In this document: positions 1 to 64,000 of the stretch, piece by piece
How the letters are laid out: each line of letters opens with the position of its first letter
Numbering within the stretch: position 1 is the first letter of the stretch
Origin: a phage
DNA: 64,000 bases
Sequence record: PX441839.1
Direction: 5' to 3' (one strand)
Made by a program: the position numbers and the translations under genes
The notes under the pieces: generated by a model
What the model was told of the DNA's origin: nothing
What the model saw: the letters and a program-made list of their open reading frames with translations, nothing else
Database searches by the model: none

Positions 1-2769
1 ACACTGGAAATTCGGCAAGGTGCTCTGTATGTGCGCCCACAAGAGACCCAGATCTCTCAAGATCCTGCAAACAAGATTGAACTGAAACCTGACGGTATCT
101 TTGTAGAAACCGTAAAAGGTGATAAGGGAGATACAGGTGAGCAAGGACCAGCAGGTCCAGAAGGTCCTCAGGGTCCAGCAGGTAAAGACGGCGCACCTGG
201 TGTAGAAGGTCCTCGTGGACCAGAAGGTGAAAGAGGTCCGGCTGGAATCGGCATCAATGTTATTGCTCAGTTGGCAACTGTTGATCAGCTTCCTCCTGTA
301 GAGAACTACGAAGATGGTGACACCTTCGTTATTGATGGTCACTTCTGGACTAAAACTACAGTAGGTGATACATCCCAGTGGACTGATGTCGGATCTTTCA
401 TTGGACCAGAAGGTCTGGATGCCTATGAGGTTGCTGTACAAGATGGTTTCGAAGGTACAGTTGATGAATGGTTGGCAAGCCTTCGTGGTGCTGACGGTAT
501 CGGTCTGCAACTCTTAGGTTCATTCAGAAGCGTTGATGACCTCCCAATGGAAGATAACAAGGCAGGTGATGCCTATATCGTCCAAGAGCAGATGTGGGTT
601 TGGGACACTGTTCAGTGGGCACCTGTTGGACAGGTTGGCCCAGAAGGTAAGTCAGCGTATCAAGTTTGGTTGGCTAATGGTAACACTGGTTCGCAGAATG
701 ACTTCTTGGCATCCTTAAAAGGAGAGAAAGGAGACAAGGGCGATAAAGGTGATAAAGGAGACAAGGGTGAAGACGGTAAGAACGCCAACGCCGTAAACAT
801 TCTTGGATCTGTTGAAACCGAGGCTGACCTTCCTGACGGTGCTGATGCCGGGGACGCATACCTGATCGGAGAGAACGTATGGGTATCCGATGGCGCAGGT
901 AAATGGACAGACCTTGGCTCTTTCCGTGGTCCAGAAGGTCCTCGTGGAGTACCTGGTGAAAAGGGTGACAAGGGCGATACTGGTGCTCAAGGTGGTACAG
1001 GTAAGAGCAACTATGACCTCGCTGTAGAGGAAGGATTCACTGGAACTGTTGCCGAATATTTGGAATCCATCAAGGGTGAAAAAGGAGACCAAGGTCCACA
1101 AGGTCCTCGTGGACTGACCGGACCTAAAGGCGACAAAGGTGACACTGGAACAGGACTTACAGTTAAAGGATCTGTTGCATCTGTAGAAGACCTACCTGCT
1201 GCTGGAAATGCAGAAGGTGATGCCTATTTCGTTGGTACTCATATGTATGTTTTCCTGTCTGGTGCATGGGAAGATGTCGGTGAGTTGAAAGGTGAAAAAG
1301 GCGATAAGGGTGACACAGGACCTAAGGGAGATACAGGCCCACAGGGTCCAGCGGGTGAGCGTGGTCCTCAGGGTGTTCAAGGTCTTAAAGGCGACACTGG
1401 CCCAGTGGGTCCTCAAGGACCAGCAGGTAGGGACGGTGTAGACGGTACAAACGGAACCGATGGTAAAGACGGAACAGGTCTGATGCCAAAAGGCACCGTT
1501 GCAACTCAGGCGGATCTCCCTGCAACTGGTAATTCTATCGGTGATTTTTATACGGTAGAAGAGGAAGGAAGGGGTTACGCTTGGAACGGAACAGAGTGGA
1601 TCTACTCCGGTGTGGCTCAGGGTCCTCAAGGACCAGCGGGTGAAAACGGTGCTGATGGTGCTACAGGTCCTCAAGGCCCACAGGGTCCTAAGGGTGACAA
1701 AGGAGACATGGGGCAAGGTATTCTGCCGAAGGGAACTGTCCCGACTCAGGCTGACCTTCCTACCGAAAACAATGAAATTGGTGACTTCTATGTTGCTGAT
1801 GACACTGGAATCGGTTACGCTTGGAATGGCACAACCTTCATTAACTCTGGGATTTCTCGTGGTAAAGACGGGGAACAAGGTCCACAGGGTGAACAGGGTA
1901 TTCAAGGTGAGCAGGGTCCTGCTGGTCCTAAGGGAGATACGGGGGATACTGGTCCTCAAGGCCCACAGGGGGATATTGGCCCAGGTGTAGAAATCATCGG
2001 TAAGCTGAATGATCCTTCTGAACTTCCGGCAACCGGAGAACTTGGTCAAGGATACCTGATCGAGGGTGACTTCTGGGGTTGGACAGGTCAAGCTTACGAG
2101 AACTTGGGACAGATTCGCGGACCTGCGGGTCCGGTTGGTCCACAAGGGAACCCAGGTCCTGTAGGTGAGCAGGGTGTTCGTGGTGAGAAGGGTGATCAAG
2201 GCTCCTTATGGATCGTCTTTGGTAGAGAACCTACTCCTGCTGATGGTCGCGTAGGTGACTACTTCATGAACTCTTCCACTCTGGAGTTCTTCCGTAAGAC
2301 TTCTGCAACCAACTGGGCATCTCTTGGTTACATGGGTGGCGGTAACGTCTACGATGCACCTAAAGATGGGAAGCAGTACACCCGTTTAGATGGTGATTGG
2401 GAAGTTCTTTCTGTTACTGAGGCACCTGAGGACGGTGGGTACTACATCCGTACCAATGGTCAATGGCAAAAATTAGATCGTTACGACCTCCGTGTTGTTG
2501 AAACTACAGGTGCTATGGACGTATCTGTGAGTAACTGCTTCAAGGTTGACGGGACGGCTAATAAAACCATGTCTCTCACAGGACTCCCTCCTGACAGGGC
2601 GATGACTATTGTTATTCGCTTCTTGGGTAAAGGGGCGCAGTTGACTTGGCCTTCAAACCTTGCTTGGTCAAATGGTACACCTCCTGCTCTTGGCACAACC
2701 CGTACAGTGGTAACTCTGTTCTGGGACGGTGAATTCCTGACTGGGACTCAGGCGATGACTGTTGACTAA
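1..2769 (+). CDS. collagen-like repeat fiber protein (5-prime partial)
   Basis: ORF 31..2769 has no in-frame stop back to the window edge. Long Gly-X-Y tracts ([25 protein letters not shown]...) are interrupted by at least 6 copies of a ~50-aa module (DLP...GD.Y...W.W.G). TAA stop is followed by a terminator. Confidence 0.8.
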   Translation, partial: TLEIRQGALYVRPQETQISQDPANKIELKPDGIFVETVKGDKGDTGEQGPAGPEGPQGPAGKDGAPGVEGPRGPEGERGPAGIGINVIAQLATVDQLPPVENYEDGDTFVIDGHFWTKTTVGDTSQWTDVGSFIGPEGLDAYEVAVQDGFEGTVDEWLASLRGADGIGLQLLGSFRSVDDLPMEDNKAGDAYIVQEQMWVWDTVQWAPVGQVGPEGKSAYQVWLANGNTGSQNDFLASLKGEKGDKGDKGDKGDKGEDGKNANAVNILGSVETEADLPDGADAGDAYLIGENVWVSDGAGKWTDLGSFRGPEGPRGVPGEKGDKGDTGAQGGTGKSNYDLAVEEGFTGTVAEYLESIKGEKGDQGPQGPRGLTGPKGDKGDTGTGLTVKGSVASVEDLPAAGNAEGDAYFVGTHMYVFLSGAWEDVGELKGEKGDKGDTGPKGDTGPQGPAGERGPQGVQGLKGDTGPVGPQGPAGRDGVDGTNGTDGKDGTGLMPKGTVATQADLPATGNSIGDFYTVEEEGRGYAWNGTEWIYSGVAQGPQGPAGENGADGATGPQGPQGPKGDKGDMGQGILPKGTVPTQADLPTENNEIGDFYVADDTGIGYAWNGTTFINSGISRGKDGEQGPQGEQGIQGEQGPAGPKGDTGDTGPQGPQGDIGPGVEIIGKLNDPSELPATGELGQGYLIEGDFWGWTGQAYENLGQIRGPAGPVGPQGNPGPVGEQGVRGEKGDQGSLWIVFGREPTPADGRVGDYFMNSSTLEFFRKTSATNWASLGYMGGGNVYDAPKDGKQYTRLDGDWEVLSVTEAPEDGGYYIRTNGQWQKLDRYDLRVVETTGAMDVSVSNCFKVDGTANKTMSLTGLPPDRAMTIVIRFLGKGAQLTWPSNLAWSNGTPPALGTTRTVVTLFWDGEFLTGTQAMTVD

Positions 2770-2775
2770 TAAGCT

Positions 2776-2796
2776 GGGGGCTTCGGCCCCCTTTTT
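2776..2796 (+). terminator. rho-independent terminator
   Basis: GGGGGC-TTCG-GCCCCC hairpin followed by TTTTT, directly after the stop at 2769. Confidence 0.7.
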
Positions 2797-2810
2797 AAAA
2801 GGAGATTTAA

Positions 2811-3461
2811 ATGGCAGTAGATCCAAACAGCAAGATTGAAGCTTGGACACCCATGATCAGAATTTCTGACATGAAATATCCAGTTTACCTGCGTGACTAT
2901 CTTGAGGAGTACAAAAACGTCAGTATCGGGTCTTTCGTGTGGGAAAGCGGGATGCGTGAGGTTGGATACTTTAAAGTCCACGATGTAGAAATCCCTATTG
3001 GGGATGTAGTCGTAGAAGGTGAACCAGCCTATAACGAGGAAGATGAACTTTGGTATAAGACTTGGATTGTCAGGGATTTCACCGAAGAGGAGATTGCTCA
3101 CAATCTCTATATGGCAAAAGAGGACGCTAAGTCTCAAGCTTATCGAATTTTTACCAATGATCAATCTTCCGGTGTTCTGGTAGATGGAGATCAGTTTAAT
3201 GTTGAGCCTCGTGAGATTACCAACTTAAGAGGTACACTCGAACTTGCCAATTTAGCAGGTGATGAGGAGAAGTTTCTTGTTCGCAAGGCAGACTTTTCAA
3301 TTCTGGAGCTTACTGCAAAAGAGACTGTTGAAAAGGTCACAAAAATAATTCTAGAGCAAGGAAAGTTACACCAAGCCCTTCTGAGCCATGTAAAAGAAAT
3401 CATGGATGCGGAAGACAGTGATTTAATCCCACCAACCCCACACACTTTCTTAGGAGAATAA
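2811..3461 (+). CDS. hypothetical protein (structural module)
   Basis: 216-aa ORF, AAAGGAG RBS about 7 nt upstream of ATG, co-oriented with structural genes. Confidence 0.6.
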   Translation: MAVDPNSKIEAWTPMIRISDMKYPVYLRDYLEEYKNVSIGSFVWESGMREVGYFKVHDVEIPIGDVVVEGEPAYNEEDELWYKTWIVRDFTEEEIAHNLYMAKEDAKSQAYRIFTNDQSSGVLVDGDQFNVEPREITNLRGTLELANLAGDEEKFLVRKADFSILELTAKETVEKVTKIILEQGKLHQALLSHVKEIMDAEDSDLIPPTPHTFLGE

Positions 3462-3462
3462 T

Positions 3463-3813
3463 ATGTCTGCAATCGGCGGAACATCTTTAGGTCTGATTAC
3501 TGGCTATGCGATCATGGATCAGTCAACTGGTGAAACAAAAACCATCTCCGAGTTACTCAGTGGTGCTGGGGGCGGCACACCGGGTCCTGTTGGACCTAAG
3601 GGAGATCAGGGTGAAGTTGGACCTCAAGGACCTAAGGGCGACACAGGCCCTGCTGGACCGCAGGGTCCTCAAGGGGAGCAGGGTGTAGGTATTGCACATG
3701 CCAATACAAAAATTGATGGACGTAATGTAACCATTATGTTTACGATGACGGATAACACAGTGAAAGAAGTTGTTTTCACAATTCCTGAACCAACCCCGAC
3801 CCCCTCTGCCTGA
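3463..3813 (+). CDS. small collagen-like repeat protein
   Basis: 116 aa; Gly-X-Y tract [37 protein letters not shown]; AGGAG RBS; start overlaps previous stop (TAATATG). Confidence 0.65.
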   Translation: MSAIGGTSLGLITGYAIMDQSTGETKTISELLSGAGGGTPGPVGPKGDQGEVGPQGPKGDTGPAGPQGPQGEQGVGIAHANTKIDGRNVTIMFTMTDNTVKEVVFTIPEPTPTPSA

Positions 3814-3825
3814 TATATTTACACC

Positions 3826-3848
3826 ACCGCCCTTCGGGGCGGTTTTCT
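3826..3848 (+). terminator. rho-independent terminator
   Basis: ACCGCCC-TTCG-GGGCGGT hairpin followed by a T-run. Confidence 0.6.
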
Positions 3849-3870
3849 TGTATCTGCTTAAGGAGAAATT

Positions 3871-4545
3871 ATGGCAAAGCTTAAGGGTATTACTGGAAAT
3901 CAAAATGGGGTATTCTATGGTTATGCCCTCTATGATTTAAAATCTGAGAAGCTTATTCCTTTTAATGAGATTGGGGTAGGAGGCGGAGAAGCAGAGCAAG
4001 GTCCGGTAGGTCCTGTTGGACCACAAGGACCTAAAGGTGACAAAGGTGATCCTGGACCTCAAGGTTTGAGAGGTCCTCAAGGTCCTCAGGGACCTAAAGG
4101 TGATCCTGGCGCAAAGGGTGATGAAGGGATCGATGGTGCTGTTGGACCACAAGGTCCAAAAGGGGATAGGGGAGAACCAGGACCAGAAGGACCACAAGGT
4201 CCAATCGGACCCCGTGGACCAGTGGGACCTGCGGGAGCGACGGGTCTTAACTGGAAGGGACAGTATTCTGACTCTGTTACTTATCTTCTTGACGACGCTG
4301 TCGCGTTTAATGGTGCAACCTACTTTTCTGTCAAGGAGTCAACAGGGATAAGCCCAGCGGAAGATACAGTTCAAGAATACTGGGCTGTAATGGCAGCTTC
4401 TGGGGTAAAGGGAGACCAAGGTCCACAAGGTCCCGTGGGACCAGTGGGTCCTCAAGGTGAAAGAGGTGAACAGGGTATTCAAGGACCGAGAGGTCCAGTT
4501 GGAGAGACAGGACCTGCTGGACCTCGCGGACCGGAAGGGATTTAG
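3871..4545 (+). CDS. collagen-like repeat protein (ends at in-frame TAG)
   Basis: 224 aa with several Gly-X-Y tracts and a globular insert ([24 protein letters not shown]...). The stop is TAG at 4543-4545 and the same frame continues as collagen-like sequence. Confidence 0.6.
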
Positions 4546-4860
4546 GGACCACAGGGACCTCAAGGTATTCAGGGTCCTCAAGGTAAAAAGGGAGTTAATT
4601 GGAGGGGGAACTGGTTTAGAAACACCACATACACGAAAGATGACGCTGTTTATTTTGAAGGTACGAGTTGGATTTGCGATATAGACCATTCCTCGTCAGA
4701 TGACAATAAACCGGGAAGCCCTCAAAGATTTAAGTGGGCAGTTTTCGCCAAGAAAGGGGAAGACGGTCCTCAAGGACCTGCGGGAGAGCCAAAGAAAATC
4801 AACCATGTACTTCGGAATTGCTCCTGGAAATGGGGTGACATCATTCCTTGGACTTCCTAA
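4546..4860 (+). other. collagen-like reading frame continuing after the TAG, no start codon of its own
   Basis: Same frame as 3871..4545 encodes GPQGPQGIQGPQGKKG, a second copy of the NW.G....TY..DDAV.F.G module, and GEDGPQGPAGEP, then a TAA stop at 4858-4860. Confidence 0.4.
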
Positions 4861-5203
4861 TTCACCTACCCTTATGTTGGCGATACGGGGATTGGCGGAT
4901 AAGAATATTTCCGTAGGGCTTGTCTCTGGCGGTGCAGACAAGAGAGTTTCTTACAGATTTAGCTCTTTGTATGGTGGAGGTGGTGTTGATGGTCAATTTA
5001 ACCAATCTTACAACTTAACAAATGGTCTTCCTTTTATGGTTGACACACTCTATTACATGGACTCTCAAGAGAACCAAGTGATACTTATAAGTGATCTTGA
5101 AACTGGACAGGTATGGAGAGCGGATATGTGGGGAATAAACAGAAGATATTTTGTCGAGGTCTTTGAATTGACCGATGGCCCACAAGAGTACAAAATATAT
5201 TGA
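4805..5203 (+). CDS. hypothetical protein (possibly a C-terminal domain joined to the collagen-like gene by a frame change)
   Basis: +1-frame ORF from ATG 4805 (MYFGIAPGNG...); no convincing RBS; overlaps the end of the collagen-like frame. Confidence 0.35.
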   Translation: MYFGIAPGNGVTSFLGLPNSPTLMLAIRGLADKNISVGLVSGGADKRVSYRFSSLYGGGGVDGQFNQSYNLTNGLPFMVDTLYYMDSQENQVILISDLETGQVWRADMWGINRRYFVEVFELTDGPQEYKIY

Positions 5204-5208
5204 TAACT

Positions 5209-5236
5209 AGCCACCTTCGGGTGGCTTTATTTTTTA
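5209..5236 (+). terminator. rho-independent terminator
   Basis: AGCCACC-TTCG-GGTGGCT hairpin followed by TTTATTTTTT. Confidence 0.6.
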
Positions 5237-5264
5237 TGACTTTCGTAACGATATGTGGTAATAT
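5236..5264 (+). promoter_or_regulatory. putative sigma70/sigmaA-type promoter with extended -10 (TGgTAATAT)
   Basis: TGnTAATAT about 25 nt upstream of the RBS of the 5290 gene; weak -35 (ATGACT). Confidence 0.4.
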
Positions 5265-5289
5265 GTAATCTAACAATAATGGAGGTTAT

Positions 5290-5820
5290 ATGACCAACGA
5301 AGAACTGATTGAACTGGTCAGGGCTTTCCTCGGCAACGCTGATTCAGAAACCCTGCCTGATAACATAATCCTTCTGTTTTACAATAAGTGGGGGTTGTCT
5401 ATGGATCTAGACAATCACCCAGAAAGATTTCCAAACGTGCTATACAATACGGTTGTAGACTGCGTAAGATGGTTAATTGCTCAAGAGGTTTCAAGTGGTG
5501 CATCCTCAATAACTGAGCGATTTGAAAAGATAGGTGATGAAACTATCTCTGTGAAGGGAGGTTCATCCTGGAAATCGTGGCAAGACTTCCTTGAATGGCT
5601 TCTTCTGAACCCTGATTACATAGATCCCTCATTGGCTATGAACTCCTCGCTGGTGATCATAGGTGGTGTAAGAAAGGACAGATTCATGTCTGTTAAGAAC
5701 AACCCCAATTCTTATAATGGGTTTATGGAACAGGGGGTTTTCCCTACTCCAGCGATACCGAAGAAGGCTAAATGGCCCGGAGGCGGTGGAGGTTATCGCA
5801 GTAGCCCGTGGCTTCGATAA
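5290..5820 (+). CDS. hypothetical virion protein (possible head-tail adaptor)
   Basis: 176 aa; GGAGG RBS; N-terminus (EELIELVRAFLG...) loosely resembles gp6-like connector proteins; sits between fiber genes and the tail genes. Confidence 0.5.
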   Translation: MTNEELIELVRAFLGNADSETLPDNIILLFYNKWGLSMDLDNHPERFPNVLYNTVVDCVRWLIAQEVSSGASSITERFEKIGDETISVKGGSSWKSWQDFLEWLLLNPDYIDPSLAMNSSLVIIGGVRKDRFMSVKNNPNSYNGFMEQGVFPTPAIPKKAKWPGGGGGYRSSPWLR

Positions 5821-5833
5821 ATAATTGACTTTG

Positions 5834-5862
5834 TTGATTTTGCAAAGCTATTGTGGTAAAAT
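5834..5862 (+). promoter_or_regulatory. putative promoter TTGATT-17-TGgTAAAAT
   Basis: Near-consensus -35 TTGATT, 17-nt spacer, TG-extended -10 TAAAAT about 20 nt upstream of the GTG start at 5883. Confidence 0.5.
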
Positions 5863-5882
5863 AACTTTCATGAGGTAATTCT

Positions 5883-6344
5883 GTGGGTTATAAGTCCAAA
5901 CAAGACCTTTCTGAAATGGAAAGATACTTCGGGCAACTCACTGATTTGGCGGACAAAGAGGTTGAGTATGGCTTTTATGATGAGCAACATTACTCGGGCC
6001 TGAATATGGCAACTCTTGCCGCCATCCATGAGTATGGGTGGAATAAGCTTCCCGAACGTAACTTTATATATTCAACATCTATCCATTACAAGCAAGGATT
6101 GCAGAAGCATATAAGGAATATGCACACTGCAATTATCCAAGGGAAGTCTTTTGACAGTCACCTGAACAAGATTGGAAAGGATGGTGCCGACAGCATCAGA
6201 ATGACTATCCAACAAGGAGGATTTTCCAATCCTAAGGTATCAAAAGACTGGGCGCGTGTAAAAGGATTCGATGACGCAATGATTCACTATGGAGATTTGG
6301 CTTCCGCAGCAACTTACAAGGTTGTCAAATACCAAGGTAAATAA
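5883..6344 (+). CDS. hypothetical protein (connector/neck region)
   Basis: 153 aa; GTG start with GAGG 8 nt upstream. Confidence 0.55.
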   Translation: MGYKSKQDLSEMERYFGQLTDLADKEVEYGFYDEQHYSGLNMATLAAIHEYGWNKLPERNFIYSTSIHYKQGLQKHIRNMHTAIIQGKSFDSHLNKIGKDGADSIRMTIQQGGFSNPKVSKDWARVKGFDDAMIHYGDLASAATYKVVKYQGK

Positions 6345-6357
6345 ATAAGGGGTGAGT

Positions 6358-6798
6358 ATGGCTAGGCGATACCTCTTGTTGAGCAACAGGAACCGACTAA
6401 TCCCCCGTATTGAAGTGACGTGCCGCAGAAGATCTGCGGTAAAGACTGATCCAGACAACCCATTTGAAAATGGCTCCTTGGTAATGCAGTATGAGGAGTT
6501 CACCGCAGTGGAGTGTACTGTTCAGCCAATGCGTGGTAAGGCGGCTCGTGATCAGAACAACCAGTTACAGGTGGAAGGTGAAGTTGATTATGATTCCTAC
6601 ACCGTATACTCGGAAACCATTCTGCATCGTGCTCAAGAAGGTACGAACGAGTATTCTGACCAAATGTTACTTCCTGACTCTGTTGGGAAAGATACTTGGT
6701 TCACAGTCATGAAGGCAGATAGGTTTATAAGTTCAGGCGTTTCACGATACAGATACTATCTTATCGCTGTTCCTGAGGGAACAGAGGGAGGAATGTGA
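6358..6798 (+). CDS. hypothetical protein (connector/neck region)
   Basis: ATG at 6358 preceded by AGGGG; the track ORF begins at GTG 6352. Confidence 0.55.
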   Translation: MARRYLLLSNRNRLIPRIEVTCRRRSAVKTDPDNPFENGSLVMQYEEFTAVECTVQPMRGKAARDQNNQLQVEGEVDYDSYTVYSETILHRAQEGTNEYSDQMLLPDSVGKDTWFTVMKADRFISSGVSRYRYYLIAVPEGTEGGM

Positions 6799-7376
6799 TG
6801 AGTGATGTACCTATCACAGGACTTCCCTTTACAAATTCCGACGAGGTTATGGACTCGCTTACCAAAACCATTGGTAGGTTATGTGCCCAAGTGACAAACT
6901 ACAAAGTTGTTGAGGCAGATGATACACTACCTAAGGTGGATGGTCCATTCATTCTTGTAGATCTTTCATCTTTAGATCCCCTCGACTGGAAATCCGCAGA
7001 ATTGGTAGATGAGCAGGGTAGATATCATGCTGTTCATAACTACCAAGCGACATACACACTTACAGCTTATCGTGGAAAACCACATTGGGCCTTGTCAAGG
7101 GTTATGCAATCTTTCGGCTTGCAATTCATCTATGATAAGTTTTTCCCTTACGGGTCCCCTTATGCATATTCATCGTCTTCAACTATTGCACGGTTGCGTA
7201 TTCCGTTGAATGCCCAATATTTTGAAAATAGGGCACGAGTTCAGATTACCTTCAACGTAGCATTTGTGGAAGGCGATTTTGGTCTGTTTGAGGATCTGGA
7301 AGGAATTAGCATTGACATGGGTGTTGAATACCCAGGCGGGAAGTTGGAAGTTCCTGTAGAGGTGGAGACGGAGTAA
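6798..7376 (+). CDS. hypothetical protein (possible tail completion)
   Basis: ATG 6798 overlaps the previous stop (ATGTGATG); GAGGGAGG RBS. Confidence 0.55.
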   Translation: MSDVPITGLPFTNSDEVMDSLTKTIGRLCAQVTNYKVVEADDTLPKVDGPFILVDLSSLDPLDWKSAELVDEQGRYHAVHNYQATYTLTAYRGKPHWALSRVMQSFGLQFIYDKFFPYGSPYAYSSSSTIARLRIPLNAQYFENRARVQITFNVAFVEGDFGLFEDLEGISIDMGVEYPGGKLEVPVEVETE

Positions 7377-7381
7377 TCCGG

Positions 7382-7430
7382 TTATTGATAGGCATTGCTT
7401 ATCAGTGACAAATCAAGGGGCTTCGGCCCC
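7382..7430 (+). promoter_or_regulatory. inverted repeat plus GC hairpin upstream of the sheath gene
   Basis: TTGATAGGcattgCTTATCAg imperfect palindrome, then GGGGC-TTCG-GCCCC hairpin with no following T-tract. Confidence 0.3.
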
Positions 7431-7479
7431 ATATTGGCACAGAAGTGCTTAGTCAATAATCGTTCAAGTAGAGGACAAC

Positions 7480-8895
7480 ATGGCTTATAATGATAAGGTA
7501 GTTGAAGTTGAGGTCAACCTCGGCACCCAGCCTATTAGCACGGCAGGGTTTGAAACTCCGATGTTCCTTGCAATTCACAACGTATTCCCAGAGCGTGTGA
7601 GATTCTATATCTCCACGGAATCTATGGTGGAAGATGGTTTTGCAGTTGGATCTCCGGCACACCAGTTTGCAACAAACGCATTCATGGGTAACTTCAAGCC
7701 AAGCATGATTGCTATTGGTAGAATGGCTCAGTCTGCTGTCAAGGTAGATTTCACTGGCACAACCAACACTGATCGGGTTGTTGTTAACCTGACTGTAAAC
7801 AGGGTTGTAAAAGCTGTTCAGTTAACTCCGGCACCTGGTTCAACACCAGCGGCAATTGCAACTGCATTGGCAACTGCAATTACAGAAGACCAAGACCTCC
7901 CAACCATTACCGCAGTTGCTAACGGAACTTCTGTTACCATCACCGCAGGTGAAGGTGATGTGATGAGTGTTGGTAAGGGAGAGGGAAATTACAAGGTAGT
8001 TTCTGAATCACCGGAGACTGTGGCAACTGCACTTCCTCAAGTAATGGCAGAAAACCACGACTGGTATTTCCTGTCAACAGAGGCACGATCTGATGCAGAT
8101 ATTGTTGCAGCGGCGGAGTTCGCACAGGCAAACTACAAGCTACATGTTTTCAACAGTTCAGACCCCGATGCCTATGCACCGATGAATGTCAGTGCTTCTG
8201 TTTTTGACACCCTGAAAGCTCTGAGCTACACTTCTTTAGGAACAACTGATGCTGATGCGGATGTTGAGTTCACAGAAGGTTCAGTTGTTGGTGCGATGGC
8301 AGGTAATGACCCATCATATGGTGATTCTCTGCACCTGAAAACCATGCCTGGTATGAAGCCTTTCCAAGGTTCAGAAACCCAGCGTATGAATGCTTGGAAT
8401 AGGAACGCAAACACGTATCGTGCCATGTATGGCGGTAACAGCTACATCGAGGGTCGTGTTTCAAACTCTCAGTATGTTGACGTTATTCGCTTCTCACACT
8501 GGGTTAAATTCCGTATGGAAGAGTCCCTGTTTGCGTACATGAAGCGTCGTTCCGATATGGGTCTGTCAATGAAGATGTCAGACGCAGATCTTCCAGTAAT
8601 TAAATCTGTTCTGATGAACAACCCGATCAACATCGGTATCCGTAATGGCGGGATCTTGACTGGCTATGACTCTGTGAATAAGGTCATGTATGACCCGATT
8701 ATCACTGTGCCACGTCGAGCAGAGATCCCAACCAACGATCTTGCTAACCGTATCCTGCGTGATGTTAAAGTTGACTTAGTTTACAACAACTCACTGCATT
8801 ACGTCAAGATTCGTGCTTCTGTGGTTCTCGACCGTCCAGCAGGTCAAGGCACTAATGCCCAGACCCCTATGACCTCTTCCGCTGTAGGAGTGTAA
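7480..8895 (+). CDS. putative tail sheath protein
   Basis: 471 aa; assigned from gene order only (large protein, then 160-aa protein, then frameshifted chaperone, then tape measure); no sheath motif recognised. Confidence 0.6.
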   Translation: MAYNDKVVEVEVNLGTQPISTAGFETPMFLAIHNVFPERVRFYISTESMVEDGFAVGSPAHQFATNAFMGNFKPSMIAIGRMAQSAVKVDFTGTTNTDRVVVNLTVNRVVKAVQLTPAPGSTPAAIATALATAITEDQDLPTITAVANGTSVTITAGEGDVMSVGKGEGNYKVVSESPETVATALPQVMAENHDWYFLSTEARSDADIVAAAEFAQANYKLHVFNSSDPDAYAPMNVSASVFDTLKALSYTSLGTTDADADVEFTEGSVVGAMAGNDPSYGDSLHLKTMPGMKPFQGSETQRMNAWNRNANTYRAMYGGNSYIEGRVSNSQYVDVIRFSHWVKFRMEESLFAYMKRRSDMGLSMKMSDADLPVIKSVLMNNPINIGIRNGGILTGYDSVNKVMYDPIITVPRRAEIPTNDLANRILRDVKVDLVYNNSLHYVKIRASVVLDRPAGQGTNAQTPMTSSAVGV

Positions 8896-8898
8896 TGA

Positions 8899-9381
8899 AT
8901 GAGCACGAACGCATCTAAGATTATTACGTTTAATGCGTATGACCCAGAGAAAACTTTTCTCTACATGTTCGGTCAGAGAGTCAGCGGCTTCGCTGCTGAC
9001 ACCAAGATCGTCATCACCCGTAACAATGATAACATCATCCCCCATGTTGGTGTAGACGGAGAGATCAGTAACGCACTGGTACGTGACCGTTCTGGTGTGC
9101 TTACTGTTTCCTTACAGAACACTGCGCCGTGGAATGGTTATTTTGCACAATGGCAGAAACAGGCTGATGTGACAGGTCAGATTTATTTCCCTGTCCAGGT
9201 GGAAGGTTCACAGGGCCTGTCGATGAACACAATTGGGTGGATTCAGCGCCAACCTGACTTAACTTATGGTCAGGAAGTTGGGCAGATGGATTGGGAGATT
9301 GGTGTTCTTGACGCATGGCTGGCACCGGACAATATCCAAGGTGCTGCATTCGGACTCGCAGGTCTGATGGGCGTTATGTAA
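8899..9381 (+). CDS. putative tail tube protein
   Basis: 160 aa, directly downstream of the putative sheath and upstream of the chaperone; AGGAG RBS. Confidence 0.6.
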   Translation: MSTNASKIITFNAYDPEKTFLYMFGQRVSGFAADTKIVITRNNDNIIPHVGVDGEISNALVRDRSGVLTVSLQNTAPWNGYFAQWQKQADVTGQIYFPVQVEGSQGLSMNTIGWIQRQPDLTYGQEVGQMDWEIGVLDAWLAPDNIQGAAFGLAGLMGVM

Positions 9382-9457
9382 TAACTCGTGAGCCACAAGG
9401 ATGTGGCCTTTATTCACAGAAGGATTTAGCTACTTATCTGACACAGGAGTGTACACG

Positions 9458-9931
9458 ATGATTAAGTTTAAGAAGTCCACAGAGATTACTCTGTGTGGTG
9501 GAAAGAGATTTACAATTTATCACTGGTCGCCTAGCCAGGTTATCAGAAACATGCCGAAGATTGGGCGATTGGTTGCTGTACCTATGGGGACCATGGCAGG
9601 TTCTGCCCTCACTGGTGGGGAAAACTTCCAAGATGCTGTTCCAACAGCTATCCTCTACATCCTCGACCAAATTGAAGACGGCGGTGATGAGATTATTAAG
9701 CTGATGCTTGAAGGTGTCGAGGTTGACGGAATGGGCGGTCAAATCGATATTGACGAAGTGTTTGATGGTCATGTTAACGATCTGTTTACCCTGTTGCAGA
9801 AAGTCATTGAAGTGAACTACGGCTGTTTTTTCGGCCAGGGCGGTTTCGGGGCACTGACAGGACTGTTCCAAAAAATGGGACTGGTGAAGGCAGTGGAAGA
9901 ACTGGATCAGACTCTGGAAACGGAAGCCTGA
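9458..9931 (+). CDS. tail assembly chaperone (G-like)
   Basis: ATG 9458 with AGGAG 8 nt upstream (track ORF begins at 9401); immediately upstream of the tape measure gene; contains a slippery heptamer. Confidence 0.7.
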   Translation: MIKFKKSTEITLCGGKRFTIYHWSPSQVIRNMPKIGRLVAVPMGTMAGSALTGGENFQDAVPTAILYILDQIEDGGDEIIKLMLEGVEVDGMGGQIDIDEVFDGHVNDLFTLLQKVIEVNYGCFFGQGGFGALTGLFQKMGLVKAVEELDQTLETEA

Positions 9932-10197
9932 GACCGCTGAGTACGGTAGAGAAAGCAATAGAGTTCACGAGAAAGAACTCATCTCTTAAGTGGTTCGACT
10001 ACCTGTACCTTAGAGTTATGGAACGCTTCAACGTTGATGAGTTGTCAATAGAGTCTGGAGACATGGAGGACCTTCTCAAGAAGAATGAATATCTTGATAT
10101 GAAGGACTACATAGAGGAAGCGAACCATAAGGAGCAGGAAGAACAGCGGAAACGCGCTCAGGCCGAAGCCGACGCCCGTAGGCGAAGAGGCTGGTAA
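9458..10197 (+). CDS. tail assembly chaperone -1 frameshift fusion product (GT-like)
   Basis: The -1 frame is open from 9811 to a TAA at about 10195-10197; joined to the 0 frame at T_TTT_TTC 9826-9832; the extension is basic/acidic-rich and ends ...RKRAQAEADARRRRGW. Confidence 0.6.
9826..9832 (+). promoter_or_regulatory. -1 programmed ribosomal frameshift slippery site T_TTT_TTC
   Basis: X_XXY_YYZ heptamer in the 0 frame (codons TTT TTC) inside the window where the -1 frame is open. Confidence 0.6.
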
Positions 10198-10203
10198 AAC
10201 ATA

Positions 10204-10236
10204 GGCCACGGTCGAAAGACCCTGGCCTTTTTCTTT
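10204..10236 (+). terminator. terminator-like hairpin between chaperone and tape measure genes
   Basis: GGCCAcGGTC-GAAA-GACCcTGGCC imperfect hairpin followed by TTTTTCTTTTT. Confidence 0.4.
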
Positions 10237-10248
10237 TTGGAGGGTATA

Positions 10249-12726
10249 ATGGCTTCGAGCAACCAGATCGTAACTAAAACGGTCAACAGGACTACGTTTG
10301 AAGTTGATAAGGCTTCATATAATAGTACGATCAAGAAAATACGCAGCGTCAAGAAGGAATGGGAAAAGGCAGGTGAGCCTATCTCAAAACCTAAGAATGA
10401 CCCTGCAAAGCAGTACAGTAGATCTGCCGAACAGATCAAACTTGTGAATAAGCGTCTCATGGAGACCCGCAAGAGAGAAGAAGAACGTGCAGTTGCTCAT
10501 AGCCTTGCCCTCGCTAAGAAAGAGGCTCGTGCCAAAGAGCAGATTCAGAAGCAGTCTGCGGCTCGTATCCGTCAAACTATGAATCAGATGACTGCAAAGA
10601 ACCCGCAAGCCGCTGAAATGAGGAAGTTTTATCAGCAGCAGGAGAGGGAGGCCAAGAAAGCCAGTCGTCGTATGCAGAATACCTCTCCAACTCCACTTGG
10701 ACCAATGAATATTCAGCGTATGAACTCTGTTCAGCTTCCTCCTAGGGGTGGTGCTGGAACAGGTATGATTGGGAATCCTAACAAGCCATATTCTCCAGAG
10801 ACGATAGCCAGGCAGAACGCAGAAATGGCAAGAGCTATTCGTCAGCAATCCAAACAAAAAGATAAAGCTACAGCAGAGCAGACAAGAAAGGCAAGGATCG
10901 AAGCAAACAGGCAAGCACGTATTCAGGACGTGATGGCACAGCAAAGGATCAGACTGTCTAGCAAGTACGGAAGCACATACAACTCAACACTTGGAAGGGA
11001 TAGCGCTGGAAGAGGTATCCAAGACCTTAACAGACAGTTTAAATCCGGCGCTCTGTCGGCTGGACAGTATAGACAAAGCATACAAGCACTTGAACGCCAG
11101 TTTAGGGCATCTCAAGGTGCAGCAATGTCTTTCGGTAGTGTCTTGGAGAACGTCAGAACAGGACTTGTTAGTGTTGGTGCCGCATATGGGGTATTCAACT
11201 CTGGTGCCGCTGTTCTTCAACAAGGTCAGTTCTTCCAGGGGCTTGAGGCATCCATGCTTATGGTGTCTAACTCCTCAGAAGAGGCTGCGGGAAGAATACA
11301 GTTTGTCCGTGATGAGTCCTACAGATTAGGTCTTTCTCTTAAAGAAGCTTCTCAGGGATATACCCAGATGGCTATCGCGGGTAAAGAACTGATGAGCGGA
11401 GATCAGTTGAACAGTTTGTTCTCTGCGTACTCTGAATACTCAACAGCCTTGCAAGTTGACCCTGTAAGATTCCAGCGCGGTATCATGGCTATCCAGCAGA
11501 TGATGGGTAAAGGCCAGGTAATGGCGGAAGAATTGAAGGGGCAGTTGTCAGAAGCAATACCTGGTTCACTGGACATCTTTGTTAAGGCGGCACAGGAGGC
11601 ATTTAACGATACCTCTATAGATACTGCCAAATTCATGAAGATGATGGAAAAAGGTGAAATCACGGCTAAAAAGCTTATGCCTCTGATCGGCAAGTATTTC
11701 AGCGAAGCAGCTAACCGTGGTGGTGCTCTGGAGAAAGCCTTGCAGGGGAACCGTGTTGCTATGCAGCGTATGCAGCAGTCATGGGTTAACATGCAGAACG
11801 CTATCTTCATGGGTGGATTCGGCGATGCAATGACTAAGATATTCAACGACCTCTCTCGTCTCATGGAAACAAACATGGACACTGCAAAGAGTTTCGGTGA
11901 AATACTCGGTCAATTAATCACTGGTGCCTGGGATGCCGCAACCGCAGTATACAACGCATTCGTGTTCATGGGCAGGGCAATTGAATACTTTGCGGAGAAG
12001 CTGGGTTACGAGGGCGACATACTCTCTGAAATGTTCGACTGGGCAGCGTATGTTGCAGGTGTCGGTCTGTTTATCATGGCCCTTAAGAAGGTGTACGGGA
12101 TTGTCTCATCAATCGCGGGACTGAGAGGAGCATTAGGCGGAGTCCGAGACGCATTGGGCGGAGACTTGGCGTCGGGAGGCAGAGCAGGAGGTCCAAATAC
12201 CGGAGGAAGAGGAGGAAGTCCTTGGGGAAGACCTTCTGGAGGCAGCGGAGGAGGCTGGCTTGGTAAGATCGGGGGAGGTCTAAAAGGACTTGGTGGATTT
12301 GCTCTGAGAAGAAACCCATATGTTACCGCAGCGATGATCGTCGGTGGTGAACAGCTTCTCAGTGAGGAGGGCCAGGCCAGAGGAAAGGCAATAGCTGATG
12401 CTATGGCACCGTCAAGGGATCTTCAAAACCCACTTGCGGCTGCAACTGGCGGTGACATGTCAACTCTTATGGCCCTAGCGTGGAACAGCTTGTCAGGTGG
12501 AGGATCTAAACCATCTCCTAACATAGACCCAGACAGGTTAGCGCAGAACGCTGTAGTTCAGACTAACCCGTTCCCATACCCACTCCCGCTTGCGGCACAG
12601 CAACAGCAAGAAGGTAAGATTACGGTTGAAATCAAGGCTGGTGATCTTAAGCAGTATATTCGTGCGGTTGTTGATGAGAATAACATGATGAACTTTAACT
12701 TGTTAACTCAAGGTGGTCAAGGATAA
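10249..12726 (+). CDS. tail tape measure protein
   Basis: About 825 aa from ATG 10249 (GGAGGG RBS; track begins at TTG 10237); N-terminal K/E/R/Q-rich helical region, Gly-rich segment; directly after the frameshifted chaperone. Confidence 0.85.
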   Translation: MASSNQIVTKTVNRTTFEVDKASYNSTIKKIRSVKKEWEKAGEPISKPKNDPAKQYSRSAEQIKLVNKRLMETRKREEERAVAHSLALAKKEARAKEQIQKQSAARIRQTMNQMTAKNPQAAEMRKFYQQQEREAKKASRRMQNTSPTPLGPMNIQRMNSVQLPPRGGAGTGMIGNPNKPYSPETIARQNAEMARAIRQQSKQKDKATAEQTRKARIEANRQARIQDVMAQQRIRLSSKYGSTYNSTLGRDSAGRGIQDLNRQFKSGALSAGQYRQSIQALERQFRASQGAAMSFGSVLENVRTGLVSVGAAYGVFNSGAAVLQQGQFFQGLEASMLMVSNSSEEAAGRIQFVRDESYRLGLSLKEASQGYTQMAIAGKELMSGDQLNSLFSAYSEYSTALQVDPVRFQRGIMAIQQMMGKGQVMAEELKGQLSEAIPGSLDIFVKAAQEAFNDTSIDTAKFMKMMEKGEITAKKLMPLIGKYFSEAANRGGALEKALQGNRVAMQRMQQSWVNMQNAIFMGGFGDAMTKIFNDLSRLMETNMDTAKSFGEILGQLITGAWDAATAVYNAFVFMGRAIEYFAEKLGYEGDILSEMFDWAAYVAGVGLFIMALKKVYGIVSSIAGLRGALGGVRDALGGDLASGGRAGGPNTGGRGGSPWGRPSGGSGGGWLGKIGGGLKGLGGFALRRNPYVTAAMIVGGEQLLSEEGQARGKAIADAMAPSRDLQNPLAAATGGDMSTLMALAWNSLSGGGSKPSPNIDPDRLAQNAVVQTNPFPYPLPLAAQQQQEGKITVEIKAGDLKQYIRAVVDENNMMNFNLLTQGGQG

Positions 12727-12729
12727 CAA

Positions 12730-12751
12730 GGGGGCTTCGGCCCCCTTTTTT
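12730..12751 (+). terminator. rho-independent terminator
   Basis: GGGGGC-TTCG-GCCCCC hairpin followed by TTTTTT. Confidence 0.7.
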
Positions 12752-12759
12752 ATTGGTCG

Positions 12760-12776
12760 GCTTCATGGTAAAATAC
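12760..12776 (+). promoter_or_regulatory. putative extended -10 promoter element (TGgTAAAAT)
   Basis: Same TGnTAAAAT motif as at 5854-5862, about 20 nt upstream of the 12794 gene. Confidence 0.35.
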
Positions 12777-12793
12777 CACAATAGGAGGGTATT

Positions 12794-13675
12794 ATGCAAC
12801 CAGGAACTTACAAGATGGGGACTTATTCTCCAGAGCAGATTGCTGCTATTGACAAGGCTTACAAAGAGGGTCAGGCAGAGGAAGCAAGAAAGAAGCAAGC
12901 TGTTGACGTACAGAAATCCAAAGAGGGTGTCAGGTACACAATATTTGCATCGGGATTAAGGAATGGACGGTTCAGTGAGCTAGAGGGGAAGAACTCTACC
13001 ACAGATATCGCAATTATTTTCGACGCTGTTGAAAACCACACCTACGGAAAGTCTTACAATAAGACAAGTTATGCAGTAGAATCCAGAGTAAAGGCTTCTG
13101 ATCATGTGGTAACTCAGGATGGGACTTTCTCTTTTACGGGAAGGATAACTTCCAGCCCATATTTCATTGATAACCGTAATATAATTGATGTGGATACGGA
13201 TTGGGAACACCCAATGGAGGCCAAGAGGCCAGAAAAGGCCCTTGAAATACTTCAAAGGGTTGCCGACTCTCATCAACTTATTTCCTTGGTCACTGAGGAT
13301 AATATTTTATCTGGCTATGTGATAACAAGGTTCACAGTAACAAGAACAACAAGCGAAGGTGCAGCCATTGTTGTCAGTGTGGAACTTGAAGAGTTTAGAT
13401 TTAAGCAGGTTGGGAGAACTGTTCTTGCCAGAACCGCAGATCCTAAGAAGGCAGGAAATAAAAACTCAGGATCTAAACAGACAGCCGCAGGTGGTGCTGC
13501 TGACGATGCAGCAAAAGGAAAAAGGCAATCACCTTACTTAGGTGGTTCAAGGGAAGCCTATGAGTACATGGAGAATAAGGGATTTGGCACAACAGACTTC
13601 TCGGGCAAAGCTGGGGCACAAATAAAACCAACCGTTAAGTTTGACCCAGCTTCCCTTCAAAGACCGGGGGCATAA
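12794..13675 (+). CDS. hypothetical tail/baseplate protein
   Basis: 293 aa, first gene after the tape measure; AGGAGGG RBS. Confidence 0.55.
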   Translation: MQPGTYKMGTYSPEQIAAIDKAYKEGQAEEARKKQAVDVQKSKEGVRYTIFASGLRNGRFSELEGKNSTTDIAIIFDAVENHTYGKSYNKTSYAVESRVKASDHVVTQDGTFSFTGRITSSPYFIDNRNIIDVDTDWEHPMEAKRPEKALEILQRVADSHQLISLVTEDNILSGYVITRFTVTRTTSEGAAIVVSVELEEFRFKQVGRTVLARTADPKKAGNKNSGSKQTAAGGAADDAAKGKRQSPYLGGSREAYEYMENKGFGTTDFSGKAGAQIKPTVKFDPASLQRPGA

Positions 13676-14031
13676 TGGCAGATTTTACTCGCACATACGA
13701 TTTCGAACTTGATGGCTACCCTGATCAGAGTTTCAGGGTTGTTTTAGACTCCGCAACCTACGAAGTTAGATTTATCTGGAACGAGAGGGACGAGTCTTGG
13801 CTTTTTGCGATGGGTGACGTTGGGGCTGCGCCAACATTCACCTGTAAGTTAACCTGTTTTGTTGATCTGCTTGCACCATACAGGTACAAGGATAACGTCC
13901 CTAGGGGAAACCTTTACCTATTCCCTTCCCGAGATGTTAGGGAAAGAGCAGGGAGATATAATATTGGTCCTATTTCTGGCGTAGAGATGGCATATGCTTC
14001 AAGAAATGAGGATATTGAGGAGATTGAATAA
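13675..14031 (+). CDS. hypothetical tail/baseplate protein
   Basis: 118 aa; start overlaps the previous stop (TAATG). Confidence 0.5.
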   Translation: MADFTRTYDFELDGYPDQSFRVVLDSATYEVRFIWNERDESWLFAMGDVGAAPTFTCKLTCFVDLLAPYRYKDNVPRGNLYLFPSRDVRERAGRYNIGPISGVEMAYASRNEDIEEIE

Positions 14032-15000
14032 ATGAGAGCGATGGAGAGGACATATACACTGGTTGTTGGTAGGCCAGTATATATCGGAGAGAAGCCTGTC
14101 AACATTGAAAAATATGTCAATACAAATACAGGCGATGCCTATAAGATTACAGACCTCCATATTGAATTTGAGGTTAAGAAGGACAACTCCAAGGAACCAA
14201 ACAAGGGGTATATTACTGTTTACAACTTGTCAGATGAGATGGTAAACTACCTAGATCAGAACCAAAGGGAATCCCTTGCAGTGATGCTCCATGCAGGATA
14301 CAATGGAGATGAGAAGTTAATATTCTCAGGGACTGTTGAGTATGTTCAGGACAGATTTGATGATGAGACAAGAGAGACCAAAATGATACTTGGTGACGCA
14401 ACCCTTAATCTCATGACGGCTCAAACTGCAAGGTCTTACCGTAAAGGGACTAACCTGAATGTTGTTCTTAATGACCTTATTTCTGATCTTAAGTTGCCGA
14501 AGGGGAGGGTTGTAAATTTCTCCGGTCAAACACTTCAACACTCTATGGCATTCTCTGGCACCGCATCACAAAACCTAGAAAATCTGGCGAGAAACACAGG
14601 ATCTACCTTCTCTGTACAAGATGGGGCGGTATACTGGACAAGAGAGGGTTCCAGATTTGAAAGCACGATGTTTGAGATATCCGAAGATGGCGGGATGGTT
14701 GGATCGCCAACACCAAAAAACCCCAAAACGGGCAAAAGAAGATTGGCACAAAGATCTGGAAAAGAGACCGTTGCCGATGCAAGTGAGAAGAAAAAGGCAG
14801 AGGTTAAGGAAGATGCTGGCCTATCTGTGACCACGCTCCTAAACGGAGCTATTCTCCCTGAGTCAACAATATACCTCAAGAGTAGAAGGTACACAGGGTT
14901 TTATAAGGTGGTGTCTTTGAGACATAGGGGTGGTTTTGAGTCAGGAGATTGGATCACTGAAATGGATCTTTCAGAAACCCGTGGGGAATTAATTAAGTAA
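14032..15000 (+). CDS. hypothetical tail/baseplate protein
   Basis: 322 aa; ATG immediately after the previous TAA; position in the baseplate module. Confidence 0.55.
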   Translation: MRAMERTYTLVVGRPVYIGEKPVNIEKYVNTNTGDAYKITDLHIEFEVKKDNSKEPNKGYITVYNLSDEMVNYLDQNQRESLAVMLHAGYNGDEKLIFSGTVEYVQDRFDDETRETKMILGDATLNLMTAQTARSYRKGTNLNVVLNDLISDLKLPKGRVVNFSGQTLQHSMAFSGTASQNLENLARNTGSTFSVQDGAVYWTREGSRFESTMFEISEDGGMVGSPTPKNPKTGKRRLAQRSGKETVADASEKKKAEVKEDAGLSVTTLLNGAILPESTIYLKSRRYTGFYKVVSLRHRGGFESGDWITEMDLSETRGELIK

Positions 15001-15009
15001 GGTTACTTT

Positions 15010-15657
15010 ATGGCTTCCGTAGATCGTTATGATGCTGCATATAATGTGTTTATCAGCAGGTATGTTAGAAACAACCTTCATACAAACATACGTGGAAAGG
15101 TTGTTGGGGTAGATTACAGTGGACCATCAGTAGATGTTCAACCAATGACCTATACCCAATTCCCATCAGGGACAAAAGATTCCTATCCTGTTATTTATGA
15201 TGTCCCCATTCTCCTTCCTTCTGGGGCAAATGGAAAGGCCAGGTTGACAATGCCTATCAAAGTTGGGGATATAGTTGGCCTGTCGTTTTCAGAGAGAAAC
15301 GAGAGCGATGTCATGGATATGAACACCCACCAGCTATTCCCAGGTTGGGCAGTGACTCAAATATTCACAGACGGGAACAGGAAACCAATAGACCCTGATA
15401 ACGTTGTCCTTGAGAACGATAAGTCGATTATGACCTATAAGCCAGATGGGACTATGACATTCAAAAACCCTTCTGTCAACATCGAGGCAAAACCAAACGG
15501 CCAGGTCTTTGTGAATGGCTGTGAGATAACCCCTGACGGAAACGTGATAACCAGGGCTGGTGTGAACCTTAATGAATTTTGGCAGAAATATGTATCTCAC
15601 GTCCACCCAGGTGTCCAATCAGGCGGGTCTTCAACTCAGCCAACAACACAAGTTTAA
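15010..15657 (+). CDS. putative baseplate protein
   Basis: 215 aa; assigned by position only. Confidence 0.5.
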   Translation: MASVDRYDAAYNVFISRYVRNNLHTNIRGKVVGVDYSGPSVDVQPMTYTQFPSGTKDSYPVIYDVPILLPSGANGKARLTMPIKVGDIVGLSFSERNESDVMDMNTHQLFPGWAVTQIFTDGNRKPIDPDNVVLENDKSIMTYKPDGTMTFKNPSVNIEAKPNGQVFVNGCEITPDGNVITRAGVNLNEFWQKYVSHVHPGVQSGGSSTQPTTQV

Positions 15658-15666
15658 GGAGATTAT

Positions 15667-16191
15667 GTGGCTACAAATTTCGTCGATTTTGCTCTGGACC
15701 CTTTGACAGGGGATCTTGATTTCTCAGGACAGGCTATCAACCTAATTGAGTCCAATCAGTTGTCCCTGAGGCAGAGGCTGTACCTCAGGTTTGCGGTATG
15801 GGCAGGAGATTGGTGGTTTGATGAAACTTTCGGATTTCCATATAGAGCCTTTATTTCGAAAAAGACCATCAAATCAGTTCTTGACGGCAGAATAAAATCT
15901 GAGGTGAGAATGGAACCTGATGTCATGGAGATATCTGAGTTCCGGTCTGAGATGGACGTTGTCAACAGGACATATCAATGTTTCTTCACTGTCGTTACCC
16001 AAGAAGGTATTGAGGTGAATATGGCCTTTATGGGCCAAGACAACTTCGAATACCCAACACCTCCAGAAAGTAACGTATCTCTGTGTGGTGATGAGGGAGT
16101 TGTAATCCAGTTCAAGAATAAACTGTACTACTTAATAAACTTCCGTTTACCATCCTATGGTGATGCCACTTGGGTAAATACTTGGAAATAA
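15667..16191 (+). CDS. putative baseplate protein (gpW/gp25-like)
   Basis: 174 aa; GTG start with AAGGAG 6 nt upstream; N-terminal FALD...GDLDFSGQ resembles small baseplate wedge proteins (from memory). Confidence 0.5.
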   Translation: MATNFVDFALDPLTGDLDFSGQAINLIESNQLSLRQRLYLRFAVWAGDWWFDETFGFPYRAFISKKTIKSVLDGRIKSEVRMEPDVMEISEFRSEMDVVNRTYQCFFTVVTQEGIEVNMAFMGQDNFEYPTPPESNVSLCGDEGVVIQFKNKLYYLINFRLPSYGDATWVNTWK

Positions 16192-16198
16192 TAATAAA

Positions 16199-16224
16199 GG
16201 GAGCTTCGGCTCCCTTTTCTTTTA
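16199..16224 (+). terminator. rho-independent terminator
   Basis: GGGAGC-TTCG-GCTCCC hairpin followed by TTTTCTTTT. Confidence 0.7.
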
Positions 16225-16225
16225 A

Positions 16226-16250
16226 TTCGTATCTGAATATGATAAAATAC
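16226..16250 (+). promoter_or_regulatory. putative extended -10 promoter element (TGaTAAAAT)
   Basis: TGnTAAAAT motif between the terminator and the 16286 gene. Confidence 0.4.
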
Positions 16251-16285
16251 GACTATCGCCTAATTTAGGAGCACAGGAGGAGACT

Positions 16286-17773
16286 ATGGCTTCCAATTAC
16301 GGCTTGACAAGCAGCGGATTCAACCTCCCGGCTCTTGATGACCTGACGGAGGAAACCAAGAAGGCTTTCCGCCAGGCTTTCGGAGAAAACTTCAATACCG
16401 GAAGTAACTCAGTTGCTGACAAGCTGATCTACATTCTCAACGAGAGAGAATATCAACTTTATCTTTTAATGGCCTCTGTTTATTCTGCTCAAACAATGCA
16501 GGGTGCCGAGGGAATCTATCTTGACGATTTGCTGGGTAAAAGAGGTATTTACCGCTTAGGCAAAACAAGAAGTACCGGGACAGCAGTTCTTACTGTTGAC
16601 GCTTCCGTTCCCTACAATATGATCTATAACGCTTCCAGTTACAGCATTGACGGTGGAAACTACGAACTGGCAACTGATGTTCAAGTAGCAGGGAACATCA
16701 TAGCACAGGTGATCAGAGGAACTGATCTGGTTGTTGGTAATTATAGATTAACAATTCAAAACGTCAATGATCAATCTCAAAGGACAGTGACCCACAACCT
16801 CACCGCAACGAGCGGTGCCCCTCTGACAGTTTTCTTTAACGTCATAAAAGATTTCATTGTCACAAACACCATTTTGTCCAACCAAGACCGAATTGTCATT
16901 GATTCGGTAGAGGGTGCCATCTACATTGGATACAACACCAGCAAGGAGATGATTGGACTTTCAAGCCGTGTTGATTTCAGAACATCACCGCTGGCAGGGA
17001 ATAAGACAATCCTTATTGATGTAAGATCGGTAGAGCCAGGTGCAATATCACGAGAGGCACACAGTATTAGGTCGATCTCTCCAACCCCTAGTGGTTTTGT
17101 TGCTATAGATAACCTGAGTGCATTTACCGATGGTTCAGACGTAGAGTCAGATAACGAGTACAAGCTTCGTGGGGCCATGTCCGTTAACTCAGGGAAGGCA
17201 ACCCGACCTGCTATCCTCTCTGCCCTTTTGAACGGAGTGGAAGGGATAGAGAAGGTTCGCATATTCAACAACAATACGGATAAGACTAACGCACTAGGTA
17301 TCCCACCTTATCGCTTTCAGGTTGTTGTTTATGGTGGCACAACAGAACAGATCAGTCAAGTCCTTTATGATACGATAGCGGCATCTAATAATACCTTTGG
17401 TACAACTTTCCACGACATCACTACAGAGGATGACCAGGTGGAAAGAATATGGCACACAAAGGCATCAGAAAGAAGGTTAGCTATTCGAGTACGCTACAGA
17501 GGACGACCGTTGTCTATGACTGAGGAGACAGCCATTGCAAACGGGTTGGTCACGATAGTTAACGGATCTAATATCGCAGACACGATCTACAACGTTCAGT
17601 TGGTAGGTACAGTAATGAGTTCCACAACACCGGGTAGATTCACCCAAGTGTTTGTAGATATTAAGAATAAAGGGGCACCTGATTCGGAATTTGTAAACTC
17701 TGACATAACAGCAGGTGTTACCGAGGTATTCAACCTTGAACCGGAAGATGTCCAGTTCAGCCAAGTTGTGTAA
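16286..17773 (+). CDS. putative baseplate J-like protein
   Basis: 495 aa; GGAGGAG RBS; size and position after the gpW-like gene match the P2/PBSX-type order. Confidence 0.6.
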   Translation: MASNYGLTSSGFNLPALDDLTEETKKAFRQAFGENFNTGSNSVADKLIYILNEREYQLYLLMASVYSAQTMQGAEGIYLDDLLGKRGIYRLGKTRSTGTAVLTVDASVPYNMIYNASSYSIDGGNYELATDVQVAGNIIAQVIRGTDLVVGNYRLTIQNVNDQSQRTVTHNLTATSGAPLTVFFNVIKDFIVTNTILSNQDRIVIDSVEGAIYIGYNTSKEMIGLSSRVDFRTSPLAGNKTILIDVRSVEPGAISREAHSIRSISPTPSGFVAIDNLSAFTDGSDVESDNEYKLRGAMSVNSGKATRPAILSALLNGVEGIEKVRIFNNNTDKTNALGIPPYRFQVVVYGGTTEQISQVLYDTIAASNNTFGTTFHDITTEDDQVERIWHTKASERRLAIRVRYRGRPLSMTEETAIANGLVTIVNGSNIADTIYNVQLVGTVMSSTTPGRFTQVFVDIKNKGAPDSEFVNSDITAGVTEVFNLEPEDVQFSQVV

Positions 17774-17781
17774 GGTGAATT

Positions 17782-18432
17782 ATGGCAGAAGAAGTAGATA
17801 ACGTCACGGTGAAAGACGTTAACCACATCCACCCTCTGCCCAATTTCGTCCAAGAGGGTATAGATTACATACCCTCTAATCTTTTCGAAGGAAAAGAAAA
17901 CTTCCTTAAAACATTGACCATCTTTCTTGAAAGGCTGGAGAGCATAGATAAGAAGATGGTTGAGATGGCAGAAATGAGGACGATCCTCAATGCCGAAGGG
18001 GAGAACCTGGATGAGATAGGCAGACAACTGGGGATCTTTAGAAACGGCCTCAACGACCCTGAGTACAGGGCAGTTATCATGATTCTTACAGGTAACAACT
18101 CTAAGAGTGGGACCAGAGCCGATATTATTGCAACTTTGAAGCAACTATTCGGTGATGAGGGCGTTACAACATACAAGGGTCATAATTACAGGCTGGATAT
18201 AAATATATTCAACACCTGTATGGAAGTCACTGACATACTTCCGCAAATATTGGATATGTTGCCCCTTGTCACCCACCTCCGAGTTGTAGAAAACAACGGA
18301 TATCCTTTTGGGTTTGAGGGCGACAACCAATCTTTTGGTTGGTCGTCAGTTTGGGATGAAAGGCCAACAGGCGCGGGTGGAATGGCATCACTGATCTATG
18401 TGTCCGATGATGAAGACCCTTTCTTTTCTTGA
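17782..18432 (+). CDS. putative baseplate/tail protein (gpI-like position)
   Basis: 216 aa, between the J-like gene and the tail fiber gene. Confidence 0.5.
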   Translation: MAEEVDNVTVKDVNHIHPLPNFVQEGIDYIPSNLFEGKENFLKTLTIFLERLESIDKKMVEMAEMRTILNAEGENLDEIGRQLGIFRNGLNDPEYRAVIMILTGNNSKSGTRADIIATLKQLFGDEGVTTYKGHNYRLDINIFNTCMEVTDILPQILDMLPLVTHLRVVENNGYPFGFEGDNQSFGWSSVWDERPTGAGGMASLIYVSDDEDPFFS

Positions 18433-18445
18433 GGAGATTTTATAA

Positions 18446-19936
18446 ATGGCTAAACCACGCAGCCAGCTTGTCGTTTGGGCAAGACAAGATGTTGCTTTGC
18501 CAAACACTGGCAGGATCAACAAAGTAAAACCTATTGATGACCTGTTGAATAAGGGTTATGATAAAGGTCAGAAGCCAGCGGCAGAAGAATTCAACTACAT
18601 CTTGAACATGTGTACCGATTGGGTACGATACATGCACGATGAGAAATTTCCAGAGTTTGAGAGGCAGATAGAAGAGAAGCTTGAAGCCTTCAAAGACGAG
18701 ATGGAAAAGGAGATGGACAAGGTCCGTGGGGAAATGGACCAATTGGAAGCCTCTGTTAATAATAAACTGGCGGCTTTTGAATCTTACCTTGTTCCAGTAG
18801 GGGCGGTTATTGCTTGGCCCTCTACAACAATACCGAAGGGTTGGTTAGAGTGTAACGGACAAGGTTTCAATATTGGTCAGAACCCCCGTCTGTATGCGGC
18901 ACTCGGAAGAGGTAACGTACCGGATTACCGTGGATTGTTCTTGCGAGGATGGGCACACGGTTCTGGTGAATATGATCCTGATGCAGGAAGGACTCTTGGC
19001 TCCATTCAGGGTGATGCCATTAGGAACATCACAGGTCGATTCGCTGCTGACCACGGTGAAACATGGATCATTGGTGCCTACAACGAGGGGGCCTTTTATG
19101 ATGCAGGTGTTGCTGGGTCTGGTGACAAGGGCGGGAAGGCAAACGAAACCCGTCAGATCCGATTTGATGCCAGTCGTGTTGTACCAACTGCGCCGGAAAA
19201 CCGACCTAAGAACATCGCAGTAATGTACATCATAAAGGCAGATGCTGCAACGGCAACTGGTGGTAATGTCCCAACAGGACTGGAAGTGACACCTGAAACA
19301 TTTGAGGGCCTTGTAGGTTCTACTTTCAGAGCCTCTGCTCAAGTTCTTCCAACGAACATGGCTCCTCAGTATCCTGTATCGTGGACCAGTCAAAACCCAG
19401 CAGTGGCAACTGTGGACGCCCAAGGTAATGTAAGAATTGTTGGTCAGGGGACAACAAGCATTATCGCATCAATATCTTCTGGGATGAACTCTAGGATCTC
19501 CATTGTGGGTCACAAACCTCTTACTGGCCTCTCTATCGCCCAGTTTGAAAATTTAGAGGTCGGTGGGAGCATAAGGACGACTGTAGCAAGAATACCATCT
19601 GATTCAACAGAACCCTTAATCTTCTCCACTGGCAACACAGGGATCGCCAACGTAACTCAAGATGGGGATGTTGTTGGGGTTGCAGAGGGAACAACTACCA
19701 TTTCTGCAAGGGGTCGGTTCACAGGGATAACTGCCAGAGCAAGCATAACCGTTGTTCCAGAAGAGGTTGTGACAACTGTTGAAGACATTATGCTGGGTAT
19801 TGAACAGCAAGCTCCAAACGCTGCACCAAAAGGATGTGTAATAACATACGTCGATGGTGGTGAAAACATGGAGTATGTCAGATATAAGCCCATCCAGAAG
19901 AAGGTAAATGGGGTGTGGGTAACTATTGAGGGTTAA
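18446..19936 (+). CDS. tail fiber protein with tail-collar domain and Ig-like repeats
   Basis: Coiled-coil N-terminus; collar-domain-like motif GWLECNGQGFNIGQNPRLYAALGRGNVPDYRGLFLRG; two or three Ig-like (Big_2-type) repeats (VLPTNMAPQYPVSWTSQNPAVATVDAQGNVRIVGQGTT...). Confidence 0.75.
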   Translation: MAKPRSQLVVWARQDVALPNTGRINKVKPIDDLLNKGYDKGQKPAAEEFNYILNMCTDWVRYMHDEKFPEFERQIEEKLEAFKDEMEKEMDKVRGEMDQLEASVNNKLAAFESYLVPVGAVIAWPSTTIPKGWLECNGQGFNIGQNPRLYAALGRGNVPDYRGLFLRGWAHGSGEYDPDAGRTLGSIQGDAIRNITGRFAADHGETWIIGAYNEGAFYDAGVAGSGDKGGKANETRQIRFDASRVVPTAPENRPKNIAVMYIIKADAATATGGNVPTGLEVTPETFEGLVGSTFRASAQVLPTNMAPQYPVSWTSQNPAVATVDAQGNVRIVGQGTTSIIASISSGMNSRISIVGHKPLTGLSIAQFENLEVGGSIRTTVARIPSDSTEPLIFSTGNTGIANVTQDGDVVGVAEGTTTISARGRFTGITARASITVVPEEVVTTVEDIMLGIEQQAPNAAPKGCVITYVDGGENMEYVRYKPIQKKVNGVWVTIEG

Positions 19937-19938
19937 TT

Positions 19939-20454
19939 ATGAAGATGGAAAACTTTGAAGTTTACTCTCCAGAATTTAAAAGGTTTGGAGAGGGCGTCCA
20001 ATATTTTAGGGATGCAGAAGGAAGAGACTTCTATGAGAGTCGTGATCTTTTCACCAAGAAGTATTGCGTGTTCTACGACGAGCATGGGGTTGTAAGGGGT
20101 ATCTGCAAATCAGTGGAGGTTACGAGGGGGAACCCTAACGGTCTATCTATTGCAGATCTCAACTCCTTGCCCAGAGGGTTTGAGATGTTCAAGGGTATCT
20201 GGAAATTCGACGGAAAGAGGATAATTCCTTGTGATTTTGACCCTGCCATAACAACCAAGATGCGGAAGGATAAGTTATTCAAAGCTCTTGCCTCACGACT
20301 TGCCCCTCTTCAAGATGCTGTTGAATTGGAGGAAGCCACAGAGGAAGAGACCTTGGAATATAAAAGGCTCCGTTCATTAAGGGTTAAGCTTCTCCGAGTC
20401 CCAGATGACGAGTCCCCTAGTAATGTAGCTTGGGAAGATTTCTCGGGTATTTAA
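19939..20454 (+). CDS. hypothetical protein (possible tail fiber assembly/chaperone)
   Basis: 171 aa directly after the tail fiber gene; GAGGG RBS. Confidence 0.45.
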   Translation: MKMENFEVYSPEFKRFGEGVQYFRDAEGRDFYESRDLFTKKYCVFYDEHGVVRGICKSVEVTRGNPNGLSIADLNSLPRGFEMFKGIWKFDGKRIIPCDFDPAITTKMRKDKLFKALASRLAPLQDAVELEEATEEETLEYKRLRSLRVKLLRVPDDESPSNVAWEDFSGI

Positions 20455-20463
20455 TAGCTGCCA

Positions 20464-20482
20464 GTGCCGACCCTGTCGGCAC
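20464..20482 (+). terminator. stem-loop (possible terminator or RNA structure)
   Basis: GTGCCGAC-cct-GTCGGCAC perfect 8-bp hairpin, no clear T-tract. Confidence 0.35.
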
Positions 20483-20494
20483 ATAGGAGATAAA

Positions 20495-20833
20495 ATGATT
20501 CTTGATATAATGGCAGTTCTTAAAGCACTCTGGGGATTTGCCACTTTTATTTTGTTGGGGATTCTCAAAATTACGTATTCTGACTTCAAAAAGATGCAGG
20601 AACGTCAGGACACTCTTGAGAAAGATATTATCCGACTCAGGAGTGAGATGGTTACTAAGGACAGTCTTGATGATATTTTTGATCGGAAGATGAAACATAT
20701 TCAAGACACTATCCAGGATATACGTGGGGATCTCGCAGACATGCGAGGAGAAACAAAGGACGAGGTTACTGCCTTACGTAATGAAATCAGGACTGTTTTG
20801 AATGTAGTTTTGGAGAGAAGCAACAGACAATGA
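20495..20833 (+). CDS. small membrane protein with coiled-coil
   Basis: 112 aa; N-terminal hydrophobic helix (LKALWGFATFILLGILKI) then charged helical region. Confidence 0.5.
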   Translation: MILDIMAVLKALWGFATFILLGILKITYSDFKKMQERQDTLEKDIIRLRSEMVTKDSLDDIFDRKMKHIQDTIQDIRGDLADMRGETKDEVTALRNEIRTVLNVVLERSNRQ

Positions 20834-21291
20834 TATCTTCCCTGTTCTACGGGATGTGCTTCCTGATTGTCCTTATGAACCCTTGCGTTCGTACAAAAAT
20901 AATGGCGGGGCTATGCCTCGCCTATATTGTAATAGAGAATATGATGCTTTGGTACACAATAACCAATGTTATCCATTTCGATATTACCCTTTATCATACC
21001 CTCGGGTGGATATTGGATTCAACTCTTTTGTTTGCAGTGGGTTGTGTTTTAAGAGGAAAGAGGCAGATCCTCATCATAGCTTCCGCAATACCCCTTATGG
21101 TGTCTCAAGTGTTAGCAATCCAATATCCTTCTATGTTCCCACCTGATGTATACCAGTGGGTAATTAAAGATGCTCACATGTATTTTATTGAGATGTTTAT
21201 CTTCGCTCATTCTTGGAAAGACAACACAGTAAAAGAGTGGTTAAAGACAGGAACAGTGTTGGGCCTTGTTGTTGCTGCACATTTAGTTTGA
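20830..21291 (+). CDS. multi-pass membrane protein
   Basis: 153 aa, about 4 hydrophobic segments; ATGA overlap with the previous gene. Confidence 0.5.
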   Translation: MISSLFYGMCFLIVLMNPCVRTKIMAGLCLAYIVIENMMLWYTITNVIHFDITLYHTLGWILDSTLLFAVGCVLRGKRQILIIASAIPLMVSQVLAIQYPSMFPPDVYQWVIKDAHMYFIEMFIFAHSWKDNTVKEWLKTGTVLGLVVAAHLV

Positions 21292-21310
21292 TTGATATTA
21301 CAGGTGGTAT

Positions 21311-21583
21311 ATGTTAAAATTCCTAAAGGACTTGATCCGGTCCACAACCGACCCTGCCAAGGCTTCACATACAAAGCTTTGGTCGAATATCGGTATGGCT
21401 TCAATGACTGCGGTGTTTCTCTGGTATGGTTTCAAAGGAACCCTCCCTGAGTGGTATTTGTGGGTTTATGCCCCTTCCGTTGCTGCACCACAGTTATTTA
21501 GCAAACTGATCGCCCTTCGTTGGGGAATAAACCCCAACCAGAAGAATACAGAAGATGAATTAAAAGGAGATCCTCGTGGCTGA
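21311..21583 (+). CDS. small membrane protein
   Basis: 90 aa with a hydrophobic segment (IGMASMTAVFLWYGF); AGGTGG RBS. Confidence 0.45.
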   Translation: MLKFLKDLIRSTTDPAKASHTKLWSNIGMASMTAVFLWYGFKGTLPEWYLWVYAPSVAAPQLFSKLIALRWGINPNQKNTEDELKGDPRG

Positions 21584-24500
21584 TGATATTATTCAACTGA
21601 TCAGTGCAGAAGCTGACGCCGCTGTTGACCAAATCATTGAAGACTCTGTAAGGCTTCATAAAGTTGTAAATGGAACTGGAGTTGAGACAGTTGTAACAGA
21701 AGATGGTAGCATAATCCCTTCTGTTCGAAAAGCCCTGATTGACAACTTGTATTTTAAGACCCCTCCAATTCCTTGGAGACAAGGAACACAGGTAAGAGAG
21801 TTTAACCAACTTTATTCCTTTACCGATGTAAACGGAAAAGCCACTTGGTGGTATGCACCAGGAGCTACAAACAGTTCACCAGTGACGCAAGGTGATCAGC
21901 CAGCTACGGATACAAGATGGAGAGTGTTCTTAGATGCTGGGAATATGGATGGGATCTATGCTCCGATCCTGTCTCCAGATTTCAAGGGAAATCCGAGAGT
22001 ACCCACCCCTGCGGAAGGTGATGAGAGCACCTCAATTGCAAACACACTGTGGACAAAAAATGCGATAGCAAAAGCTATTGACATTGCACTTCCTAACTGG
22101 GATGATGCAATTTTTAACAACATCACTGTTAAAAATAATTCGGTGCTCAATAATCTCAGAGCAGACGGGCAGGTAACTTTTACTGGTCCGAAGGTCGATG
22201 CTGTTGATTCAGAGTTCAACCTTAAAAAGATCAATCTCGTCGGGGAAGATGCAGAAATAAATTTCCTTTGGTCTGATGGATCAGGTTACAGAACAAACCT
22301 GACACCCAACAAGATCTTCACTGCGGAAATGACGGCAAACAGGGTCAAAGGTTCGTATGTTGAATCAGGAGAACCTCGTGCTGTTGGAACAACTATGCGT
22401 GGGCATGGAGAGGCAATCTTTGATACTGTGCATATCTCAAAAAACGAAAGACAGCCAGTGGATGCAGACACATTATCTGTCACTGGGATAACCCGTGTTC
22501 AAAACCTCATTGTAGAGGGAGAGGCAGTAGGGATCAAGTCTAACGTAGATGGAACAACCATCGCACCGAGCAACATAAACAATGATGGGCATATTAATAC
22601 CAAATCCCTGTATGTCTCCGAAGAGACTCAATTGGATGGTATTACAAGGATCGGTGATGTAGAATTCTTAGGGACTGTCAAGGGACTTGATATGAATATC
22701 GAGTTCGACGAGATGAACCTTAAGAGTTTAAATGTCGCAGAATCCCTTGTTGTTGGTGGACAAACAACAATGTCTGCCGCTGTTATCGGAGATGTTGTTT
22801 TCACTGGATCTGTGGCGGGTATCGTATTGCCACCTGCCAATGTCGATGGACAGGAAATAAAACCTGCCTCTGTTGAGACAGAAACTCTCGATGTGTTGGG
22901 AGAGACCGTTCTTGAGAACCTGACAGTAAATGGAACGGTGACTGGCATTGACATGTCTGTAGATGGAACAGACATATCCCCATCAAATGTTACGACAGGA
23001 AACTTAACCGTTAATGGACAGCTTACCATGAACGGGGCTATCCAAATTAACAATATTGATGGTGACTCTGTCAAGACGAAAACGTTAGAGGTCTCCAACT
23101 TAGCAACTGTTCAGAATCTGACTGTTCCAGAGGAAGGGACTATAACGGGTTTTGGAAAGGTTGTCAATGAGCAAGATATCCTTCCAAACTCTGTCTCTGT
23201 AAAAGAGGGGTTGTCTGTAGGAGGAACTACTAACCTGAGAGATGTGAACATCTCTGGGAAAGTAACTGGACTCAATCCCGATTTCGGGCCTGGTTCAACG
23301 ATTACCTCTGACACGGTAAATGCTAAAACGGTAAATGCTGATACTGTCAATGCAACTACTTCCAGGACTGGGAACATAACGGTTACTGGAAGGATCTTAG
23401 ATGCAGAAGGAAATGATTTTGCTCTCCGTGTAAGTCCAGAACAGATTGGTGAAGCTATCAAGGTTCTTGATATCCAGCCAAAAACCATTGTTACTAAAGT
23501 CAGTGATGAGGATAAAGGATCTGTAACCACAGGTACAATCACGGCTGATAATGGAAACATTGGAACTTTAGGGACCAGCAACCTCACCATGCAAAATGGT
23601 ACGGTAAACGGATCTTTGAAGGTGATGGGAGAGATCCTGGACAAGGATGGAAACCCTGTTGCAATTATGGACATTCCGAGCATGATTGCTGGGAAGGACA
23701 TCGCACCGAAGGACGTTAGATCCTCTGGCTCTGTAACTGCCGCTGTGGACCTTACCGTCAATGGAAAGGCCAAGGTAGGTGGAACCTTAGAAACAGGCTC
23801 TGTGACCGTTACAGGAGGTCTCAGCACAACAGGCAGTGTCACTGTAACTGAGCAGCTATCTGTTCTTGGCAACGCTGTTGTTTCTGGAAGTCTACAGTCA
23901 ACAGGTGCGGACATTGGAGGAACGACCTCTGTTGACAATCTGATTGTAGCTGGAACCCTTACAGATGCACAAGGGAACCCAATTGGATCTGTCGAGTCAA
24001 TCACAGGGAAGGATATCAATCCTCGTGCTGTAACTGCAACTGGTAATATTTCCACAACAGGGACTATTACCGGACAGTCTGGTAGAGTAGATGAATCATT
24101 CACTGTAGGAACTGACCTTGGGGTTTCAGGTAAGTTGTCAGCAGGAGAGACAACACTTGGAGTCACAAAAACATCTTCTCTGGAAACAGGTCCAATAAAG
24201 ACATCTGGAATATCTGTCCTTGAGGGTAGTATTTCGACAGGCAAAGCTGTGACTGTAGGAACTGACCTTACTGTAACAGACAATGCCGTCATCGGTCATG
24301 TAGATATGGATTTTGACGGTGATCGGTTGAAGGTTGTGGGGAACCAACGGGTAGAGGGGAACCTGTATGTAACTGGAAACATCAACGGGAACGTAGATAT
24401 TTCTGGGCAGGATATTAACCCGAGATCTGTAACTGCCTCTGGTAATATTTCGGTTGCAGGTACAATTAGCTCCGACATTGGAGATTTCAACTCTGTCGAG

Positions 24501-25064
24501 ATTGGTGTTTCTGGAACTGCGGTTGGCCTCAGGGTCCTCAATAATGCAACTTTTGCTGGAGATCTCACTGTCTCAGGAAAGGTCAATGCAACTATTGACC
24601 AATCCGAGCAAGATGTAGTGACAAAGAACCTGCAAACTGGTAATATAACTGCAACGGCTATAACTGCTGGAAGTTTAAATGTTACTGGTGCTCTTAAGGC
24701 CCCGACTTCGGATGTTGAGGCAAACAGTGTCACTGCAAACAAGTTCATGGTCACACCTCAAGAAAGAACGCTAGATACTGGGGCATTTATCCCTGATGGA
24801 ACAACCAATATCTACAATATTGTATTGACACAGAATACAAGAATTGAGGCCCCTAGTCAACTTATTCAAGGTGGCAAGGGTGGTTCTATCATTATCTACT
24901 TGAACCAGGATGCAACTGGTGGTAGGGAGGTAACATTCTCCACAGAGTATCAAGCTCTTAATGATGGTGAAATAAATATGAACCCTAGTGGTGTTACTGT
25001 GGTCCAGTTGATGTATTCTGGACATGGAAGCATCATTGATACACTTATCCTTCCTAGAGTGTAA
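21576..25064 (+). CDS. large repeat-rich tail fiber/tailspike-like protein
   Basis: 1162 aa; GTG start with AAAGGAG RBS; T/G/V/N-rich with many degenerate repeats of DI.P..V...GN..V.G type (for example DINPRSVTASGNISVAGTISS, DINPRAVTATGNISTTGTITG). Confidence 0.7.
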   Translation: MADDIIQLISAEADAAVDQIIEDSVRLHKVVNGTGVETVVTEDGSIIPSVRKALIDNLYFKTPPIPWRQGTQVREFNQLYSFTDVNGKATWWYAPGATNSSPVTQGDQPATDTRWRVFLDAGNMDGIYAPILSPDFKGNPRVPTPAEGDESTSIANTLWTKNAIAKAIDIALPNWDDAIFNNITVKNNSVLNNLRADGQVTFTGPKVDAVDSEFNLKKINLVGEDAEINFLWSDGSGYRTNLTPNKIFTAEMTANRVKGSYVESGEPRAVGTTMRGHGEAIFDTVHISKNERQPVDADTLSVTGITRVQNLIVEGEAVGIKSNVDGTTIAPSNINNDGHINTKSLYVSEETQLDGITRIGDVEFLGTVKGLDMNIEFDEMNLKSLNVAESLVVGGQTTMSAAVIGDVVFTGSVAGIVLPPANVDGQEIKPASVETETLDVLGETVLENLTVNGTVTGIDMSVDGTDISPSNVTTGNLTVNGQLTMNGAIQINNIDGDSVKTKTLEVSNLATVQNLTVPEEGTITGFGKVVNEQDILPNSVSVKEGLSVGGTTNLRDVNISGKVTGLNPDFGPGSTITSDTVNAKTVNADTVNATTSRTGNITVTGRILDAEGNDFALRVSPEQIGEAIKVLDIQPKTIVTKVSDEDKGSVTTGTITADNGNIGTLGTSNLTMQNGTVNGSLKVMGEILDKDGNPVAIMDIPSMIAGKDIAPKDVRSSGSVTAAVDLTVNGKAKVGGTLETGSVTVTGGLSTTGSVTVTEQLSVLGNAVVSGSLQSTGADIGGTTSVDNLIVAGTLTDAQGNPIGSVESITGKDINPRAVTATGNISTTGTITGQSGRVDESFTVGTDLGVSGKLSAGETTLGVTKTSSLETGPIKTSGISVLEGSISTGKAVTVGTDLTVTDNAVIGHVDMDFDGDRLKVVGNQRVEGNLYVTGNINGNVDISGQDINPRSVTASGNISVAGTISSDIGDFNSVEIGVSGTAVGLRVLNNATFAGDLTVSGKVNATIDQSEQDVVTKNLQTGNITATAITAGSLNVTGALKAPTSDVEANSVTANKFMVTPQERTLDTGAFIPDGTTNIYNIVLTQNTRIEAPSQLIQGGKGGSIIIYLNQDATGGREVTFSTEYQALNDGEINMNPSGVTVVQLMYSGHGSIIDTLILPRV

Positions 25065-25071
25065 TGTAAAC

Positions 25072-25101
25072 AATAGCCCCTACTAAGGGGCTATTTTACT
25101 T
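25072..25101 (+). terminator. rho-independent terminator
   Basis: TAGCCCCT-acta-AGGGGCTA hairpin followed by TTTTACTTTT. Confidence 0.65.
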
Positions 25102-25114
25102 TTGAGGAGACAAA

Positions 25115-27613
25115 ATGATACCTTTCCCATTATTAGGTGGAAAATCACCAACTCCACCACCGCCACTTCCAAAGGGCGTTTCTGGGTACTCAGGAACTAC
25201 CTACATAGGTGAAGATGGTGAAACTTGGTCTTGGAACAGGCAACTGGAGAGATGGATTAAAAAAGATCCGTTTCCAGTTGACGAAGGGCATCCTGAACAC
25301 TTCATGGTGGGGCCTGCAAAGATAGGCACAGATGGTTCTTTCCGATACTTCAATACTGTAACCAACGCTTGGGAAGATGTTCCTAACGGGAGCACCTTGG
25401 GGATGGTCCCTCTGACCCTGACAGATGAAGGCGTAAACATAGGGACATCGGTATTTGTAGAGTATCCCATTTATCAATCCGCTGGGTATGCCGTAGGTCT
25501 TGGAGGGTTCGCAAGACTGCTTGGGACGGAGGTACTGGGAAGACCAGATCTTATGGACCTGTACCTTATAGGAAGAAGAGGGGATTTCTTTTCACCTTCT
25601 CCTGCAAACCCTGACTCCACCAACGCAATTCTCGTAATTCGAAATGTTAAAAGGGATAGGGTGTGGAATACTTACCTGAACATGGTTGTGGAAACAAGTG
25701 ATGGGGAGATGTGGGCTTGGGGAATGAACTTCTATAATCAGTACGGCCCTTGGATAAGAAGCGGAGTAACAAGTTCCAGTCAACCACACATGAAGATAAA
25801 CCCATTCTCTAAAATATCTGATTTTCCAGTACCACCTGAGAAAATAAAAGATATCTTCCCCGGTGTAACAATGGTCATAGTTGCAGACACTGACGGGAAA
25901 TTCTGGTCCAAAGGGATTAACATTGGTCAGTTTAACGATATTGATGACCAAATTAGGACAGCCTGGGTAGAGATACCCGCAGATAGGTTCCCAGGGTTTA
26001 AAAAGTTTTATCGGAGTCTTAACGGAACAGGTGCCGCCAATGATCTTGCTTACACCAACTGCGTTTGGTATTTGACAGATACAGGGATAAGACATTTTGG
26101 AAATGTGTATGGAGTGATGGACGGTTCCCCACTTGTATCTGCAACAACTAGGGATCTCCCTGACAGTAAAGTTCACTCAGCCCCTGTAGGATTGCCTGAA
26201 AGGAATGATGAGCCTAAAATAGTGAGTTTTTCACTGGCCAGATCTTCTGACTATATCCTTATTGCTGTTTGGTATGATGACCCCGAAGAGATGTATGTTG
26301 CCTATCCTACTTCTGGACTTATTTGGGACCACGCAGATGGAGTAACGTATGGGAGGAGATTCAATAAATCCTCAGCCCCTGTAGGGAAGCATAGGAACCC
26401 CATACTGGACTTCAATAAAGAGGCCACCCTTATAACGGGGTTTGATGGAAAATTCTATGCTTCTGGGACCCCAAGTGTAAATAACGGGCTATACTCAAGA
26501 ACCAGCCCAACCACTTTTATCGACCAGAAGATGCCATCCTCTCTCGTTTATCAGGTTGAGCTATCCGACTCTGTAAACGGAAAAACTCAACTGTTGAGAA
26601 ATGATAGGCGTTCTTTAATGATAGCCGACCTTTCGGGAGGAAGCAACTACTTTGGAAATGGAACTTTCTGGAAACCAACTGCAACGATTAAGTGGCCTGA
26701 CTATCCAGACGCAATTCCAATAGTGTTCAAGAATGATGGTGTCACTATCTCGGGATCTGCTGAAAGGGTAGATACGTTTTGGGGGTGGAATGTTAGCAAC
26801 TACAACACTGTCAGCAGTACAGCCGGAGACCAGTACGGTGCTCCCAGTGGGGATGCTGTGCATGTCTCAGGGGAAGGGCACCTTACAATCTGGAAAGATG
26901 ATAGCAGTATCCTTGTTGGTGGTTACAACATAGGTGGAGTGTTTGGTGCTTTTAACCAGTGGAAGCAACCACAAGGTGCTGGAAGGTGGGTAGGCACAGT
27001 AAGAGAGTCTTTTACTGGCACATCGACAGTAAGCTGCGGAACCACTATTGCTTGGGATGGAAAAGATCATTACATATTTGGCAAAAACTACTGGGATGTT
27101 GCAAACGGACAACCAGTAATAAAGTTCAGTTCCTCTGCACCTGTAAAATGGAACAGTAAACAGGGATACCCGAACCTCCCTAATTTTATAAAATGGATTC
27201 CTGCAATTATGGGATATTCTGATGACGAGGGTTCTTTGCAACAACCCTTCTTTATGTATCGGGGTACTGACGGTCTGTTTTATGCTGCGGGTAGCAATAC
27301 AACAGGTGCCTTGGCGACAGGGACCCCACCTGAGACAAGGGATGAGCAAAGATGGACTTTTGAGGTAATGAAGGGATCTGAGGTGTTTGTTGGTAAAAAT
27401 GTTAAGGTTTACCACGGACACGGAAATACCTCTTGTTTGTTGTTCGCTTGCGAGGGAAAGGTGTACGGTGTTGGATTACCTAACAGTATGAAATGGAATG
27501 ACACCGGAACCATCCCTGACCCGTTCTTCCCTGGTTTCAACAGAAGGCTTAATGAAATCACCTACCTGATGGATTTGCCGGATGTTATCTATACCCGACC
27601 AATAGAAGAATAA
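25115..27613 (+). CDS. RCC1-like beta-propeller repeat protein (candidate distal fiber/receptor-binding protein)
   Basis: 832 aa; GAGGAG RBS; at least 5 repeats of [DG].G..[WYF]..G.N..G type (EMWAWGMNFYNQYG, KFWSKGINIGQFND, KFYASGTPSVNNGLY, LFYAAGSNTTGALATG, KVYGVGLPNSMKWND); last gene of the plus-strand operon. Confidence 0.6.
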   Translation: MIPFPLLGGKSPTPPPPLPKGVSGYSGTTYIGEDGETWSWNRQLERWIKKDPFPVDEGHPEHFMVGPAKIGTDGSFRYFNTVTNAWEDVPNGSTLGMVPLTLTDEGVNIGTSVFVEYPIYQSAGYAVGLGGFARLLGTEVLGRPDLMDLYLIGRRGDFFSPSPANPDSTNAILVIRNVKRDRVWNTYLNMVVETSDGEMWAWGMNFYNQYGPWIRSGVTSSSQPHMKINPFSKISDFPVPPEKIKDIFPGVTMVIVADTDGKFWSKGINIGQFNDIDDQIRTAWVEIPADRFPGFKKFYRSLNGTGAANDLAYTNCVWYLTDTGIRHFGNVYGVMDGSPLVSATTRDLPDSKVHSAPVGLPERNDEPKIVSFSLARSSDYILIAVWYDDPEEMYVAYPTSGLIWDHADGVTYGRRFNKSSAPVGKHRNPILDFNKEATLITGFDGKFYASGTPSVNNGLYSRTSPTTFIDQKMPSSLVYQVELSDSVNGKTQLLRNDRRSLMIADLSGGSNYFGNGTFWKPTATIKWPDYPDAIPIVFKNDGVTISGSAERVDTFWGWNVSNYNTVSSTAGDQYGAPSGDAVHVSGEGHLTIWKDDSSILVGGYNIGGVFGAFNQWKQPQGAGRWVGTVRESFTGTSTVSCGTTIAWDGKDHYIFGKNYWDVANGQPVIKFSSSAPVKWNSKQGYPNLPNFIKWIPAIMGYSDDEGSLQQPFFMYRGTDGLFYAAGSNTTGALATGTPPETRDEQRWTFEVMKGSEVFVGKNVKVYHGHGNTSCLLFACEGKVYGVGLPNSMKWNDTGTIPDPFFPGFNRRLNEITYLMDLPDVIYTRPIEE

Positions 27614-27621
27614 CAACCAAT

Positions 27622-27653
27622 AAAAAGGCTCCCGAATGGGAGCCTTTTCTTTT
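27622..27653. terminator. bidirectional rho-independent terminator between convergent operons
   Basis: AAAAAGGCTCCC-gaat-GGGAGCCTTTTCTTTT, A-run on one side and T-run on the other, between the + gene ending 27613 and the - gene ending 27659. Confidence 0.7.
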
Positions 27654-27658
27654 ATGTA

Positions 27659-28858
27659 TTACAGGACATAAATCACGTGGTTAGGATATTGAAGCCCTAC
27701 CGGAGCGAAGGGGATGTCATCATCGAAATCCATAACATCTGGGGTGTAGTCCAGATGACCATCATCGCTTACCGGAACTTGAGGATTAGTATCCTGAGGT
27801 TTTTGTTCCAGTTGAGGTTCAGGGGCTTTTTCTGGAGACGCGTCTTTCCGAACAAGGTCTTCTGTCGCATTGATGAATCGGAAGGTTGTTTCCACATTCT
27901 CAATAAACTGATCAATACCTTCTTGACTGTGTCGAGCAGCCAAGATACCGGATTGGCCCAGACGAGCACCAAACGCATAATCATCCATACCTTTGAACTC
28001 TTCCCGCAGCTTGGCCTTGATGGTATCCATAGCTTTCAGAACCTGCACCACAATAATTTGCTGATCGACGATAGCTGCATTTGGGAACATTGCATCTGTG
28101 ATAGTCAGTGCGTTGCCTAAACGAATCGGCAAGTCATCCTTTCCACCTTTACGGGAACCACCTGCACCACCTGCACCTTTTGGACCATAAGCCTTGAAAG
28201 CACTGATTGAACCATCAGCCGCCCGCTGACCAGCCAAACGACCACCCTCTTGGATCTGGGAGAGTTGCTCGTCTGACAGCTTAACGGTAACATCGCCATT
28301 ATCTGTCTTCACTACAACGTCTGAGCCGCTCACAGAGACGATTTCTCCGTAAACCTTAGTGGTTGCACCACCTGCACCTTGAGAGCCTCCCTGAGGTGTC
28401 TGAGAGCCTTGCGGAGCTACATCTCGAGCACCAGATGCATCGGTAATTTTAATTTTGTTCTTTTTACCCTCGGTGGAGGTTCGTTCATTACCCTCTCGGT
28501 CTTTGTAATATTTAACCTGCACTGGTAGACGAATCTTCATGCCTGGTTTAAGGCTTACATATTTGTCACCTTCTTTGATCTGGAACTGATCTTCGTATTT
28601 CAAGTTCTTAACTTCACCTTCTCCAAAAGAGATCCAAGCTGAATCTTCACCTTCTTTCAACAGGATAGAATAGCGATGGGTAGACTTGATAGTCTTACCT
28701 GCATTTGGACCCTTGTTGATGTGGGTGATTTTAGGACTACCGTCCTCATTGATACGTTTGATATTGATACGTTCAATTGTTCCAGCGGCGACGTGTACAG
28801 TCACATCATTAACAGCATCATAAACAGAGTTAACAACTTGAATTTTAACTTCGGACAT
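27659..28858 (-). CDS. hypothetical protein (Gly-rich linkers; internal DDDIPF motif)
   Basis: 399 aa; contains DFDDDIPF, which resembles the SSB acidic tail motif but is not at the C-terminus; function unassigned. Confidence 0.55.
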   Translation of the reverse strand: MSEVKIQVVNSVYDAVNDVTVHVAAGTIERINIKRINEDGSPKITHINKGPNAGKTIKSTHRYSILLKEGEDSAWISFGEGEVKNLKYEDQFQIKEGDKYVSLKPGMKIRLPVQVKYYKDREGNERTSTEGKKNKIKITDASGARDVAPQGSQTPQGGSQGAGGATTKVYGEIVSVSGSDVVVKTDNGDVTVKLSDEQLSQIQEGGRLAGQRAADGSISAFKAYGPKGAGGAGGSRKGGKDDLPIRLGNALTITDAMFPNAAIVDQQIIVVQVLKAMDTIKAKLREEFKGMDDYAFGARLGQSGILAARHSQEGIDQFIENVETTFRFINATEDLVRKDASPEKAPEPQLEQKPQDTNPQVPVSDDGHLDYTPDVMDFDDDIPFAPVGLQYPNHVIYVL

Positions 28859-28889
28859 TTATTTCTCCTTCGGAATTAAGCCTCGTTTG

Positions 28890-28925
28890 AGGCCGGAACA
28901 ACATATTATCACAAATACTTAGATT
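28890..28925 (-). promoter_or_regulatory. putative promoter (TTGCAA ... TGaTAATAT) for the 27659..28858 gene
   Basis: Minus-strand TTGCAA, about 16-nt spacer, TG-extended TAATAT upstream of the AAGGAG RBS. Confidence 0.35.
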
Positions 28926-28931
28926 TGCAAC

Positions 28932-29306
28932 TTACAAGTAGACACGTTGGACTTCTTTGTCTGCCTTTTCGAACATCATGTTTGCCATGTTAATATCCTT
29001 GATCACCACCTCTGTAATCTCGTCCGGACGAAAAGCCTTAAGTGACCGTTTAAAGATGATAGTCGGATCTTCACATGGATCACCTGATGTGTCAAACAAT
29101 TTCACCAGCATCTTAACAGGAACTTGACAAGACACCTTTCCCCCATAGTTGATTGCATACGCTGCGCCGACCTCTGCCTGACGGTCTCCCAGTTCATACA
29201 CCAAATTCAGGTTTACATATTTACAACCTTGACCTGCCGTTATGTTCTTTGTTGCAGAGATGCAGTTCCAACCTGGTTCAATAAAGGTGTTGTCAAAAAT
29301 GCTCAT
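28932..29306 (-). CDS. hypothetical protein
   Basis: Start moved to the ATG of MSIFDNTF (AAGGAG RBS lies inside the longer track ORF). Confidence 0.5.
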   Translation of the reverse strand: MSIFDNTFIEPGWNCISATKNITAGQGCKYVNLNLVYELGDRQAEVGAAYAINYGGKVSCQVPVKMLVKLFDTSGDPCEDPTIIFKRSLKAFRPDEITEVVIKDINMANMMFEKADKEVQRVYL

Positions 29307-29371
29307 GGTGAAATCTCCTTTCATTAAGTTATGGGTCTATTATATAAGACCCACCTCAATTAAGTCAACAC

Positions 29372-29728
29372 TTAAATACTTTTCTCAAAGCCTTCCGCTT
29401 GGAAGTAGGCTGTTTTCTCAGAGGTCTCAATTGAGAAACTTACCTGGGACAGTTCAGCAGCCAAGTGAGCAGCAATCTGTTTTGCCATGTGGACAATCAT
29501 ACCTTCTTCTTTTGGGAAGCGAGGGTACTGGATAAGTCGCACAGTAAACCCCTTTTCCATCCCTCCCGTATAGATATAGTCAGTTTTAGTAAGCTGAATA
29601 CATCCTCGCTCCGCATGGGTAAGGTACTTCCTAAGAATATGACGAGCAAAGTCAATATCCCCTGCCATGTGGATCGTCACATAGAATGTTTTCTCGGTTG
29701 CCTTTTGAACGAAATTTACATTAGCCAC
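29372..29728 (-). CDS. hypothetical protein
   Basis: 118 aa; GTG start immediately after the upstream TAA. Confidence 0.5.
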   Translation of the reverse strand: MANVNFVQKATEKTFYVTIHMAGDIDFARHILRKYLTHAERGCIQLTKTDYIYTGGMEKGFTVRLIQYPRFPKEEGMIVHMAKQIAAHLAAELSQVSFSIETSEKTAYFQAEGFEKSI

Positions 29729-30112
29729 TTATTTTCTCCCCTTCTTACGGTGATAAACTCCACGTTTGGACAGAGGAATTTCCTCTGCATCTCTTCCATC
29801 AACACCATCTTCACCAGGTTCACCTTGAGGACCCATTGGACCTGCTGGTCCCATTGGCCCCATAGGTCCTACAGGTCCAGTGACAACACGAATGTCTTTA
29901 GGTTTGTACAGAGAATAACCCAAGCATCCAAACCAACCGATAAGTGTAATTACGCTCGGAGGCAAAAGGAAGAAGATAACAGTAAAGACAGAGATCATCC
30001 ACTTATTCCTGTGATCCTTCTTCCATGCGATAATTATTGGGGAAAAACTAATTGCCAATAAAATTAACAGAAAAACAAGACCGAGAGTGATGGCAGCTTC
30101 TGCAATTATCAT
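29729..30112 (-). CDS. membrane protein with C-terminal collagen-like repeat
   Basis: Two hydrophobic helices, then VTGPVGPMGPMGPAGPMGPQGEPGEDGVDG (about 9 Gly-X-Y triplets). Confidence 0.55.
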   Translation of the reverse strand: MIIAEAAITLGLVFLLILLAISFSPIIIAWKKDHRNKWMISVFTVIFFLLPPSVITLIGWFGCLGYSLYKPKDIRVVTGPVGPMGPMGPAGPMGPQGEPGEDGVDGRDAEEIPLSKRGVYHRKKGRK

Positions 30113-30390
30113 TAACGAAGACCCTCTTTGATTTTAAGTTCAATCAACCCTGCATCCAGGGTATACATGTATCCAGTGTTATCCCGAAAGTAACAAAGGA
30201 CTCCCTTGGGTTCGGATTTTCTTACTATGACCCGACCCCTTTGATAACCAGGTTGTGTTTCACAAACCTTGTACAGTTCCTGAATACGGGAAGGCAGAAT
30301 AGTATGAGAATTCTTGTACTTATCCTCACCTTCTTCCAGACACCCTGTCAAAAGTACAGAGCACAGTAGTGCAATAATTAACTTTTTCAT
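30112..30390 (-). CDS. putative lipoprotein
   Basis: Start at MKKLIIALLCSVLLTGC (signal peptide with lipobox LTGC); ATGA overlap with the upstream small ORF. Confidence 0.6.
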   Translation of the reverse strand: MKKLIIALLCSVLLTGCLEEGEDKYKNSHTILPSRIQELYKVCETQPGYQRGRVIVRKSEPKGVLCYFRDNTGYMYTLDAGLIELKIKEGLR

Positions 30391-30563
30391 GCGCAGAATG
30401 CCGCCACAATTAGTGAAAAGGGCCACACGATCCCGAAAATTACAGAGGGTCCTTTGTCAATTCTGCAAAATCGACGATAGAATAGTCGCCCTGCTCCAAC
30501 ACTGATCAGGATATAGAGTAAAGATACAAGTAACTCAAGTGCATATAATGTTAAAAAATTCAT
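30387..30563 (-). CDS. small two-helix membrane protein (not in the ORF track; holin-like topology)
   Basis: 58-aa ORF MNFLTLYALELLVSLLYILISVGAGRLFYRRFCRIDKGPSVIFGIVWPFSLIVAAFCA; AAGGA RBS; stop overlaps the lipoprotein start. Confidence 0.45.
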   Translation of the reverse strand: MNFLTLYALELLVSLLYILISVGAGRLFYRRFCRIDKGPSVIFGIVWPFSLIVAAFCA

Positions 30564-30565
30564 AA

Positions 30566-30943
30566 TCAGATTCCTTTTCTTTCTCTGCGTTTACGGCGGA
30601 TATCCTCTTCAACCTCTACCTCAGCCTTGTCGATAATCTCGTATACGGACGGAACTGATTCAGATGGGGAAAACATCTTGTGCAGGTTCCTGACCATCAT
30701 TACCAACTTCCCCCTTACCTTGAAATCATATCTCCAAGATCTAAAGTGGAAGCAATCATGACGCCATTGGAACATATAGCATATCTCTTTTGCACGGTTA
30801 CGAGTAACACCCAGTAAGTTTGCAAACTCTCCATGAGGATCTCCATTTGGATCTCCAAGAATATATGCTGTTGCCCAATGCTTCTTCGCCAAGTTGTACT
30901 CTTCAACCGTCATGTTTACTTTCGTGTTCATATTGCCCTCCAA
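30566..30943 (-). CDS. hypothetical protein
   Basis: 125-aa ORF, co-oriented and tightly packed. Confidence 0.5.
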   Translation of the reverse strand: MEGNMNTKVNMTVEEYNLAKKHWATAYILGDPNGDPHGEFANLLGVTRNRAKEICYMFQWRHDCFHFRSWRYDFKVRGKLVMMVRNLHKMFSPSESVPSVYEIIDKAEVEVEEDIRRKRRERKGI

Positions 30944-30995
30944 GATACTCTACTCCAAGATTATGGGGAGTATAACGCCCCTTGTCAACAATTAC

Positions 30996-31592
30996 TTAAT
31001 CACAACTGCAAGATGACCCTGAGTCACAGGAAGAATAGCTGTCTGAACCACCGTAGCTGGACGAAGAACTATACGATGAAGTGTAGTTGCAATTGTCATC
31101 ACTGCGGTAAGAACTTGAACCAGACGTCACGATTGCAGTGGAAATACCTGCAACGGTGGCGATATTCAAAATATCATCACTATCCTGGTGAACTGGACGA
31201 GATGGACTTGAAACCGACATTGGACGACCATTTGATCGTGACCGCTTAATGAACTCTTTCTTCGCCTTAGGTGGTAATTTACGACCTTTGGCGTAAGCTG
31301 GGAGTTCAACTTCTTTCAGTTTATCATTCAGAGTCTTACCCTGTTTAATTACAACTTTGGAATCATCCTGTACGATCTCCGCGACCTTGACAGTGTTCTC
31401 TTTGGTATTGACTGCTGTGACCACCTCTTTGTCACCCAGAGGCTTGTCGATAGGTTTGGTTCCCACTTCAACCATTCGAACATTAACATTGGTAGGTTGT
31501 TTACTGATGTATTCATCAACCTTCACTTCGTCAATTTCAACCTTGGAGGAAGAGAACAGACCTTTAAACCAAGATACCAGCTTCTTAAACAT
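30996..31592 (-). CDS. hypothetical protein with Ser-rich C-terminus
   Basis: 198 aa; C-terminal low-complexity S/Y/G/C/D tail. Confidence 0.5.
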   Translation of the reverse strand: MFKKLVSWFKGLFSSSKVEIDEVKVDEYISKQPTNVNVRMVEVGTKPIDKPLGDKEVVTAVNTKENTVKVAEIVQDDSKVVIKQGKTLNDKLKEVELPAYAKGRKLPPKAKKEFIKRSRSNGRPMSVSSPSRPVHQDSDDILNIATVAGISTAIVTSGSSSYRSDDNCNYTSSYSSSSSYGGSDSYSSCDSGSSCSCD

Positions 31593-31602
31593 ATTGTTTC
31601 TC

Positions 31603-31824
31603 CTATTCGCTAATGACTACTAGTTGAGTAATTCCGATCAGACCTGCACTAAACAGATCGTCAATTGCAGCTTGCCCGTCAAGACCTTCTTCATAACATT
31701 CTTTGAGGGTATCATTGTCAAGCAGCCATTTGTTTGCCACGTCCTCTGACGTGAAGACCAAATCTTGCTGACCAATATCCCATTCAGACCAAATAGAGTA
31801 CATTATTTTGCACTCCCGTTCCAC
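31603..31824 (-). CDS. hypothetical protein
   Basis: 73-aa acidic ORF. Confidence 0.4.
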   Translation of the reverse strand: MERECKIMYSIWSEWDIGQQDLVFTSEDVANKWLLDNDTLKECYEEGLDGQAAIDDLFSAGLIGITQLVVISE

Positions 31825-31997
31825 ACTGCGTCCACAACACCCTTGAGTCCAACACTATCTACAGCTTGGATAAGCTCAACAGCGCCCCAAATCATCACAC
31901 CAATACCTACAACGGTCATCGCAAAAACAATACCGATACCGATCTTGATTGCATTTTTTGTCCGGTTAAAGGATTTGTTGAAATCTGAACTAATCAT
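31803..31997 (-). CDS. small membrane protein
   Basis: 64 aa with a hydrophobic helix (IGIGIVFAMTVVGIGVMIWGA). Confidence 0.4.
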   Translation of the reverse strand: MISSDFNKSFNRTKNAIKIGIGIVFAMTVVGIGVMIWGAVELIQAVDSVGLKGVVDAVWNGSAK

Positions 31998-32327
31998 TTA
32001 ATATCTCCCATTATCAAATTCATTTCTTGCCCATTGGACTGCCTTTATGAGCACATCTCCGTGACAAGGTTGCGGTGAGCAGAAGCAGACTAGGTCTTTG
32101 CCCTCCAACTCAAGAAGATCACCAATTGTTATTCTACCTTCTTTTATCTGAGTCCACAACCACTTTCTGTATCTTTCGATTGTGGCCCCTCTCGGCTCAT
32201 CATTTGACAATTTGAAAGGGTTGGCAAATCTCGATTGGAGTAGCCCGAAGTGGGGCATTCTCCTCCCGATATAAACTGCATTCTCTGGTATGACCTTCCC
32301 TAAGTGGTAGAAGTTCAATACCTTCAT
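31998..32327 (-). CDS. DUF4326-like protein
   Basis: Start at internal ATG (MKVLNFYHLGK) with GAAGG RBS; motifs AVYIGRR, FANPF, RYRKWLW, LVCFCSPQPCHGDVL recalled as typical of DUF4326. Confidence 0.5.
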   Translation of the reverse strand: MKVLNFYHLGKVIPENAVYIGRRMPHFGLLQSRFANPFKLSNDEPRGATIERYRKWLWTQIKEGRITIGDLLELEGKDLVCFCSPQPCHGDVLIKAVQWARNEFDNGRY

Positions 32328-32328
32328 A

Positions 32329-32664
32329 TTACTTACCTTCACGGTCCTTGTCAATAATTTTCTGTGCCAGATCGGATAGCTTGTTGCCAATGAATGGCAT
32401 CTTGTCCAGCAATTTTGTGGATTTTCTCTCCAGATCATAAAATAGGTCAGTGGCCTTGTCGAAGATCCATCCTCCAAACTTACCGATATAAACAAAGACA
32501 AGGGCCAGTGTCCTATGGGGATTAATAACCAGCAAGGCAAAGAGTAAACCTGCCATCTTACTGTGGAATTTGACCTCTTTCCAAAAATGTTTTAACTTAG
32601 TCACCATATAGTTGAGTCTCCGGAATAATATCTTCAATAGAGTCGTCCCAAACAACACAGCCAT
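32329..32664 (-). CDS. hypothetical membrane-associated protein
   Basis: ORF with a hydrophobic segment (MAGLLFALLVINP...); exact start uncertain. Confidence 0.4.
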   Translation of the reverse strand: MAVLFGTTLLKILFRRLNYMVTKLKHFWKEVKFHSKMAGLLFALLVINPHRTLALVFVYIGKFGGWIFDKATDLFYDLERKSTKLLDKMPFIGNKLSDLAQKIIDKDREGK

Positions 32665-32998
32665 AATGTCGGTACGGGTTCTCTCCGTAAGTGTTTGGCG
32701 ACACCCAAACTTTGTTTATGTCTGCTGTAACAAGGTTTCCCTTATCTACGTGCATGTAGAAGTGACGGTAAACGGGGATTGGGGTGATTTCCCCTTTCCC
32801 GCTATCACAGCACCAAACTTGATGCTCTTTCAGTTCAACGGGATCTTCATCTTCGTCAATGGACAGTTGTAGGTCAGGGTAGAATCGTAAAATTCGCATT
32901 TCTGCATCTTCTACGGACAACCCATCCAATGAGTTCAGAAACTCCTCGAAATCATCCATTGCTTTTTCATTAATGGATGGACACTGTTCACTCATCAT
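32597..32998 (-). CDS. hypothetical acidic protein
   Basis: Start set at internal Met (MMSEQ) to avoid a 62-nt overlap. Confidence 0.45.
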   Translation of the reverse strand: MMSEQCPSINEKAMDDFEEFLNSLDGLSVEDAEMRILRFYPDLQLSIDEDEDPVELKEHQVWCCDSGKGEITPIPVYRHFYMHVDKGNLVTADINKVWVSPNTYGENPYRHYGCVVWDDSIEDIIPETQLYGD

Positions 32999-33428
32999 CT
33001 TCTTCCTTGCTCCCCTCGACCTTCGTGAATGAATACTCTGTACGTACAACCTCTTTGGAGGTCATGTTTACATAGTAGGCGTACTCCATCCAGTCAATCT
33101 CTTCTGGATTGCCGTGTTTTCCGCCGCCGTACCAATATGTCCAAGATACCCAACCGAACGGTGTTTCACGGGCAACTTGATCACTTTCATAATGGCGACT
33201 CATTTCTGGGAGAAGATTGGTTACAATTCCTGAGCTTCGGAAATCGTATTGAACTTCCCACAGGCTATCTCCATCCACACCCTCAAACTCATTATCTTCA
33301 ACCTTATCCCAGAGTTCGGCAATAGCTTCTTGGTTCATATTACGGATATCTTCCCGTGATACAATACCCTCTAAAACCTCTGCAAGAATTTCTGCACGGA
33401 TTGCGTATTCAGCGGTAACTTTACTCAT
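32988..33428 (-). CDS. hypothetical protein
   Basis: 146-aa ORF. Confidence 0.5.
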   Translation of the reverse strand: MSKVTAEYAIRAEILAEVLEGIVSREDIRNMNQEAIAELWDKVEDNEFEGVDGDSLWEVQYDFRSSGIVTNLLPEMSRHYESDQVARETPFGWVSWTYWYGGGKHGNPEEIDWMEYAYYVNMTSKEVVRTEYSFTKVEGSKEEDDE

Positions 33429-33441
33429 TTTATCTCCTCAA

Positions 33442-33663
33442 TTAAAAGTCAAACTGCTTTGTCAACTTCGCCATAGATTTCTTGTATGAGGGGTGCAGTC
33501 GATAATTACACCCCTTCTCCACACACCAGTCGCTCGCCTTGTTTCTAAGAGCAATTAAGCCGCACCAAGCGCAAACTTGCTTACCTGCATTTTTGTCCAG
33601 ATAGAAGTGGTGACGCTCGTAATGGTATTCTTCCTTCTGGCTCTTGTCAATCTTTTTTACCAT
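33442..33663 (-). CDS. small Cys-rich (zinc-ribbon-like) protein
   Basis: 73 aa with CAWCG ... C..EKGC Cys pairs. Confidence 0.45.
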   Translation of the reverse strand: MVKKIDKSQKEEYHYERHHFYLDKNAGKQVCAWCGLIALRNKASDWCVEKGCNYRLHPSYKKSMAKLTKQFDF

Positions 33664-34325
33664 CCGAATTTCTCCGTTGGAAGGTAAACCTGTTGTTGGT
33701 TACGAAGAACCAAGCGTAGGTCTGTTTGAGGCTCAAGGTAGTCCGTCTCGGTCACACGAATAAGGTATCGCCAACCTGGAGCACGGGCTTGCTGTGCCGT
33801 GTGGATTTCCCACCAATCCCATTCAACAACCTGACCATCAGGTGCGTTGTAAGCGTCAATAAACCCTTGCTGTTCCATCTCTGCGACTTGAGAACTTATA
33901 CCCGCATAAAGGTTTGGAACATCAACGTTAAGGTTCAAGTTACGACTGTGGATAAACTTCGTAGGGCAATCCCCACCCACAACCAAAAGATGATACCTCG
34001 GCGAAGATGCTTGCTCCTGCATGTGGATATTGGGTTCACCTTTTGCAGGGGACATCTTTCCACCACGAGGGACACCATCCGTATGCCAACCAGGGATGGC
34101 GGGAATCATACCCGGCATGAGCATATGGGTCTTTACGTCCACCACAATATGTTTTCGATCACCGTGCAGATTCATGGCTTGTAATGCTGCTCTTGTTAAG
34201 TCCCCTCCGAAACGAAAGGCGTCATCAAAAGATGCATTCCAAAGACCTTGTGTGTTCTTAATATCATCCTGTGAGGGTTTTTCAATTTTGTTTCCGAATT
34301 TTACTACACCACGGTTAAATTTCAT
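33657..34325 (-). CDS. hypothetical protein (possible 2OG-Fe(II)/PhyH-like oxygenase)
   Basis: Contains WHTDG, reminiscent of the HxD iron-binding motif of PhyH-type dioxygenases; weak, motif-only. Confidence 0.4.
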   Translation of the reverse strand: MKFNRGVVKFGNKIEKPSQDDIKNTQGLWNASFDDAFRFGGDLTRAALQAMNLHGDRKHIVVDVKTHMLMPGMIPAIPGWHTDGVPRGGKMSPAKGEPNIHMQEQASSPRYHLLVVGGDCPTKFIHSRNLNLNVDVPNLYAGISSQVAEMEQQGFIDAYNAPDGQVVEWDWWEIHTAQQARAPGWRYLIRVTETDYLEPQTDLRLVLRNQQQVYLPTEKFGW

Positions 34326-34557
34326 CTTTTCCTCCAAATATCGCACAAGCTAGTGATTTATCTATGTGGCCCATTACATTGTGGCCTTCTTTCTTTAAGC
34401 ATTTGCTGCATATTCTGTAGATATTAGACTCTTTTGACGAAGGTGTCAAGTGGGCAGGTGTGTCATGCTCCCTTACAAAATGGACAACTTCGGTTATATG
34501 CCATTGGTGGCTACATACTTTTTTCTTTTGACGTTTAAAGGGCCACATATTAACCAC
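34315..34557 (-). CDS. small Cys/His-rich protein
   Basis: 80 aa with C..W.H ... CSKC motifs. Confidence 0.4.
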   Translation of the reverse strand: MVNMWPFKRQKKKVCSHQWHITEVVHFVREHDTPAHLTPSSKESNIYRICSKCLKKEGHNVMGHIDKSLACAIFGGKDEI

Positions 34558-34735
34558 CTATCAACTTAAAGCTGCCATATACAGACGTTTCGAAGACAAC
34601 CTGAGTTTGAACACCCTCATCGTTGATTACTTCAACCATCTTCTTGTTTGGAGACATGACGAGGATCTTGTATTCCTTACCAGTTGTGAATAATCCCCAA
34701 TCTGCATAGTGGCTGTTGGTGCATAAAAGCTTCAT
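34550..34735 (-). CDS. hypothetical protein
   Basis: 61-aa ORF in the co-oriented array. Confidence 0.4.
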   Translation of the reverse strand: MKLLCTNSHYADWGLFTTGKEYKILVMSPNKKMVEVINDEGVQTQVVFETSVYGSFKLIGG

Positions 34736-34739
34736 ATTC

Positions 34740-34958
34740 TTATACTCCTGGAGGTAAAGTTACGCCGCCTACGCTACGGCAGTTTCCCATACACTGGGTA
34801 TTTGAACGTGCCAGTTGTTCTTCCAGTTCGTCATTCTTGTGCTGTTGGTACGCCATGAATTGTAACATTTCCCACATCTTGTCCATTAGGTGGTCTTTCT
34901 TTAAAGTCTTCCAGTATTTACGGAAGGCCACTTCATCCTCTTTGGTTAATGGTTTCAT
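34740..34958 (-). CDS. hypothetical protein
   Basis: 72-aa ORF. Confidence 0.4.
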   Translation of the reverse strand: MKPLTKEDEVAFRKYWKTLKKDHLMDKMWEMLQFMAYQQHKNDELEEQLARSNTQCMGNCRSVGGVTLPPGV

Positions 34959-35062
34959 TTGTTATCCCTCTTTCGTTTGGTATGGGATCATTATGAGGGT
35001 TCTGAGCAAGGAAGTCAACACCTTTCTGCAAATAAAAAGGCCACCCGAAGGTGGCCTTAATT

Positions 35063-35455
35063 TTATTCCAGTTCTGCCAATTGTTTGCGGATTTCTTCCG
35101 GAGTTAATTTCTGTAACTCACGGGCCTCTGCATCTGCCAATTGCTGCAACAGAGCTTCACGCTTCTGTCGTTTTGCCGTTTCTTCCTGCTGTTTGGCAAT
35201 CTCCTCTTTGCGGACCTTGATCACATGTTTAACAATTTCCATCGCCAGTTCAAGGCGTTCGTCCACAGAAGTCTTGTCATCAACAAAAGATTTTTCCCCT
35301 GCGGCCTTGATTTGCTTGTCAACAGATACTGCGATGGAGTTCAGGCTAACATTGTTACCTTTCAGCGGAAGTTGCCATAAATCTTCAACGGTGATCAGGC
35401 CACGCTGGGTTTCAAAACGCAGTTTTGCACGGGATGCTTTTTCAAAAATAGACAT
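35063..35455 (-). CDS. hypothetical coiled-coil protein
   Basis: 130 aa, K/E/Q/A-rich helical C-terminal half. Confidence 0.5.
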   Translation of the reverse strand: MSIFEKASRAKLRFETQRGLITVEDLWQLPLKGNNVSLNSIAVSVDKQIKAAGEKSFVDDKTSVDERLELAMEIVKHVIKVRKEEIAKQQEETAKRQKREALLQQLADAEARELQKLTPEEIRKQLAELE

Positions 35456-35495
35456 ATTTGTTCTCCTCAGTAATAAGTGATTTCGTGTTAATTAT

Positions 35496-35511
35496 GGGGC
35501 CTTTCGGCCCC
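35496..35511 (-). terminator. GC hairpin without U-tract (possible terminator or processing site)
   Basis: GGGGCC-tttc-GGCCCC between the 35520..37538 gene and the 35063..35455 gene. Confidence 0.35.
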
Positions 35512-35519
35512 GTTGTCAA

Positions 35520-37538
35520 TTAAAATTTAATTTTCAGTGTTCGGGTGAAAGAACCAGACACTTTCACAGTAACTTCGTTTCGCACGGTATCCGAGAAACC
35601 AATACCTGCCAACTGACGATCAGACTTGGCAACCTTCATCTTAGCTGCAAGGTGTTCAAACACCTTACCGTGATCTTTAGCCAAATCGTTACGAAGATAC
35701 TCATTATAGAATCCACGAGTACCCTCTGGATTGGCACAGCCCTCAAGGATGAAGAACATGTGCTTGTTTCCTACTCCTTGACCATCCCAATGGTTAGGAG
35801 AGTTCATCACCATAGAAACTTTCTGGAACTGCTCTGTGGCGATACCCCACACTTCCTTGGACTGCTTGGTGCTGCCAATGGAGTCAAGAACCTTGATCCC
35901 GTGGATTCGAGAATACTCGAACGACAACACCTTGACAGAACCTTTCTCACTTACAGCCTTGTCATAAACAAACTGTGTGGAGTTTCCACGGAAATCCAGT
36001 TCAACAACAAAACCTTCACGGTCACGAAGACGTTTGTTAAAGTTTTGAACCTCTACGCGATACACACCCTCAACCATACGGTTCATGTTAGGCCATGTAA
36101 TGTTCTCAACCGGATTGAAAGCATCAGATTCTCCGTATGCGTTCATATCGACATCCAGTTCAGCACCCGTGTTACCAAAACGGTTGCCAAAGTACACACG
36201 ATTCCCGTTAGGTTCAATCAGGTACAGGTCAAGGTCATCTGGGTTAAACCACGACAGAGATACACGCAGTTCACCAGAAACACTACCACCCGCCGCCTTT
36301 ACACGTTCCTTGATAGAGTCTGTAACTTCACCATTGTATGACCAAGAGAAGTTGTTATCCCATTTCAGCATATTAGGTGCATCTGGGTATACAGGTGCCA
36401 CTAACGTCATCAGATTTGGAACATGACGGTTTTCTACCAGAACTTCCAGAGCCTCTGCTTTAGGCAGGACGTTGGAAATAAAGTCTGCAATGCTGATCTC
36501 TTCTGCCTTGGCAGGTCCAGCCTTGGGCTTCTTAGCCGTGGCTAACAGGTCATCAAATGCATTCATCGCCTTCTTAGCTGAACGATCTGCAAACAGAACG
36601 TTATTGATAGTCAGGTCTTCTGCAACAGCATATCGACGAGGCAGTGAATCCATCATGCCCAACTCTTCAACTTTTTCCTGAGCCTTCTTGATCATGGCTT
36701 CTGTAACCAGCGCTGTCGGACGCTTATAGTTTGCCGGGGCCATTACATTTTCCCAACGCTTAACCGCAGTTTCCAGATCCATGCCGTCAGAAAGATCTTG
36801 CAGCAGTGTACCTACCGCAGTGTTTCGGAACTTACCGAAAGCACCAAGTTCTTTACTCTTGGTCCATAAGAACGCATCACGGGACTCATCATTGTCGATA
36901 TTATCAAACTCACGTTTGATTGCAACAAACTTCTCCAGTGTACCTTTGGCTTCATTGCCACGATACAGGGAGTTCTGAGCAATTAGTTCTAAAGCGGTTT
37001 CAGCAGAATCTGTGGTCAGTTCTTTCAGAGAACGTTCCAGAACTTGCTTGTTTCCACGGCTATCGTTTAACTTGGTCGGGATCTTGTCACCTCGCTCAAC
37101 GTACTGGGACGGGAGAACCGCATGGAAGTGATTGAAGATGATAGTCTTCTCGTCACCAGCGCCTAAAATAACAGACCGCTCAGTACCAACCTTCGCCTGG
37201 AAGTGCAGAAACTCGTCAGTTACCTTTGCAGACTTAATAACATCCGCCATGGTATCAACCACCACCTGGTAGTAGCTTGGTACGGAGATGTCCCAAATAG
37301 TTACCATCTTGCCATCAACGAAAGTTACAACTCGACCAAGGTCACGAATAAACTGCTTGCAGCAGTTGCAATCATATTCACGTCGCTCTTTGTAGATCAG
37401 GTTGGTTCCTTCTGGGAAAGAATCCAGGTAGGTGTTCCAAACAAGATCCTTATCCAAGGCCACCTCAAACAGGCCCGTCTTAGCCATCTTGGAAAGTTGT
37501 TTCTGCATTGCTGTTACAAAACCGTGGAAGTTGCTCAT
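35520..37538 (-). CDS. large hypothetical protein (672 aa)
   Basis: Long uninterrupted ORF with RBS; N-terminal Cys cluster (YDCNCCKQF); no family recognised. Confidence 0.6.
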   Translation of the reverse strand: MSNFHGFVTAMQKQLSKMAKTGLFEVALDKDLVWNTYLDSFPEGTNLIYKERREYDCNCCKQFIRDLGRVVTFVDGKMVTIWDISVPSYYQVVVDTMADVIKSAKVTDEFLHFQAKVGTERSVILGAGDEKTIIFNHFHAVLPSQYVERGDKIPTKLNDSRGNKQVLERSLKELTTDSAETALELIAQNSLYRGNEAKGTLEKFVAIKREFDNIDNDESRDAFLWTKSKELGAFGKFRNTAVGTLLQDLSDGMDLETAVKRWENVMAPANYKRPTALVTEAMIKKAQEKVEELGMMDSLPRRYAVAEDLTINNVLFADRSAKKAMNAFDDLLATAKKPKAGPAKAEEISIADFISNVLPKAEALEVLVENRHVPNLMTLVAPVYPDAPNMLKWDNNFSWSYNGEVTDSIKERVKAAGGSVSGELRVSLSWFNPDDLDLYLIEPNGNRVYFGNRFGNTGAELDVDMNAYGESDAFNPVENITWPNMNRMVEGVYRVEVQNFNKRLRDREGFVVELDFRGNSTQFVYDKAVSEKGSVKVLSFEYSRIHGIKVLDSIGSTKQSKEVWGIATEQFQKVSMVMNSPNHWDGQGVGNKHMFFILEGCANPEGTRGFYNEYLRNDLAKDHGKVFEHLAAKMKVAKSDRQLAGIGFSDTVRNEVTVKVSGSFTRTLKIKF

Positions 37539-37568
37539 GTATATCTCCTTTGTAATTGGTTTCAGGTA

Positions 37569-37883
37569 TTACTTAATTGTGATAAAGTTTACTTTATTTT
37601 CTGCCAGGATGTCAATACGTAATTGACGTTCATTTTCACGATAGTCGTCTATAATCTTATCCAACCTCTCTTTTTCCTCCTCATATTTTTCAGGAGGAAG
37701 TACACGGATTATGCTTTCAGCACGGTAATAGCTGTAATCATTTACCTTTACTGACCCATCCCCTTGAAGAAATCCCTTGCTGACCCTGTATTTTGGAAAA
37801 AGGTCATACTTAACAATCGCCGTAACTGGCATTCCAAGTTCCCCCATCTTACACCACCTTTCTCTCCATATAAGCTTTAGCAA
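37569..37883 (-). CDS. hypothetical protein
   Basis: 104-aa ORF. Confidence 0.45.
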   Translation of the reverse strand: MLKLIWRERWCKMGELGMPVTAIVKYDLFPKYRVSKGFLQGDGSVKVNDYSYYRAESIIRVLPPEKYEEEKERLDKIIDDYRENERQLRIDILAENKVNFITIK

Positions 37884-38088
37884 CTTGAATCCCTAATCGC
37901 TCCTGCGGGGTAGCTTCTTTGAAGCCTTCCCCCATCATTTTACGAAGTTGATACTGAGTCATTGCAGATTTAATGGTCTCTTCGTAACACTCGATTTCAA
38001 CTGTAAACTTGACGATTTTCTTATCAGTCATGTTGGCCCCCTTTGTGCTTCGATGGGTGTATATTACCAGCTTTGATCTTGAAGTCAA
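37849..38088 (-). CDS. hypothetical protein
   Basis: 79-aa ORF. Confidence 0.45.
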   Translation of the reverse strand: MTSRSKLVIYTHRSTKGANMTDKKIVKFTVEIECYEETIKSAMTQYQLRKMMGEGFKEATPQERLGIQVAKAYMERKVV

Positions 38089-38102
38089 CAGTTTTATGCA
38101 AT

Positions 38103-38128
38103 AAAAAACCGCCCCGAAGGGCGGTTTT
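38103..38128 (-). terminator. rho-independent terminator (end of the leader-family cassette)
   Basis: AAAAAACCGCCC-cgaa-GGGCGGTTTT; on the minus strand the hairpin is followed by a T-run directly after the stop of the 38131 gene. Confidence 0.65.
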
Positions 38129-38130
38129 AA

Positions 38131-39258
38131 TTAATCTACACTTGCACTTATTTCAGTCGCAAGTCTAAAGCTCCCTTCGACCAAGCCAGGGATCTCCTCA
38201 ACATTGTTAATTACAACATTTGACACTCTGACAGGAGGAGAACTCGGCAGGTAATCCTCCACCTTGCTTGCCACAACATCACCGTTTGTGTTTTTGACCA
38301 CCAGTTTCGAGGCAGATCTTGATGTAGTGGTTGGAGCCTTTGTGTACGTTGTAACCTGAACAGCTTTTATCTGTTGACCACCTGGTGCTCTCCAGCTTGG
38401 GGACAGGGCTACAATTGGTGCCTTCCCTACAGTTTCAGATGCCAATGAATTCACAGCAGGGGAGTTCATAGCCCTCCCCATTGTATTTGAACCCCCATAG
38501 ACGATATCTGAAATTGTTTGTGTCGTTCCTCCAGAGAAGCTACCTATGTCAGTGACACTTTGTGTTGTTCTTGTTATTTGGGGTTCACCCAAGAACTCAA
38601 AATTCCCTTCTTCATTGTATGCAGTATACATCCTTCCAAACATTAGTGGGTTAACAGTGTCGCCAAAGGCAACTCCATCGTACAAAGCACCAGAGAACCC
38701 TATGAAAAGTCCAGTCCCAACTGGCATACGCTCTGCGAAAGTGTAAGGACCAAGCGGCCCTGCCGGGGCATCTCCGTTGAGTGAGTTCCATGTCTCAAAG
38801 CTATCTTCACTGACCTTTCTTATACACACCTCCATGTAGTTATAACCAGGGGTGTACGATGATCGCATCAGGACTGTAGATGGGTCAACCCCATTGAACT
38901 GGTTTGTAAGTATCCCCGTCCGGAGGAATCCTCTATTAAAGGGGAAGAATACCCGATACCCGAAGGTAAAGGTGGCATTCACTGGAGCTTCAAGAAGTAT
39001 CTTCCTGACATCTATGGTGAACCCACCATAATCTCCAGTGGAGCTTGTAAACCTGATTGCGAACACGGGGGATGATCCTCCACTCTGGGAGGCGGTCATA
39101 AGGGACCCCGGCAAGGTAGGTGATTTTATCATAGATATTGACACACCGAGCTTTTTTGACAGGTACTCCTCAAGACCCTTTTCATAATCGTTGCTGGAAT
39201 TATATGCGAATGGTGTCATATCCAAAAAATCTGTAAATCCGAGTATTGCCATAATCAC
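38131..39258 (-). CDS. paralog family protein, copy 3 (375 aa)
   Basis: Shares N-terminus (MIMAILGF) and internal motifs (YMEVCIRKVS; AYNEEGNFEFLG) with the 39449 and 40752 genes. Confidence 0.6.
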   Translation of the reverse strand: MIMAILGFTDFLDMTPFAYNSSNDYEKGLEEYLSKKLGVSISMIKSPTLPGSLMTASQSGGSSPVFAIRFTSSTGDYGGFTIDVRKILLEAPVNATFTFGYRVFFPFNRGFLRTGILTNQFNGVDPSTVLMRSSYTPGYNYMEVCIRKVSEDSFETWNSLNGDAPAGPLGPYTFAERMPVGTGLFIGFSGALYDGVAFGDTVNPLMFGRMYTAYNEEGNFEFLGEPQITRTTQSVTDIGSFSGGTTQTISDIVYGGSNTMGRAMNSPAVNSLASETVGKAPIVALSPSWRAPGGQQIKAVQVTTYTKAPTTTSRSASKLVVKNTNGDVVASKVEDYLPSSPPVRVSNVVINNVEEIPGLVEGSFRLATEISASVD

Positions 39259-39452
39259 TCCTTAATTGGTGATGTTAAGACTTCTGTTACCACGAGTAGC
39301 GTGTTCTGTGCCAACTCAGGTTGAAGGAGAACCTCTGTGACCACAATGCCGACATTGGCAGAAAATTGTGGTGTAATAAGAACCTCTGTTGTCACTAAAT
39401 AGACGTTGGAAAACATTGCCTGTTCCCCAACGGCGGTCATGATTTCAATCAT
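39255..39452 (-). CDS. leader microprotein with 3 x 17-aa tandem repeats (VVTEVL type)
   Basis: MIEIMTAVG leader, then three 17-aa units with core V(V/T)TEVL; stop overlaps the start of the 38131 gene (ATGA). Confidence 0.55.
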   Translation of the reverse strand: MIEIMTAVGEQAMFSNVYLVTTEVLITPQFSANVGIVVTEVLLQPELAQNTLLVVTEVLTSPIKE

Positions 39453-40525
39453 ACATCCACAACCCTCTCGCTGGAAGCAACGAACGAAAGACCTGCCAAC
39501 TGGTCCCTTCCTGAAAGTGGAATAGTCACCTTGCTAACCCCACGGGCGTAATCTTGACTATCGTTCTTTATGCTTTTCGATTTCAAAAGCTCACCATCAG
39601 AACTTACTATCTGAGATGTGATATCCACAGACTTGCCTTGTACACTTGATCTTCCAACTAGTGTAGAGCTAACCGCAGCAATCTTCACAGAAGGGTCAAG
39701 AGTTGAAAGATTAGCTTTTGCCACTGCTGGGTTTACTAGGGTTGTTGGACCCAGCAATCCTCCCAAGTGATTATAGTTTAATCTGTTGGTAAGTGTTGCC
39801 TCCCCGTTTGGGTTATCACCTCCAGATACCAGTGTGTTTGGTAATGTTCTTACCGAGCAAGTTCCCAAACGCTCCTCAAGACCTTCCTTGTTGAATGCCC
39901 AATATTGGTCCATAAATGTTACCTCCACTTGAGTGGTTGGTAACTTATTGGTGGTAAGAGGGGACCAATTATACCCAGTGCCTATTACCATTTGCTGGGG
40001 AAGAGAGTTTACAGAATCGTTTTGCAAGACAGTGCCGTCAACCCAAGCCCTTAGTCGATATGAGGTTGCAGAAACTTTACTTACTTCAAGCTCCACGTAC
40101 ACTGATCTTTCTGATCCCGAGTACCTCTGCATAGGGTAATCCAAAACTGCTGCCAAAGATCCAGAGGTAAACCCTCCCAACCTTAGGTCTGCGGTCATAT
40201 ATTCTTGGGGGATGATTACTCGGCTTCCGACCGTAAGGGTATCGCCAACATCCACAATCCAAGGCCCAATCGACGTCACAGTTGCTGCGTATGATGTCAT
40301 CGTCGGAAAGAATGACACCTTATTTTGACCAACGGTTCCGTACATGGTGCCGGATGAAATGTAGTAATCGAATCTACCTCCGTTTGAACCCACAGGGGTT
40401 TTTGGAATACAAGCGGCATTTAATGTTTGTAGCAGCAGGAGCGCATCGTTACCTTGTATTTGCCCCTTGTTAGGGAATTCCCTGAGGGAACCGAACCCAT
40501 TGATGTGAAAAATCATACAACTCAC
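39449..40525 (-). CDS. paralog family protein, copy 2 (358 aa)
   Basis: MSCMIFHINGF; DVGDTLTVG; YVELEVSKVS; RAWVDG; FMDQYWAFNKEGLEERLG; homologous to the 40752 gene. Confidence 0.6.
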   Translation of the reverse strand: MSCMIFHINGFGSLREFPNKGQIQGNDALLLLQTLNAACIPKTPVGSNGGRFDYYISSGTMYGTVGQNKVSFFPTMTSYAATVTSIGPWIVDVGDTLTVGSRVIIPQEYMTADLRLGGFTSGSLAAVLDYPMQRYSGSERSVYVELEVSKVSATSYRLRAWVDGTVLQNDSVNSLPQQMVIGTGYNWSPLTTNKLPTTQVEVTFMDQYWAFNKEGLEERLGTCSVRTLPNTLVSGGDNPNGEATLTNRLNYNHLGGLLGPTTLVNPAVAKANLSTLDPSVKIAAVSSTLVGRSSVQGKSVDITSQIVSSDGELLKSKSIKNDSQDYARGVSKVTIPLSGRDQLAGLSFVASSERVVDV

Positions 40526-40713
40526 CCCACAGTATAAAGATATTCTTGAACAAAAGCCGCTGAGTTAATCTCTGACGGGACATAATACAGATATTCTTGA
40601 ACAAAAGCAACAGTATCTGTATTTGTTGGGGAGTAGTACAGGTACTCCTGAACAAAAGTCACAATCTCAGGATTAATGGCTCCACTTCCAGAGGCTGTCA
40701 TCATCTCCAACAT
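40522..40713 (-). CDS. leader microprotein with 3 x 17-aa tandem repeats (FVQEYLY type)
   Basis: MLEMMTASG leader, then (V/A)(T/A)FVQEYLY x3 at 51-nt period; GAGGTAA RBS; stop overlaps the 39449 gene start. Confidence 0.55.
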   Translation of the reverse strand: MLEMMTASGSGAINPEIVTFVQEYLYYSPTNTDTVAFVQEYLYYVPSEINSAAFVQEYLYTVG

Positions 40714-40719
40714 AGCATT

Positions 40720-40745
40720 ACCTCAATAAGACGCCCCGAAGGGCG
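40720..40745 (-). terminator. intra-cassette hairpin (possible attenuator)
   Basis: ACGCCC-cgaa-GGGCGT hairpin between the 40752 gene stop and the 40713 start. Confidence 0.4.
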
Positions 40746-40751
40746 TGTGAC

Positions 40752-41804
40752 TTAAACATTCGGTTCTTTTTCCCTTGAAGATACGAAACTGTAGTTTGTA
40801 AGTTCAGACATTGGTTTATCACTCACATCCAAAACTGTTTCACAGAAACCTCCACGATAATCAGGGGTTACAGATTCCTTTGTGGTTGAGGATACTACCT
40901 TTCCAGTGTGATCCAGAATCTGACTGGTCACCGGAGCAGGAACTCCCGTTACCGACGACTTACCTACAGTTGTCATCTTAAAAGCCTTAATCCTTAGGTT
41001 AGGGTTCGGGCTTGGCATATTCACCTTTTGTACCATAGGGTCGCGAAGGGTTATCGGGTCCTGAGACCCTTTCGAGAGATCCCAATTAACCCTTGCGGTC
41101 CCCCAAGTGGACCCACCAGGGTTTTCACTTCCTGCCGTTAATGTTCTTGGGACTTGGGTCACGGTTGCTCTCCCAATTCTCTCATCCCTTCCCTCAGTAT
41201 TAAATGCAAAATAGATATCTTGGAAATAAAAACTCCCCGCTGGGTTGGTGTTGGATTTCCAAAGAACACTTGTTCCAATAGCACCATAGTTGAACAGTTC
41301 CGACCCTTGACCCGCTTTCCTCAAAAGACCGTTTACCCACATCTCGTAAGTGTATGGGTAATCAGGATGATCTGTTTTTCTAACTACCATCTCCACATAC
41401 GGATTAGCTGTCCTATCTGTGTGGTCACAAACCATGGTTAATGACGACAGATACCCATTTGAAAATCCACCAACCGCAGGTAATGAATTTGCGTGAGTAG
41501 ATGTCATACCCAATCCACAACCAACCGTCAAAGCGTCCCCAACATCAATAATTATGGATGGGAGGTGAATATTCAAACATCCGATCCCTGATGGACCCAA
41601 TACGTTCATTGACAACCTGTTGGTCCCAGGTAAAGATAGATTAGGGCTAGAACTCTGGTATGCATAATTTGCAAAAGTTGCACCTTGCTTTGGGCTTTGT
41701 GGGTGCCCGTACCGCAGAGAAGTTAAAACGGTTTGGATATCGTTAGTGCTTACCAAGTTAGTTAATGGCTCCCACACAGAAAACCCCTGAATTCCGATAA
41801 TCAT
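40752..41804 (-). CDS. paralog family protein, copy 1 (350 aa)
   Basis: MIIGIQGF; DVGDALTVG; YVEMVVRKT; MWVNG; FQDIYFAFNTEGRDERIG. Confidence 0.6.
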   Translation of the reverse strand: MIIGIQGFSVWEPLTNLVSTNDIQTVLTSLRYGHPQSPKQGATFANYAYQSSSPNLSLPGTNRLSMNVLGPSGIGCLNIHLPSIIIDVGDALTVGCGLGMTSTHANSLPAVGGFSNGYLSSLTMVCDHTDRTANPYVEMVVRKTDHPDYPYTYEMWVNGLLRKAGQGSELFNYGAIGTSVLWKSNTNPAGSFYFQDIYFAFNTEGRDERIGRATVTQVPRTLTAGSENPGGSTWGTARVNWDLSKGSQDPITLRDPMVQKVNMPSPNPNLRIKAFKMTTVGKSSVTGVPAPVTSQILDHTGKVVSSTTKESVTPDYRGGFCETVLDVSDKPMSELTNYSFVSSREKEPNV

Positions 41805-42001
41805 ACACTTTCCTCTATAACGTATAAATATTCCGGCATTAAACCTATCGTACTTACATCGGGAATGATGGAGTACAAGTATTCCGGCATAATGCCTATA
41901 AGATTTACCTCTGGGGCCAGAATATAAAGATATTCCGGCATAAGACCTATGACCTCAACTGGGGCCTTTCTTACCCCTGATGCCGTCATCAATTCTATCA
42001 T
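41801..42001 (-). CDS. leader microprotein with 3 x 17-aa tandem repeats (MPEYLY type)
   Basis: MIELMTASG leader, then IG(L/I)MPEYLY x3; stop overlaps the 40752 gene start (ATGA). Confidence 0.55.
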   Translation of the reverse strand: MIELMTASGVRKAPVEVIGLMPEYLYILAPEVNLIGIMPEYLYSIIPDVSTIGLMPEYLYVIEESV

Positions 42002-42013
42002 ACATACCCCCGA

Positions 42014-42850
42014 TTACACTTTTCTTGCATTGCTGGGAAATTCTCGTTTCTCCGTATCACCCCATATGATCCTTACAGCAGATGCACCTGGGGCATTTGA
42101 AGATCCGTGTCCAGACCCACCTCCGAAGTTTCCTCCTCGTCTACCACTCTGGTCTTCGCCTCCAGACCCACCTCTTGCACTTGTGGGGATTTGACCACCC
42201 CTGCCCCCTGCACCATTGACACCTACTCCGTAAATACCCACTCCACCACCGCCACCTGAGTTTTCACCAGATGACCCTGAGAAGTAATATCCTACAGATC
42301 CTCCACCCCCACCACCTTCCCCGCTACCTCCAGCGGAGTAATTTGTAGAAGGGGGGTATGCATTACCTCCGTCCCCTCCCTTTCCTATATACCCTGCTGC
42401 ACCTCCAGCGCCAGCACATCTTTTCCTGTCATTGGCGGAGGAGTTACTCCCTCCAGCACCACCTTTGTTTATTACCGCACCACCCATATCAGGATACGAT
42501 CCTGTGTAAGGTTCCGGTCCAGAACCAAACCCTGCGACAACCAGCGGAGTTCCATCCCGAAAAAGTCCAACAACAGTTGTCCCATCATCGCTGCCTCTTG
42601 TGTGGACCTGTAGAGTCTCCCCAGGTAGCACAGGTATGTGGTTTCTCCATACTAGGTCTCCCCCAGCACCACCTCTACGTGGGAGAGGATCTGTTTGAGG
42701 CATCCCTCCTTGACCGACACACACTACGCTAATATCTTCCACATTGTTTGGAACAACCCACAACTTAGGTGCAGTAGTGAGGGAAGTGTACTCCACATTC
42801 CCTAGTTTAACTGGAGCTTTAGTTTTTACCGTCGCTGTCATTAATTCTAA
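42014..42850 (-). CDS. Gly-rich protein with the shared N-terminal leader
   Basis: Start at internal ATG (MLELMTATVKTKAPV) with AAGAGGAAA RBS; C-terminal 60% is poly-Gly-rich (GGAGGSNSS...GGSGEGGGGGGSVGYYFSGSSGENSGGGGGVGIYG...). Confidence 0.55.
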   Translation of the reverse strand, partial: LELMTATVKTKAPVKLGNVEYTSLTTAPKLWVVPNNVEDISVVCVGQGGMPQTDPLPRRGGAGGDLVWRNHIPVLPGETLQVHTRGSDDGTTVVGLFRDGTPLVVAGFGSGPEPYTGSYPDMGGAVINKGGAGGSNSSANDRKRCAGAGGAAGYIGKGGDGGNAYPPSTNYSAGGSGEGGGGGGSVGYYFSGSSGENSGGGGGVGIYGVGVNGAGGRGGQIPTSARGGSGGEDQSGRRGGNFGGGSGHGSSNAPGASAVRIIWGDTEKREFPSNARKV

Positions 42851-43269
42851 CATAACTTTCCTCTTTAAGATACTAATTCTAGAACGGGTCTCCATCCAAG
42901 ATCGGTATTAGCTGTACCGTTAATCTTCCCACCGAAGATATTCCCAGTAGACTAGGAGATACCTCTGCGTGGAACATGTTATTTTGGTACATTGTGAATT
43001 CAGTCGATAGTGAGTACCTGCCGTAAATTGGAGGGTTAAAGTCCGTAGTTGGCAAAGTCAGAAGTGTCATAAGTACCTCTCTAAAATTCAATGCAATTGG
43101 ATCGCTGTTTATAAAACCATAAAGTCTTCCTTCCAAATTACCACAATTTCAAGCATTATTTACCCTCTGTGTTGCATGGAAGGATCTTTATTGATCCTCG
43201 ACGTACCGCAGGATTCTTATCACTCCTTGCACACTGTTGTCGGGTACTGGTGAGTATAGCCTAGGTATC

Positions 43270-43806
43270 TCAAGTATATATAAACTCCCCTGTAAAGTTT
43301 ACATCCGTGTATATTCCACGAAACGGAGATACAATCTTCATCAACCCGCTTACAGGGTCTAAGTACACAAAATTAGTAACCGTATATCCTAAGTAACTGG
43401 AGTAAGAGTTACTGGTGTGGTTATTCCTTGAAACCGAAATATATTGATTATAAGTAACAGTTACTGTTTTCGTTATAAGGACGGTAGAATTAGTCCGCAG
43501 CAGGGCTTGGTACGTACCATACGAAGGTGAGGCATGTTGCGCTACCAGATACCACCAAGAGTCGTAAGTTACCGAAGTTCCGTATGGGCTTCCCCACATC
43601 CTCCCGTCTGTTGAGTACACTTTCCCGACATCATACGCCATAGTTTGGGCCGGAGCAGTGACCTCGGGTATCCAAGACCCTGCCGCCTGATTGTCAGGGA
43701 TACGGAGTATTCCCCTTTGTTGGTCTAGCCATTTTAGAAACACAGGATAGGTCATGGGGCCCTCGATTGGGGCGGATGCCCCTGATACCGACAGTAACTC
43801 AAGCAT
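43270..43806 (-). CDS. hypothetical protein with the shared N-terminal leader
   Basis: Start at internal ATG (MLELLSVSGASAP) with GGAGAG RBS; the longer track ORF would run through the upstream terminator. Confidence 0.5.
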   Translation of the reverse strand: MLELLSVSGASAPIEGPMTYPVFLKWLDQQRGILRIPDNQAAGSWIPEVTAPAQTMAYDVGKVYSTDGRMWGSPYGTSVTYDSWWYLVAQHASPSYGTYQALLRTNSTVLITKTVTVTYNQYISVSRNNHTSNSYSSYLGYTVTNFVYLDPVSGLMKIVSPFRGIYTDVNFTGEFIYT

Positions 43807-43824
43807 AAATCTCTCCAATATTTG

Positions 43825-43847
43825 AAAGGGGCCGAAGCCCCTTTTTT
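43825..43847. terminator. bidirectional terminator hairpin
   Basis: AAA-GGGGC-cgaa-GCCCC-TTTTTT between the DNA polymerase exon 2 and the leader cassette. Confidence 0.6.
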
Positions 43848-43862
43848 CTTTGTACAGAGGGT

Positions 43863-43895
43863 ATTTTAACACGGACGCTTTGAATTATCCACAAG
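43863..43895 (-). promoter_or_regulatory. putative extended -10 promoter (TGtTAAAAT) for the leader cassette
   Basis: Minus-strand TGTTAAAAT just upstream of the terminator hairpin and the 43806 gene; -35 is weak. Confidence 0.3.
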
Positions 43896-43928
43896 GTATA
43901 AAACCACCCCATAGAACAAGCGCATAAC

Positions 43929-44228
43929 TCAGTGACATTGCCCCCAATTAAGTCCTGTCAGATACTCACCTGTGATATGTACAGGTGCCTTCATCATCTT
44001 AGCTGCTTGTTCAACGCAACGAACAACCATTTCACCGACAGGGCAGTAGATGATAGTGAATATTCCATTCTCATCGGGGTCGCACTTAAACTTACCTTCC
44101 TTGACACAATGACCATCCAGAACCATACGCTTCTTGAGGCAATCCTCAACAAAAGCTTTTGCTTCGACTTCATTGTCAAACTTCCATTCCTTCTTGAACT
44201 TATTTGGAACTTCAAGCTGGTATTCATC
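43929..44228 (-). CDS. DNA polymerase family A, exon 2 (C-terminal end)
   Basis: Begins at DEYQLEVP (second half of the Pol A motif C, HDE...E.P) and ends ...TGLNWGQCH, like the Pol I C-terminus; the leading Met of the track ORF is probably intron-derived. Confidence 0.6.
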   Translation of the reverse strand, partial: DEYQLEVPNKFKKEWKFDNEVEAKAFVEDCLKKRMVLDGHCVKEGKFKCDPDENGIFTIIYCPVGEMVVRCVEQAAKMMKAPVHITGEYLTGLNWGQCH

Positions 44229-44998
44229 CAAAGTTTAGCAGGTTCGTTAATCCTGCCCACACCATTACGTGTTGCCATACGGTTTCCCGTAGGATCGGAC
44301 TATATCACCACCCTTTTCAGGGTGCTCCCCATTTCGACGCCACTTGGTCGCCTACGCCTCTCGGCTAGTCTCTGAACGTTAAGACCACGTATACTTCTCG
44401 GAAATATGCTTCCACTGCCGACGCTGCTTAATGGCTCGTACTGTTGCATAGGGGAATCCCATGTCGCGTACCTCTGCCTGGCTCATTCCGCTTTCAAGAA
44501 GCTGGCAAATGGTCATCACTTCGTCTTCTGTGAGGGCACTATTAGCATTGTTGATACCTTCCGCGCTGCGACAGTTGTGGCGATAGGCGTTCTCTATGTT
44601 TTTGCCTCTCGTAACCCACTGTAGGTTGTCTTTGTGGTTATTCCTTTTATCGGGCCACTTGTGATCAACCTCTGGAAGATTGTTCGGATTGGGAACAAAA
44701 CATTCTGCCACCAAAACATGGACCGCCTTTGTCGTCGCCTTTTTGTTAAGGTAAAGACTGACAATTGCATACCCTCTTCCATTATCAACATGCTTCATAG
44801 GTTTACCTCGACGACCTATAATGGTCCCGTCCTCGTAAACTTTATATCCGAAATAGTCTTTGTACTCCACGTAGTCCTCTTCGCTGCTGATTAACATAGC
44901 TGCACTTTAGTTTATTATTAACCCAGTGTCAACCTTAGCCTTCCAGCAATTAAAGGAGTTTTCGATGTAGGTTGCCCTACAAAGCCACAATGTTACTT
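44229..44998 (-). mobile_element. group I-like intron in the DNA polymerase gene, carrying an HNH homing endonuclease ORF
   Basis: About 770 nt separate the exon 1 end (...VRRIIYYH) from exon 2 (DEYQLEVP), splitting motif C. It contains an HNH ORF and an 80-nt core conserved with the second intron. Boundaries approximate. Confidence 0.55.
44379..44897 (-). CDS. HNH homing endonuclease
   Basis: 172 aa; HVLVAECFVPNPNNLPEVDHKWPDKRNNHKDNLQWVTRGKN is an HNH-type motif; lies between the polymerase fragments. Confidence 0.75.
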   Translation of the reverse strand: MLISSEEDYVEYKDYFGYKVYEDGTIIGRRGKPMKHVDNGRGYAIVSLYLNKKATTKAVHVLVAECFVPNPNNLPEVDHKWPDKRNNHKDNLQWVTRGKNIENAYRHNCRSAEGINNANSALTEDEVMTICQLLESGMSQAEVRDMGFPYATVRAIKQRRQWKHISEKYTWS

Positions 44999-47326
44999 AT
45001 GGTAATAGATAATACGACGAACTCCCTCGTCATACCATCCCTTCTTGACCAGTTGCCAGTGAAGCAAGATTCCAACCAGGTCAAATAGTGCTGCACCACC
45101 ATTCTGCTGAAATGCGTTCAACAGGGAGTGCTTTGAACGAGTCCAAATCTTACGCCCATCCAAACCATAGATGAATCTTTTCCCTGTCGCTTCCCAGAAT
45201 TTCTCCAGCGCTTCTTTACGACCTTTTAATCCGATGTTGCTATCCCAGAATGCGTTGATTACATCCTGTGCCTTATCTACTGTGATTCCAAGCATGGATG
45301 CAATCTTGGGTGCCTGAGCGCCGTACATGATTCCATACGTGATACTCTTTCCCTCGCCACGAGAAACCTTCTTCCCCGCTGCCTTTGTGTATGCCTCTGC
45401 GTTTCGGGTGTGGGCGTCCCCCGACTCCATGATTTCAAGGTAAGCGCCACCATCGAACTCATACGCACCCCAAGCCGCAATCATACCTTCCAGGTTAGAA
45501 CCATCAATACCCACTTGGTACTTACCCTTTGGTGCTCGCCAAAGGGAACGCATCTCATAACCAAACAACACCTTCGGATCAGGCTTAGGCATGTTTGCGC
45601 AGATCGTGTGCTTACGACGCCCAGTGTTGGTAATCCCTGAGAACCTTGCTGGTAATCGACCATCAATCTTCAAGCGTGGGTGGTTAAGAAGTCCAGTATC
45701 AACCTTATCCTCTTTCAGTGGATCAAGGACAGATCGTCGGTTACGTGCAGATAACCACTGAACAATGCCTTTAGCCATCGCACCATCCACCTTTTCCAAG
45801 TTTGGGCACAATCCCTGCTGGTCTTTCAACTGAGGGCTTGTTGGCAATGCACGGGCCTTCTTACGGAAGAATTTGAACATCTTCTCCTTGTCTGCCCACT
45901 GCTTAGGGGTAATGTGCAAGTTCTTAAGGATAAGATCACGATATTCTGTCTGATCTAGTTGCTCAATATACTCCCGCACAATTGCATCAACTTCACCATC
46001 CGGACGTTGCTTTTTAAACTGGTCCTTTGTTGCATCCTTTGTACGCCAAATTGTTGGAATCCAACCCGCATCTCGGATGAGGAACTTCTTAACATCATCC
46101 TGGTTACCGATACGCATCGGAATCATTATATCTGGCATGGTCTTATTCTTCAAGTCCGCCAAAGCCCGTGCCATATCCTCTGGAGGTAGTGGCTCCAGTG
46201 TGGATTGTTTTTCGTTCTGACTACGAATGAACTGAGGCATTTGATCCTCATCTTCCACCCCGTGGTCATTACAGTATTTAATAGCCGCAGCCGTAAGTGA
46301 ACCATCTGCCTTAAATGCTTTAGCCGGAGGCCCCTTGAAATCAAGGGCTTCCCAATTAATATTGTATCCTAACTTCTCCAGCCATTTCCAACCTGTGCCG
46401 GACAATGTCCCGTCACCCTTGAAAGGTTTGGATGGGAAAGTTGGTTGTGCGGATTTAGCCATCTCTTTCTTCGGAAGCTGAGGCTCAACCTCTTCCTCAA
46501 TCTTCTTCATGAAGGCATCAACCGTATCGCGGAGTTTCAGCGCCGCCTCTATGTCAAAATCAACACCTTGGATTTCTTGCTCAATCATCAGGTAATCGGT
46601 AAGCATACCTCGACGAAGAGAGTCTTTCCAGTTGATCATTTTATATTTTGTTGGGACACGCTCATCTTTAAACATGAAGCGTTTATCATCTGGGTACGCA
46701 TCGCAGGTGATTTCCTTCATAAGGGCGTCCCACACCTTTTCGTTGATGATAACGTCCTCAATGATACGGTCACAATACTTCCACAACGGGAGTCCACGCC
46801 AATCATCAATGGCGACTTTCAGGTTGGCTACTCTCATACCCCATGCTTCCAGACCATGAGGGCCAACAGGTTTCATCTTTCCTGTGACAGGGTTTTTAAC
46901 CATTTCTGGGCAACCCTTCGGCAATGGGCGGTCAGGGTAGAGTGTACGAGACATAGACAAGGAGTCAAACAGGTTAACCTGTTTTCCATTGATCGTTCCC
47001 ATGCACTTAGGATCGGCAAACATATCGTATTGTGTACCGAACAGCTTCTTGAACAGACGTAAGTCATATCCAAACAAGTTGTGAATAACAATGCTACTAG
47101 GGACTTCTGTGAACCATCTATTAAGGTCAGAGAAGTTCATTACATGCAGATTGAATCCCTTCGCATTAACGAAGTTCAAAGCCTCTTGATAACCCTCTCG
47201 CGCTGGGTCCATGAAGAGATACCAGTTATCCTTTTTGTACTCCTTGAAGAGGATGCAGTGAGCATGTAAGTTCTCCTCGTCAAGTAAACCAGATGCTTCC
47301 GCATCACCTACCCATAAACCTTTCAT
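44999..47326 (-). CDS. DNA polymerase family A, exon 1 (3-5 exonuclease and polymerase domains through the start of motif C)
   Basis: Motif A-like DGSNLEGM (D.S..E), motif B-like KSITYGIMYGA (K...YG..YG), N-terminal exonuclease-like region; ORF ends abruptly at ...VRRIIYYH-K-stop inside motif C. Confidence 0.8.
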
Positions 47327-47371
47327 CTTGTTCTCCTTTTCTCATACCTTCTGGTAAGATAACCCATTCCC

Positions 47372-47401
47372 CATAAAAGATCAAGCCCAGCTTTCACTGG
47401 G
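47372..47401 (-). terminator. putative terminator after the 47410 gene
   Basis: Minus-strand GCCCAG-tgaaag-CTGGGC hairpin followed by a T-rich run. Confidence 0.4.
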
Positions 47402-47409
47402 CTTCTGTA

Positions 47410-47745
47410 TTAAGGTACAACCTGCATATGGTTAGAATCGCAACCATCGTACCAGTGGTCAAAGAAAATCTTCACTGTGTCATCCCAGGCGAAAACATTC
47501 GCACGTTTTAACTCCTCGTTGAACTCCTTAATAAGTTCATGTGGATTGAAGGATTCAAAAGAGAAATCATAGCTCTCTTCATCACGTTTGATAAAAAGAA
47601 TCATGTTCCCATCGTAGTTCAATTTCAGGTTCGATTCAATTTCTTCCAGCCACTCTTGCAGGTCGATATGCTCAGAATTTTCATAGCCACCTACCGGAAT
47701 AGCCATCTCTGCCATCACGCCGAAAGTTATACGTTGATTACTCAT
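47410..47745 (-). CDS. hypothetical protein
   Basis: 111-aa ORF. Confidence 0.45.
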   Translation of the reverse strand: MSNQRITFGVMAEMAIPVGGYENSEHIDLQEWLEEIESNLKLNYDGNMILFIKRDEESYDFSFESFNPHELIKEFNEELKRANVFAWDDTVKIFFDHWYDGCDSNHMQVVP

Positions 47746-48005
47746 TTCTTATTTCCTCCCCAAATTTCAAAAGATGGTTCCCAGCACAAAGAGATCTTAC
47801 AAGAATAGATCAGTTTGTTGTCCTCATCGTACAGTTCACAATTAACATCACCCTCCTTCCAACTTTCCCAACCATCGTGGTAATCTCGATAATCAGCAGC
47901 GGCCTGTTGAGCAATTGATTCCAGATCCCATTCATCCTCTAAGTCAAAAATGGTCATATCTGGAGCGAAGGTGTACTCGTAACCTTGAATAACATACTTA
48001 ATCAT
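47742..48005 (-). CDS. hypothetical protein
   Basis: 87-aa ORF, ATGA-type overlap. Confidence 0.45.
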   Translation of the reverse strand: MIKYVIQGYEYTFAPDMTIFDLEDEWDLESIAQQAAADYRDYHDGWESWKEGDVNCELYDEDNKLIYSCKISLCWEPSFEIWGGNKK

Positions 48006-48271
48006 TAATACTCTCCTCTCAGAAGGCCATCTTTGTCAGGGAAGGTGGCACCATCACCACCTTCAAACATTCCGTCCAGGTCTGCGATTACAAGAGCACC
48101 CTGCTCACCTGACTGAACAAACCGTAGAGATCCTGAATAAGAACCACCACCAAAAATTTGGATACCTAGGGCCTGAGCTTGTCGCCCGTAACGGGACAGA
48201 CCTTTTGCAATACGCTCAACTTCTTTTGGATCTAAACCTGCTGCTTCACACTCATCAACATTCGCGTACAT
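48005..48271 (-). CDS. hypothetical protein
   Basis: 88-aa ORF. Confidence 0.45.
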   Translation of the reverse strand: MYANVDECEAAGLDPKEVERIAKGLSRYGRQAQALGIQIFGGGSYSGSLRFVQSGEQGALVIADLDGMFEGGDGATFPDKDGLLRGEY

Positions 48272-48639
48272 TATTTCTCCAGATATTCCAAGCGAGGGTA
48301 TTTTTTACCTGCGTAGGTTTCGACATTACCACACTTGTTACAGGTATGTGGGTACTTTATCGGGCTGGACAGAAGTGCATCTCCACGAGACTCCATTTCC
48401 CCACCGCATTCGCAATACATGTGGATAAAGTAAGGTTTTGCCTCTACTCGCCGTTCACCCTTTGTCGGCTTAGGATCTGTGGCCCTCATGTTCCATTGTT
48501 CTTGGAGATAATCAAATCCGTGTTCTGTTCTTTTCTGACAGCCGCAGTTCCCACATTCGGCAACGTACCGATCAGAGTACCTTTTCTCCTCATATGTGTA
48601 TGCTTCACTCCCGCAGAACGGACAAGGTTTAAAGTTCAT
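48271..48639 (-). CDS. Lar-family-like zinc-ribbon protein (possible restriction alleviation)
   Basis: N-terminal KPCPFCGSEA...CGNCGCQ...EQWNMR matches the Lar-family pattern recalled from the E. coli Rac prophage Lar; a second Cys cluster lies C-terminally. Confidence 0.5.
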   Translation of the reverse strand: MNFKPCPFCGSEAYTYEEKRYSDRYVAECGNCGCQKRTEHGFDYLQEQWNMRATDPKPTKGERRVEAKPYFIHMYCECGGEMESRGDALLSSPIKYPHTCNKCGNVETYAGKKYPRLEYLEK

Positions 48640-49081
48640 TATCGACCTCCAGACTTAACTCAACCATAGCTTTCTGCCCTGTTGCGCCATAATAAAAAAC
48701 TTGGAAACTGTCGAAAGTGTAATAAATATCCCACATATCAGGATCTGTAGGCCAGCACTCGATCAATTTACCGCTGTCCCATTCATCCCCTACCCACTCA
48801 TCATAACCCTCAACATTTTTGTAGTGCTTGCTCCCACTTTTCCCATTCGGGTATTCTGCCAAGCAACGTAAGAGGAAATTAACAAAACGTTTAAGGTCCT
48901 TTTCCCCTTCAAATACAAACACTTCATTTTTGTAACCGTCTGCATCACCAATCATCCAGCGAGCTTCAACCGTGTAGACATTGAAGTGTTCCAGAGGGAC
49001 AAGTCCGGTAATGTTAAGATCTTTGACCTTGTAGGTTTTTGTGTCTCGAAACTCTTGAGTTACAAACGTTTTCTTTATCAT
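48629..49081 (-). CDS. hypothetical protein
   Basis: 150-aa ORF. Confidence 0.45.
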   Translation of the reverse strand: MIKKTFVTQEFRDTKTYKVKDLNITGLVPLEHFNVYTVEARWMIGDADGYKNEVFVFEGEKDLKRFVNFLLRCLAEYPNGKSGSKHYKNVEGYDEWVGDEWDSGKLIECWPTDPDMWDIYYTFDSFQVFYYGATGQKAMVELSLEVDNEL

Positions 49082-49090
49082 AGTGTTTCC

Positions 49091-49804
49091 TTATTGGTTG
49101 TGTAGGAAAACTGCCTTTGCCAAACCCCTTGGGGTAAGGGAGCGTATCAGTTTTGTACGTGCCGATTTACCACCTAACTTATTATGCTGCTCAGAATATC
49201 CCTGTGCGACACCGACAGGCGACTTCACTGGCATCTTGAACCCTTTCCCCGTCCAAAGGCATGTCTTCTTAGGATAAGCGTCACGAGCCTTAATGTACTC
49301 AGGGAAAAATGGATTCACATCATCCTCCGGTAAGTAACCACCATACTCATATGGGTGGAACTGGTAGTCAGATTTTCTCCATTTTGTTGCCAAAACACTT
49401 ACAGGGTTTTCTATCATGTAAGGGCAGTCGAAAACAAACTCTGCCAAGTATGCCGGAATTTTTGCAGTACGTACAGCATTTATTTGGAAAAATGGATCTT
49501 TTGCTGCTTTTCTTTTAAAGTGGGCTGCACCGCTCACCGCCATATCTGTGCAGGGAGGGAAGGCAAAGATAATATCTGGGTTTGGGATTCCCAAACTTTC
49601 AACATTCTCTGCCCACTCCATGTCAATCCACGCATCCACATACGTCACGTTCGGGTGATTAACTCTTACATTATCATACAATCCGTGGTCAGCCTCCTTA
49701 GCGTTGAAGCAGAAGCACAGGTGACCAGCTTTTGCCCAATCAAAGACCATTGCCCCAGATCCATCAAACAAAGACCAAACAACCTTTTTAGACATGCTTT
49801 TCAA
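49091..49804 (-). CDS. putative DNA (cytosine-5) methyltransferase-like protein
   Basis: Ordered motifs SLFDGSGA (motif I, F.G.G), FPPCTD (motif IV, PC) and IENPV (motif VI, ENV); short (237 aa) for a complete C5-MTase. Confidence 0.45.
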   Translation of the reverse strand: MKSMSKKVVWSLFDGSGAMVFDWAKAGHLCFCFNAKEADHGLYDNVRVNHPNVTYVDAWIDMEWAENVESLGIPNPDIIFAFPPCTDMAVSGAAHFKRKAAKDPFFQINAVRTAKIPAYLAEFVFDCPYMIENPVSVLATKWRKSDYQFHPYEYGGYLPEDDVNPFFPEYIKARDAYPKKTCLWTGKGFKMPVKSPVGVAQGYSEQHNKLGGKSARTKLIRSLTPRGLAKAVFLHNQ

Positions 49805-50165
49805 ACCCCAAGGTGGTTACCAATTGCTCGTAATCCCAAGTATCCAGGTATGCTTTCTCTCCATGTTTGGCAAAACCTCGCCACTTATTGGTTCGATACA
49901 GGAACCAAAGTTGTTTCGCAACATTCTTATCATCAACATACCCCAGCAGAAATGCCCAACGGTGGGTTGGAATGAGGCCAACAGCAATACGATTAAGTTC
50001 GTCCCATTGGTTTGTTTTCACATTAAAAACCCAAAGTCGTTTCCTGATCACCTCTTTACTTTTCAGGAGGTCACGTAAATGTTCTGCACGTTTAATCATT
50101 GTGTCGTGTACATTCGCGGCACGGATCAGTGTGTTTTTGTTAACTTCGATCAAGGTGTTACTCAT
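49788..50165 (-). CDS. hypothetical protein
   Basis: Start set at internal Met (MSNTLIEV). Confidence 0.45.
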   Translation of the reverse strand: MSNTLIEVNKNTLIRAANVHDTMIKRAEHLRDLLKSKEVIRKRLWVFNVKTNQWDELNRIAVGLIPTHRWAFLLGYVDDKNVAKQLWFLYRTNKWRGFAKHGEKAYLDTWDYEQLVTTLGFEKHV

Positions 50166-50406
50166 GTTCTTCCTCCTCCGCAATCTCACCAATGGCAACA
50201 AACTGATCATGGTCAAGAGATACCCATGCACCAAGGATTCCGTTGTGTACCCAGAAGGTGAACATGTCACCGCTTTCGTCTACGGCGCAGTAATTTACAC
50301 CATCTTCGTCCTCGTATTCATTAATTACTTCAAGGAAGGACCCTACCCGTAAGACATTACTTAACGTTACCTTTATTTTCACCTTTGCCTCCAAAATCAT
50401 GTTCAA
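50158..50406 (-). CDS. hypothetical protein
   Basis: 82-aa acidic ORF. Confidence 0.4.
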   Translation of the reverse strand: MNMILEAKVKIKVTLSNVLRVGSFLEVINEYEDEDGVNYCAVDESGDMFTFWVHNGILGAWVSLDHDQFVAIGEIAEEEEHE

Positions 50407-50415
50407 GTTTAATGA

Positions 50416-50673
50416 TTATACTATCTTGTCACCAATGATGCAAGGAACATACACAGACCCGCCATTACTGTTGGTAATCTTTACTTTTGGGGATGAGGTC
50501 ATCAAAATATCCTCCTCATCCACCCCAAACCAGTCTTCACCATATTCCAGTAAGGCATTCAGTGTGCGAATTACGTAGATAGCTTCCTCTGTACCACAAT
50601 CGTAGAGATCCTCTTCACTCTCTTGTCGTTCAATGGCAGTACGTTTGTCCAGTTTCACAAAATAACGGCTCAT
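50416..50673 (-). CDS. hypothetical protein
   Basis: 85-aa ORF. Confidence 0.4.
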   Translation of the reverse strand: MSRYFVKLDKRTAIERQESEEDLYDCGTEEAIYVIRTLNALLEYGEDWFGVDEEDILMTSSPKVKITNSNGGSVYVPCIIGDKIV

Positions 50674-50876
50674 TTCTTTTTCCTCTTTGATTCAACTTTT
50701 GGTTCCACTAGTCGGGCTTGGTAAGAATGAGGTGTGACGTACCGCCATGTTTTCTTTAAGTGTTCAACAAGTTCTTTCAGGTTTTCTTCGTCGGTGGCCC
50801 AACCCAAGGTTAGGGCAGGATCACCTACCGACATCTGGCACTTGACATACCAACGGGTAACTGTAGGATGTTTCAT
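50670..50876 (-). CDS. hypothetical protein
   Basis: 68-aa ORF, 4-nt overlap with neighbours. Confidence 0.4.
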   Translation of the reverse strand: MKHPTVTRWYVKCQMSVGDPALTLGWATDEENLKELVEHLKKTWRYVTPHSYQARLVEPKVESKRKKK

Positions 50877-51127
50877 TTCATTACCTCCAGAAAGGATTTA
50901 AACTCTTCAACATTCCGTTTGTGTACAATTTGGGGCCAGTTTTTAAGAATATCTCGAAACTTTACATAGCGTTCTCGGAATCCAACCACCCCTCCAATAC
51001 ATAACAGGGTTACCCCTTCAACACCGACAAAAGTTACAACTTCCACAATCTTGGAGTTATCATACCCACGATTAACAACGAGATCCCCGATCTCAAAGTC
51101 AACATTTTCATTTGATGAATAGTTCAT
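50873..51127 (-). CDS. hypothetical protein
   Basis: 84-aa ORF. Confidence 0.4.
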   Translation of the reverse strand: MNYSSNENVDFEIGDLVVNRGYDNSKIVEVVTFVGVEGVTLLCIGGVVGFRERYVKFRDILKNWPQIVHKRNVEEFKSFLEVMK

Positions 51128-51187
51128 TTTGTCCTCTCCTTATTTGATAGGGTAAGTATAAGTGAGATTTTGCCCCATGTCAAATGA

Positions 51188-51214
51188 AAAAAGGCCCCCG
51201 AAGGGACCTTTTAT
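51188..51214 (-). terminator. putative terminator after helicase exon 2
   Basis: AAAAAAGGCCCC-cgaa-GGGACCTTTT, imperfect stem with flanking A and T runs. Confidence 0.4.
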
Positions 51215-51700
51215 TTAGAAAGGTGGTTGGTCATCCCAATCACTGTCGTCTTCCACAACCTCAGGTGTGACTTTAGATTCTTCCGGTTTGGAATCCTCTT
51301 TAATCTCCATCTGCTGTGGTTCAATGTCATCTTCATCATCAGGGATATCGTCTTCCTTGAGATCAGATAGACCTTTCTCCGAGTTCTCTTGTGATAATGG
51401 CTGCATTTTACCAACAGCCTTCTCAACATAATGTTCAGAACTTGGATCATCTTCTGGATGAATCGCATACCACTCTCGAAGAGTTTCATATGGACTGTCC
51501 AAGAAGCCTTCTGGCGGTTCTAAGTAATCACCTGTGTCAATATCATAGAACACAGGGAACTTCCCGCTACGCCCGTGCTTACGGTCATCTAGAATTACAA
51601 ACCAAGAGGTATTTCGCTCTTTCATTGGCAACTCTGGATCTTTGTTACGCTCAATACCCACCATAAAATAAGTGTTCTTTTTGTCCAGTGGGTTCGCTAC
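51215..51700 (-). CDS. primase-helicase, exon 2 (helicase C-terminus with acidic tail)
   Basis: FMVGIERN ... GRSGKFPVFYDIDTGDYLE and acidic C-terminus ending DWDDQPPF resemble the T7 gp4 C-terminal region (from memory); exon start approximate. Confidence 0.55.
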   Translation of the reverse strand, partial: VANPLDKKNTYFMVGIERNKDPELPMKERNTSWFVILDDRKHGRSGKFPVFYDIDTGDYLEPPEGFLDSPYETLREWYAIHPEDDPSSEHYVEKAVGKMQPLSQENSEKGLSDLKEDDIPDDEDDIEPQQMEIKEDSKPEESKVTPEVVEDDSDWDDQPPF

Positions 51701-52532
51701 TCCCACCCGGTGCGATTCCTGGCACCCGCCTACACTTTCGTGCAGGAACAGACTATATCATCACCTTTCGGTGCTCTCCGCTTCGGGACCGCTTGGCCCT
51801 AACGCCTTTCGGCTAGTCGTTGAGGTTTTTGCACGTTCTGGGTACATCTTCCAAGAATACAAGTCCCCGACCTCTTTCCAATCCCTTCGGGAGCGGATAT
51901 TGAGGACTGCTGACCTTGTTACAGGTAATCCACTATTATCGACAATCTTCTGCGCTGACCAACCCTCAGAAAGAAGCCTACAAATTTTGTGAACCTCTGC
52001 CTCTGTGACTTTGGACCTGTAATGATCCTCTCCCCTCTTTGGAAGCTTATTGGCAATAGAGTGCTCAAGATTTTGCCTACCAGTGACCCATTCCAGGTCA
52101 TCTTTGTGGTTAAATTCCTTGCCTCTTTTATGATTAACTTCGGGTAAGTTCAGCGGGTTTGGAATATAAGTCTTAGCTACCAACCTGTGAACATACTCGG
52201 GCGTTCTCTTACCTTTAAGTATCACATTGACAAAATAATACCCTGTACTCTTGTTTCGAATGTTCTTCAAAAATTTATTTGTGAACAAACTAAATACCTT
52301 GCCATCTTCTGTTACAAGATATTTACTACCCTCTTCTATTGGTATCATGTTTCCCCCTTCTTTATTCTAACAAAAGGGTATAATACACAAAAGAATTTGA
52401 ATATGCAACTTACCTGCTGATTACCCAATCCTCTGTCTTTTCAAACATTCACGCCCACCCTTACGGGTCACGTTGTAGTGCCAGAGGCTCTAAGGGCTTC
52501 CCAGCAATTCAAAGAGTTTTACATGCGCTAAA
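51701..52532 (-). mobile_element. group I-like intron in the primase-helicase gene, carrying an HNH homing endonuclease ORF
   Basis: Separates helicase motif H4 (...GSRAMMR) from its continuation; contains an HNH ORF and a core segment homologous to 44300-44380. Confidence 0.55.
51761..52348 (-). CDS. HNH homing endonuclease
   Basis: HRLVAKTYIPNPLNLPEVNHKRGKEFNHKDDLEWVTGRQN, paralogous to the 44379 HNH; the C-terminal tail of the track ORF probably reads through intron RNA core. Confidence 0.65.
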   Translation of the reverse strand: MIPIEEGSKYLVTEDGKVFSLFTNKFLKNIRNKSTGYYFVNVILKGKRTPEYVHRLVAKTYIPNPLNLPEVNHKRGKEFNHKDDLEWVTGRQNLEHSIANKLPKRGEDHYRSKVTEAEVHKICRLLSEGWSAQKIVDNSGLPVTRSAVLNIRSRRDWKEVGDLYSWKMYPERAKTSTTSRKALGPSGPEAESTER

Positions 52533-54071
52533 TCAACGCATCATCGCACGAGAACCTGCAAACTGTGCCGACTGAACCTGACCACCAAATTCATGGGGTT
52601 TTCCAGATTCCGGTTTGTTCAAGTGACAGAAACAATAATATGTGAAACCTAAGTCCTTTGCAAGGATAGAGATCTCATCTGAAAATCGTTCCAGTTCTGT
52701 GTTAGCATCACCTGGTGACATACCTTGCACAAGTCGAGTAATTGGGTCGATAATAATATCTTCACAACCCTCCACCAAGACTGCGTGGCGGATTGCACCC
52801 TTCACCTCGTCCCATACTGCACGACCATAGTTGGAATAATAAATGATCTTATCGCCAACATAATCTGTAGCTTGGATTAGTTCTTCATGCTTGAAGTATC
52901 CACGTTGTCCTTCAAAGATTTCGTTACCCCAAACATCTCGGTAAGTCCCATCTTCCTGAGGGATCATTACCTTTTCTGCGTTAATGAAGTCCTTGTGGTA
53001 AATTTTACCTGCAACCTTCTTACAAGTGATGTCGTTCTCTTCTTCAAACTTAAAGATACCGACTTTCTTCTTGTCTTTTTCAATGATGTGCTCGACAAGT
53101 TGGTTAACAAACTCGGACTTACCGATCTTAACACCTGCACCAAGGAAGTATCCCTCTCCTTTACGACGACCCAGTGTCAACTTGGTCATGGTAGGCCAAG
53201 GCCATGATTTACCAAGTTTTGGAATCTCGTGCGCTTTGTCTCGAAATTGTGCATACGTAGAGAAACCTTCTGGTACATAGTCCTTTGGCTTCATTGCTGC
53301 CCAGAATAATTGGTCAGCCATTCCCTTGATGTACATGTCGCATGGGTCCATGTCCTCTGGGATGTCAACAACCTTCATCTGAGGAATTACTGAGTAAACC
53401 GCTGCAACAGCATCCTTACCTTTCATAATCCCCTTGGCCTTTTCTGCCTCCGTTGCACGATCAGCATCAAAAGCTACAATAATCTCTTCAAACTTGTTCA
53501 GAAGCTTGTAGTTGTTCTTCTGAGCTAGGTTCTGCACGGCATTAGATGTGCCGTTGGAAATTGAGACCACCGTGAAGTTTGGTTTACGTGCATTTCCATC
53601 CTTAGATTTATACTTTTCTCGGAGAACCTGCCACAACACTGCCGCATCGTACTCGCCCTCCGTGATAAAAATCATGCGACGTGAGGATTTATTTGCACCC
53701 TCCAGACCAAACAGGTCACAAGCGACAGATTGGAAACCAATCGTACTAAAGTGGCCCTTCTGTTGCTTAGGAATGGTCAGATCTCGCTTCTTAAAGCCGA
53801 CGATCTTACCCTCCAGTGTGTAGGGAAAATAGTGCGCCTCTGGTGTCATCCCATCCTTGGCAGACAGCTTAGTCCTGATTCCAAAGCGCTCTGCCGTCTT
53901 CTGATCGATACCTCGCTCAGGGATGGCTTTAAATGGGTAAGTTTTTACATCTTCTACTGTTTCTTCAACCTTGTTCATACGACCACCCCCTACTGAACGA
54001 GATACCGATGCCTTCGGGTTCTTGTACCCCGTCTTATAACCACCAAACAGACCTTCACCTAATGTGCTCAC
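52533..54071 (-). CDS. primase-helicase (T7 gp4-like), exon 1
   Basis: GTG start with AAGGAG RBS; TOPRIM-like ITEGEYDA; helicase Walker A GAGVKIGKSEF; DIIIDPITRL; ends within the H4-like region. Confidence 0.75.
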   Translation of the reverse strand: MSTLGEGLFGGYKTGYKNPKASVSRSVGGGRMNKVEETVEDVKTYPFKAIPERGIDQKTAERFGIRTKLSAKDGMTPEAHYFPYTLEGKIVGFKKRDLTIPKQQKGHFSTIGFQSVACDLFGLEGANKSSRRMIFITEGEYDAAVLWQVLREKYKSKDGNARKPNFTVVSISNGTSNAVQNLAQKNNYKLLNKFEEIIVAFDADRATEAEKAKGIMKGKDAVAAVYSVIPQMKVVDIPEDMDPCDMYIKGMADQLFWAAMKPKDYVPEGFSTYAQFRDKAHEIPKLGKSWPWPTMTKLTLGRRKGEGYFLGAGVKIGKSEFVNQLVEHIIEKDKKKVGIFKFEEENDITCKKVAGKIYHKDFINAEKVMIPQEDGTYRDVWGNEIFEGQRGYFKHEELIQATDYVGDKIIYYSNYGRAVWDEVKGAIRHAVLVEGCEDIIIDPITRLVQGMSPGDANTELERFSDEISILAKDLGFTYYCFCHLNKPESGKPHEFGGQVQSAQFAGSRAMMR

Positions 54072-54232
54072 TCACCAATCTCCTTTACCATCGTTGCTAC
54101 AAAAATGGTGTTTCCGTTACCATTTATACCAACAGTGACCGGACCTGCGAGTTTGTAACCGTATCCGTACCACTTCTCGATAGTATCTTCAAGGACCTGC
54201 ATGTTGGTGTAATTTAACAGTTTCACTTCCAT
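54068..54232 (-). CDS. small hypothetical protein (not in the ORF track)
   Basis: 54-aa ORF MEVKLLNYTNMQVLEDTIEKWYGYGYKLAG...; GGAGG RBS; start overlaps the upstream stop and its stop overlaps the helicase GTG. Confidence 0.3.
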   Translation of the reverse strand: MEVKLLNYTNMQVLEDTIEKWYGYGYKLAGPVTVGINGNGNTIFVATMVKEIGE

Positions 54233-54507
54233 CAAAAACCTCCAGTTTCCTCGTTAAATGCACGATTTATTTGTGCATCACGAATTTGGGCCGAGATCTC
54301 AGAATAGATTACCTGCTCTGGAATGTCAACAAGGATCTTCTCTCCTTCGTCGAACACCTCAACAGAGATAATGTCGAGATAATCGCTGGCATCCCAATCC
54401 GATTGAGGATTCTTAATACCCTTGTGGAGCATAAACTCTACTTCAACAATGATCTCTTTAGCCATGTCTACGTTGAAATATGGAAAATCAATAGTTACTG
54501 TACGCAT
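54232..54507 (-). CDS. hypothetical protein
   Basis: 91-aa ORF. Confidence 0.4.
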   Translation of the reverse strand: MRTVTIDFPYFNVDMAKEIIVEVEFMLHKGIKNPQSDWDASDYLDIISVEVFDEGEKILVDIPEQVIYSEISAQIRDAQINRAFNEETGGF

Positions 54508-54528
54508 TGTTTGCTCCTTCTTTTATTA

Positions 54529-54720
54529 TCACTTCTTTCCAGAAATCTGATCTTCTTTTACTTGGGTCTTCACACCATCAGGCATTTCCACGAGGTACGC
54601 ATTGCAGGAGAGGTATTCCTGTTGCATCAAAACCTTCCCGTTTCCACGTAAATCCCACTTCATGGGGCCTTGGTCAAAAACAACCACCTCATTAATTTCG
54701 TACTTGAAAGTATTCTTCAT
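54529..54720 (-). CDS. hypothetical protein
   Basis: 63-aa ORF. Confidence 0.4.
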   Translation of the reverse strand: MKNTFKYEINEVVVFDQGPMKWDLRGNGKVLMQQEYLSCNAYLVEMPDGVKTQVKEDQISGKK

Positions 54721-54913
54721 CTGTAATCACCTCGGTTAGCATTTCAAATCCATCTTTTTCAAGATAGAACTTCATACTGGCCTTATCCACAGGCATTATT
54801 AGCCACATTTCGTCATTTTTGCAACAATACAGGTTTATGCCGTAACCCAGGTCACAAGCCCGATCAAATCCATTCTGTGTTTTTCTTACTTTGCACCGCA
54901 CATTCTTAACCAT
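54692..54913 (-). CDS. hypothetical protein
   Basis: Start set at internal Met (MVKNVRCK) to abut the upstream stop. Confidence 0.4.
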   Translation of the reverse strand: MVKNVRCKVRKTQNGFDRACDLGYGINLYCCKNDEMWLIMPVDKASMKFYLEKDGFEMLTEVITDEEYFQVRN

Positions 54914-55167
54914 TACTCCACCTCCAAATATTTCTTCAATGTTTTGGCAATATGGGTTCTGAGTTGTTGGGTCTTCCCATACGTTACGCAAACTTCCCGA
55001 ATGTCATTCACCATTTGGTTAAAGAGGTGGGGTTTGATCTTAGTACCACCTCTGGAACACTCAAGCTCCTCAAGCGTCTCAATCGCCTTCTGAGCGATAT
55101 CTGTCATTTGCCTAGGGTTATCATGGGCTGCGTCTTCAAAACGCTCCCAGAGGCGGTACGCTTTCAT
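54913..55167 (-). CDS. hypothetical protein
   Basis: 84-aa ORF. Confidence 0.4.
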   Translation of the reverse strand: MKAYRLWERFEDAAHDNPRQMTDIAQKAIETLEELECSRGGTKIKPHLFNQMVNDIREVCVTYGKTQQLRTHIAKTLKKYLEVE

Positions 55168-55344
55168 TTACTCACCTTTCTCCTTGCGTTCTTCGAGAAG
55201 ACTGTGAATTTCGTTCTCGTAGATAATTTGGTGACGGTATTCTTCCGCTAAACGGGCGGTGTTGGCAACCGCCAAGTCACGAAGACTTAGCAGTTGACGC
55301 GTTGTCAGGTTGTTTAGCTCTTTGCTGAAATCAATAACTTCCAT
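55168..55344 (-). CDS. small hypothetical coiled-coil protein (not in the ORF track)
   Basis: 58-aa ORF MEVIDFSKELNNLTTRQLLSLRDLAVANTARLAEEYRHQ...; AGGTAGG RBS; TAATG overlap upstream, TAA-ATG abutment downstream. Confidence 0.3.
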   Translation of the reverse strand: MEVIDFSKELNNLTTRQLLSLRDLAVANTARLAEEYRHQIIYENEIHSLLEERKEKGE

Positions 55345-55583
55345 TATTTACCTACCTTAGTGATCTCTTCTTCCGTAAGAATGTACAGGCGAGAGTACAG
55401 TTTCTCAGAGAACTCCTCCCCCGCAGTGTCATAAATTTCCACGAGGGTTACATCGTAAACAATACCCTCACCATCCTCGGTAACACGTTCACCACGAATA
55501 TACGCAGTGCCATGCCAATAATCGGACCCCCAAGTGGTCTTTTCATTGAAGTGTACGAAATCACCGCTCTTGTACTTACTCAT
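55344..55583 (-). CDS. hypothetical protein
   Basis: 79-aa ORF. Confidence 0.4.
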   Translation of the reverse strand: MSKYKSGDFVHFNEKTTWGSDYWHGTAYIRGERVTEDGEGIVYDVTLVEIYDTAGEEFSEKLYSRLYILTEEEITKVGK

Positions 55584-55585
55584 AA

Positions 55586-56998
55586 TTAACCTCCAAAAAT
55601 TTGTGGGAATGTTCTTTTATAAAAATCAGCCACTTGCTGGTCAACAATAATATCTTTCACCCGCAACGGCTTAGACAAACGCAGACCCTCTACACTTCGG
55701 GCACGAGACAGCATAACATATGTCTGACCTGCTGTAAATGCCCCGTATCCAAGGTCAATATTAACCTTGTCTAAGGTTAACCCTTGACTCTTGTGTCCGG
55801 TAATAGCATAACCCAGTTTGAGTGGAAACTGCAAGAACTTTCCGATCTCCTTATCCACAAGGCGGGTTGCCTCTACCTTCTTCTTGACGGTTTTCTTTGT
55901 CCCGTCAGGCATATCAACTTCCTCTTCCACCTCTTTCCAATAGGTCTCTGGAACCTGAATGTTGTTTTTCCACTCATTTCTTCCCAGCGTCACAGGGACA
56001 CCGTCTACATTAACAACTACGAATGTACGGGCAATACGGGATACAATTCCAACAGTCCCATTAACATATTGTGGCTCACCCTCCCCCTCTTTGGGGTTGT
56101 GGTTTACAGTAATCATTACCTTTAGCCCAACCTTCAAGCTTAAGGTTTCCTGTACCGGACGGTCAGGGAACTCTCCACTAATATGAGCTTGGAACTCATG
56201 AGCCTCTGCCTTAATTTTGGCAAACTCACGAGCATTGATTGCCTCTGCCATCTTGTTTGTTGTGGTCAAGGTAACAGCATCCGCAAGAGGCGCTTTCCCA
56301 AAGCAACAGTTCTTATTGAGGAACTCTACAGCTTCGTTTAAGTTCTTACCAACACGGATGTTGTTCAGATGGTTAGCATACACAGGGTCTGCCTGTCGGT
56401 GAACCTTCGGCAGATAGCAGTTCGTAAAGTTTAAAGAGTTCCATACATCACTTTCGAAAGGGATCTCATCTCCATATAGGCGACGGAATTCCGCAATTTC
56501 GTTACGAACCAGAACAGGCTTAATCTGGAACCCATCCCCAAAAGCGATGACCTGTAGGCCACCAAATGGCTTGTTAACTTTCCGATGGTGTCGGAGTTTC
56601 ATATCCATCTCTTTCAACTTATCTCTCCGCACCATAGAGATCTCATCGATAACAAGAGCTTCTAGGGCATCGGAGGATAACAGCATCGCCGCCTTCCGAG
56701 ATTTCGCCTTGTAGTCCTCGTCTGTCGTGATGCCAAAAGTAAGTCCAAAAGCCTTGTGGCAAGACATCCCCGCAATATTAAGTGCAGCAATCCCCGTTGG
56801 GGCAACGAACAAAAAACTCTCCCCAAAGAACTCCCTGAGAGACGAGATCATCATACTTTTACCAGAACCACCTGGTCCAGTGATGAACACATTCTCCCCT
56901 GCCATAATAGCTTCCATCCCTGCATCATTTCCGATTACTGTTTTACTCACCAATATACTCCTCGATTTCGTCAGGGTAAAGGACGTATGTCTTTCCAT
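55586..56998 (-). CDS. SF1B DNA helicase (Dda/PIF1/RecD-like)
   Basis: Walker A ITGPGGSGKS, Walker B VIDEISMV, AFGDGFQIKPV, ITGHKSQGLT, YVMLSRAR, in canonical order. Confidence 0.8.
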   Translation of the reverse strand: MERHTSFTLTKSRSILVSKTVIGNDAGMEAIMAGENVFITGPGGSGKSMMISSLREFFGESFLFVAPTGIAALNIAGMSCHKAFGLTFGITTDEDYKAKSRKAAMLLSSDALEALVIDEISMVRRDKLKEMDMKLRHHRKVNKPFGGLQVIAFGDGFQIKPVLVRNEIAEFRRLYGDEIPFESDVWNSLNFTNCYLPKVHRQADPVYANHLNNIRVGKNLNEAVEFLNKNCCFGKAPLADAVTLTTTNKMAEAINAREFAKIKAEAHEFQAHISGEFPDRPVQETLSLKVGLKVMITVNHNPKEGEGEPQYVNGTVGIVSRIARTFVVVNVDGVPVTLGRNEWKNNIQVPETYWKEVEEEVDMPDGTKKTVKKKVEATRLVDKEIGKFLQFPLKLGYAITGHKSQGLTLDKVNIDLGYGAFTAGQTYVMLSRARSVEGLRLSKPLRVKDIIVDQQVADFYKRTFPQIFGG

Positions 56999-57125
56999 CC
57001 ACTAAGGATTCACATAAGTAACTTTGAATGAATCCATCGTGAAAATCTAAAACCTTAAATACATGACCCGCCTTTGGGTGGTCGAGTCTGTCACTATAAT
57101 CCGCCGTCAGATACACTTTCTTCAT
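56943..57125 (-). CDS. hypothetical small protein
   Basis: Start set at internal Met (MKKVYLTADY) to avoid overlapping the hydrolase gene. Confidence 0.35.
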   Translation of the reverse strand: MKKVYLTADYSDRLDHPKAGHVFKVLDFHDGFIQSYLCESLVDGKTYVLYPDEIEEYIGE

Positions 57126-57640
57126 TTTACCCTCTCTTTGTAAAATATGTGGTTTCCGATTATTACTGTTCTTACCATACTGGCTATCCAATAGGGCCTG
57201 ATCTTCTTTGTATGGTAATGCGTAGAACCATTCGTGAAATCATAAGATGAGTATACAGCAGGGTACTTGTGCAATGCAAGAATAAATTTGGATAATTTCT
57301 TTGCCTTCTCCCAAGTAGCTTTATCCCTGATCCGGTAATTCTTGCCGGAGTTTGCCCAAGAGAACTGGGAATCTTGATAAACAACACCTTTTACGGAATC
57401 TGGATATCTGTCCTTATCTTTTCTGTTGAGAGTTACAAAACCAACAGCGAGCATACCTCTCTCACCTTCACCAGATGCCTCTTTAAACATGTTACATGCA
57501 AGGGCATTGACTGCATTATCATTCTTCTTGCAGACGTGGACAACGGGTGGGTTTTTCGGTGCGTTCTCTTTAGCCAAAGCCGAGGCGGTGGATAGAGACA
57601 ACGTACAGGCCAAAAGAATGGCGGTTATCCGCTTCTTCAT
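57122..57640 (-). CDS. secreted cell wall hydrolase (SleB/CwlJ-like)
   Basis: Sec-type signal peptide MKKRITAILLACTLSLSTASALA; FKEASGEGERGMLAVGFVTLNR, YQDSQFSW, THYH, IGNHIFYKE match SleB-family motifs (from memory). Confidence 0.7.
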   Translation of the reverse strand: MKKRITAILLACTLSLSTASALAKENAPKNPPVVHVCKKNDNAVNALACNMFKEASGEGERGMLAVGFVTLNRKDKDRYPDSVKGVVYQDSQFSWANSGKNYRIRDKATWEKAKKLSKFILALHKYPAVYSSYDFTNGSTHYHTKKIRPYWIASMVRTVIIGNHIFYKERVK

Positions 57641-57698
57641 GAGGACTCCTAAAATAATAAAGGCCCAGTGTACTTAACTGGGCCAGTGTGTCAATAGC

Positions 57699-59117
57699 TT
57701 ATCGCTTCATTTGTGAAAATAAATATGTTTTAGCTACCTTCGAGATACGGCTACCAACATCCTTCATAGTTAACCCCGAAGTCTCCAGTGTATCGTACTC
57801 CTCCTTGTAGATATCTGAGTTAAGCCACTTTAAAAATTCACCAACTTTAGGCCCAAGTTCAACAGGGTCTTCGCCAAATACCTCAGTAAGGGCTTGGTCT
57901 AGTCGAGATTTGGTTAAAGCATACTCAACAAACTTCTCCACAGACTCCAACTTCTCAGGGTCAACCGTCGCCAGTTTCTTCACCTTTGAAGACGAGTGTT
58001 TTTCACCCTTAACCTTAAACCATGTCCCAGAGTTCTTTGCAAGTTCCTTCTTAAGGGGTTTCCATACAACACCCTCACCAATACCAGTCACCCCAAAGAA
58101 CTTACCGATGGGACAAGCGTCTTCAACCTGGGTGGTGATCTCTACAAGCCGATTTGTTGATTTTTCAGGGTCATTGAAGTCAATAACCTCAGTGAACCAG
58201 CCAAAATCCATAGCATTGTAGACCTTTATATGCGGTGCAGAGAGAGCCATCATTGAAATTGTATTCGTCCACTTCATCCCTTGATTATCTCGACCAAAAG
58301 CCACACCAATAATCATGAATGTTCGCTCAAGCTCAGATACGGCAACGCCCTTTTGAATGCCCTTCCCCATCCACTCACCAGCAATTTCGATAGGGTATTC
58401 TACAGGAATGCCTTTGGATCGTGCAATGAACTTTGCTTGCTCAAAAAGGTGCTCTACTTGGACAATCTTCTTAGCGAAGAATTCAGCAAACCCGTTGTTG
58501 TCTGACACCAAAGGTAACAGTTTACGCTCTTTACTTTGGAAAGCGATCTCTCCATCAGCGTACTGAACGAAACTCCCATTTGTTCCGTGGGCCTTTACCG
58601 TACCAATGTACACCTCTTTTGCATCCGAAGGCATAGGTTTACGAATGACGTTTCCATCCTCATCCACACCTCCAAATGTCAGAGTATTCTGAACATTCTT
58701 AACAACATTTCGGAATTGACCCGTGGAGGGGTATTTAATAGCTGATTTGTCCACAGGTTCAGACTGCATAAGGTCATGTTGACCGGATACGATCCGAGAT
58801 TTTAATTCTTCCCACATTTCAACTAGGTCTTCACCCGTGACAACCTCTTGAACCTTTTCCCCAACCAACTTGTAGGCGCTGTTACGAGTAATTGCGTACA
58901 GTTCACCATCTTTTGCGGCAAATCCGCAAACATAGGATGTTCGGATATCCGAAGAATCTCGGAATCGATTCCCCATATCCTTTTCCAAATTACCAAAAAG
59001 ACAAATTGCCTTACTTCCTTTCAATAGACCTTCCGTGACAATACCGAAGTCAACACTACCTTCAACACGGAGTTCCCCACAATAGCGACGACCTTCAATA
59101 ATCTTATCCAATTTCAC
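57699..59117 (-). CDS. ATP-dependent RNA ligase-like protein (Rnl2-type KxHG motif)
   Basis: Nucleotidyltransferase motif I-like GTVKAHGTNGS (K-x-H-G-x-N as in T4 Rnl2, from memory); 472 aa with an about 170-aa N-terminal extension. Confidence 0.55.
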   Translation of the reverse strand: MKLDKIIEGRRYCGELRVEGSVDFGIVTEGLLKGSKAICLFGNLEKDMGNRFRDSSDIRTSYVCGFAAKDGELYAITRNSAYKLVGEKVQEVVTGEDLVEMWEELKSRIVSGQHDLMQSEPVDKSAIKYPSTGQFRNVVKNVQNTLTFGGVDEDGNVIRKPMPSDAKEVYIGTVKAHGTNGSFVQYADGEIAFQSKERKLLPLVSDNNGFAEFFAKKIVQVEHLFEQAKFIARSKGIPVEYPIEIAGEWMGKGIQKGVAVSELERTFMIIGVAFGRDNQGMKWTNTISMMALSAPHIKVYNAMDFGWFTEVIDFNDPEKSTNRLVEITTQVEDACPIGKFFGVTGIGEGVVWKPLKKELAKNSGTWFKVKGEKHSSSKVKKLATVDPEKLESVEKFVEYALTKSRLDQALTEVFGEDPVELGPKVGEFLKWLNSDIYKEEYDTLETSGLTMKDVGSRISKVAKTYLFSQMKR

Positions 59118-59610
59118 TCTCCTTTAATACATACACGGTAACATCCCAATGAGATAGATTTTTATCAATCATCTTAGAGATAATTTTCCAATCACCTCCG
59201 GCAAGACCTGCACCAAGCTTAGGTAAACCCACCCGAAGTTCATTTTTTGGTACGTCCAATAAACGAACCTTTCCGTGAAGAGATGCGTTCATCATTTTTA
59301 AAGCCTTGTCTAAGGCATCATAATCAAGGTCCATCTTCCCCTGTTTACGTAACCACCAACCAAACTGACCGTAGAGGTTGTACACAAGGGTTGCGGATTC
59401 GAAGCAAAAAGCCTCTGTTATAGTCCCTAGCTTACCTTGATCACCCTTCTTTGTGTTTTGATCAACGTAGTAAGCCTCTGGAAATGATTTTGCAATCAAG
59501 GGAGCAATCCCAGATTTCATAGTGTTGAAACAATTGCAGCAGTGAGCGATAACATCCACCTCTTTGTCTTTAGCTGCCTGGATAAGATCACCAACCTTGT
59601 ATTTTATCAT
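59104..59610 (-). CDS. macro domain protein (ADP-ribose binding/hydrolase-like)
   Basis: GDL...VDVIAHCCNCFNTMKSGIAPLI and GLPKLGAGLAGGDW match the two Gly-rich loops of macro domains; overlaps the RNA ligase gene start. Confidence 0.6.
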   Translation of the reverse strand: MIKYKVGDLIQAAKDKEVDVIAHCCNCFNTMKSGIAPLIAKSFPEAYYVDQNTKKGDQGKLGTITEAFCFESATLVYNLYGQFGWWLRKQGKMDLDYDALDKALKMMNASLHGKVRLLDVPKNELRVGLPKLGAGLAGGDWKIISKMIDKNLSHWDVTVYVLKESEIG

Positions 59611-59816
59611 ACCTTGCCCCGAATTTCCTTAGATGCTTTATCTGCTGCCGAAACAACCTCAGAGAATGATTGCGATACATGAGCAATATCCCCGTCGAGA
59701 TACTCAATAGTCGTGCAAGGTGCATTACCTACCTCATCCGACCAAAAAGATTTAACGAGGTTAACAGGGATGGCAACAGGTGTGTTTGTACGAGCATAAT
59801 TCAGAACCATAAACAT
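59607..59816 (-). CDS. hypothetical protein
   Basis: Start set at internal Met (MFMVLNYA). Confidence 0.4.
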   Translation of the reverse strand: MFMVLNYARTNTPVAIPVNLVKSFWSDEVGNAPCTTIEYLDGDIAHVSQSFSEVVSAADKASKEIRGKV

Positions 59817-59817
59817 A

Positions 59818-60045
59818 TTAAACAACCTCCCCACTGATGTGTTTCTTAGCCTCATTGACAAGTCGGAGTGCAGTATCAAAGTCTTGTTGGATCACAATAG
59901 CCTCGTCATCATAGGTCTCCACGATAACTGCCTTAATCTTATCTCCGTTTGGGCCGTCTACCCAATCCCCCACTAAACGTTTGATGTTACTTGCATCCTC
60001 TGCATAAGGGTTCCCGCCATTCAGGTAGTTAAAAAGTACAAGCAT
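59818..60045 (-). CDS. hypothetical protein
   Basis: 75-aa ORF. Confidence 0.4.
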   Translation of the reverse strand: MLVLFNYLNGGNPYAEDASNIKRLVGDWVDGPNGDKIKAVIVETYDDEAIVIQQDFDTALRLVNEAKKHISGEVV

Positions 60046-60054
60046 ATTATCTCC

Positions 60055-60246
60055 TCAATAGGTCAATGATTTTATTGCTTCGTTGCAAATAGTATAGATG
60101 TCTTTATCGGTTATGCCTGGGAAAATCCTTTTCATTTCATCAAATAAGGGTTTTTTCTTAAAGAACCTTCCAGATCTAGCCAAAGTTACAAATGTGACTA
60201 TGACTTCAAAATCATCAAATTTTAAAGGTACTTCCATATCAGCCAT
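60055..60246 (-). CDS. hypothetical protein
   Basis: 63-aa ORF. Confidence 0.4.
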   Translation of the reverse strand: MADMEVPLKFDDFEVIVTFVTLARSGRFFKKKPLFDEMKRIFPGITDKDIYTICNEAIKSLTY

Positions 60247-60479
60247 TGTGTAGCCTCCTCATATGAGTTAAATACCTTTGACTCTACGGTAATCCATCCG
60301 AGATTATCTATAGCATCTTCCTCATAATCTTCCTCGTCTTCGTCCCAAATTTCTTGGACGTCTACAAAGATCTTCCCTTCAAAATTAACGTCGCTACATA
60401 TCTGAACATCCCCGTGGAGTTTAGCCTCCACTTTGGAGGCAGTTTCATCAAAAATCTCAAATGCTGTATTATCTGTCAT
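60222..60479 (-). CDS. hypothetical acidic protein
   Basis: 85-aa ORF. Confidence 0.4.
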   Translation of the reverse strand: MTDNTAFEIFDETASKVEAKLHGDVQICSDVNFEGKIFVDVQEIWDEDEEDYEEDAIDNLGWITVESKVFNSYEEATQWLIWKYL

Positions 60480-60919
60480 AAATCCCCCAAGCTTAATCTT
60501 CCACCTTTACGCATCTCAAGAAATGCCTTGAGATCCCCGAACTTCCCTGTTTTCACTACTCCACTTGGCGCTTTGTTATAGTCCCAGGCTTCCTTCGCCT
60601 CCTCGATATCACCAACTCGTTTCTCAATCCGCTTTCTTAACTCGTAAGCGGAATATCCTGAACGGATGATTCTGGGCGGTATGTAATTTGAAACAAGATC
60701 ACCGTTTGGAAGATATCTCCCACTTCCAACCTTAGTTGTGTGCATCTTGATACAACGGACAACATACTCCTCGAACTCTTTTTTAAACGCCGGATGAATA
60801 AGAGCCTCTGGTGCAAAGAAATGAACAGTTCGGTACTTACCATCCTCGCCTTTGAAGTATTTAACCTCTGGGCGACCGAACTGGACTGTAACATCAAAAC
60901 CTTCAACTTCAAATCTCAT
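60476..60919 (-). CDS. hypothetical protein
   Basis: 147-aa ORF. Confidence 0.45.
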   Translation of the reverse strand: MRFEVEGFDVTVQFGRPEVKYFKGEDGKYRTVHFFAPEALIHPAFKKEFEEYVVRCIKMHTTKVGSGRYLPNGDLVSNYIPPRIIRSGYSAYELRKRIEKRVGDIEEAKEAWDYNKAPSGVVKTGKFGDLKAFLEMRKGGRLSLGDL

Positions 60920-60975
60920 CTAAAAAGTCCTCACTTGTTACAATGAGGACAGATTACATGATCCTTTTTAAGTTG

Positions 60976-61284
60976 TCAACTCAGGAGTTGAATCTTTGGA
61001 CCTTTTTCTTTATCTTCCTCTCGGATTCGTTGACGAACGTACTTTTCGATATCTGTTGGTCGCCAAAGTTCCACAATAACAACTTCAAATCGCCCAGGGC
61101 ATCCTGATTGAATGTTCATAAAACCCTTCATTTCATTAGCACTTGCCTCATCTGCAAACACCGCCTTGGCCCAAAGAGTGAGTCCTTCTGAGGTCTCACC
61201 GAGAGATAAGGAGGGCACATTGTGACCGTCTTGGGTATCATTGATTGCATACAGCAGCGTAGAACCTAATTCTTTCATGCTCAT
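60976..61284 (-). CDS. hypothetical protein
   Basis: 102-aa ORF. Confidence 0.4.
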   Translation of the reverse strand: MSMKELGSTLLYAINDTQDGHNVPSLSLGETSEGLTLWAKAVFADEASANEMKGFMNIQSGCPGRFEVVIVELWRPTDIEKYVRQRIREEDKEKGPKIQLLS

Positions 61285-61293
61285 AAACTCTCC

Positions 61294-61626
61294 TTATTCG
61301 CCTTTTATTAATTCCAGATCGCTTTCTGGGATGTAGTAGATACCTTTGCGGTAGAACCACTCATAACCTTTATCACCCTCAGTGATCTCTGCTCCGACAA
61401 TGGTGAATGTTTTACCGGAGAATTTATCTTTCACGACATCTCCAATCTTGAACTTCGCCAAACCTACCTCACGTATACCACGAAGACACTCCCGTGTGGA
61501 AATAGCCTCATGCAAGATACCACGAAGGCGACCTATAGGATAATCAATCACATCATCATCGTCAAAACCGGGATACGTTGTCTCGATCTCTTGAAGAATA
61601 TCCTCCATTGACAGTCCATCAATCAT
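61294..61626 (-). CDS. hypothetical protein
   Basis: 110-aa ORF. Confidence 0.4.
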   Translation of the reverse strand: MIDGLSMEDILQEIETTYPGFDDDDVIDYPIGRLRGILHEAISTRECLRGIREVGLAKFKIGDVVKDKFSGKTFTIVGAEITEGDKGYEWFYRKGIYYIPESDLELIKGE

Positions 61627-62341
61627 TCTTAGGACCCTCTAGCATATCCATGTTACCACCAAGTGACTTGATCCCTGTCCGCACAATCATATTATTAATT
61701 GTAGCCTCAACCTCCGCCTGAGCTTTTGTTACAATGATCTCAGAATTCTCCTTGAACGTTGACAAAGCGTGGGCCGTTGTCTCAGGTAGTCGGCTGTGAA
61801 GACGAGACAATTGGCTCAAGACTTTTGTCAATTCTCCTTTGTTGGCCTTACCTTTAGCGACCAAATCACGAAGTTCATCCAAACCTGTGTTGAAATCCTT
61901 TACCAGATCCTTGAGGTTGGCCTCTATGTCGATATTTGCCATCTCTTCACTGGTATTCTGATTTTCAATCAGAGGGATGGCTGGTTCACCTTTCACGTAG
62001 CGTAGCGTACAAGGCACCCCTCTTCCACTGTGACAAGATACCAATGCAGCCCATTGGAAAGATGTCATTTCAATCTCAACGATTGACCCTGTTCTACGTG
62101 GCGCTGTGCGATACTCAGGGATTCCGTATGCTGTTTCCTCGTAACCGACATCAACCCGAAGACTGATTCGCTCATTGTGCTTAATATCTGACCCAAACAT
62201 CTCCACATTGCCACCAGAAGGGTGGCTTACACTAACAATACCATATGCAGGGTGCTCTTGAATAACCCGTGGTGTGGGAAAATCCTCAAATCGAACAGTG
62301 GGTCGAGTTCGAGGGTATCTTGCCTGTTTTTCTTTAGTCAT
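61619..62341 (-). CDS. hypothetical protein
   Basis: 240-aa ORF. Confidence 0.5.
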   Translation of the reverse strand: MTKEKQARYPRTRPTVRFEDFPTPRVIQEHPAYGIVSVSHPSGGNVEMFGSDIKHNERISLRVDVGYEETAYGIPEYRTAPRRTGSIVEIEMTSFQWAALVSCHSGRGVPCTLRYVKGEPAIPLIENQNTSEEMANIDIEANLKDLVKDFNTGLDELRDLVAKGKANKGELTKVLSQLSRLHSRLPETTAHALSTFKENSEIIVTKAQAEVEATINNMIVRTGIKSLGGNMDMLEGPKND

Positions 62342-62342
62342 A

Positions 62343-62570
62343 TCATTTGCTCCCTAGTCCATAAAATTTATCGAACTGAATGCTCCAAAGGTTTACATAC
62401 GCCTTTCCACGAGGTCGTAGCTCGTTGACATGAGTATCGTAAATCTTACCTTTGAGGCGCATCTCATTGCCATATTTATTAACACAGTAGTGGTTAAAAA
62501 TGTTCTTGCTGATACTGTTATCCATGCCAACCTTATCATTTTCACTGAAAAGAATTTGTACTTTAGGCAT
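62343..62570 (-). CDS. hypothetical protein
   Basis: 75-aa ORF. Confidence 0.4.
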   Translation of the reverse strand: MPKVQILFSENDKVGMDNSISKNIFNHYCVNKYGNEMRLKGKIYDTHVNELRPRGKAYVNLWSIQFDKFYGLGSK

Positions 62571-62779
62571 TAAATATCCTCCACTCGTGCGACATAGTCG
62601 CCAGATTTGTTTATTCGTTTAGGTTTCTCAGAGTTACTTACTCTATACTCAATCGTTACCATAGTCAAACTTTTATTGTATCCAACAACCCTGCCAACTC
62701 CCAAACCGTGTCGTTGGAATTCAGAAAATACTACCTTGTCTCCGACAAACAACTCAAGACCATTGACATCCTGGATCAT
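62570..62779 (-). CDS. hypothetical protein
   Basis: 69-aa ORF. Confidence 0.4.
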   Translation of the reverse strand: MIQDVNGLELFVGDKVVFSEFQRHGLGVGRVVGYNKSLTMVTIEYRVSNSEKPKRINKSGDYVARVEDI

Positions 62780-63786
62780 TTCTTTCCTCGCTTCTTAAGT
62801 TTGTTGTGTCCATTACCACGGCGAATCTTCACCTGTTTCCAATCTTTTACTGGCTTTTCCACCTCGGCAATAGCGGAAAATTCATCAATGATATTTTTGC
62901 CAATTGGTTTACCAGCCTCCAGCAGTGCAACTTTATTGTATTTGGACATAAGGGTTTTTACCTTCTCAGAATCTAAAATTTCAACATTAGACAGATCCAT
63001 GTCCTCTTTCCTCGCACCATACATTGTTTGGTACATTGCCGTCTTTAATGCAGTTTTTGTCCCAAAGTAAATTTCAACCTTGTACTCAGAAGCCAGCCTA
63101 ATCAACCTCTTCATTACAGAGTCTATATTGTTAATTGAGGATGCACAACCCGGTACTGACTCTACAAAAATAGGTGTCATGGGCCAACCTGTGTACTCAA
63201 CAGTTGCTTTTGTTCTTTCCAGCATACACTCTAACCTTGTAAATTCATCTGGGTCTTCGACAAGGTCCGTAATTTTGAAAATAACAGGATGCTTGGTGGG
63301 AATATCCTGCATACATAGCTTCTCCAGTTCTTCCCAATCAACGCCGCTCTCCATGTCTAAATACAAATCACCATCCTTTGGGATCGACAATGTCTTTCCA
63401 GATGGGGATGTATTAGGGAGATAATTATAGTTAAGCCGACCAGTTGGTCTACCGTCCCGTTTTTTAATGAAGTCAGCGTAGAGTTTATCACCATCCTCTA
63501 ACACCTCATCAAACCAGACAAAACTGTTTACACCCAACTGATCGGTATCAGAAGTGAACTCAGATCCGGGGGTAGCGATAGCCCTTACATTTTTCAAATG
63601 ATCACGAAAGAAAGGATCTGGAATAAAGAATTCCCTGCTTAGAAACATTCTTGATTTATTCTCATCTTCGTGGGTTGAGATGAGGGATTCTTCAAAATCA
63701 TGACCTTTGGATTTGTAATTCATAAGTTTTAATTCCTTGTTTTGTTTTGATAAGGGGATATTACTCCCCTTTCTGACTCGTGTCAA
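62776..63786 (-). CDS. hypothetical protein
   Basis: 336-aa ORF; no family recognised. Confidence 0.5.
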   Translation of the reverse strand: MTRVRKGSNIPLSKQNKELKLMNYKSKGHDFEESLISTHEDENKSRMFLSREFFIPDPFFRDHLKNVRAIATPGSEFTSDTDQLGVNSFVWFDEVLEDGDKLYADFIKKRDGRPTGRLNYNYLPNTSPSGKTLSIPKDGDLYLDMESGVDWEELEKLCMQDIPTKHPVIFKITDLVEDPDEFTRLECMLERTKATVEYTGWPMTPIFVESVPGCASSINNIDSVMKRLIRLASEYKVEIYFGTKTALKTAMYQTMYGARKEDMDLSNVEILDSEKVKTLMSKYNKVALLEAGKPIGKNIIDEFSAIAEVEKPVKDWKQVKIRRGNGHNKLKKRGKK

Positions 63787-63789
63787 CAG

Positions 63790-63996
63790 CTATTTCATGA
63801 ATATTTCTACGTGGAGCCAGGCATGAATCAAAGTGTCCGCAATTAAATACATCACAAAGGCCATCAAAGGAATGATCAGGATGTCAGCTTTCTTAACTGA
63901 GCTTCGTGTTTCCTTTTTGCACAAACCCCAAGTTGTTTTCAGAATGTGAAATGCATCATAAGCAAACAAAGCAATAGCTGAGATAATGCCCCACAT
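63790..63996 (-). CDS. small membrane protein
   Basis: 68 aa with two hydrophobic segments. Confidence 0.35.
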   Translation of the reverse strand: MWGIISAIALFAYDAFHILKTTWGLCKKETRSSVKKADILIIPLMAFVMYLIADTLIHAWLHVEIFMK

Positions 63997-64000
63997 AACC

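What the first reader, a model, noticed from the sequence alone, without database searches (positions are those of the whole stretch)
25115..27613. RCC1-like beta-propeller protein as terminal gene of the tail operon
Repeated [DG].G..[WYF]..G.N..G motifs suggest a propeller fold. The gene is last in the structural operon, after the long fiber gene, so it is a candidate receptor-binding or depolymerase-like distal tail component. The Pro-rich N-terminus (SPTPPPPLPKG) could be a flexible attachment linker.
Basis: partly seen in the sequence, partly recalled or inferred. Interest (0 to 1): 0.45.

Follow-up and report, generated by a model that had tools for sequence, protein, structure and literature searches.

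The report
Propeller protein riding the long tail fiber
The last gene of this phage's tail module encodes a large, fast-swapping beta-propeller protein that probably sits on the long tail fiber and helps choose the host; relatives of this kind are already known, but what they do has never been tested.

Summary

The slot directly after the phiTE_241-type long tail fiber (LTF) gene always holds a propeller protein of 388-836 aa. All versions share an N-terminal motif, M-[IFY]-P-[FI]-[PAV]..GG..P-[LIV]-P-x-G-[VI]. Two distant slot proteins (CB7_37, W70_106) are virion proteins by mass spectrometry.

The gene is a recombination hotspot: 39% identical to its SSBI34 ortholog while the flanks are 73-97%. 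The LTF C-terminal domain stays conserved.

Best reading, mostly inferred: an exchangeable, fiber-borne binding module, working like a T2/S16 gp38 adhesin without homology to it. Depolymerase, chaperone and "DNA condensation" readings lack support.

It is a double-length variant of a known but functionally uncharacterised kind. Interest is moderate.

The parts
25115..27613 (+). CDS of the 832-aa RCC1-like propeller protein (stop codon included)
25115..25180 (+). Conserved N-terminal motif (aa 1-22, MIPFPLLGG..PPPLPKGV); proposed docking peptide
   Evidence: Shared by all four slot-protein families. Start-to-start hhalign matches to A2 (E 6e-4) and A5 (E 5.5e-3). AF2 pLDDT 27-40. Occurs once in the window's six-frame translation. 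The docking role is inferred.
25178..26419 (+). Propeller A (aa ~22-435). Includes two N-terminal 4-strand units (aa 22-88) and the only strongly RCC1-like blades (aa ~180-285, nt 25652-25969)
   Evidence: RCC1 domain coverage map. Pfam PF25390 hit at aa 191-270. hhalign of aa 100-435 vs the CR9 gp033 family: 88%, E 3e-6. Strand pattern. Boundaries are inferred.
26420..27484 (+). Propeller B (aa ~436-790), colinear with the single-propeller slot protein P0012
   Evidence: P0012 aa 36-115 match target 441-522, and 297-410 match 707-818 (E 1e-18). Weak RCC1 blade matches at ~714-746 and ~776-823. About 29 predicted strands. Boundaries are inferred.
27482..27610 (+). C-terminal tail (aa ~790-832): the most conserved stretch of the family, modelled with low confidence; candidate interaction segment
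   Evidence: Lowest column entropy, 0.43-0.70. pLDDT below 50 for aa 788-832. Shared with P0012.
25072..25095 (+). GC-rich stem-loop followed by a T-run, between the fiber stop codon and the ORF's Shine-Dalgarno (GAGGAG, 25104-25109); possible attenuator or terminator
   Evidence: Terminator scan and sequence. The same arrangement, with different stem sequences, occurs in 6 other phages.
27623..27648 (.). Bidirectional intrinsic terminator closing the tail module; also the 3' recombination boundary of the exchanged gene
   Evidence: Terminator scan. The window and SSBI34 become near-identical exactly from this hairpin onward.
21576..25064 (+). Long tail fiber (phiTE_241 / phrog_4549 type), the proposed carrier. 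Its last ~100-120 aa (nt ~24700-25061) are a domain conserved across phages with different slot proteins
   Evidence: PHROG hits. Pfam PF26208/PF26209 on orthologs. C-terminal alignment. The phiTE cryo-EM study assigns this protein as the LTF (PMC11972413).

Best explanation
The gene encodes a virion-associated accessory protein of the long tail fiber (LTF). It has a short conserved N-terminal peptide, probably two seven-bladed RCC1-like beta-propellers, and a conserved C-terminal tail.

Proposed mechanism, with the status of each step:
1. Translation from the late tail transcript after read-through of a conserved hairpin that may lower its dose relative to the fiber (inferred).
2. Docking, probably as a monomer, onto the conserved C-terminal domain of the trimeric LTF, through the conserved N-terminal motif and/or the C-terminal tail (inferred).
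3. Presentation of variable propeller surfaces that bind a host surface structure, such as flagellum, LPS or another glycan, so contributing to host range (inferred).
4. Exchange of the gene between phages as a discrete cassette (shown).

It would work like the plug-in gp38 adhesins of T2/T6/S16-type phages, but it is not homologous to them.

For: Slot conservation: the gene always follows the phiTE_241-type fiber, in the window, POP15, SSBI34 and metagenomic contigs. The same slot holds propeller proteins in CR3, CR9, CB7, LTH01/W70, P0012 contigs and 4MG-like phages.

Homology chain: P0012 matches the target's C-terminal half at E 1e-18. The SSBI34 ortholog matches phrog_4219 at E 4e-6, and CR9 gp033 matches it at 5e-85. 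hhalign gives A1-A5 72.5% (88% for region A) and A2-A5 96%. All families share the N-terminal motif.

Virion presence of slot proteins: CB7_37 is MS/MS-confirmed (PMC7344957). W70_106 (phrog_15692, 44 kDa, next to the phrog_4549 fiber) gave 115 spectra against 996 for the 112-kDa fiber, which after mass normalisation is roughly 1 per 3 fiber chains (PMC11370258; the ratio is my crude estimate).

Surface hints: ~570-aa slot variants fuse the propeller to Big_2/Ig domains, and some records call them tail proteins.

Host-range-like evolution: the target is 39% identical to its SSBI34 ortholog while the downstream gene is 97% and the fiber 73%. It is 63% identical to POP15 while the flanks are 48-65%. 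The 3' breakpoint lies at the terminator. The slot gene is the most variable of the block.

Conserved candidate partner: the last ~100 aa of the LTF are conserved across phages with unrelated slot proteins.
Against: There are no proteomic or structural data for this 830-aa family.

The MS-confirmed proteins are linked to the target only through synteny, the N-terminal motif and a transitive, partly weak homology chain. hhalign A1 vs A2 gives 1.5% probability, and the target itself hits phrog_4219 only at E 0.016.

The phiTE and phi92 cryo-EM papers do not report any propeller on the fibers.

The AF2 model has only moderate confidence, and I could not inspect coordinates, so the two-propeller count rests on strand counting and full-length Foldseek matches with low TM-scores.

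Polarity is unusual for a receptor-binding protein: the C-terminus is the most conserved part.

No ligand or receptor is indicated by any result.
Confidence: 0.5

Rival explanations
1. Fiber assembly chaperone or scaffold. The protein helps the long beta-helical LTF trimer fold or mature and is then discarded, or is retained only in traces.
For: Genes directly downstream of fiber genes often encode assembly factors (established knowledge: T4 gp38/gp57, Mu/P2 Tfa). The only recognisable Caudo_TAP chaperone in the block follows the short fiber, not the LTF. The conserved LTF C-terminal domain could equally be a chaperone-binding site.
Against: Slot proteins of two relatives are found in purified virions at appreciable levels. 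At 830 aa with two propellers, the protein is far larger than known fiber chaperones. Extreme allelic exchange is not expected for a chaperone that serves a conserved C-terminal domain. Ig-domain fusions in relatives point to surface display.
Confidence: 0.12
2. Virion-borne glycan-degrading enzyme (depolymerase, lyase or esterase) built on a propeller scaffold.
Confidence: 0.08
3. Non-structural accessory cargo (moron-like) parked at the end of the operon, for example a host-takeover, exclusion or anti-defence protein that uses the propeller as a protein-binding platform.
For: The gene is bracketed by terminator-like hairpins on both sides. It is exchanged as a discrete cassette. RCC1-like domains are generic protein-interaction platforms (established knowledge, e.g. 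BLIP-II, RCC1-Ran).
Against: There is no promoter-like site in the 50-nt spacer, and promoter-like sites in the region are no more frequent than in shuffles. The slot is occupied in every relative examined. MS finds slot proteins in virions. The shared N-terminal motif and the conserved LTF C-terminus suggest a structural partnership.
Confidence: 0.1
4. DNA or chromosome condensation protein packaged in the head, as the database names of relatives imply ('DNA condensation protein', 'regulator of chromosome condensation').
For: Names given to CR9 gp033, GAP32 gp1 and the phrog_4219 members. Speculation of this kind appears in the phAPEC6 and W70 papers.
Against: The name is transferred from eukaryotic RCC1, and no phage experiment supports it. 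The gene lies in the fiber cluster. Ig fusions, the host-range-like exchange pattern and the RefSeq 'tail protein' label for CR9 gp033 all point to the tail.
Confidence: 0.04

Closest known systems
Slot proteins of Certrevirus and related phages: CR9 gp033 (phrog_4219 / phrog_11922, 'tail protein' or 'DNA condensation protein'), CR3 gp034, CB7_37, phiTE gp242, W70_106 (phrog_15692)
   Same: Same genomic slot directly after the phiTE_241-type long fiber. Same N-terminal motif. RCC1-like propeller character. The same hairpin precedes the gene. CB7_37 and W70_106 are virion proteins by MS.
   Different: They are 388-422 aa (one propeller), against 832 aa here. The target is not recognised by their PHROG profiles at a significant level (E 0.016). 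The target has an extra propeller and a distinct conserved C-terminal tail, shared only with P0012.
Phage 4MG 'Ig domain-containing protein' and phAPEC8-type ~570-aa RCC1 + Big_2 proteins
   Same: Same slot after a phiTE_241-type fiber. Same N-terminal motif. RCC1-like propeller.
   Different: One propeller followed by Ig-like Big_2 domains instead of a second propeller. No Ig domain was detected in the target.
Eukaryotic and bacterial RCC1-like domains (RCC1, UVR8, HERC2 RLD, RPGR; Pfam PF00415 / PF25390)
   Different: Every Pfam score is below the curated threshold. Most blades have lost the repeat signature. Nothing suggests GEF or chromatin functions. Architecture and context are viral and structural.
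gp38-type adhesins of T2/T6/S16-like phages (functional analogy; from my own knowledge)
   Same: Encoded immediately downstream of the distal long-fiber gene. Host-range cassette behaviour. The proposed attachment to a conserved fiber tip at sub-stoichiometric (about 1:3) dose is inferred.
   Different: No sequence or fold relationship: gp38 has a polyglycine-rich sandwich, not a propeller. Attachment of the target to the fiber is untested.
Seven-bladed propeller lectins (Photorhabdus PLL, Burkholderia BP39L)
   Different: 7-9% sequence identity. They score lower than RCC1-like domains. No sugar-binding motif was identified.

Membership tests
RCC1-like repeat / RLD beta-propeller superfamily (PF00415, PF13540, PF25390) | Seven-bladed beta-propeller fold of four-stranded blades | tested here: met
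RCC1-like repeat / RLD beta-propeller superfamily (PF00415, PF13540, PF25390) | Sequence match reaching Pfam's curated gathering thresholds | tested here: not met
   PF25390 36.1 bits vs 150; PF00415 16.8 vs 21.7; PF13540 18.1 vs 22.
RCC1-like repeat / RLD beta-propeller superfamily (PF00415, PF13540, PF25390) | Significant profile-level similarity to bona fide RCC1-repeat proteins | tested here: met
   The family profile finds about 145 multi-repeat RCC1-type proteins (E 1e-15 to 1e-3) in 1.84 billion representatives. The similarity is limited to aa ~180-285 and, weakly, ~710-790.
Vequintavirinae-type fiber-adjacent propeller ('slot') proteins (phrog_4219 / phrog_15692 / phrog_11922) | Encoded immediately 3' of the phiTE_241-type long tail fiber gene, before the convergent module | tested here: met
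   Window, POP15, SSBI34, L009, L010. The same slot is used by CR3, CR9, CB7, LTH01, P0012 contigs and 4MG-like phages.
Vequintavirinae-type fiber-adjacent propeller ('slot') proteins (phrog_4219 / phrog_15692 / phrog_11922) | N-terminal motif M-[IFY]-P-[FI]-[PAV]-h-h..GG..P-[LIV]-P-x-G-[VI] | tested here: met
   Alignment of the N-termini of all families. Start-to-start hhalign hits.
Vequintavirinae-type fiber-adjacent propeller ('slot') proteins (phrog_4219 / phrog_15692 / phrog_11922) | Significant HMM or profile homology to the family | tested here: inconclusive
   Target vs phrog_4219: E 0.016. Its SSBI34 ortholog: E 4e-6. hhalign A1-A5: 72.5% (E 3e-5), or 88% for region A. A1-A2: 1.5%. 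Direct significant homology exists only to slot protein P0012 (E 1e-18).
Vequintavirinae-type fiber-adjacent propeller ('slot') proteins (phrog_4219 / phrog_15692 / phrog_11922) | Incorporation into the virion | not testable with these tools
   Shown by MS only for CB7_37 (PMC7344957) and W70_106 (PMC11370258). No data exist for the 830-aa family.
gp38-type tail fiber adhesins (T2/T6/S16) | Homology to gp38 or its polyglycine-rich receptor-binding domain | tested here: not met
   No gp38-related family in the Pfam or PHROG scans. The fold is a propeller. Only the gene order and the proposed mode of action are analogous.
Phage depolymerases / tailspikes | Beta-helix or sialidase/lyase-type catalytic domain with a recognisable enzyme family or active site | tested here: not met

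The most novel reading that the evidence does not exclude
The propeller protein is the true, exchangeable receptor-binding adhesin of the long tail fiber in this flagellotropic-type phage group. A monomer would plug its conserved N-terminal peptide (and/or C-terminal tail) into the conserved C-terminal domain of the trimeric fiber. This would be a gp38-like plug-in adhesin system reinvented on an RCC1 propeller scaffold. The tandem-propeller form would offer two binding platforms, for example flagellum plus a cell-surface glycan. The conserved intergenic hairpin would set roughly a 1:3 dose.
Probability: 0.3. Interest if true: 0.6.

Novelty: new variant of a known kind. Interest (0 to 1): 0.4.

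Why it matters
RCC1-like proteins recur in the virions of large enterobacterial myoviruses (Certrevirus, Septuagintavirus, 4MG/phAPEC8-like phages, Rak2-like jumbo phages). They are still labelled 'DNA condensation protein' by name transfer alone, and no function is known.

The comparison here shows four things:
- One conserved slot behind the long fiber always holds such a propeller.
- The propeller carries a conserved N-terminal tag.
- It is the most freely exchanged gene of the tail block.
- The fiber tip next to it is conserved.

Together these give a concrete, testable model for how these phages, including biocontrol candidates against Pectobacterium, Cronobacter and Salmonella, determine host range. 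They also identify a natural cassette boundary for engineering host range. Finally, they would fill a gap left by the phiTE cryo-EM work, where the distal long fiber is unresolved.

Tried and rejected
Searches that found nothing:
- Megablast of the gene against phage records: no match.
- PHROGs at E<=0.01: none.
- NCBIfam: none.
- PDB sequence search with the family profile: none.
- Scan of viral contigs for P0012 relatives: none.

Comparisons that gave no signal:
- hhalign of the target family vs the CB7_37 family: no global homology (1.5%, one blade at E 0.03). BLASTP of the target vs CR3 gp034 or CB7_37 was also not significant. The link to the MS-confirmed proteins therefore stays transitive.
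- Internal duplication between the halves (aa 100-435 vs 436-832): no signal.
- A shared C-terminal domain between the long fiber and the collagen-like fiber (31-2769): none.

Literature:
- The phiTE and phi92 cryo-EM papers were searched for gp242, propeller and RCC1: not mentioned. The phiTE supplementary MS table was not available.
- The BASEL paper says nothing specific about these proteins.

Readings considered and rejected:
- Depolymerase: no enzyme signal.
- DNA condensation: based on the name only.
- Own promoter: the 50-nt spacer is filled by the hairpin and the Shine-Dalgarno, and promoter-like sites are not enriched.

Not used: the second structure-prediction job, because no fold-search jobs remained to classify its output.

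Full report
WHAT IS THERE. A GAGGAG Shine-Dalgarno lies 5 nt upstream. The window belongs to a Vequintavirinae myovirus close to the genus Certrevirus. Its tail module is 84% identical at the nucleotide level to Salmonella phage SSBI34, and about 73% to CR3, phiTE and similar phages.

The plus-strand block reads: collagen-like fiber (31-2769), sheath, tape measure, baseplate, short Ig/collar fiber (18446-19936) with its Caudo_TAP chaperone, three small genes, the 1162-aa long fiber (21576-25064, phrog_4549), and then the target. Downstream, a bidirectional terminator (27623-27648) separates it from a convergent minus-strand module that includes DNA polymerase, primase/helicase and other replication genes. 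'Terminal gene of the tail operon, after the long fiber' is therefore correct.

THE MOTIF AND THE FOLD. A relaxed RCC1-like G..[WYF]x.G.N matches three times, against 0.02 expected. All Pfam RCC1 hits are sub-threshold, and no PHROG, NCBIfam or PDB sequence match exists.

A profile of the family (alignment A1, 12 sequences), searched against 1.84 billion representative proteins, finds only three full-length representatives. It also finds about 145 canonical multi-repeat RCC1 proteins, which align almost only to aa ~180-285, with a weak second patch at ~710-790.

The model has about 57 strands, roughly 14 four-stranded blades (my count). The 413-aa relative P0012 maps colinearly onto aa 441-522 and 707-818 (E 1e-18) and shares both termini. 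I therefore infer this layout: N-terminal motif (1-22), propeller A (~22-435), propeller B (~436-790), conserved tail (~790-832). I could not inspect coordinates, so this layout is an inference. The propeller fold itself is supported.

A CONSERVED SLOT. Full-length homologs are rare: four phage records (POP15/17/18 at 63% identity, SSBI34 at 39%) and 11 clusters among 5.8 billion proteins. In every context examined, the gene directly follows the phiTE_241-type fiber and precedes the convergent gene.

In relatives that lack this family, the same slot holds other proteins:
- CR3 gp034 (422 aa), CB7_37 (413 aa) and the LTH01/W70 protein (411 aa), all phrog_15692.
- CR9 gp033 (388 aa), which matches phrog_4219 'regulator of chromosome condensation' at 5e-85 and phrog_11922 'tail protein' at 9e-70, with Pfam RLD at 48.7 bits.
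- P0012 (413 aa), in three contigs.
- A 568-aa RCC1 + Big_2 protein in 4MG/phAPEC8-like phages.

All begin M-[IFY]-P-[FI]-[PAV]-h-h..GG..P-[LIV]-P-x-G-[VI].

Homology among the families is graded: A2 (CB7_37 family) vs A5 (gp033 family) 96%, E 4e-9. A1 vs A5 gives 72.5%, E 3e-5, rising to 88% for aa 100-435. The SSBI34 ortholog matches phrog_4219 at E 4e-6, the target itself only at 0.016. A1 vs A2 is not significant.

I regard the slot proteins as one very divergent propeller superfamily. The target family is its double-length branch. This is not proven for every pair.

EVIDENCE ON ROLE. CB7_37 was detected in purified CB7 virions (4 unique peptides, 19% coverage; PMC7344957). In W70, a 44-kDa phrog_15692 protein (W70_106), adjacent to the phrog_4549 fiber (W70_107), gave 115 spectra against 996 for the 112-kDa fiber (PMC11370258). 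I identify it as the slot protein from its PHROG, mass and adjacency. Mass-normalised, this is about 0.3 per fiber chain, compatible with one per trimer; this is a crude estimate of mine.

The phiTE cryo-EM study models only LTF residues 14-171, states that the organisation of the distal half is unclear, and never mentions gp242. The phi92 structure paper mentions no propeller. The location of the slot protein is therefore open.

Papers on phAPEC6, CBB and W70 note RCC1-like virion proteins, and offer at most a name-based 'DNA condensation' idea.

EVOLUTIONARY PATTERN. Against SSBI34, the downstream gene is 97% identical and the fiber 73% (near-identical at its N-terminus and well conserved at its C-terminus), but the target is only 39%. 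Against POP15, the flanks are 48% and 65%, but the target is 63%. At the DNA level, the window and SSBI34 switch from about 65% to near-identity exactly at the terminator after the stop codon.

Across six phages, the slot gene is the only gene of the block that falls to undetectable similarity, while its neighbours stay at 40-70%. In contrast, the last ~100 aa of the long fiber are conserved regardless of which slot protein follows.

Within the family, the C-terminal 130 aa and the first 9 aa are the most conserved, and both termini are modelled with low confidence. Segments 120-140, 360-380 and 520-640 are the most variable.

A GC-rich hairpin, T-run and Shine-Dalgarno fill the 40-50-nt spacer between fiber and slot gene in all seven phages examined, with different stem sequences.

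INTERPRETATION. The simplest account is a fiber-borne, exchangeable binding module. A conserved docking element would meet a conserved fiber tip, variable propeller surfaces would meet the host, and expression would be tuned below that of the fiber.

This works like the gp38 adhesins of T2/T6/S16-type phages (my knowledge), without any homology to them. The shown steps are the fold (at moderate model confidence), the synteny, the motif, the cassette exchange and the virion presence of distant slot proteins. The inferred steps are virion presence of this protein, docking on the LTF, monomeric state, ligand binding and attenuation by the hairpin.

The rival readings are chaperone, depolymerase, moron-like cargo and DNA condensation. 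None has positive support here, though the chaperone and cargo readings cannot be excluded.

VERDICT. The fold and position claims are supported. The functional claim remains a reasonable hypothesis, now sharpened. The protein is a new, double-length variant of a known but functionally uncharacterised kind. Interest is moderate (0.4).

Noticed in passing
window 25065-25114; also L001 11953-12003, L003 10748-10790, L008 5876-5919, L009 7959-8003, L011 7957-8003, L014 2409-2458: The short spacer between the long-fiber stop codon and the slot gene always holds a GC-rich stem-loop (-15 to -18 kcal/mol), a T-run and the Shine-Dalgarno. The stem sequences differ between phages, so the structure is conserved rather than the sequence. 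It could be an attenuator that sets the fiber-to-propeller dose, or a 3' stabiliser of the fiber mRNA.
   Followed up: partly
window 27659-28858 (minus strand): The first convergent gene (399 aa, phrog_4477, unknown function) has Gly-rich linkers and the sequence MDFDDDIPF near its C-terminus. From my own knowledge, this is identical to the C-terminal tip of E. coli SSB. In the POP15 ortholog the protein ends exactly at ...DFDDDIPF, while here and in SSBI34 about 15 more residues follow. It may be a phage SSB-like protein or a mimic of the SSB tail. There is no Pfam SSB hit and no PDB sequence hit.
   Followed up: partly
window ~24700-25061 (C-terminal ~120 aa of the long fiber): The distal C-terminal domain of the long fiber (Pfam Phage_phiTE_241_C on orthologs) is conserved across phages whose fibers range from 575 to 1187 aa and whose middle parts differ strongly. 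This is the reverse of the usual variable fiber tip.
   Followed up: partly
L014 612-4162; phage 4MG KF550303 21657-23354: 4MG/phAPEC8-type phages carry, in the same slot after a short (599-aa) phiTE_241-type fiber, a 568-aa protein that fuses the RCC1-like propeller to Big_2/Ig-like domains. Records name it variously 'Ig domain-containing protein', 'tail protein' or 'hypothetical protein'.
   Followed up: partly
window 31-2769: A 912-aa collagen-like (G-X-Y repeat) tail fiber, phrog_3904. It is probably the counterpart of CB7_10 and of the unmodelled 'third putative fiber' of phiTE.
   Followed up: no
PMC11370258 Table 2 (phage W70), outside the window: Three further RCC1-like proteins (W70_237-239, phrog_4219, 40-43 kDa) are also virion components of a related phage. 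Propeller proteins may therefore decorate these virions at more than one site. Whether the window phage has such paralogs outside this window is unknown.
   Followed up: no

Follow-up and report, generated by a model that had tools for sequence, protein, structure and literature searches.

A palindrome enclosing the -10 hexamer of a predicted early promoter in an rV5-like phage: a probable PeSL-type stem-loop

Promoter-early stem-loops (PeSLs) have been described in the T4-type phages RB49/phi1, T4/PST and KVP40/nt-1 (Arbiol et al. 2010, PMC2839356; Comeau et al. 2014, PMC4122927). Each combines a sigma70 consensus promoter, with AT-rich DNA upstream and a Shine-Dalgarno (SD) sequence and ATG downstream, with a stem-loop that is often of the form polyG...polyC, lies mostly between the -35 and -10 hexamers or overlaps the -10, and has been noted to include G-T pairs (PMC2839356). 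The stem-loop has been proposed to act as a terminator or attenuator of upstream transcription. In one construct, with the stem-loop cloned outside its native context, that of PeSL211/210 reduced lacZ expression to roughly the extent that rrnB T1 did, and promoter activity was found by lacZ fusion for RB49 PeSL206/205 (PMC2839356). PeSL cassettes also mediate gene shuffling (PMC2839356; PMC4122927), and both PeSL-PeSL recombination and mini-circles have been demonstrated in RB49/phi1 (PMC2839356).

Among Certrevirus and rV5 phages, sigma70-like early promoters are densest in stretches of short hypothetical genes (PMC7344957; Kropinski et al. 2013, PMC3606486), and the Certrevirus early-promoter consensus is given as AAAA(N3-4)TGTTGAC(N17-19)TATAAT (Buttimer et al. 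2020, PMC7344957). The searchable portions of these two reports give hexamers and list terminators separately, and do not mention stem-loops inside promoters. PeSL-type cassettes as such are thus already known; in Vequintavirinae, for which we found no report of PeSLs in the searchable literature, they have apparently not yet been reported.

Here we consider a palindrome within a 64,000-nt stretch of sequence record PX441839.1 (the window, to which all coordinates refer unless another phage is named). The window belongs to a Vequintavirinae (rV5/CR3-like) myovirus whose closest record is Salmonella phage SSBI34. Similarity between the two is mosaic, at 96.5% over 27506-37000 and 80-85% over 49-63 kb, and megablast against SSBI34 gave nothing matching left of 27506. 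Overall, the palindrome is very probably functional. It is probably, though far from certainly, the stem-loop of a PeSL-type promoter/stem-loop cassette, of the subclass that overlaps the -10, which would attenuate or terminate read-through transcription or mark its 3' end.

Promoter and palindrome upstream of the DUF7325 gene

The palindrome is surrounded by a block of small, function-unassigned genes transcribed leftward, and the two minus-strand genes that flank it, at 28932..29306 and 29372..29728, are as they were originally described. The downstream gene (124 aa, ATG at 29306) encodes a DUF7325 protein (PF24011, phrog_16220) whose orthologues begin MSIFDN. The upstream open reading frame (118 aa) matches phrog_4848 at 5e-40 and is 97.5% conserved in SSBI34, yet it is unannotated there; it is a real gene. 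Searches of seven neighbouring proteins against Pfam, and of six of these against PHROGs, identified no DNA-binding family or regulator, and most of the proteins are without any annotation. An Rfam search of 28700-30000 returned no matching family at E <= 1.

On the plus strand, 29332-29353 reads TGGGTCT-ATTATATA-AGACCCA, a perfect 7-bp inverted repeat around an 8-nt AT-only centre. The original prediction was right about this repeat but placed it at 29327-29348, an interval that actually reads AGTTATGGGTCTATTATATAAG and lies 5 nt to the left of the true site. Its view that the short gap between the two genes holds a regulatory element distinct from a canonical U-tract terminator stands, and the coding strand indeed has no U-tract after the hairpin, the tail being UAACUUAAUG; the promoter context, however, was missed.

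In the orientation of the coding strand (minus), the intergenic sequence is TAA-GTG-TTGACT-TAATTGAGG[TGGGTCT]TA-TATAAT-[AGACCCA]TAACTTAATG-AAAGGAGA-TTTCACC-ATG, with the palindrome arms in brackets. By its sequence, the AT-rich centre of the palindrome is the -10 hexamer of a predicted sigma70 promoter for the downstream gene. This promoter, TTGACT-18-TATAAT, agrees with the sigma70 consensus at 11 of 12 positions and has a spacer 1 nt above the optimum. The TAA stop codon of the upstream 118-aa gene (29372..29374, minus strand) lies 3 nt before the -35 hexamer TTGACT (29363..29368, minus strand), which was recognized as a consensus match. An AT-rich stretch upstream of the -35, GAGAAAAGTATTTAAGTG (29369..29386, minus strand; 13 of 18 bases A/T), runs across the end of the upstream gene, and its last three bases are the GTG of TGTTGAC. 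The 5' arm, TGGGTCT (29347..29353, minus strand), occupies the end of the promoter spacer, and the 3' arm, AGACCCA (29332..29338, minus strand), doubles as the promoter discriminator; both contain GGG/CCC rather than pure runs. Between them, the -10 hexamer TATAAT (29339..29344, minus strand) supplies six of the eight loop bases (29339-29346), and G29354 can pair with U29331 as an extra G.U that extends the stem. The promoter is followed at the usual distance by the ATG and a Shine-Dalgarno region, AAAGGAGA, read from the sequence at 29314..29321 (minus strand).

Standard sigma70 geometry predicts a transcription start at ~29332, 7 nt after the -10. With a start at this position, the promoter's own transcript would be without the 5' arm and hence could not form the hairpin, which would be carried only by RNA arriving from upstream. 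As RNA, the hairpin has 8 bp and a folding energy of -12.8 kcal/mol, and it starts 18 nt past the stop codon of the upstream gene. As single-stranded DNA it is weak, at -5.7 and -6.1 kcal/mol.

The bare palindrome, taken without its context, is unremarkable. Counting perfect 7-bp stems whose loops measure 3-10 nt, the window contains 69 distinct hairpin centres, compared with 29.9 +/- 5.3 in dinucleotide shuffles, so that a little under half of the window's 7-bp hairpins correspond to chance expectation; with loops of exactly 8 nt, the counts are 18 and 4.7. Judged in its promoter context, the palindrome is significant. When shuffling was confined to the spacer and the bases downstream, leaving the -10 hexamer intact, 0.4% of shuffles folded as well as -12.8 kcal/mol (p = 0.004), and the fold has a z of -2.8 against shuffles. 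A genome-wide search for further copies, as proposed along with the original prediction, was run over the window and 91 kb more of SSBI34 (~155 kb), allowing up to two mismatches or a 6-bp core at spacing 4-14. No second copy beyond chance level was found; the one match with two mismatches, at 42149, lies within coding DNA and is itself chance-level.

Sister cassettes and the same site in relatives

Embedded hairpins recur at promoters across the early region of the window. In short promoter gaps, which measure ~58-66 nt from stop codon to ATG, a GC-rich embedded hairpin is present in all five of five. Sister cassettes, all on the minus strand, differ in both hexamers and arms. At 30932..30995, TGTTGACA-17-CATAAT has arms TACTCC/GGAGTA (30967-30972 and 30951-30956) that bracket the -10, and at 35456..35519, TTGACA-17-CATAAT carries GGGGCC-gaaa-GGCCCC within the spacer (35496-35511). 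At 57641..57698, the arms GGCCCAGT/ACTGGGCC of TTGACA-16-TACACT overlap the -10 and are followed by UUUAUUAUUUU, a U-run; at 63724..63789, AAGGGGA/TCCCCTT brackets the -10 of TGTTGACA-17-TAATAT. The long gaps (87-104 nt; 51214, 38130 and 35062) have a different arrangement, each of the three with a canonical terminator of stem, UUCG and U-run upstream of the -35 and no embedded hairpin. Promoter-like matches within coding DNA number ~19, and just one of them carries a stably folding GC-rich stem of at least 6 bp.

The same pattern of short and long gaps is found in CR9, which has three embedded-hairpin cassettes, and in the other early region of SSBI34, outside the window, which has at least eight. 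The SSBI34 modules there take the form TGTTGACG-ttggtTTATG-N6-7-TATAAT-N'6-7-CATAGacaaacgaaa, with stems of 10-12 bp whose outer pairs are constant from copy to copy and whose inner pairs vary yet remain complementary.

We applied the same promoter search and RNA folding to 20 annotated intergenic gaps of the RB49 hyperplastic region. Short gaps there contain hairpins that overlap the -10, such as GGGTGTAT-atca-ATACACCC and GGGAGTA-gtaaga-TACTCCC, as well as spacer hairpins of the form GGGGATC...GATCCCC; two long gaps have canonical terminators upstream and no embedded hairpins. In layout, RB49 and the phage of the window are identical.

To compare the palindrome's own site among relatives, the 95 nt preceding each DUF7325 orthologue were gathered from 27 loci in GenBank phages, IMG/VR, and metagenome and Logan contigs. 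A single-protein search of viral contigs contributed none of these loci, an alignment search contributed four viral and two metagenome loci, and tracing homologous proteins to their encoding contigs contributed 11 more. A -35/-10 pair stands at a constant distance from the SD in all 27 loci, the -35 being kept at the position of TTGACT in each. A hairpin that encloses or overlaps the -10 is present in several lineages, each with its own arms: TGGGTCT / AGACCCA in the window and SSBI34; GGGGCC / GGCCCC in the CR9 group (CR9 and contig loci L015/L017, L018/L020, L025 and L026); (G)TGGGGC / GCCCCA(C) in A7_1 and UPEC06 (34% protein identity); and CCGGCCA / TGGCCGG in ChuuTotoro and ABPH49 (31% protein identity). 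At every hairpin-bearing locus of these four lineages the fold beats its own shuffles (p <= 0.01), and the window and CR9 pair in different registers relative to the -10. As far as these comparisons go, what is conserved at the DUF7325 promoter site is pairing rather than sequence.

No hairpin accompanies a second promoter allele, TTGACA-16-TAAGAT, which is present in CR3, P7_Pc, POP15, PcCB7V, DU_PP_I and several contigs, including metagenomic ones, and F1M1E and KaOmega (-10 = TATACT) likewise have the promoter and no hairpin. Since many relatives keep the promoter without it, the hairpin would be useful but dispensable.

Substitutions within the stems bear on which molecule carries the structure. 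Four were seen: A>G in SSBI34, C>T in CR9, C>T in L018/L020/L025, and A>G at the inner pair in L025/L026. Each of the four leaves a G.U pair in RNA of the sense strand and a mismatch on the opposite strand; the SSBI34 transition thereby breaks the DNA dyad while the pair is kept in RNA. Such a G.U-only pattern is suggestive of an RNA role, with a chance of ~0.004-0.012 over these four events if one substitution in 3-4 would behave in this way. Consistent with this direction, 27 of 37 embedded hairpins fold more stably as sense than as antisense RNA (Wilcoxon p = 0.002, a significance overstated by the relatedness of the sequences). This asymmetry was measured by energy difference, as G.U counts in whole minimum-free-energy structures are uninformative when antisense folds add spurious pairs.

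Gene content also appears to change at the cassette. Certrevirus relatives are homologous at the DNA level only as far as 29306, the start codon of the DUF7325 gene, which adjoins the cassette. Among relatives the gene upstream of the cassette varies and the downstream DUF7325 gene is constant; the 118-aa gene of the window is located elsewhere in other phages.

Function of the hairpin and alternative explanations

In the PeSL-type explanation that we favour, the same bases would serve two purposes. As duplex DNA, a strong host sigma70 early promoter would start at ~29332 and express the DUF7325 gene, with the hairpin arms occupying the positions of the promoter that are free in sequence, namely the spacer end and the discriminator. 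Transcripts started upstream, for which the cassette at 30995-30932 is the nearest candidate and a likely source, would read through the 118-aa gene and reach the palindrome. In this RNA the arms would fold into the 8-bp hairpin, which would attenuate or terminate the read-through, or at least mark and protect its 3' end. In this way each block of small early genes would be insulated from transcription upstream and then transcribed anew from a promoter of its own.

The attenuator role is suggested by analogy with one published reporter assay of one RB49 PeSL stem-loop. The RB49 PeSL211/210 stem-loop is followed by UAUACUACAC and has no U-tract, and because the stem-loop that was tested shares this feature, a missing U-tract no longer argues against a terminator-like role. 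The original prediction had suggested that the palindrome could be an operator or processing site rather than a terminator; this preference is probably the reverse of the actual situation, given that a PeSL stem-loop without a U-tract cut read-through about as much as rrnB T1 (PMC2839356). As a counterpoint, the absence of a U-tract, the 8-nt loop and the short stem would make a weak intrinsic terminator by E. coli rules, and a consensus terminator scan of the window did not call the hairpin. A canonical Rho-independent terminator was ruled out by the absent U-tract.

The hairpin could instead be an RNA 3'-end barrier or processing mark, blocking 3'-5' exonucleases or guiding an endonuclease cut in the AU-rich leader and so stabilising the upstream message. 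Stable intercistronic hairpins without U-tracts are known from T4 early RNA. This possibility draws on the same sense-strand RNA evidence as the PeSL-type explanation and is compatible with all of the sequence evidence; a hairpin followed by the AU-rich single-stranded tail UAACUUAAUG and by no U-tract in fact fits it better than intrinsic termination. We nonetheless regard it as doubtful, given that the sole functional test in the PeSL family found a loss of downstream expression like that caused by a strong terminator (PMC2839356) and that no RNA family matched. At 7-8 bp the stem is also far too short for RNase III, which rules out a site for that enzyme. A role at the level of DNA, which could coexist with the PeSL-type explanation, would make the palindrome a recombination hot spot or the target of a structure-specific protein that shuffles cassettes, or would have GC clamps or an extruded hairpin tune promoter melting. 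The point at which Certrevirus homology stops, the swapping of the upstream gene next to a constant DUF7325 gene, and the recombination and mini-circles of RB49/phi1 (PMC2839356) all agree with such a role. It appears quite unlikely, however: with single-stranded DNA hairpins as weak as those calculated here, extrusion from a 22-bp duplex is unfavourable, and both the wobble-only substitutions and the stability of sense over antisense indicate RNA and not duplex DNA. Recombination, moreover, could use the homology of a whole 60-100 bp cassette, with no need for the dyad. A cruciform that exposes the -10 as a single strand is unlikely here, the DNA hairpin being ~ -6 kcal/mol, and only remotely conceivable for the 10-12 bp copies of SSBI34.

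An operator, the other function originally suggested, would make TGGGTCT-N8-AGACCCA the binding site of a dimeric repressor, of phage or host origin, that blocks access to the -10 and silences the DUF7325 gene. A perfect dyad over the -10 and discriminator is indeed a classical position for repression, and real operators are often single-copy and imperfect. The idea is nevertheless not supported and, in our judgement, very unlikely, because no second copy exists in the ~155 kb searched and no DNA-binding family was found among the neighbouring proteins, although the latter is weak evidence when most of these proteins are unannotated. The dyad is also broken in SSBI34, and orthologous and paralogous promoters differ in arm sequence, arm spacing and position relative to the -10. 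Variable inner stem positions stay complementary even so, a pairing that a protein site would not need. A multi-site operator was dropped when the copy search gave only the chance-level match at 42149. The final alternative is that the promoter is real and that the 7-bp complementarity between its spacer and discriminator is a functionless coincidence. The share of the window's 7-bp hairpins expected by chance and the many relatives with no hairpin at this site leave some room for this. It is highly improbable in light of the fold significance with the -10 fixed, the hairpins of different arm sequence at the same site in other lineages, and the presence of embedded hairpins in 5/5 short promoter gaps against ~1/19 promoter-like matches in coding DNA. 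We also considered a GC-rich discriminator alone, as in a stringent-type promoter, which would leave the spacer complementarity in several lineages unexplained.

A broader reading would unite the cassettes as one mobile regulatory family across unrelated enterobacterial myoviruses (Vequintavirinae and RB49-like Krischvirus), in place of sigma70 convergence, with the hairpin that holds the -10 in its loop as the core of mobility or of a structure-dependent switch. The hairpin might then be a recombination target, a site for a structure-specific protein, or a coupler of termination and re-initiation at the overlapped promoter. Two common features allow this reading, the extended sequence AAAGTTGTTGAC...TATAAT...CAT(A/C)..AAACGA and the placement of the hairpins, but we consider it rather improbable.

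For annotation, the PeSL-type explanation implies that short palindromes in rV5-like early regions are to be interpreted as components of promoter/stem-loop cassettes and not as operators. The cassettes would define gene-by-gene transcription units that are unannotated in current records; the SSBI34 record even omits the gene upstream of the palindrome. It would also extend PeSL-type cassettes beyond T4-like phages, lending support to the view that large lytic phages in general rely on compact modules of promoter plus attenuator to keep their small early genes insulated and to shuffle them. Stems ranging from 6 to 12 bp, together with the SSBI34 G.U variant, offer natural test cases for the effects of in-promoter hairpins without U-tracts on read-through and initiation. 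For phage engineers, the cassettes point to junctions at which genes can probably be inserted or swapped safely.

Comparison with described systems

Like canonical intrinsic terminators, the palindrome places a GC-containing RNA hairpin soon after a stop codon. It differs from them in its lack of a U-tract, its 8-nt loop and its stem of 7-8 bp, and canonical terminators do occur in the same phage, at 27622-27649, 35037-35058 and 38105-38128. Phage N4 provides another case of an inverted repeat at the promoter core, with promoters that are hairpins with 3-nt loops read by the virion RNA polymerase. The element described here has ordinary sigma70 hexamers instead, and this phage group has no RNA polymerase gene, as described for the relative CB7 (PMC7344957).

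Terminator-promoter overlap concatenates the tufB-secE and ribosomal-protein operons of bacteria (2019, PMC6735719). There, too, a hairpin that ends an upstream unit overlaps the next promoter, linking the expression of neighbours and limiting the sites at which DNA can be inserted. Those overlaps are single instances in housekeeping operons and involve ordinary terminators, in contrast to a repeated mobile cassette (PMC6735719). The palindrome's promoter, GTGTTGACT-18-TATAAT, also fits the Certrevirus early-promoter consensus (PMC7344957).

PeSLs are the closest match. The phages in which they were described are T4-like and the palindrome's phage is a Vequintavirinae (rV5-like) myovirus, and the palindrome copy departs from the PeSL type in its 18-nt spacer, its TTGACT in place of TTGACA, and its mixed arms TGGGTCT in place of a pure G-run. 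RB49 and the other early region of SSBI34 nevertheless have in common the leader motif CAT(A/C)..AAACGA after the -10. Both PeSLs and the window cassettes occur in many copies, clustered among small early genes of unassigned function, and the gene content beside the window cassettes also appears to vary. In both, an upstream stop codon in AT-rich DNA leads into a near-consensus sigma70 promoter and then an SD and ATG, with a GC-rich stem-loop in the spacer or over the -10 in which G-T pairs on the sense strand are tolerated. The palindrome cassette thus has the stop-to-SD/ATG layout, the promoter, the AT-rich upstream DNA, the stem-loop, the repetition and the RB49 architecture by which PeSLs are recognized.

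Promoter alleles and the transcription unit

Across the 27 loci compared at the orthologous site, two promoter alleles precede the same DUF7325 gene, TTGATT-16-TATAAT with a hairpin and TTGACA-16-TAAGAT without one, such that a weak -35 is paired with a consensus -10 or vice versa. The next downstream gap (28859-28931, minus strand) carries a promoter-like TTGCAA-16-TAATAT, followed 3′ by the hairpin GGCCTC-aaac-GAGGCT without a U-tract. This element would be a member of the subclass of promoter-early stem-loop (PeSL) cassettes with the stem-loop downstream of the -10. Certrevirus relatives possess an additional 61-aa gene at this gap, which is absent from the window. Further downstream, a strong bidirectional terminator (27622-27649; 12-bp stem with a U-run on each strand) separates the leftward early block from the convergent 832-aa gene, and the transcription unit containing the DUF7325 promoter ends there.

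Upstream genes and mosaic similarity to SSBI34

Directly upstream of the hairpin, a 118-aa ORF (29372-29728, minus strand) matches the PHROGs family phrog_4848 (5e-40) and is 97.5% conserved in Salmonella phage SSBI34, yet unannotated there. In total, 197 phage records hold a homologue, among them those of PVP-SE1-like, jumbo and Rhizobium phages, mostly at genome positions different from that in the window. The adjacent gene (29729-30112, minus strand) encodes a 127-aa protein with a weak superinfection-immunity (Imm_superinfect) membrane segment and a short collagen-like Gly-X-Y run, both below Pfam cut-offs; homologous neighbours are found in some relatives (L021, L025 and L031, all loci with a DUF7325 orthologue).

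Comparison of window segments 1-27505, 27506-37000 and 49107-63282 with SSBI34 revealed mosaic similarity, with 96.5% at 27506-37000 and 80-85% at 49107-63282. Megablast against SSBI34 gave no match in the 5.5 kb left of 27506, the region of the tail-fibre and 832-aa genes. Several indels separate these blocks of alignment, as at window 51673-52537, which corresponds to 5 nt in SSBI34.

Promoter cassettes of SSBI34 and RB49

Outside the window, the second early region of SSBI34 (plus strand, 28600-35900 of L033, which is record segment 100000-141095) contains a family of promoter modules, at least six in number, that share the arrangement TGTTGACG-ttggtTTATG-N6-7-TATAAT/CATAAT-N'6-7-CATAGacaaacgaaa. 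In each, a 10-12 bp stem encloses the -10, with outer pairs kept and inner pairs varying from copy to copy while retaining complementarity, and an A-rich tail follows the hairpin. Adjoining promoters instead carry a hairpin, CATAGGGCGAC-acaac-GTCGCCC, just 3′ of the predicted start.

Immediately 3′ of the -10, the motif CAT(A/C/G)..AAACGA occurs in 8 copies in this SSBI34 region and in 10 copies in the RB49 hyperplastic region (L034, record segment 105001-155000, minus strand), versus 0.6-0.9 expected; copies are strand-specific, and the motif is also present at window 34984. SSBI34 and RB49 belong to unrelated phage families, and their entire cassettes appear similar, combining CAT(A/C/G)..AAACGA with AAAGTTGTTGAC upstream, a likeness that could reflect either convergence or transfer.

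What the first reader, a model, noticed from the sequence alone, without database searches (positions are those of the whole stretch)
29729..30563. Membrane-protein cluster: holin-like microprotein, lipoprotein, and a membrane-anchored collagen-like protein
A 58-aa two-helix membrane ORF missing from the ORF track (30387..30563) is translationally coupled (ATGA) to a lipoprotein gene with lipobox LTGC (30112..30390). This is followed by a two-helix membrane protein whose extracytoplasmic tail is a collagen-like (GPxG)n repeat (29729..30112). No endolysin lies adjacent; the only obvious cell wall hydrolase is 27 kb away at 57122..57640. The cluster could be a split lysis cassette (holin plus spanin-like), or a superinfection-exclusion or receptor-masking module.
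Basis: partly seen in the sequence, partly recalled or inferred. Interest (0 to 1): 0.55.

Follow-up and report, generated by a model that had tools for sequence, protein, structure and literature searches.

The report
Imm-like superinfection immunity gene trio
Three tightly coupled small envelope genes of a Salmonella rV5-like phage are most likely an accessory module that stops related phages from injecting DNA into an already infected cell, not a lysis cassette, because one gene is a collagen-tailed relative of the phage T4 immunity protein Imm.

Summary
All three ORFs exist at the stated coordinates on the minus strand. They are a 58-aa two-helix microprotein, a 92-aa lipoprotein (lipobox LTGC) and a 127-aa membrane protein with ten G-X-Y triplets. 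The junctions overlap (ATGA, TAATG).

The window is 99% identical to Salmonella phage SSBI34 (Vequintavirinae). A small-membrane-ORF / lipoprotein / membrane-collagen trio sits in the same slot in about 28 sequenced relatives, all annotated as hypothetical.

The membrane part of the 127-aa protein resembles T4 Imm (PF14373):
- Pfam E 3.6e-5, just under the curated cut-off
- PHROG "immunity to superinfection" E 9.6e-8
- hhalign to T4 Imm 80.6%, against under 1% for two control membrane proteins

The lysis reading is disfavoured. SSBI34 has a canonical Rz/Rz1-like spanin pair next to its terminase. 19 of 35 lipoprotein orthologues carry Asp at +2, the inner-membrane retention signal. phiTE has lost the lipoprotein and Imm genes outright, keeping only a 21-codon scar, and CB7 shows the same truncated match.

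Best reading: a superinfection-immunity module, a new architectural variant of a known kind.

Still open: which side of the membrane the collagen tail lies on, what the lipoprotein does (no fold relatives), and whether the 58-aa ORF is translated (no homologues).

The parts
30960..30988 (-). Sigma-70-like promoter match (TTGACA-17-CATAAT, 11 of 12) just upstream of the first gene of the tightly packed block.
   Evidence: The total number of promoter-like sites in the region is not above the shuffled expectation. The motif is not conserved in relatives, which have a GC-rich hairpin here instead. This is weak evidence only.
30566..30943 (-). 125-aa gene (probable start ATG 30931), the conserved upstream neighbour of the trio. 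Function unknown.
   Evidence: phrog_16320 at 9e-14 and phrog_12333 at 1.5e-11. Orthologues of 133-152 aa sit directly upstream of the small membrane ORF in CR9, POP15, CR3, A5-4, L009, L011 and L012.
30387..30563 (-). 58-aa predicted two-helix membrane microprotein with a basic connecting loop. It is an orphan, and is unannotated in SSBI34.
   Evidence: ORF, Shine-Dalgarno site and hydropathy. No homologues were found. A positional analogue, phrog_22594, is present in relatives. hhalign to that family gives only P = 0.013 and probability 3%.
30112..30390 (-). 92-aa lipoprotein (signal peptide plus lipobox LTGC, Leu at +2). The mature part is a 75-residue alpha-beta3-alpha domain with two conserved cysteines.
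29729..30112 (-). 127-aa Imm-like membrane protein with a collagen-like C-terminal tail.
   Evidence: PF14373 at E 3.6e-5 and PF01391 at E 1.8e-5. phrog_15593 at 1e-23 and phrog_1039 'immunity to superinfection' at 9.6e-8. About 30 family members were found.
29903..30112 (-). Codons 1-70, the Imm_superinfect-like membrane domain. It has a long helix 2-31, a basic loop KKDHRNK, and helices 37-49 and 52-69 broken at Pro51-Pro52.
   Evidence: Family-wide, P25, A29, N36 and P51 are invariant and R32, H34 and R35 nearly so. T4 R33, reported as functionally important, aligns with the basic position 32 (and preprint 10.64898/2026.03.06.709160).
29789..29878 (-). Codons 79-108, ten G-X-Y triplets (GPVGPMGPMGPAGPMGPQGEPGEDGVDGRD).
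   Evidence: The number of triplets ranges from about 3 to 10 among orthologues, and the A5-4 type carries fibre-like SAYE..DEWLxSLxG inserts.
29756..29797 (-). Codons 106-119, the C-terminal motif GRDAEEIPLSKRGV. The family consensus is G[KR]DADEIPLSKxGV, followed by a basic end.
   Evidence: G106, D108, A109, E111, P113, L114, S115, G118 and V119 are invariant in 26 sequences. The motif is kept even in L011, which has no lipoprotein gene.
29372..29728 (-). 118-aa gene with a GTG start directly after the Imm stop codon and a GGGGAG Shine-Dalgarno site. It is the downstream member of the same packed block, of unknown function, and is unannotated in SSBI34.
   Evidence: phrog_4848 at 5.4e-40.

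Best explanation
The three genes are a dispensable envelope module of a virulent rV5-like myovirus, and its most likely job is superinfection immunity.

The 127-aa protein is an inner-membrane protein whose membrane domain belongs to the T4 Imm (Imm_superinfect) kind. It is extended by a collagen-like segment that should make it a trimer, and it ends in a strictly conserved peptide. By analogy with T4 Imm, it would sit in the inner membrane of an infected cell. There it would stop the tape-measure or tail-tip proteins of a later-arriving related phage from opening a DNA conduit. T4 Imm is reported to bind the tape-measure protein and block DNA translocation.

The lipoprotein and the microprotein are co-translated partners. 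They would either stabilise or position the Imm-like protein, or add a periplasmic layer of exclusion. The second option would be functionally comparable to T4 Spackle or the Ltp lipoprotein of phage TP-J34, without homology to either.

Shown here: the gene structures, the stop/start overlaps, conservation of the trio, the similarity to Imm, loss of the module in phiTE, and the separate spanin pair.

Inferred: exclusion activity, the target, trimerisation, expression timing, and the role of the two partners.
For: Similarity to Imm:
- Pfam PF14373 at E 3.6e-5, matched by 3 of 5 orthologues.
- phrog_1039 'immunity to superinfection' at E 9.6e-8.
- hhalign of the family against T4 Imm gives probability 80.6% and E 1.3e-5 over 53 columns.
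- In the reverse direction, T4 Imm hits the family's PHROG at 0.004.
- Two unrelated two-helix membrane proteins used as controls give probability under 1%.
- The conserved P-x-x-I-A..[KR]-x-H-R-N loop and the G-W motif line up with T4.
- UniRef already names the CR8 and PBES 02 orthologues 'Superinfection immunity protein'.

Co-occurrence: the trio is found in essentially the same set of about 28 phage records. The 4-nt overlaps are conserved.

Dispensability: in phiTE the lipoprotein, the Imm-like gene and two further genes are deleted outright. CB7 shows the same truncated 21-residue match.

Context: the block lies on the strand and side of the genome that holds the SSB-like, polymerase and helicase genes, as T4 imm does. 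The phage is a contractile myovirus with an 829-aa tape-measure protein.

Mechanism in T4: Imm binds the tape-measure protein (preprint 10.64898/2026.03.06.709160).
Against: - The Pfam score (24.0 bits) is below the curated cut-off (27.9).
- PF14373 is a small membrane domain, and T4 Imm is the only member with a characterised function.
- No expression or exclusion data exist for any member of this family.
- The sigma-70-like promoter is not conserved in relatives, so early timing is not established.
- The lipoprotein has no relatives of known function.
- PADLOC gives no hits for any of the proteins.
- It is unresolved which side of the membrane the tail lies on. A simple two-span model puts it in the periplasm. 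The helix-loop-helix arrangement described for T4 Imm would put it in the cytoplasm.
Confidence: 0.52

Rival explanations
1. Split lysis cassette. The 58-aa protein would be a holin or pinholin. The lipoprotein and the membrane-collagen protein would be a spanin-like pair linking the inner and outer membranes at lysis, working with the exported SleB-like hydrolase 27 kb away.
For: - The layout (small membrane protein, lipoprotein, and a membrane protein with an elongated and probably oligomeric tail) superficially recalls a holin plus spanins.
- No holin is annotated anywhere in SSBI34.
- The hydrolase at 57122..57640 has a Sec signal peptide, so it would need only membrane depolarisation to act.
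- There is a weak hit to phrog_812 'Rz-like spanin' at E 0.0094, but it covers only the first 38 residues of the lipoprotein, that is the signal peptide and the start of the mature chain.
Against: - SSBI34 has a canonical pair next to the terminase. The i-spanin has an N-terminal membrane helix (phrog_4297, 3.5e-20) and the o-spanin has lipobox IMGC (phrog_1267, 6.4e-18).
- The gene order is reversed relative to Rz then Rz1.
- 19 of 35 lipoprotein orthologues have Asp at +2, which signals inner-membrane retention.
- The membrane protein has an Imm-like multi-helix membrane domain, not a single N-in/C-out helix followed by a coiled coil.
- The 58-aa protein has no charged C-terminal tail, and its basic loop predicts N-out/C-out, the opposite of class II holins.
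- phiTE, a viable phage, lacks the lipoprotein and Imm-like genes and keeps only 21 codons of the small ORF. CB7 shows the same truncated match.
- L011 lacks the lipoprotein.
- The block is not on the late strand.
Confidence: 0.06
2. Receptor masking. The lipoprotein alone would be a Cor/Llp-type exclusion factor that blocks the outer-membrane receptor, and the Imm-like protein would be unrelated to it.
For: - Like T5 llp and the cor genes, it lies close to the tail-fibre gene cluster, on the opposite strand (comparison from established knowledge).
- The window's copy has Leu at +2, which predicts the outer membrane.
- There are weak hits to phrog_1119 (Cor, E 9e-4) and to the EexN entry-exclusion lipoprotein family (E 0.0019, 18 bits against a cut-off of 33).
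Against: - The Cor hit covers residues 1-22 only, which is the signal peptide. The EexN hit is far below its cut-off.
- Asp at +2 in 54% of orthologues is incompatible with a conserved role at the outer membrane.
- No structural relative was found.
- The strict stop/start overlap with the Imm-like gene points to a joint function.
Confidence: 0.1
3. An envelope module with some other role. The PF14373-like domain would be only a membrane anchor. The collagen/fibre-like tail would act in the infected cell on the phage's own biology, for example as a membrane-bound scaffold or chaperone site for the phage's many collagen-like fibre proteins, or to modulate lysis timing.
For: - The tail is built from the same kinds of modules as the phage's own fibres. 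These are G-X-Y runs, and in the A5-4-type orthologues SAYE..DEWLxSLxG inserts like those in the fibre protein at window 31..2769.
- If the T4-like helix-loop-helix topology applies, the tail is cytoplasmic, which is where fibres assemble.
- T4 imm and sp mutants also affect lysis inhibition (PMC6832632).
Against: - There is no DNA-level relationship to the fibre genes, only generic collagen-like similarity. The longest exact match is 17 nt.
- The module is missing in phiTE, whose relatives carry comparable fibres, so it is not needed for assembly.
- The conserved Imm motifs in the membrane domain argue for more than an anchor.
Confidence: 0.22
4. The 58-aa ORF is not a gene. Only the lipoprotein and Imm-like genes would be real, and the 177-nt stretch would be a leader or intergenic remnant.
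For: - No homologues exist anywhere except the identical SSBI34 copy.
- It is not annotated in SSBI34.
- hhalign to the positional analogue family gives only 3% probability.
Against: - It has a good Shine-Dalgarno site (AAGGA, 9 nt upstream) and an ATG start.
- Its stop overlaps the lipoprotein start, and the lipoprotein gene has no ribosome-binding site of its own.
- A two-helix microprotein gene occupies the same slot with the same overlap in the relatives examined, and its protein is found in about 28 phage records.
- There is a shared local pattern, E..V.L..I....AG.R.FY.
Confidence: 0.15

Closest known systems
Phage T4 Imm (immunity to superinfection; Pfam PF14373 Imm_superinfect; phrog_1039)
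   Same: - A small inner-membrane protein with two long hydrophobic stretches joined by a short basic loop.
- Shared P-x-x-I-A..basic and G-W motifs.
- Encoded by a virulent contractile-tailed phage, in a gene block that also holds replication genes.
- Sequence similarity: hhalign 80.6%, PHROG E 9.6e-8.
   Different: - T4 Imm is 83 aa with a short C-terminus. This protein carries a 58-aa tail (36-129 aa in orthologues) made of G-X-Y triplets plus a conserved terminal peptide.
- It is translationally coupled to a lipoprotein and a microprotein, which T4 imm is not.
- The Pfam score is below the gathering cut-off.
- No exclusion activity has been tested.
HK97 gp15 and the TP-J34 Ltp lipoprotein (superinfection exclusion proteins that target the tape-measure protein; from established knowledge)
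   Same: These are membrane-anchored proteins that block DNA entry by acting on the tape-measure protein at the cytoplasmic membrane. Ltp shows that a lipoprotein can do this.
T4 Spackle (Sp)
   Same: A small exported early protein that works alongside Imm in exclusion. The lipoprotein here is likewise a small exported partner encoded next to an Imm-like gene.
   Different: Sp is a soluble all-helical periplasmic protein that inhibits the gp5 lysozyme (PMC7677548). This protein is a lipid-anchored alpha-beta3-alpha domain with no detectable similarity.
Two-component spanins (lambda Rz/Rz1 type)
   Same: An inner-membrane protein with an elongated, oligomeric tail, plus a small lipoprotein, encoded by overlapping genes.
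   Different: - The gene order is reversed.
- The membrane domain is a multi-helix Imm-like domain.
- The tail is a collagen-like segment rather than a coiled coil.
- Asp at +2 occurs in most orthologue lipoproteins.
- A true spanin pair exists elsewhere in the genome.
- The module is dispensable.
Collagen-like phage tail-fibre segments and bacterial collagen-like proteins (Pfam PF01391; Scl1/Scl2)
   Same: Uninterrupted G-X-Y runs rich in Pro and charged residues. In some orthologues there are SAY..WLxSLxG interruptions identical in type to those in this phage's own fibre proteins.
   Different: The run is very short (3-10 triplets), it is attached to a membrane domain rather than to a fibre or adhesin, and there is no receptor-binding head.

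Membership tests
T4 Imm / Pfam PF14373 Imm_superinfect | Match to the family profile at or above the curated gathering score. | tested here: inconclusive
   The score is 24.0 bits (E 3.6e-5) against a cut-off of 27.9. Three of 5 orthologues match, with a best E of 2.7e-5. The protein database lists precomputed PF14373 hits for two cluster representatives. phrog_1039 gives 9.6e-8. hhalign to T4 Imm gives probability 80.6%, against under 1% for the controls.
T4 Imm / Pfam PF14373 Imm_superinfect | A small inner-membrane protein with two long lipophilic stretches, a short basic connecting loop and an N-terminus facing out. | tested here: met
   Prediction only. AlphaFold2 gives helices 2-31 and 37-69, kinked at 50-51. 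In 26 sequences the loop carries 3-5 Lys/Arg and the N-terminus carries none, with 0-2 acidic residues.
T4 Imm / Pfam PF14373 Imm_superinfect | Conserved residues that matter in T4 Imm: R33 in the loop region, and the W50 loop between the last two helices. | tested here: inconclusive
   T4 R33 aligns with position 32, which is K in the window and R in at least 90% of the family. The T4 W50 loop falls in a 6-residue insertion around the invariant Pro51, so it is not the same residue.
T4 Imm / Pfam PF14373 Imm_superinfect | Blocks DNA entry of superinfecting phage and binds the tape-measure protein. | not testable with these tools
   This needs plating-efficiency, DNA-entry and pull-down experiments.
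T4 Imm / Pfam PF14373 Imm_superinfect | Expressed early in infection. | tested here: inconclusive
   Two 11-of-12 sigma-70-like matches lie in the right intergenic positions. They are not enriched over shuffled sequence, and the first is not conserved in relatives. The block is on the same strand as the replication genes.
Two-component spanin (Rz/Rz1) | The i-spanin has a single N-terminal membrane helix (N-in/C-out) followed by a periplasmic coiled coil. | tested here: not met
   The protein has an Imm-like domain of two long helices and a collagen-like tail rather than a coiled coil.
Two-component spanin (Rz/Rz1) | The o-spanin is an outer-membrane lipoprotein with no Lol-avoidance Asp at +2. 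| tested here: not met
   The window copy has Leu at +2, but 19 of 35 orthologues have Asp at +2.
Two-component spanin (Rz/Rz1) | The i-spanin gene precedes or embeds the o-spanin gene, the pair is part of the late lysis gene set, and there is one such set per genome. | tested here: not met
   Here the lipoprotein gene comes first. A separate Rz-like pair lies upstream of the terminase in SSBI34.
Holin (for the 58-aa ORF) | A small membrane protein with a charged, hydrophilic C-terminal tail, encoded next to the endolysin and required for lysis. | tested here: not met
   The protein ends ...SLIVAAFCA inside its second helix. The nearest hydrolase is 27 kb away. The positional counterpart is cut to 21 codons in the viable phage phiTE, and CB7 shows the same truncated match.
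Cor / Llp receptor-blocking lipoproteins | Sequence relationship beyond the signal peptide, and a conserved outer-membrane location. | tested here: not met
   The phrog_1119 match covers residues 1-22 only. Asp at +2 is found in 54% of orthologues.
Bacterial lipoprotein (signal peptidase II substrate) | A basic n-region, a hydrophobic h-region and the lipobox [LVI][ASTVI][GAS]C. | tested here: met
   The sequence is MKK-LIIALLCSVLL-TGC. G and C are invariant in all 35 sequences. Lipid modification itself is not testable here.
Collagen triple-helix repeat (PF01391) | An uninterrupted run of G-X-Y triplets able to form a trimer. | tested here: inconclusive
   Ten consecutive triplets can be read directly from the sequence. 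Pfam gives 24.8 bits against a cut-off of 27.2. Triple-helix formation is not testable here, and the monomer AlphaFold2 model leaves the tail disordered.

The most novel reading that the evidence does not exclude
The Imm-like protein, trimerised by its collagen stalk, would form a dedicated envelope device together with the lipoprotein and the microprotein. The device would intercept the tail tip or tape-measure protein of a superinfecting Vequintavirinae phage in the periplasm or at the inner membrane. Its conserved C-terminal peptide (DADEIPLSKxGV) would act as a fibre-like decoy or docking element. That would be a multi-component, structurally new form of Imm-type immunity, in which the Imm-like and Spackle-like roles are encoded as one co-translated unit.
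Probability: 0.2. Interest if true: 0.6.

Novelty: new variant of a known kind. Interest (0 to 1): 0.4.

Why it matters
Imm is one of the oldest known phage-against-phage exclusion factors, yet a mechanism was proposed only in 2026 (binding of the tape-measure protein), and only for T4. This family would be a second, architecturally different branch. It is probably trimerised by a collagen-like stalk, and it is always co-translated with a lipoprotein and a microprotein, in a phage subfamily (Vequintavirinae) widely used in phage cocktails.

If the module excludes related phages, three things follow:
- It bears on how rV5-like phages can be combined in cocktails.
- It gives a natural comparison for identifying which parts of Imm recognise the incoming tail.
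- It assigns a role to three genes that are 'hypothetical' in about 28 published genomes.

If it does not exclude, the finding is still a tidy correction: these genes are not a hidden lysis cassette.

Tried and rejected
- Single-sequence homologue search for the 127-aa protein found only SSBI34 and collagen noise. An alignment query was needed.
- A Foldseek search of the Imm-collagen model against PDB gave no hits. T4 Imm has no PDB entry detectable by sequence.
- PADLOC gave no hits for any of the seven proteins of the block. NCBIfam gave only sub-threshold lipoprotein-signal and collagen-adhesin matches.
- Homologues of the 58-aa ORF were sought by tblastn, a viral-contig scan and an exhaustive phmmer search. 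None was real.
- I looked for recent exchange between the Imm tail and the phage's own collagen-like fibre genes. There was only generic G-X-Y similarity, and no DNA match longer than 17 nt.
- I looked for the C-terminal motif elsewhere in the window and in the first 50 kb of SSBI34. It was not found.
- I tested informally whether stalk length tracks the lipoprotein's +2 residue (a long stalk with an outer-membrane anchor). Pairs matched by locus or by shared contig length show long stalks with both Asn and Asp at +2, so the idea was rejected.
- I tried to settle the topology of the tail. Charge counts fit both the two-span model (tail periplasmic) and the T4-like helix-loop-helix model (tail cytoplasmic). 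The 1993 T4 Imm topology paper is not in the library.
- Promoter conservation was not found.
Full report
**What the window is.** Bases 27600-32600 are 99% identical to Salmonella phage SSBI34 (MZ520832, 141 kb, Vequintavirinae). The next relatives are Certrevirus phages of Cronobacter, Pectobacterium, Enterobacter and Klebsiella. The finding lies at the start of a long minus-strand block that follows the plus-strand tail and tail-fibre genes. A bidirectional terminator at 27622-27649 separates the two.

The minus strand carries a run of tightly packed genes:
- a 125-aa gene (30566..30943)
- the 58-aa ORF (30387..30563)
- the 92-aa lipoprotein gene (30112..30390)
- the 127-aa gene (29729..30112)
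- a 118-aa gene (29372..29728)

The 58-aa ORF has an AAGGA Shine-Dalgarno site 9 nt upstream. It has two hydrophobic segments separated by a basic loop. Its TGA overlaps the lipoprotein ATG (ATGA). The lipoprotein gene has no ribosome-binding site of its own, which fits translational coupling.

The lipoprotein starts MKKLIIALLCSVLLTG|C. Its stop overlaps the next start (TAATG).

The 127-aa protein has helices 2-31 and 37-49/52-69 in an AlphaFold2 model (pLDDT about 90 in that part). It then has ten uninterrupted G-X-Y triplets (residues 79-108), and it ends ...GRDAEEIPLSKRGVYHRKKGRK.

The hydrolase at 57122..57640 is a SleB-like Hydrolase_2 with a Sec signal peptide.

SSBI34's annotation omits both the 58-aa and the 118-aa ORFs.

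**The trio is a conserved unit.** In CR9, POP15, CR3, the E. coli phage A5-4 and metagenomic contigs the same order recurs. A 125-aa-type gene is followed by a 47-51-aa two-helix ORF, a lipoprotein of about 95 aa, and a membrane-collagen protein. Then come a DUF7325 gene, a 61-aa gene in some, and a gene of about 400 aa.

tblastn finds the lipoprotein in 28 phage records and the membrane-collagen protein in 28. The small ORF is found at 80% coverage or more in 28, and in truncated form in three further records (two phiTE records and CB7). The host genera are essentially the same in all three searches. Every one of these genes is annotated 'hypothetical protein'.

The 4-nt start/stop overlaps are conserved, for example ATGTGA and AAATGA in CR9.

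The variations are informative:
- A5-4 has an extra 62-aa ORF and a 190-aa membrane-collagen protein.
- L011 lacks the lipoprotein.
- phiTE keeps only the first 21 codons of the small ORF, followed by a terminator and the ~400-aa gene. The lipoprotein, the Imm-like gene and two further genes have been deleted. CB7 shows the same truncated 21-residue match.

Because phiTE is a viable virulent phage, the module is accessory.

**The 58-aa ORF is the weak point.** The small ORFs of relatives form a well-conserved family (phrog_22594, 76-100% identity among the Certrevirus records). The window's 58-aa protein does not detectably belong to it. hhalign gives probability 3% and P = 0.013, with a shared E..V.L..I....AG.R.FY pattern.

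It has no homologue beyond the identical SSBI34 copy, even in an exhaustive phmmer search of 1.84 billion representatives. The single hit there is a repetitive low-complexity protein. It is therefore either a strongly diverged orthologue or a replacement in the same slot. Translation is likely but unproven.

**What the 127-aa protein is.** Its membrane domain matches several Imm-related profiles:
- Pfam Imm_superinfect (PF14373) at E 3.6e-5, 24.0 bits against a cut-off of 27.9
- phrog_1039 'immunity to superinfection' at E 9.6e-8
- its own family, phrog_15593, at 1e-23

Three of five orthologues hit PF14373.

I fetched T4 imm. The family profile aligns to it with probability 80.6% and E 1.3e-5 over 53 columns. 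Two unrelated two-helix membrane proteins give probability under 1%, so the match is not merely hydrophobic composition. T4 Imm in turn hits phrog_15593 weakly (0.004).

In 26 family members P25, A29, N36 and P51 are invariant, and R32, H34 and R35 are nearly so. T4 R33 aligns with position 32. A 2026 preprint reports that R33 matters for exclusion (10.64898/2026.03.06.709160).

UniRef already labels the CR8 and PBES 02 orthologues 'Superinfection immunity protein'. The domain call is therefore not new, although no paper in the library discusses it.

**The tail.** The number of G-X-Y triplets varies from about 3 to 10. A5-4-type proteins carry inserts of the form SAYE..DEWLxSLxG. The phage's own collagen-like fibre proteins use the same kind of interruption (window 31..2769 and 3463..4545).

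The similarity to those fibres is generic, with no sign of recent DNA exchange.

The terminal peptide G[KR]DADEIPLSKxGV is invariant at nine positions. It is kept even where the lipoprotein is absent. I read it as a trimer-registering or docking element. This is inference.

**Topology is unresolved.** The N-terminus carries no Lys/Arg, and the first loop carries 3-5, so N-out and loop-in are well supported. This agrees with what is stated for T4 Imm.

A plain two-span model then places the tail in the periplasm. However, the preprint describes a helix-loop-helix after the basic loop in T4 Imm, with the W50 loop contacting the tape-measure protein. AlphaFold2 breaks the second hydrophobic stretch here at the invariant Pro51. 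If that arrangement applies, the tail is cytoplasmic.

The flank after the last helix is near neutral in most members, which decides nothing.

**The lipoprotein.** Thirty-five orthologues share the lipobox and two cysteines, C43 invariant and C66 nearly so, which suggests a periplasmic disulfide. The AlphaFold2 model is confident (pLDDT above 95 for residues 30-90) and shows an alpha-beta3-alpha domain.

The +2 residue is Asp in 19 of 35 orthologues, Asn in 10, and Leu in the window. In Enterobacterales, Asp at +2 retains a lipoprotein in the inner membrane (established knowledge of the Lol pathway). A conserved outer-membrane role, whether as o-spanin or receptor mask, is therefore unlikely.

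**Why it is not a lysis cassette.**
- SSBI34 encodes, just upstream of its terminase and outside this window, a 123-aa protein with an N-terminal membrane helix (phrog_4297 'Rz-like spanin', 3.5e-20). Next to it is a 105-aa lipoprotein with lipobox IMGC (phrog_1267, 6.4e-18). Together they form a canonical separated spanin pair.
- The gene order in the trio is the reverse of Rz then Rz1.
- The 58-aa protein lacks a charged C-terminus, and its predicted orientation is opposite to that of class II holins.
- The module is absent from phiTE.
- The surrounding block encodes replication-type functions, including a ~400-aa protein carrying the SSB C-terminal motif MDFDDDIPF.

No holin is annotated in SSBI34, so a minor lysis-related role cannot be fully excluded.

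**Most likely mechanism.** By homology with T4 Imm, which is reported to bind the helical-bundle domain of the tape-measure protein and prevent it from opening a channel in the inner membrane, the 127-aa protein would make an infected cell refractory to DNA injection by related phages. The phage has a contractile tail and an 829-aa tape-measure protein with one moderately hydrophobic segment, so the target class exists.

The collagen segment would trimerise the protein. The co-translated lipoprotein and microprotein would stabilise it or add a periplasmic layer. T4's Imm plus Spackle pair, and the tape-measure-targeting lipoprotein Ltp of TP-J34, are functional analogies only.

Timing is not established. 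Two 11-of-12 sigma-70-like matches sit in the right intergenic spots (30988..30960 and 29368..29339). Such matches are not enriched over shuffles, and the first is replaced by a GC-rich hairpin in relatives.

**Verdict.** The lysis half is disfavoured.

It is a new architectural variant of a known kind: an Imm-type domain with a collagen-like stalk and a conserved terminal peptide, coupled to a lipoprotein and a microprotein. It is of moderate interest. I put about 0.5 on the exclusion mechanism.

Noticed in passing
window 27659..28858 (-): The 399-aa protein (phrog_4477) carries the E. coli SSB C-terminal tip motif MDFDDDIPF. Here it is followed by 15 extra residues (APVGLQYPNHVIYVL). Orthologues in L011 and phiTE end exactly at ...DIPF or ...DVPF. 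The extension would bury a motif that normally needs a free C-terminus.
   Followed up: partly
window 3871..4700 (+): The collagen-like fibre ORF 3871..4545 ends at an in-frame stop after ...GPRGPEGI. The same frame continues as GPQGPQGIQGPQGKKGVNWR. This could be readthrough, a split gene or a sequencing error in a fibre gene.
   Followed up: no
window 29372..29728 (-): A 118-aa ORF with a strong PHROG match (phrog_4848, 5.4e-40) and a good ribosome-binding site is not annotated in SSBI34. It abuts the Imm-like gene's stop codon.
   Followed up: partly
L014 (phiTE) 2456..2700; also CB7 (H69): phiTE has a deletion scar. It retains the first 21 codons of the small membrane ORF and then runs into a terminator and the SSB-like gene. 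The lipoprotein, Imm-collagen, phrog_4848 and DUF7325 genes are lost together. CB7 gives the same truncated 21-residue tblastn match, but its locus was not inspected.
   Followed up: yes
window 30944..31000 (-); L002-L005, L009, L011, L012 upstream of the 125-aa-type gene: Relatives share a GC-rich tetraloop hairpin (GGGGGC-TTCG-GCCCCC) in this intergenic spot. The window instead has a weaker hairpin overlapped by a near-consensus sigma-70 promoter (TTGACA-17-CATAAT).
   Followed up: partly
window 57122..57640 (-): The SleB-like cell-wall hydrolase has a cleavable Sec-type signal peptide and sits among replication genes (helicase, RNA ligase), not in a lysis cassette. Together with the spanins next to the terminase, this shows that the lysis genes of this phage group are scattered. 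No holin is annotated.
   Followed up: partly
window 27.6-57 kb versus SSBI34: The coordinate offset between the window and SSBI34 changes by about 2.3 kb between the Imm region and the hydrolase gene. The two phages therefore differ by at least one indel in the early or replication block.
   Followed up: no
L006 (SSBI34) 43642..44973: The spanin pair is immediately preceded by a 216-aa ConA-like/Laminin_G_3 'virion structural protein' gene. A paralogue-like gene (CR9_037, POP15_039; about 214 aa) sits right after the Imm-collagen gene in CR9 and POP15, but not in the window.
   Followed up: no
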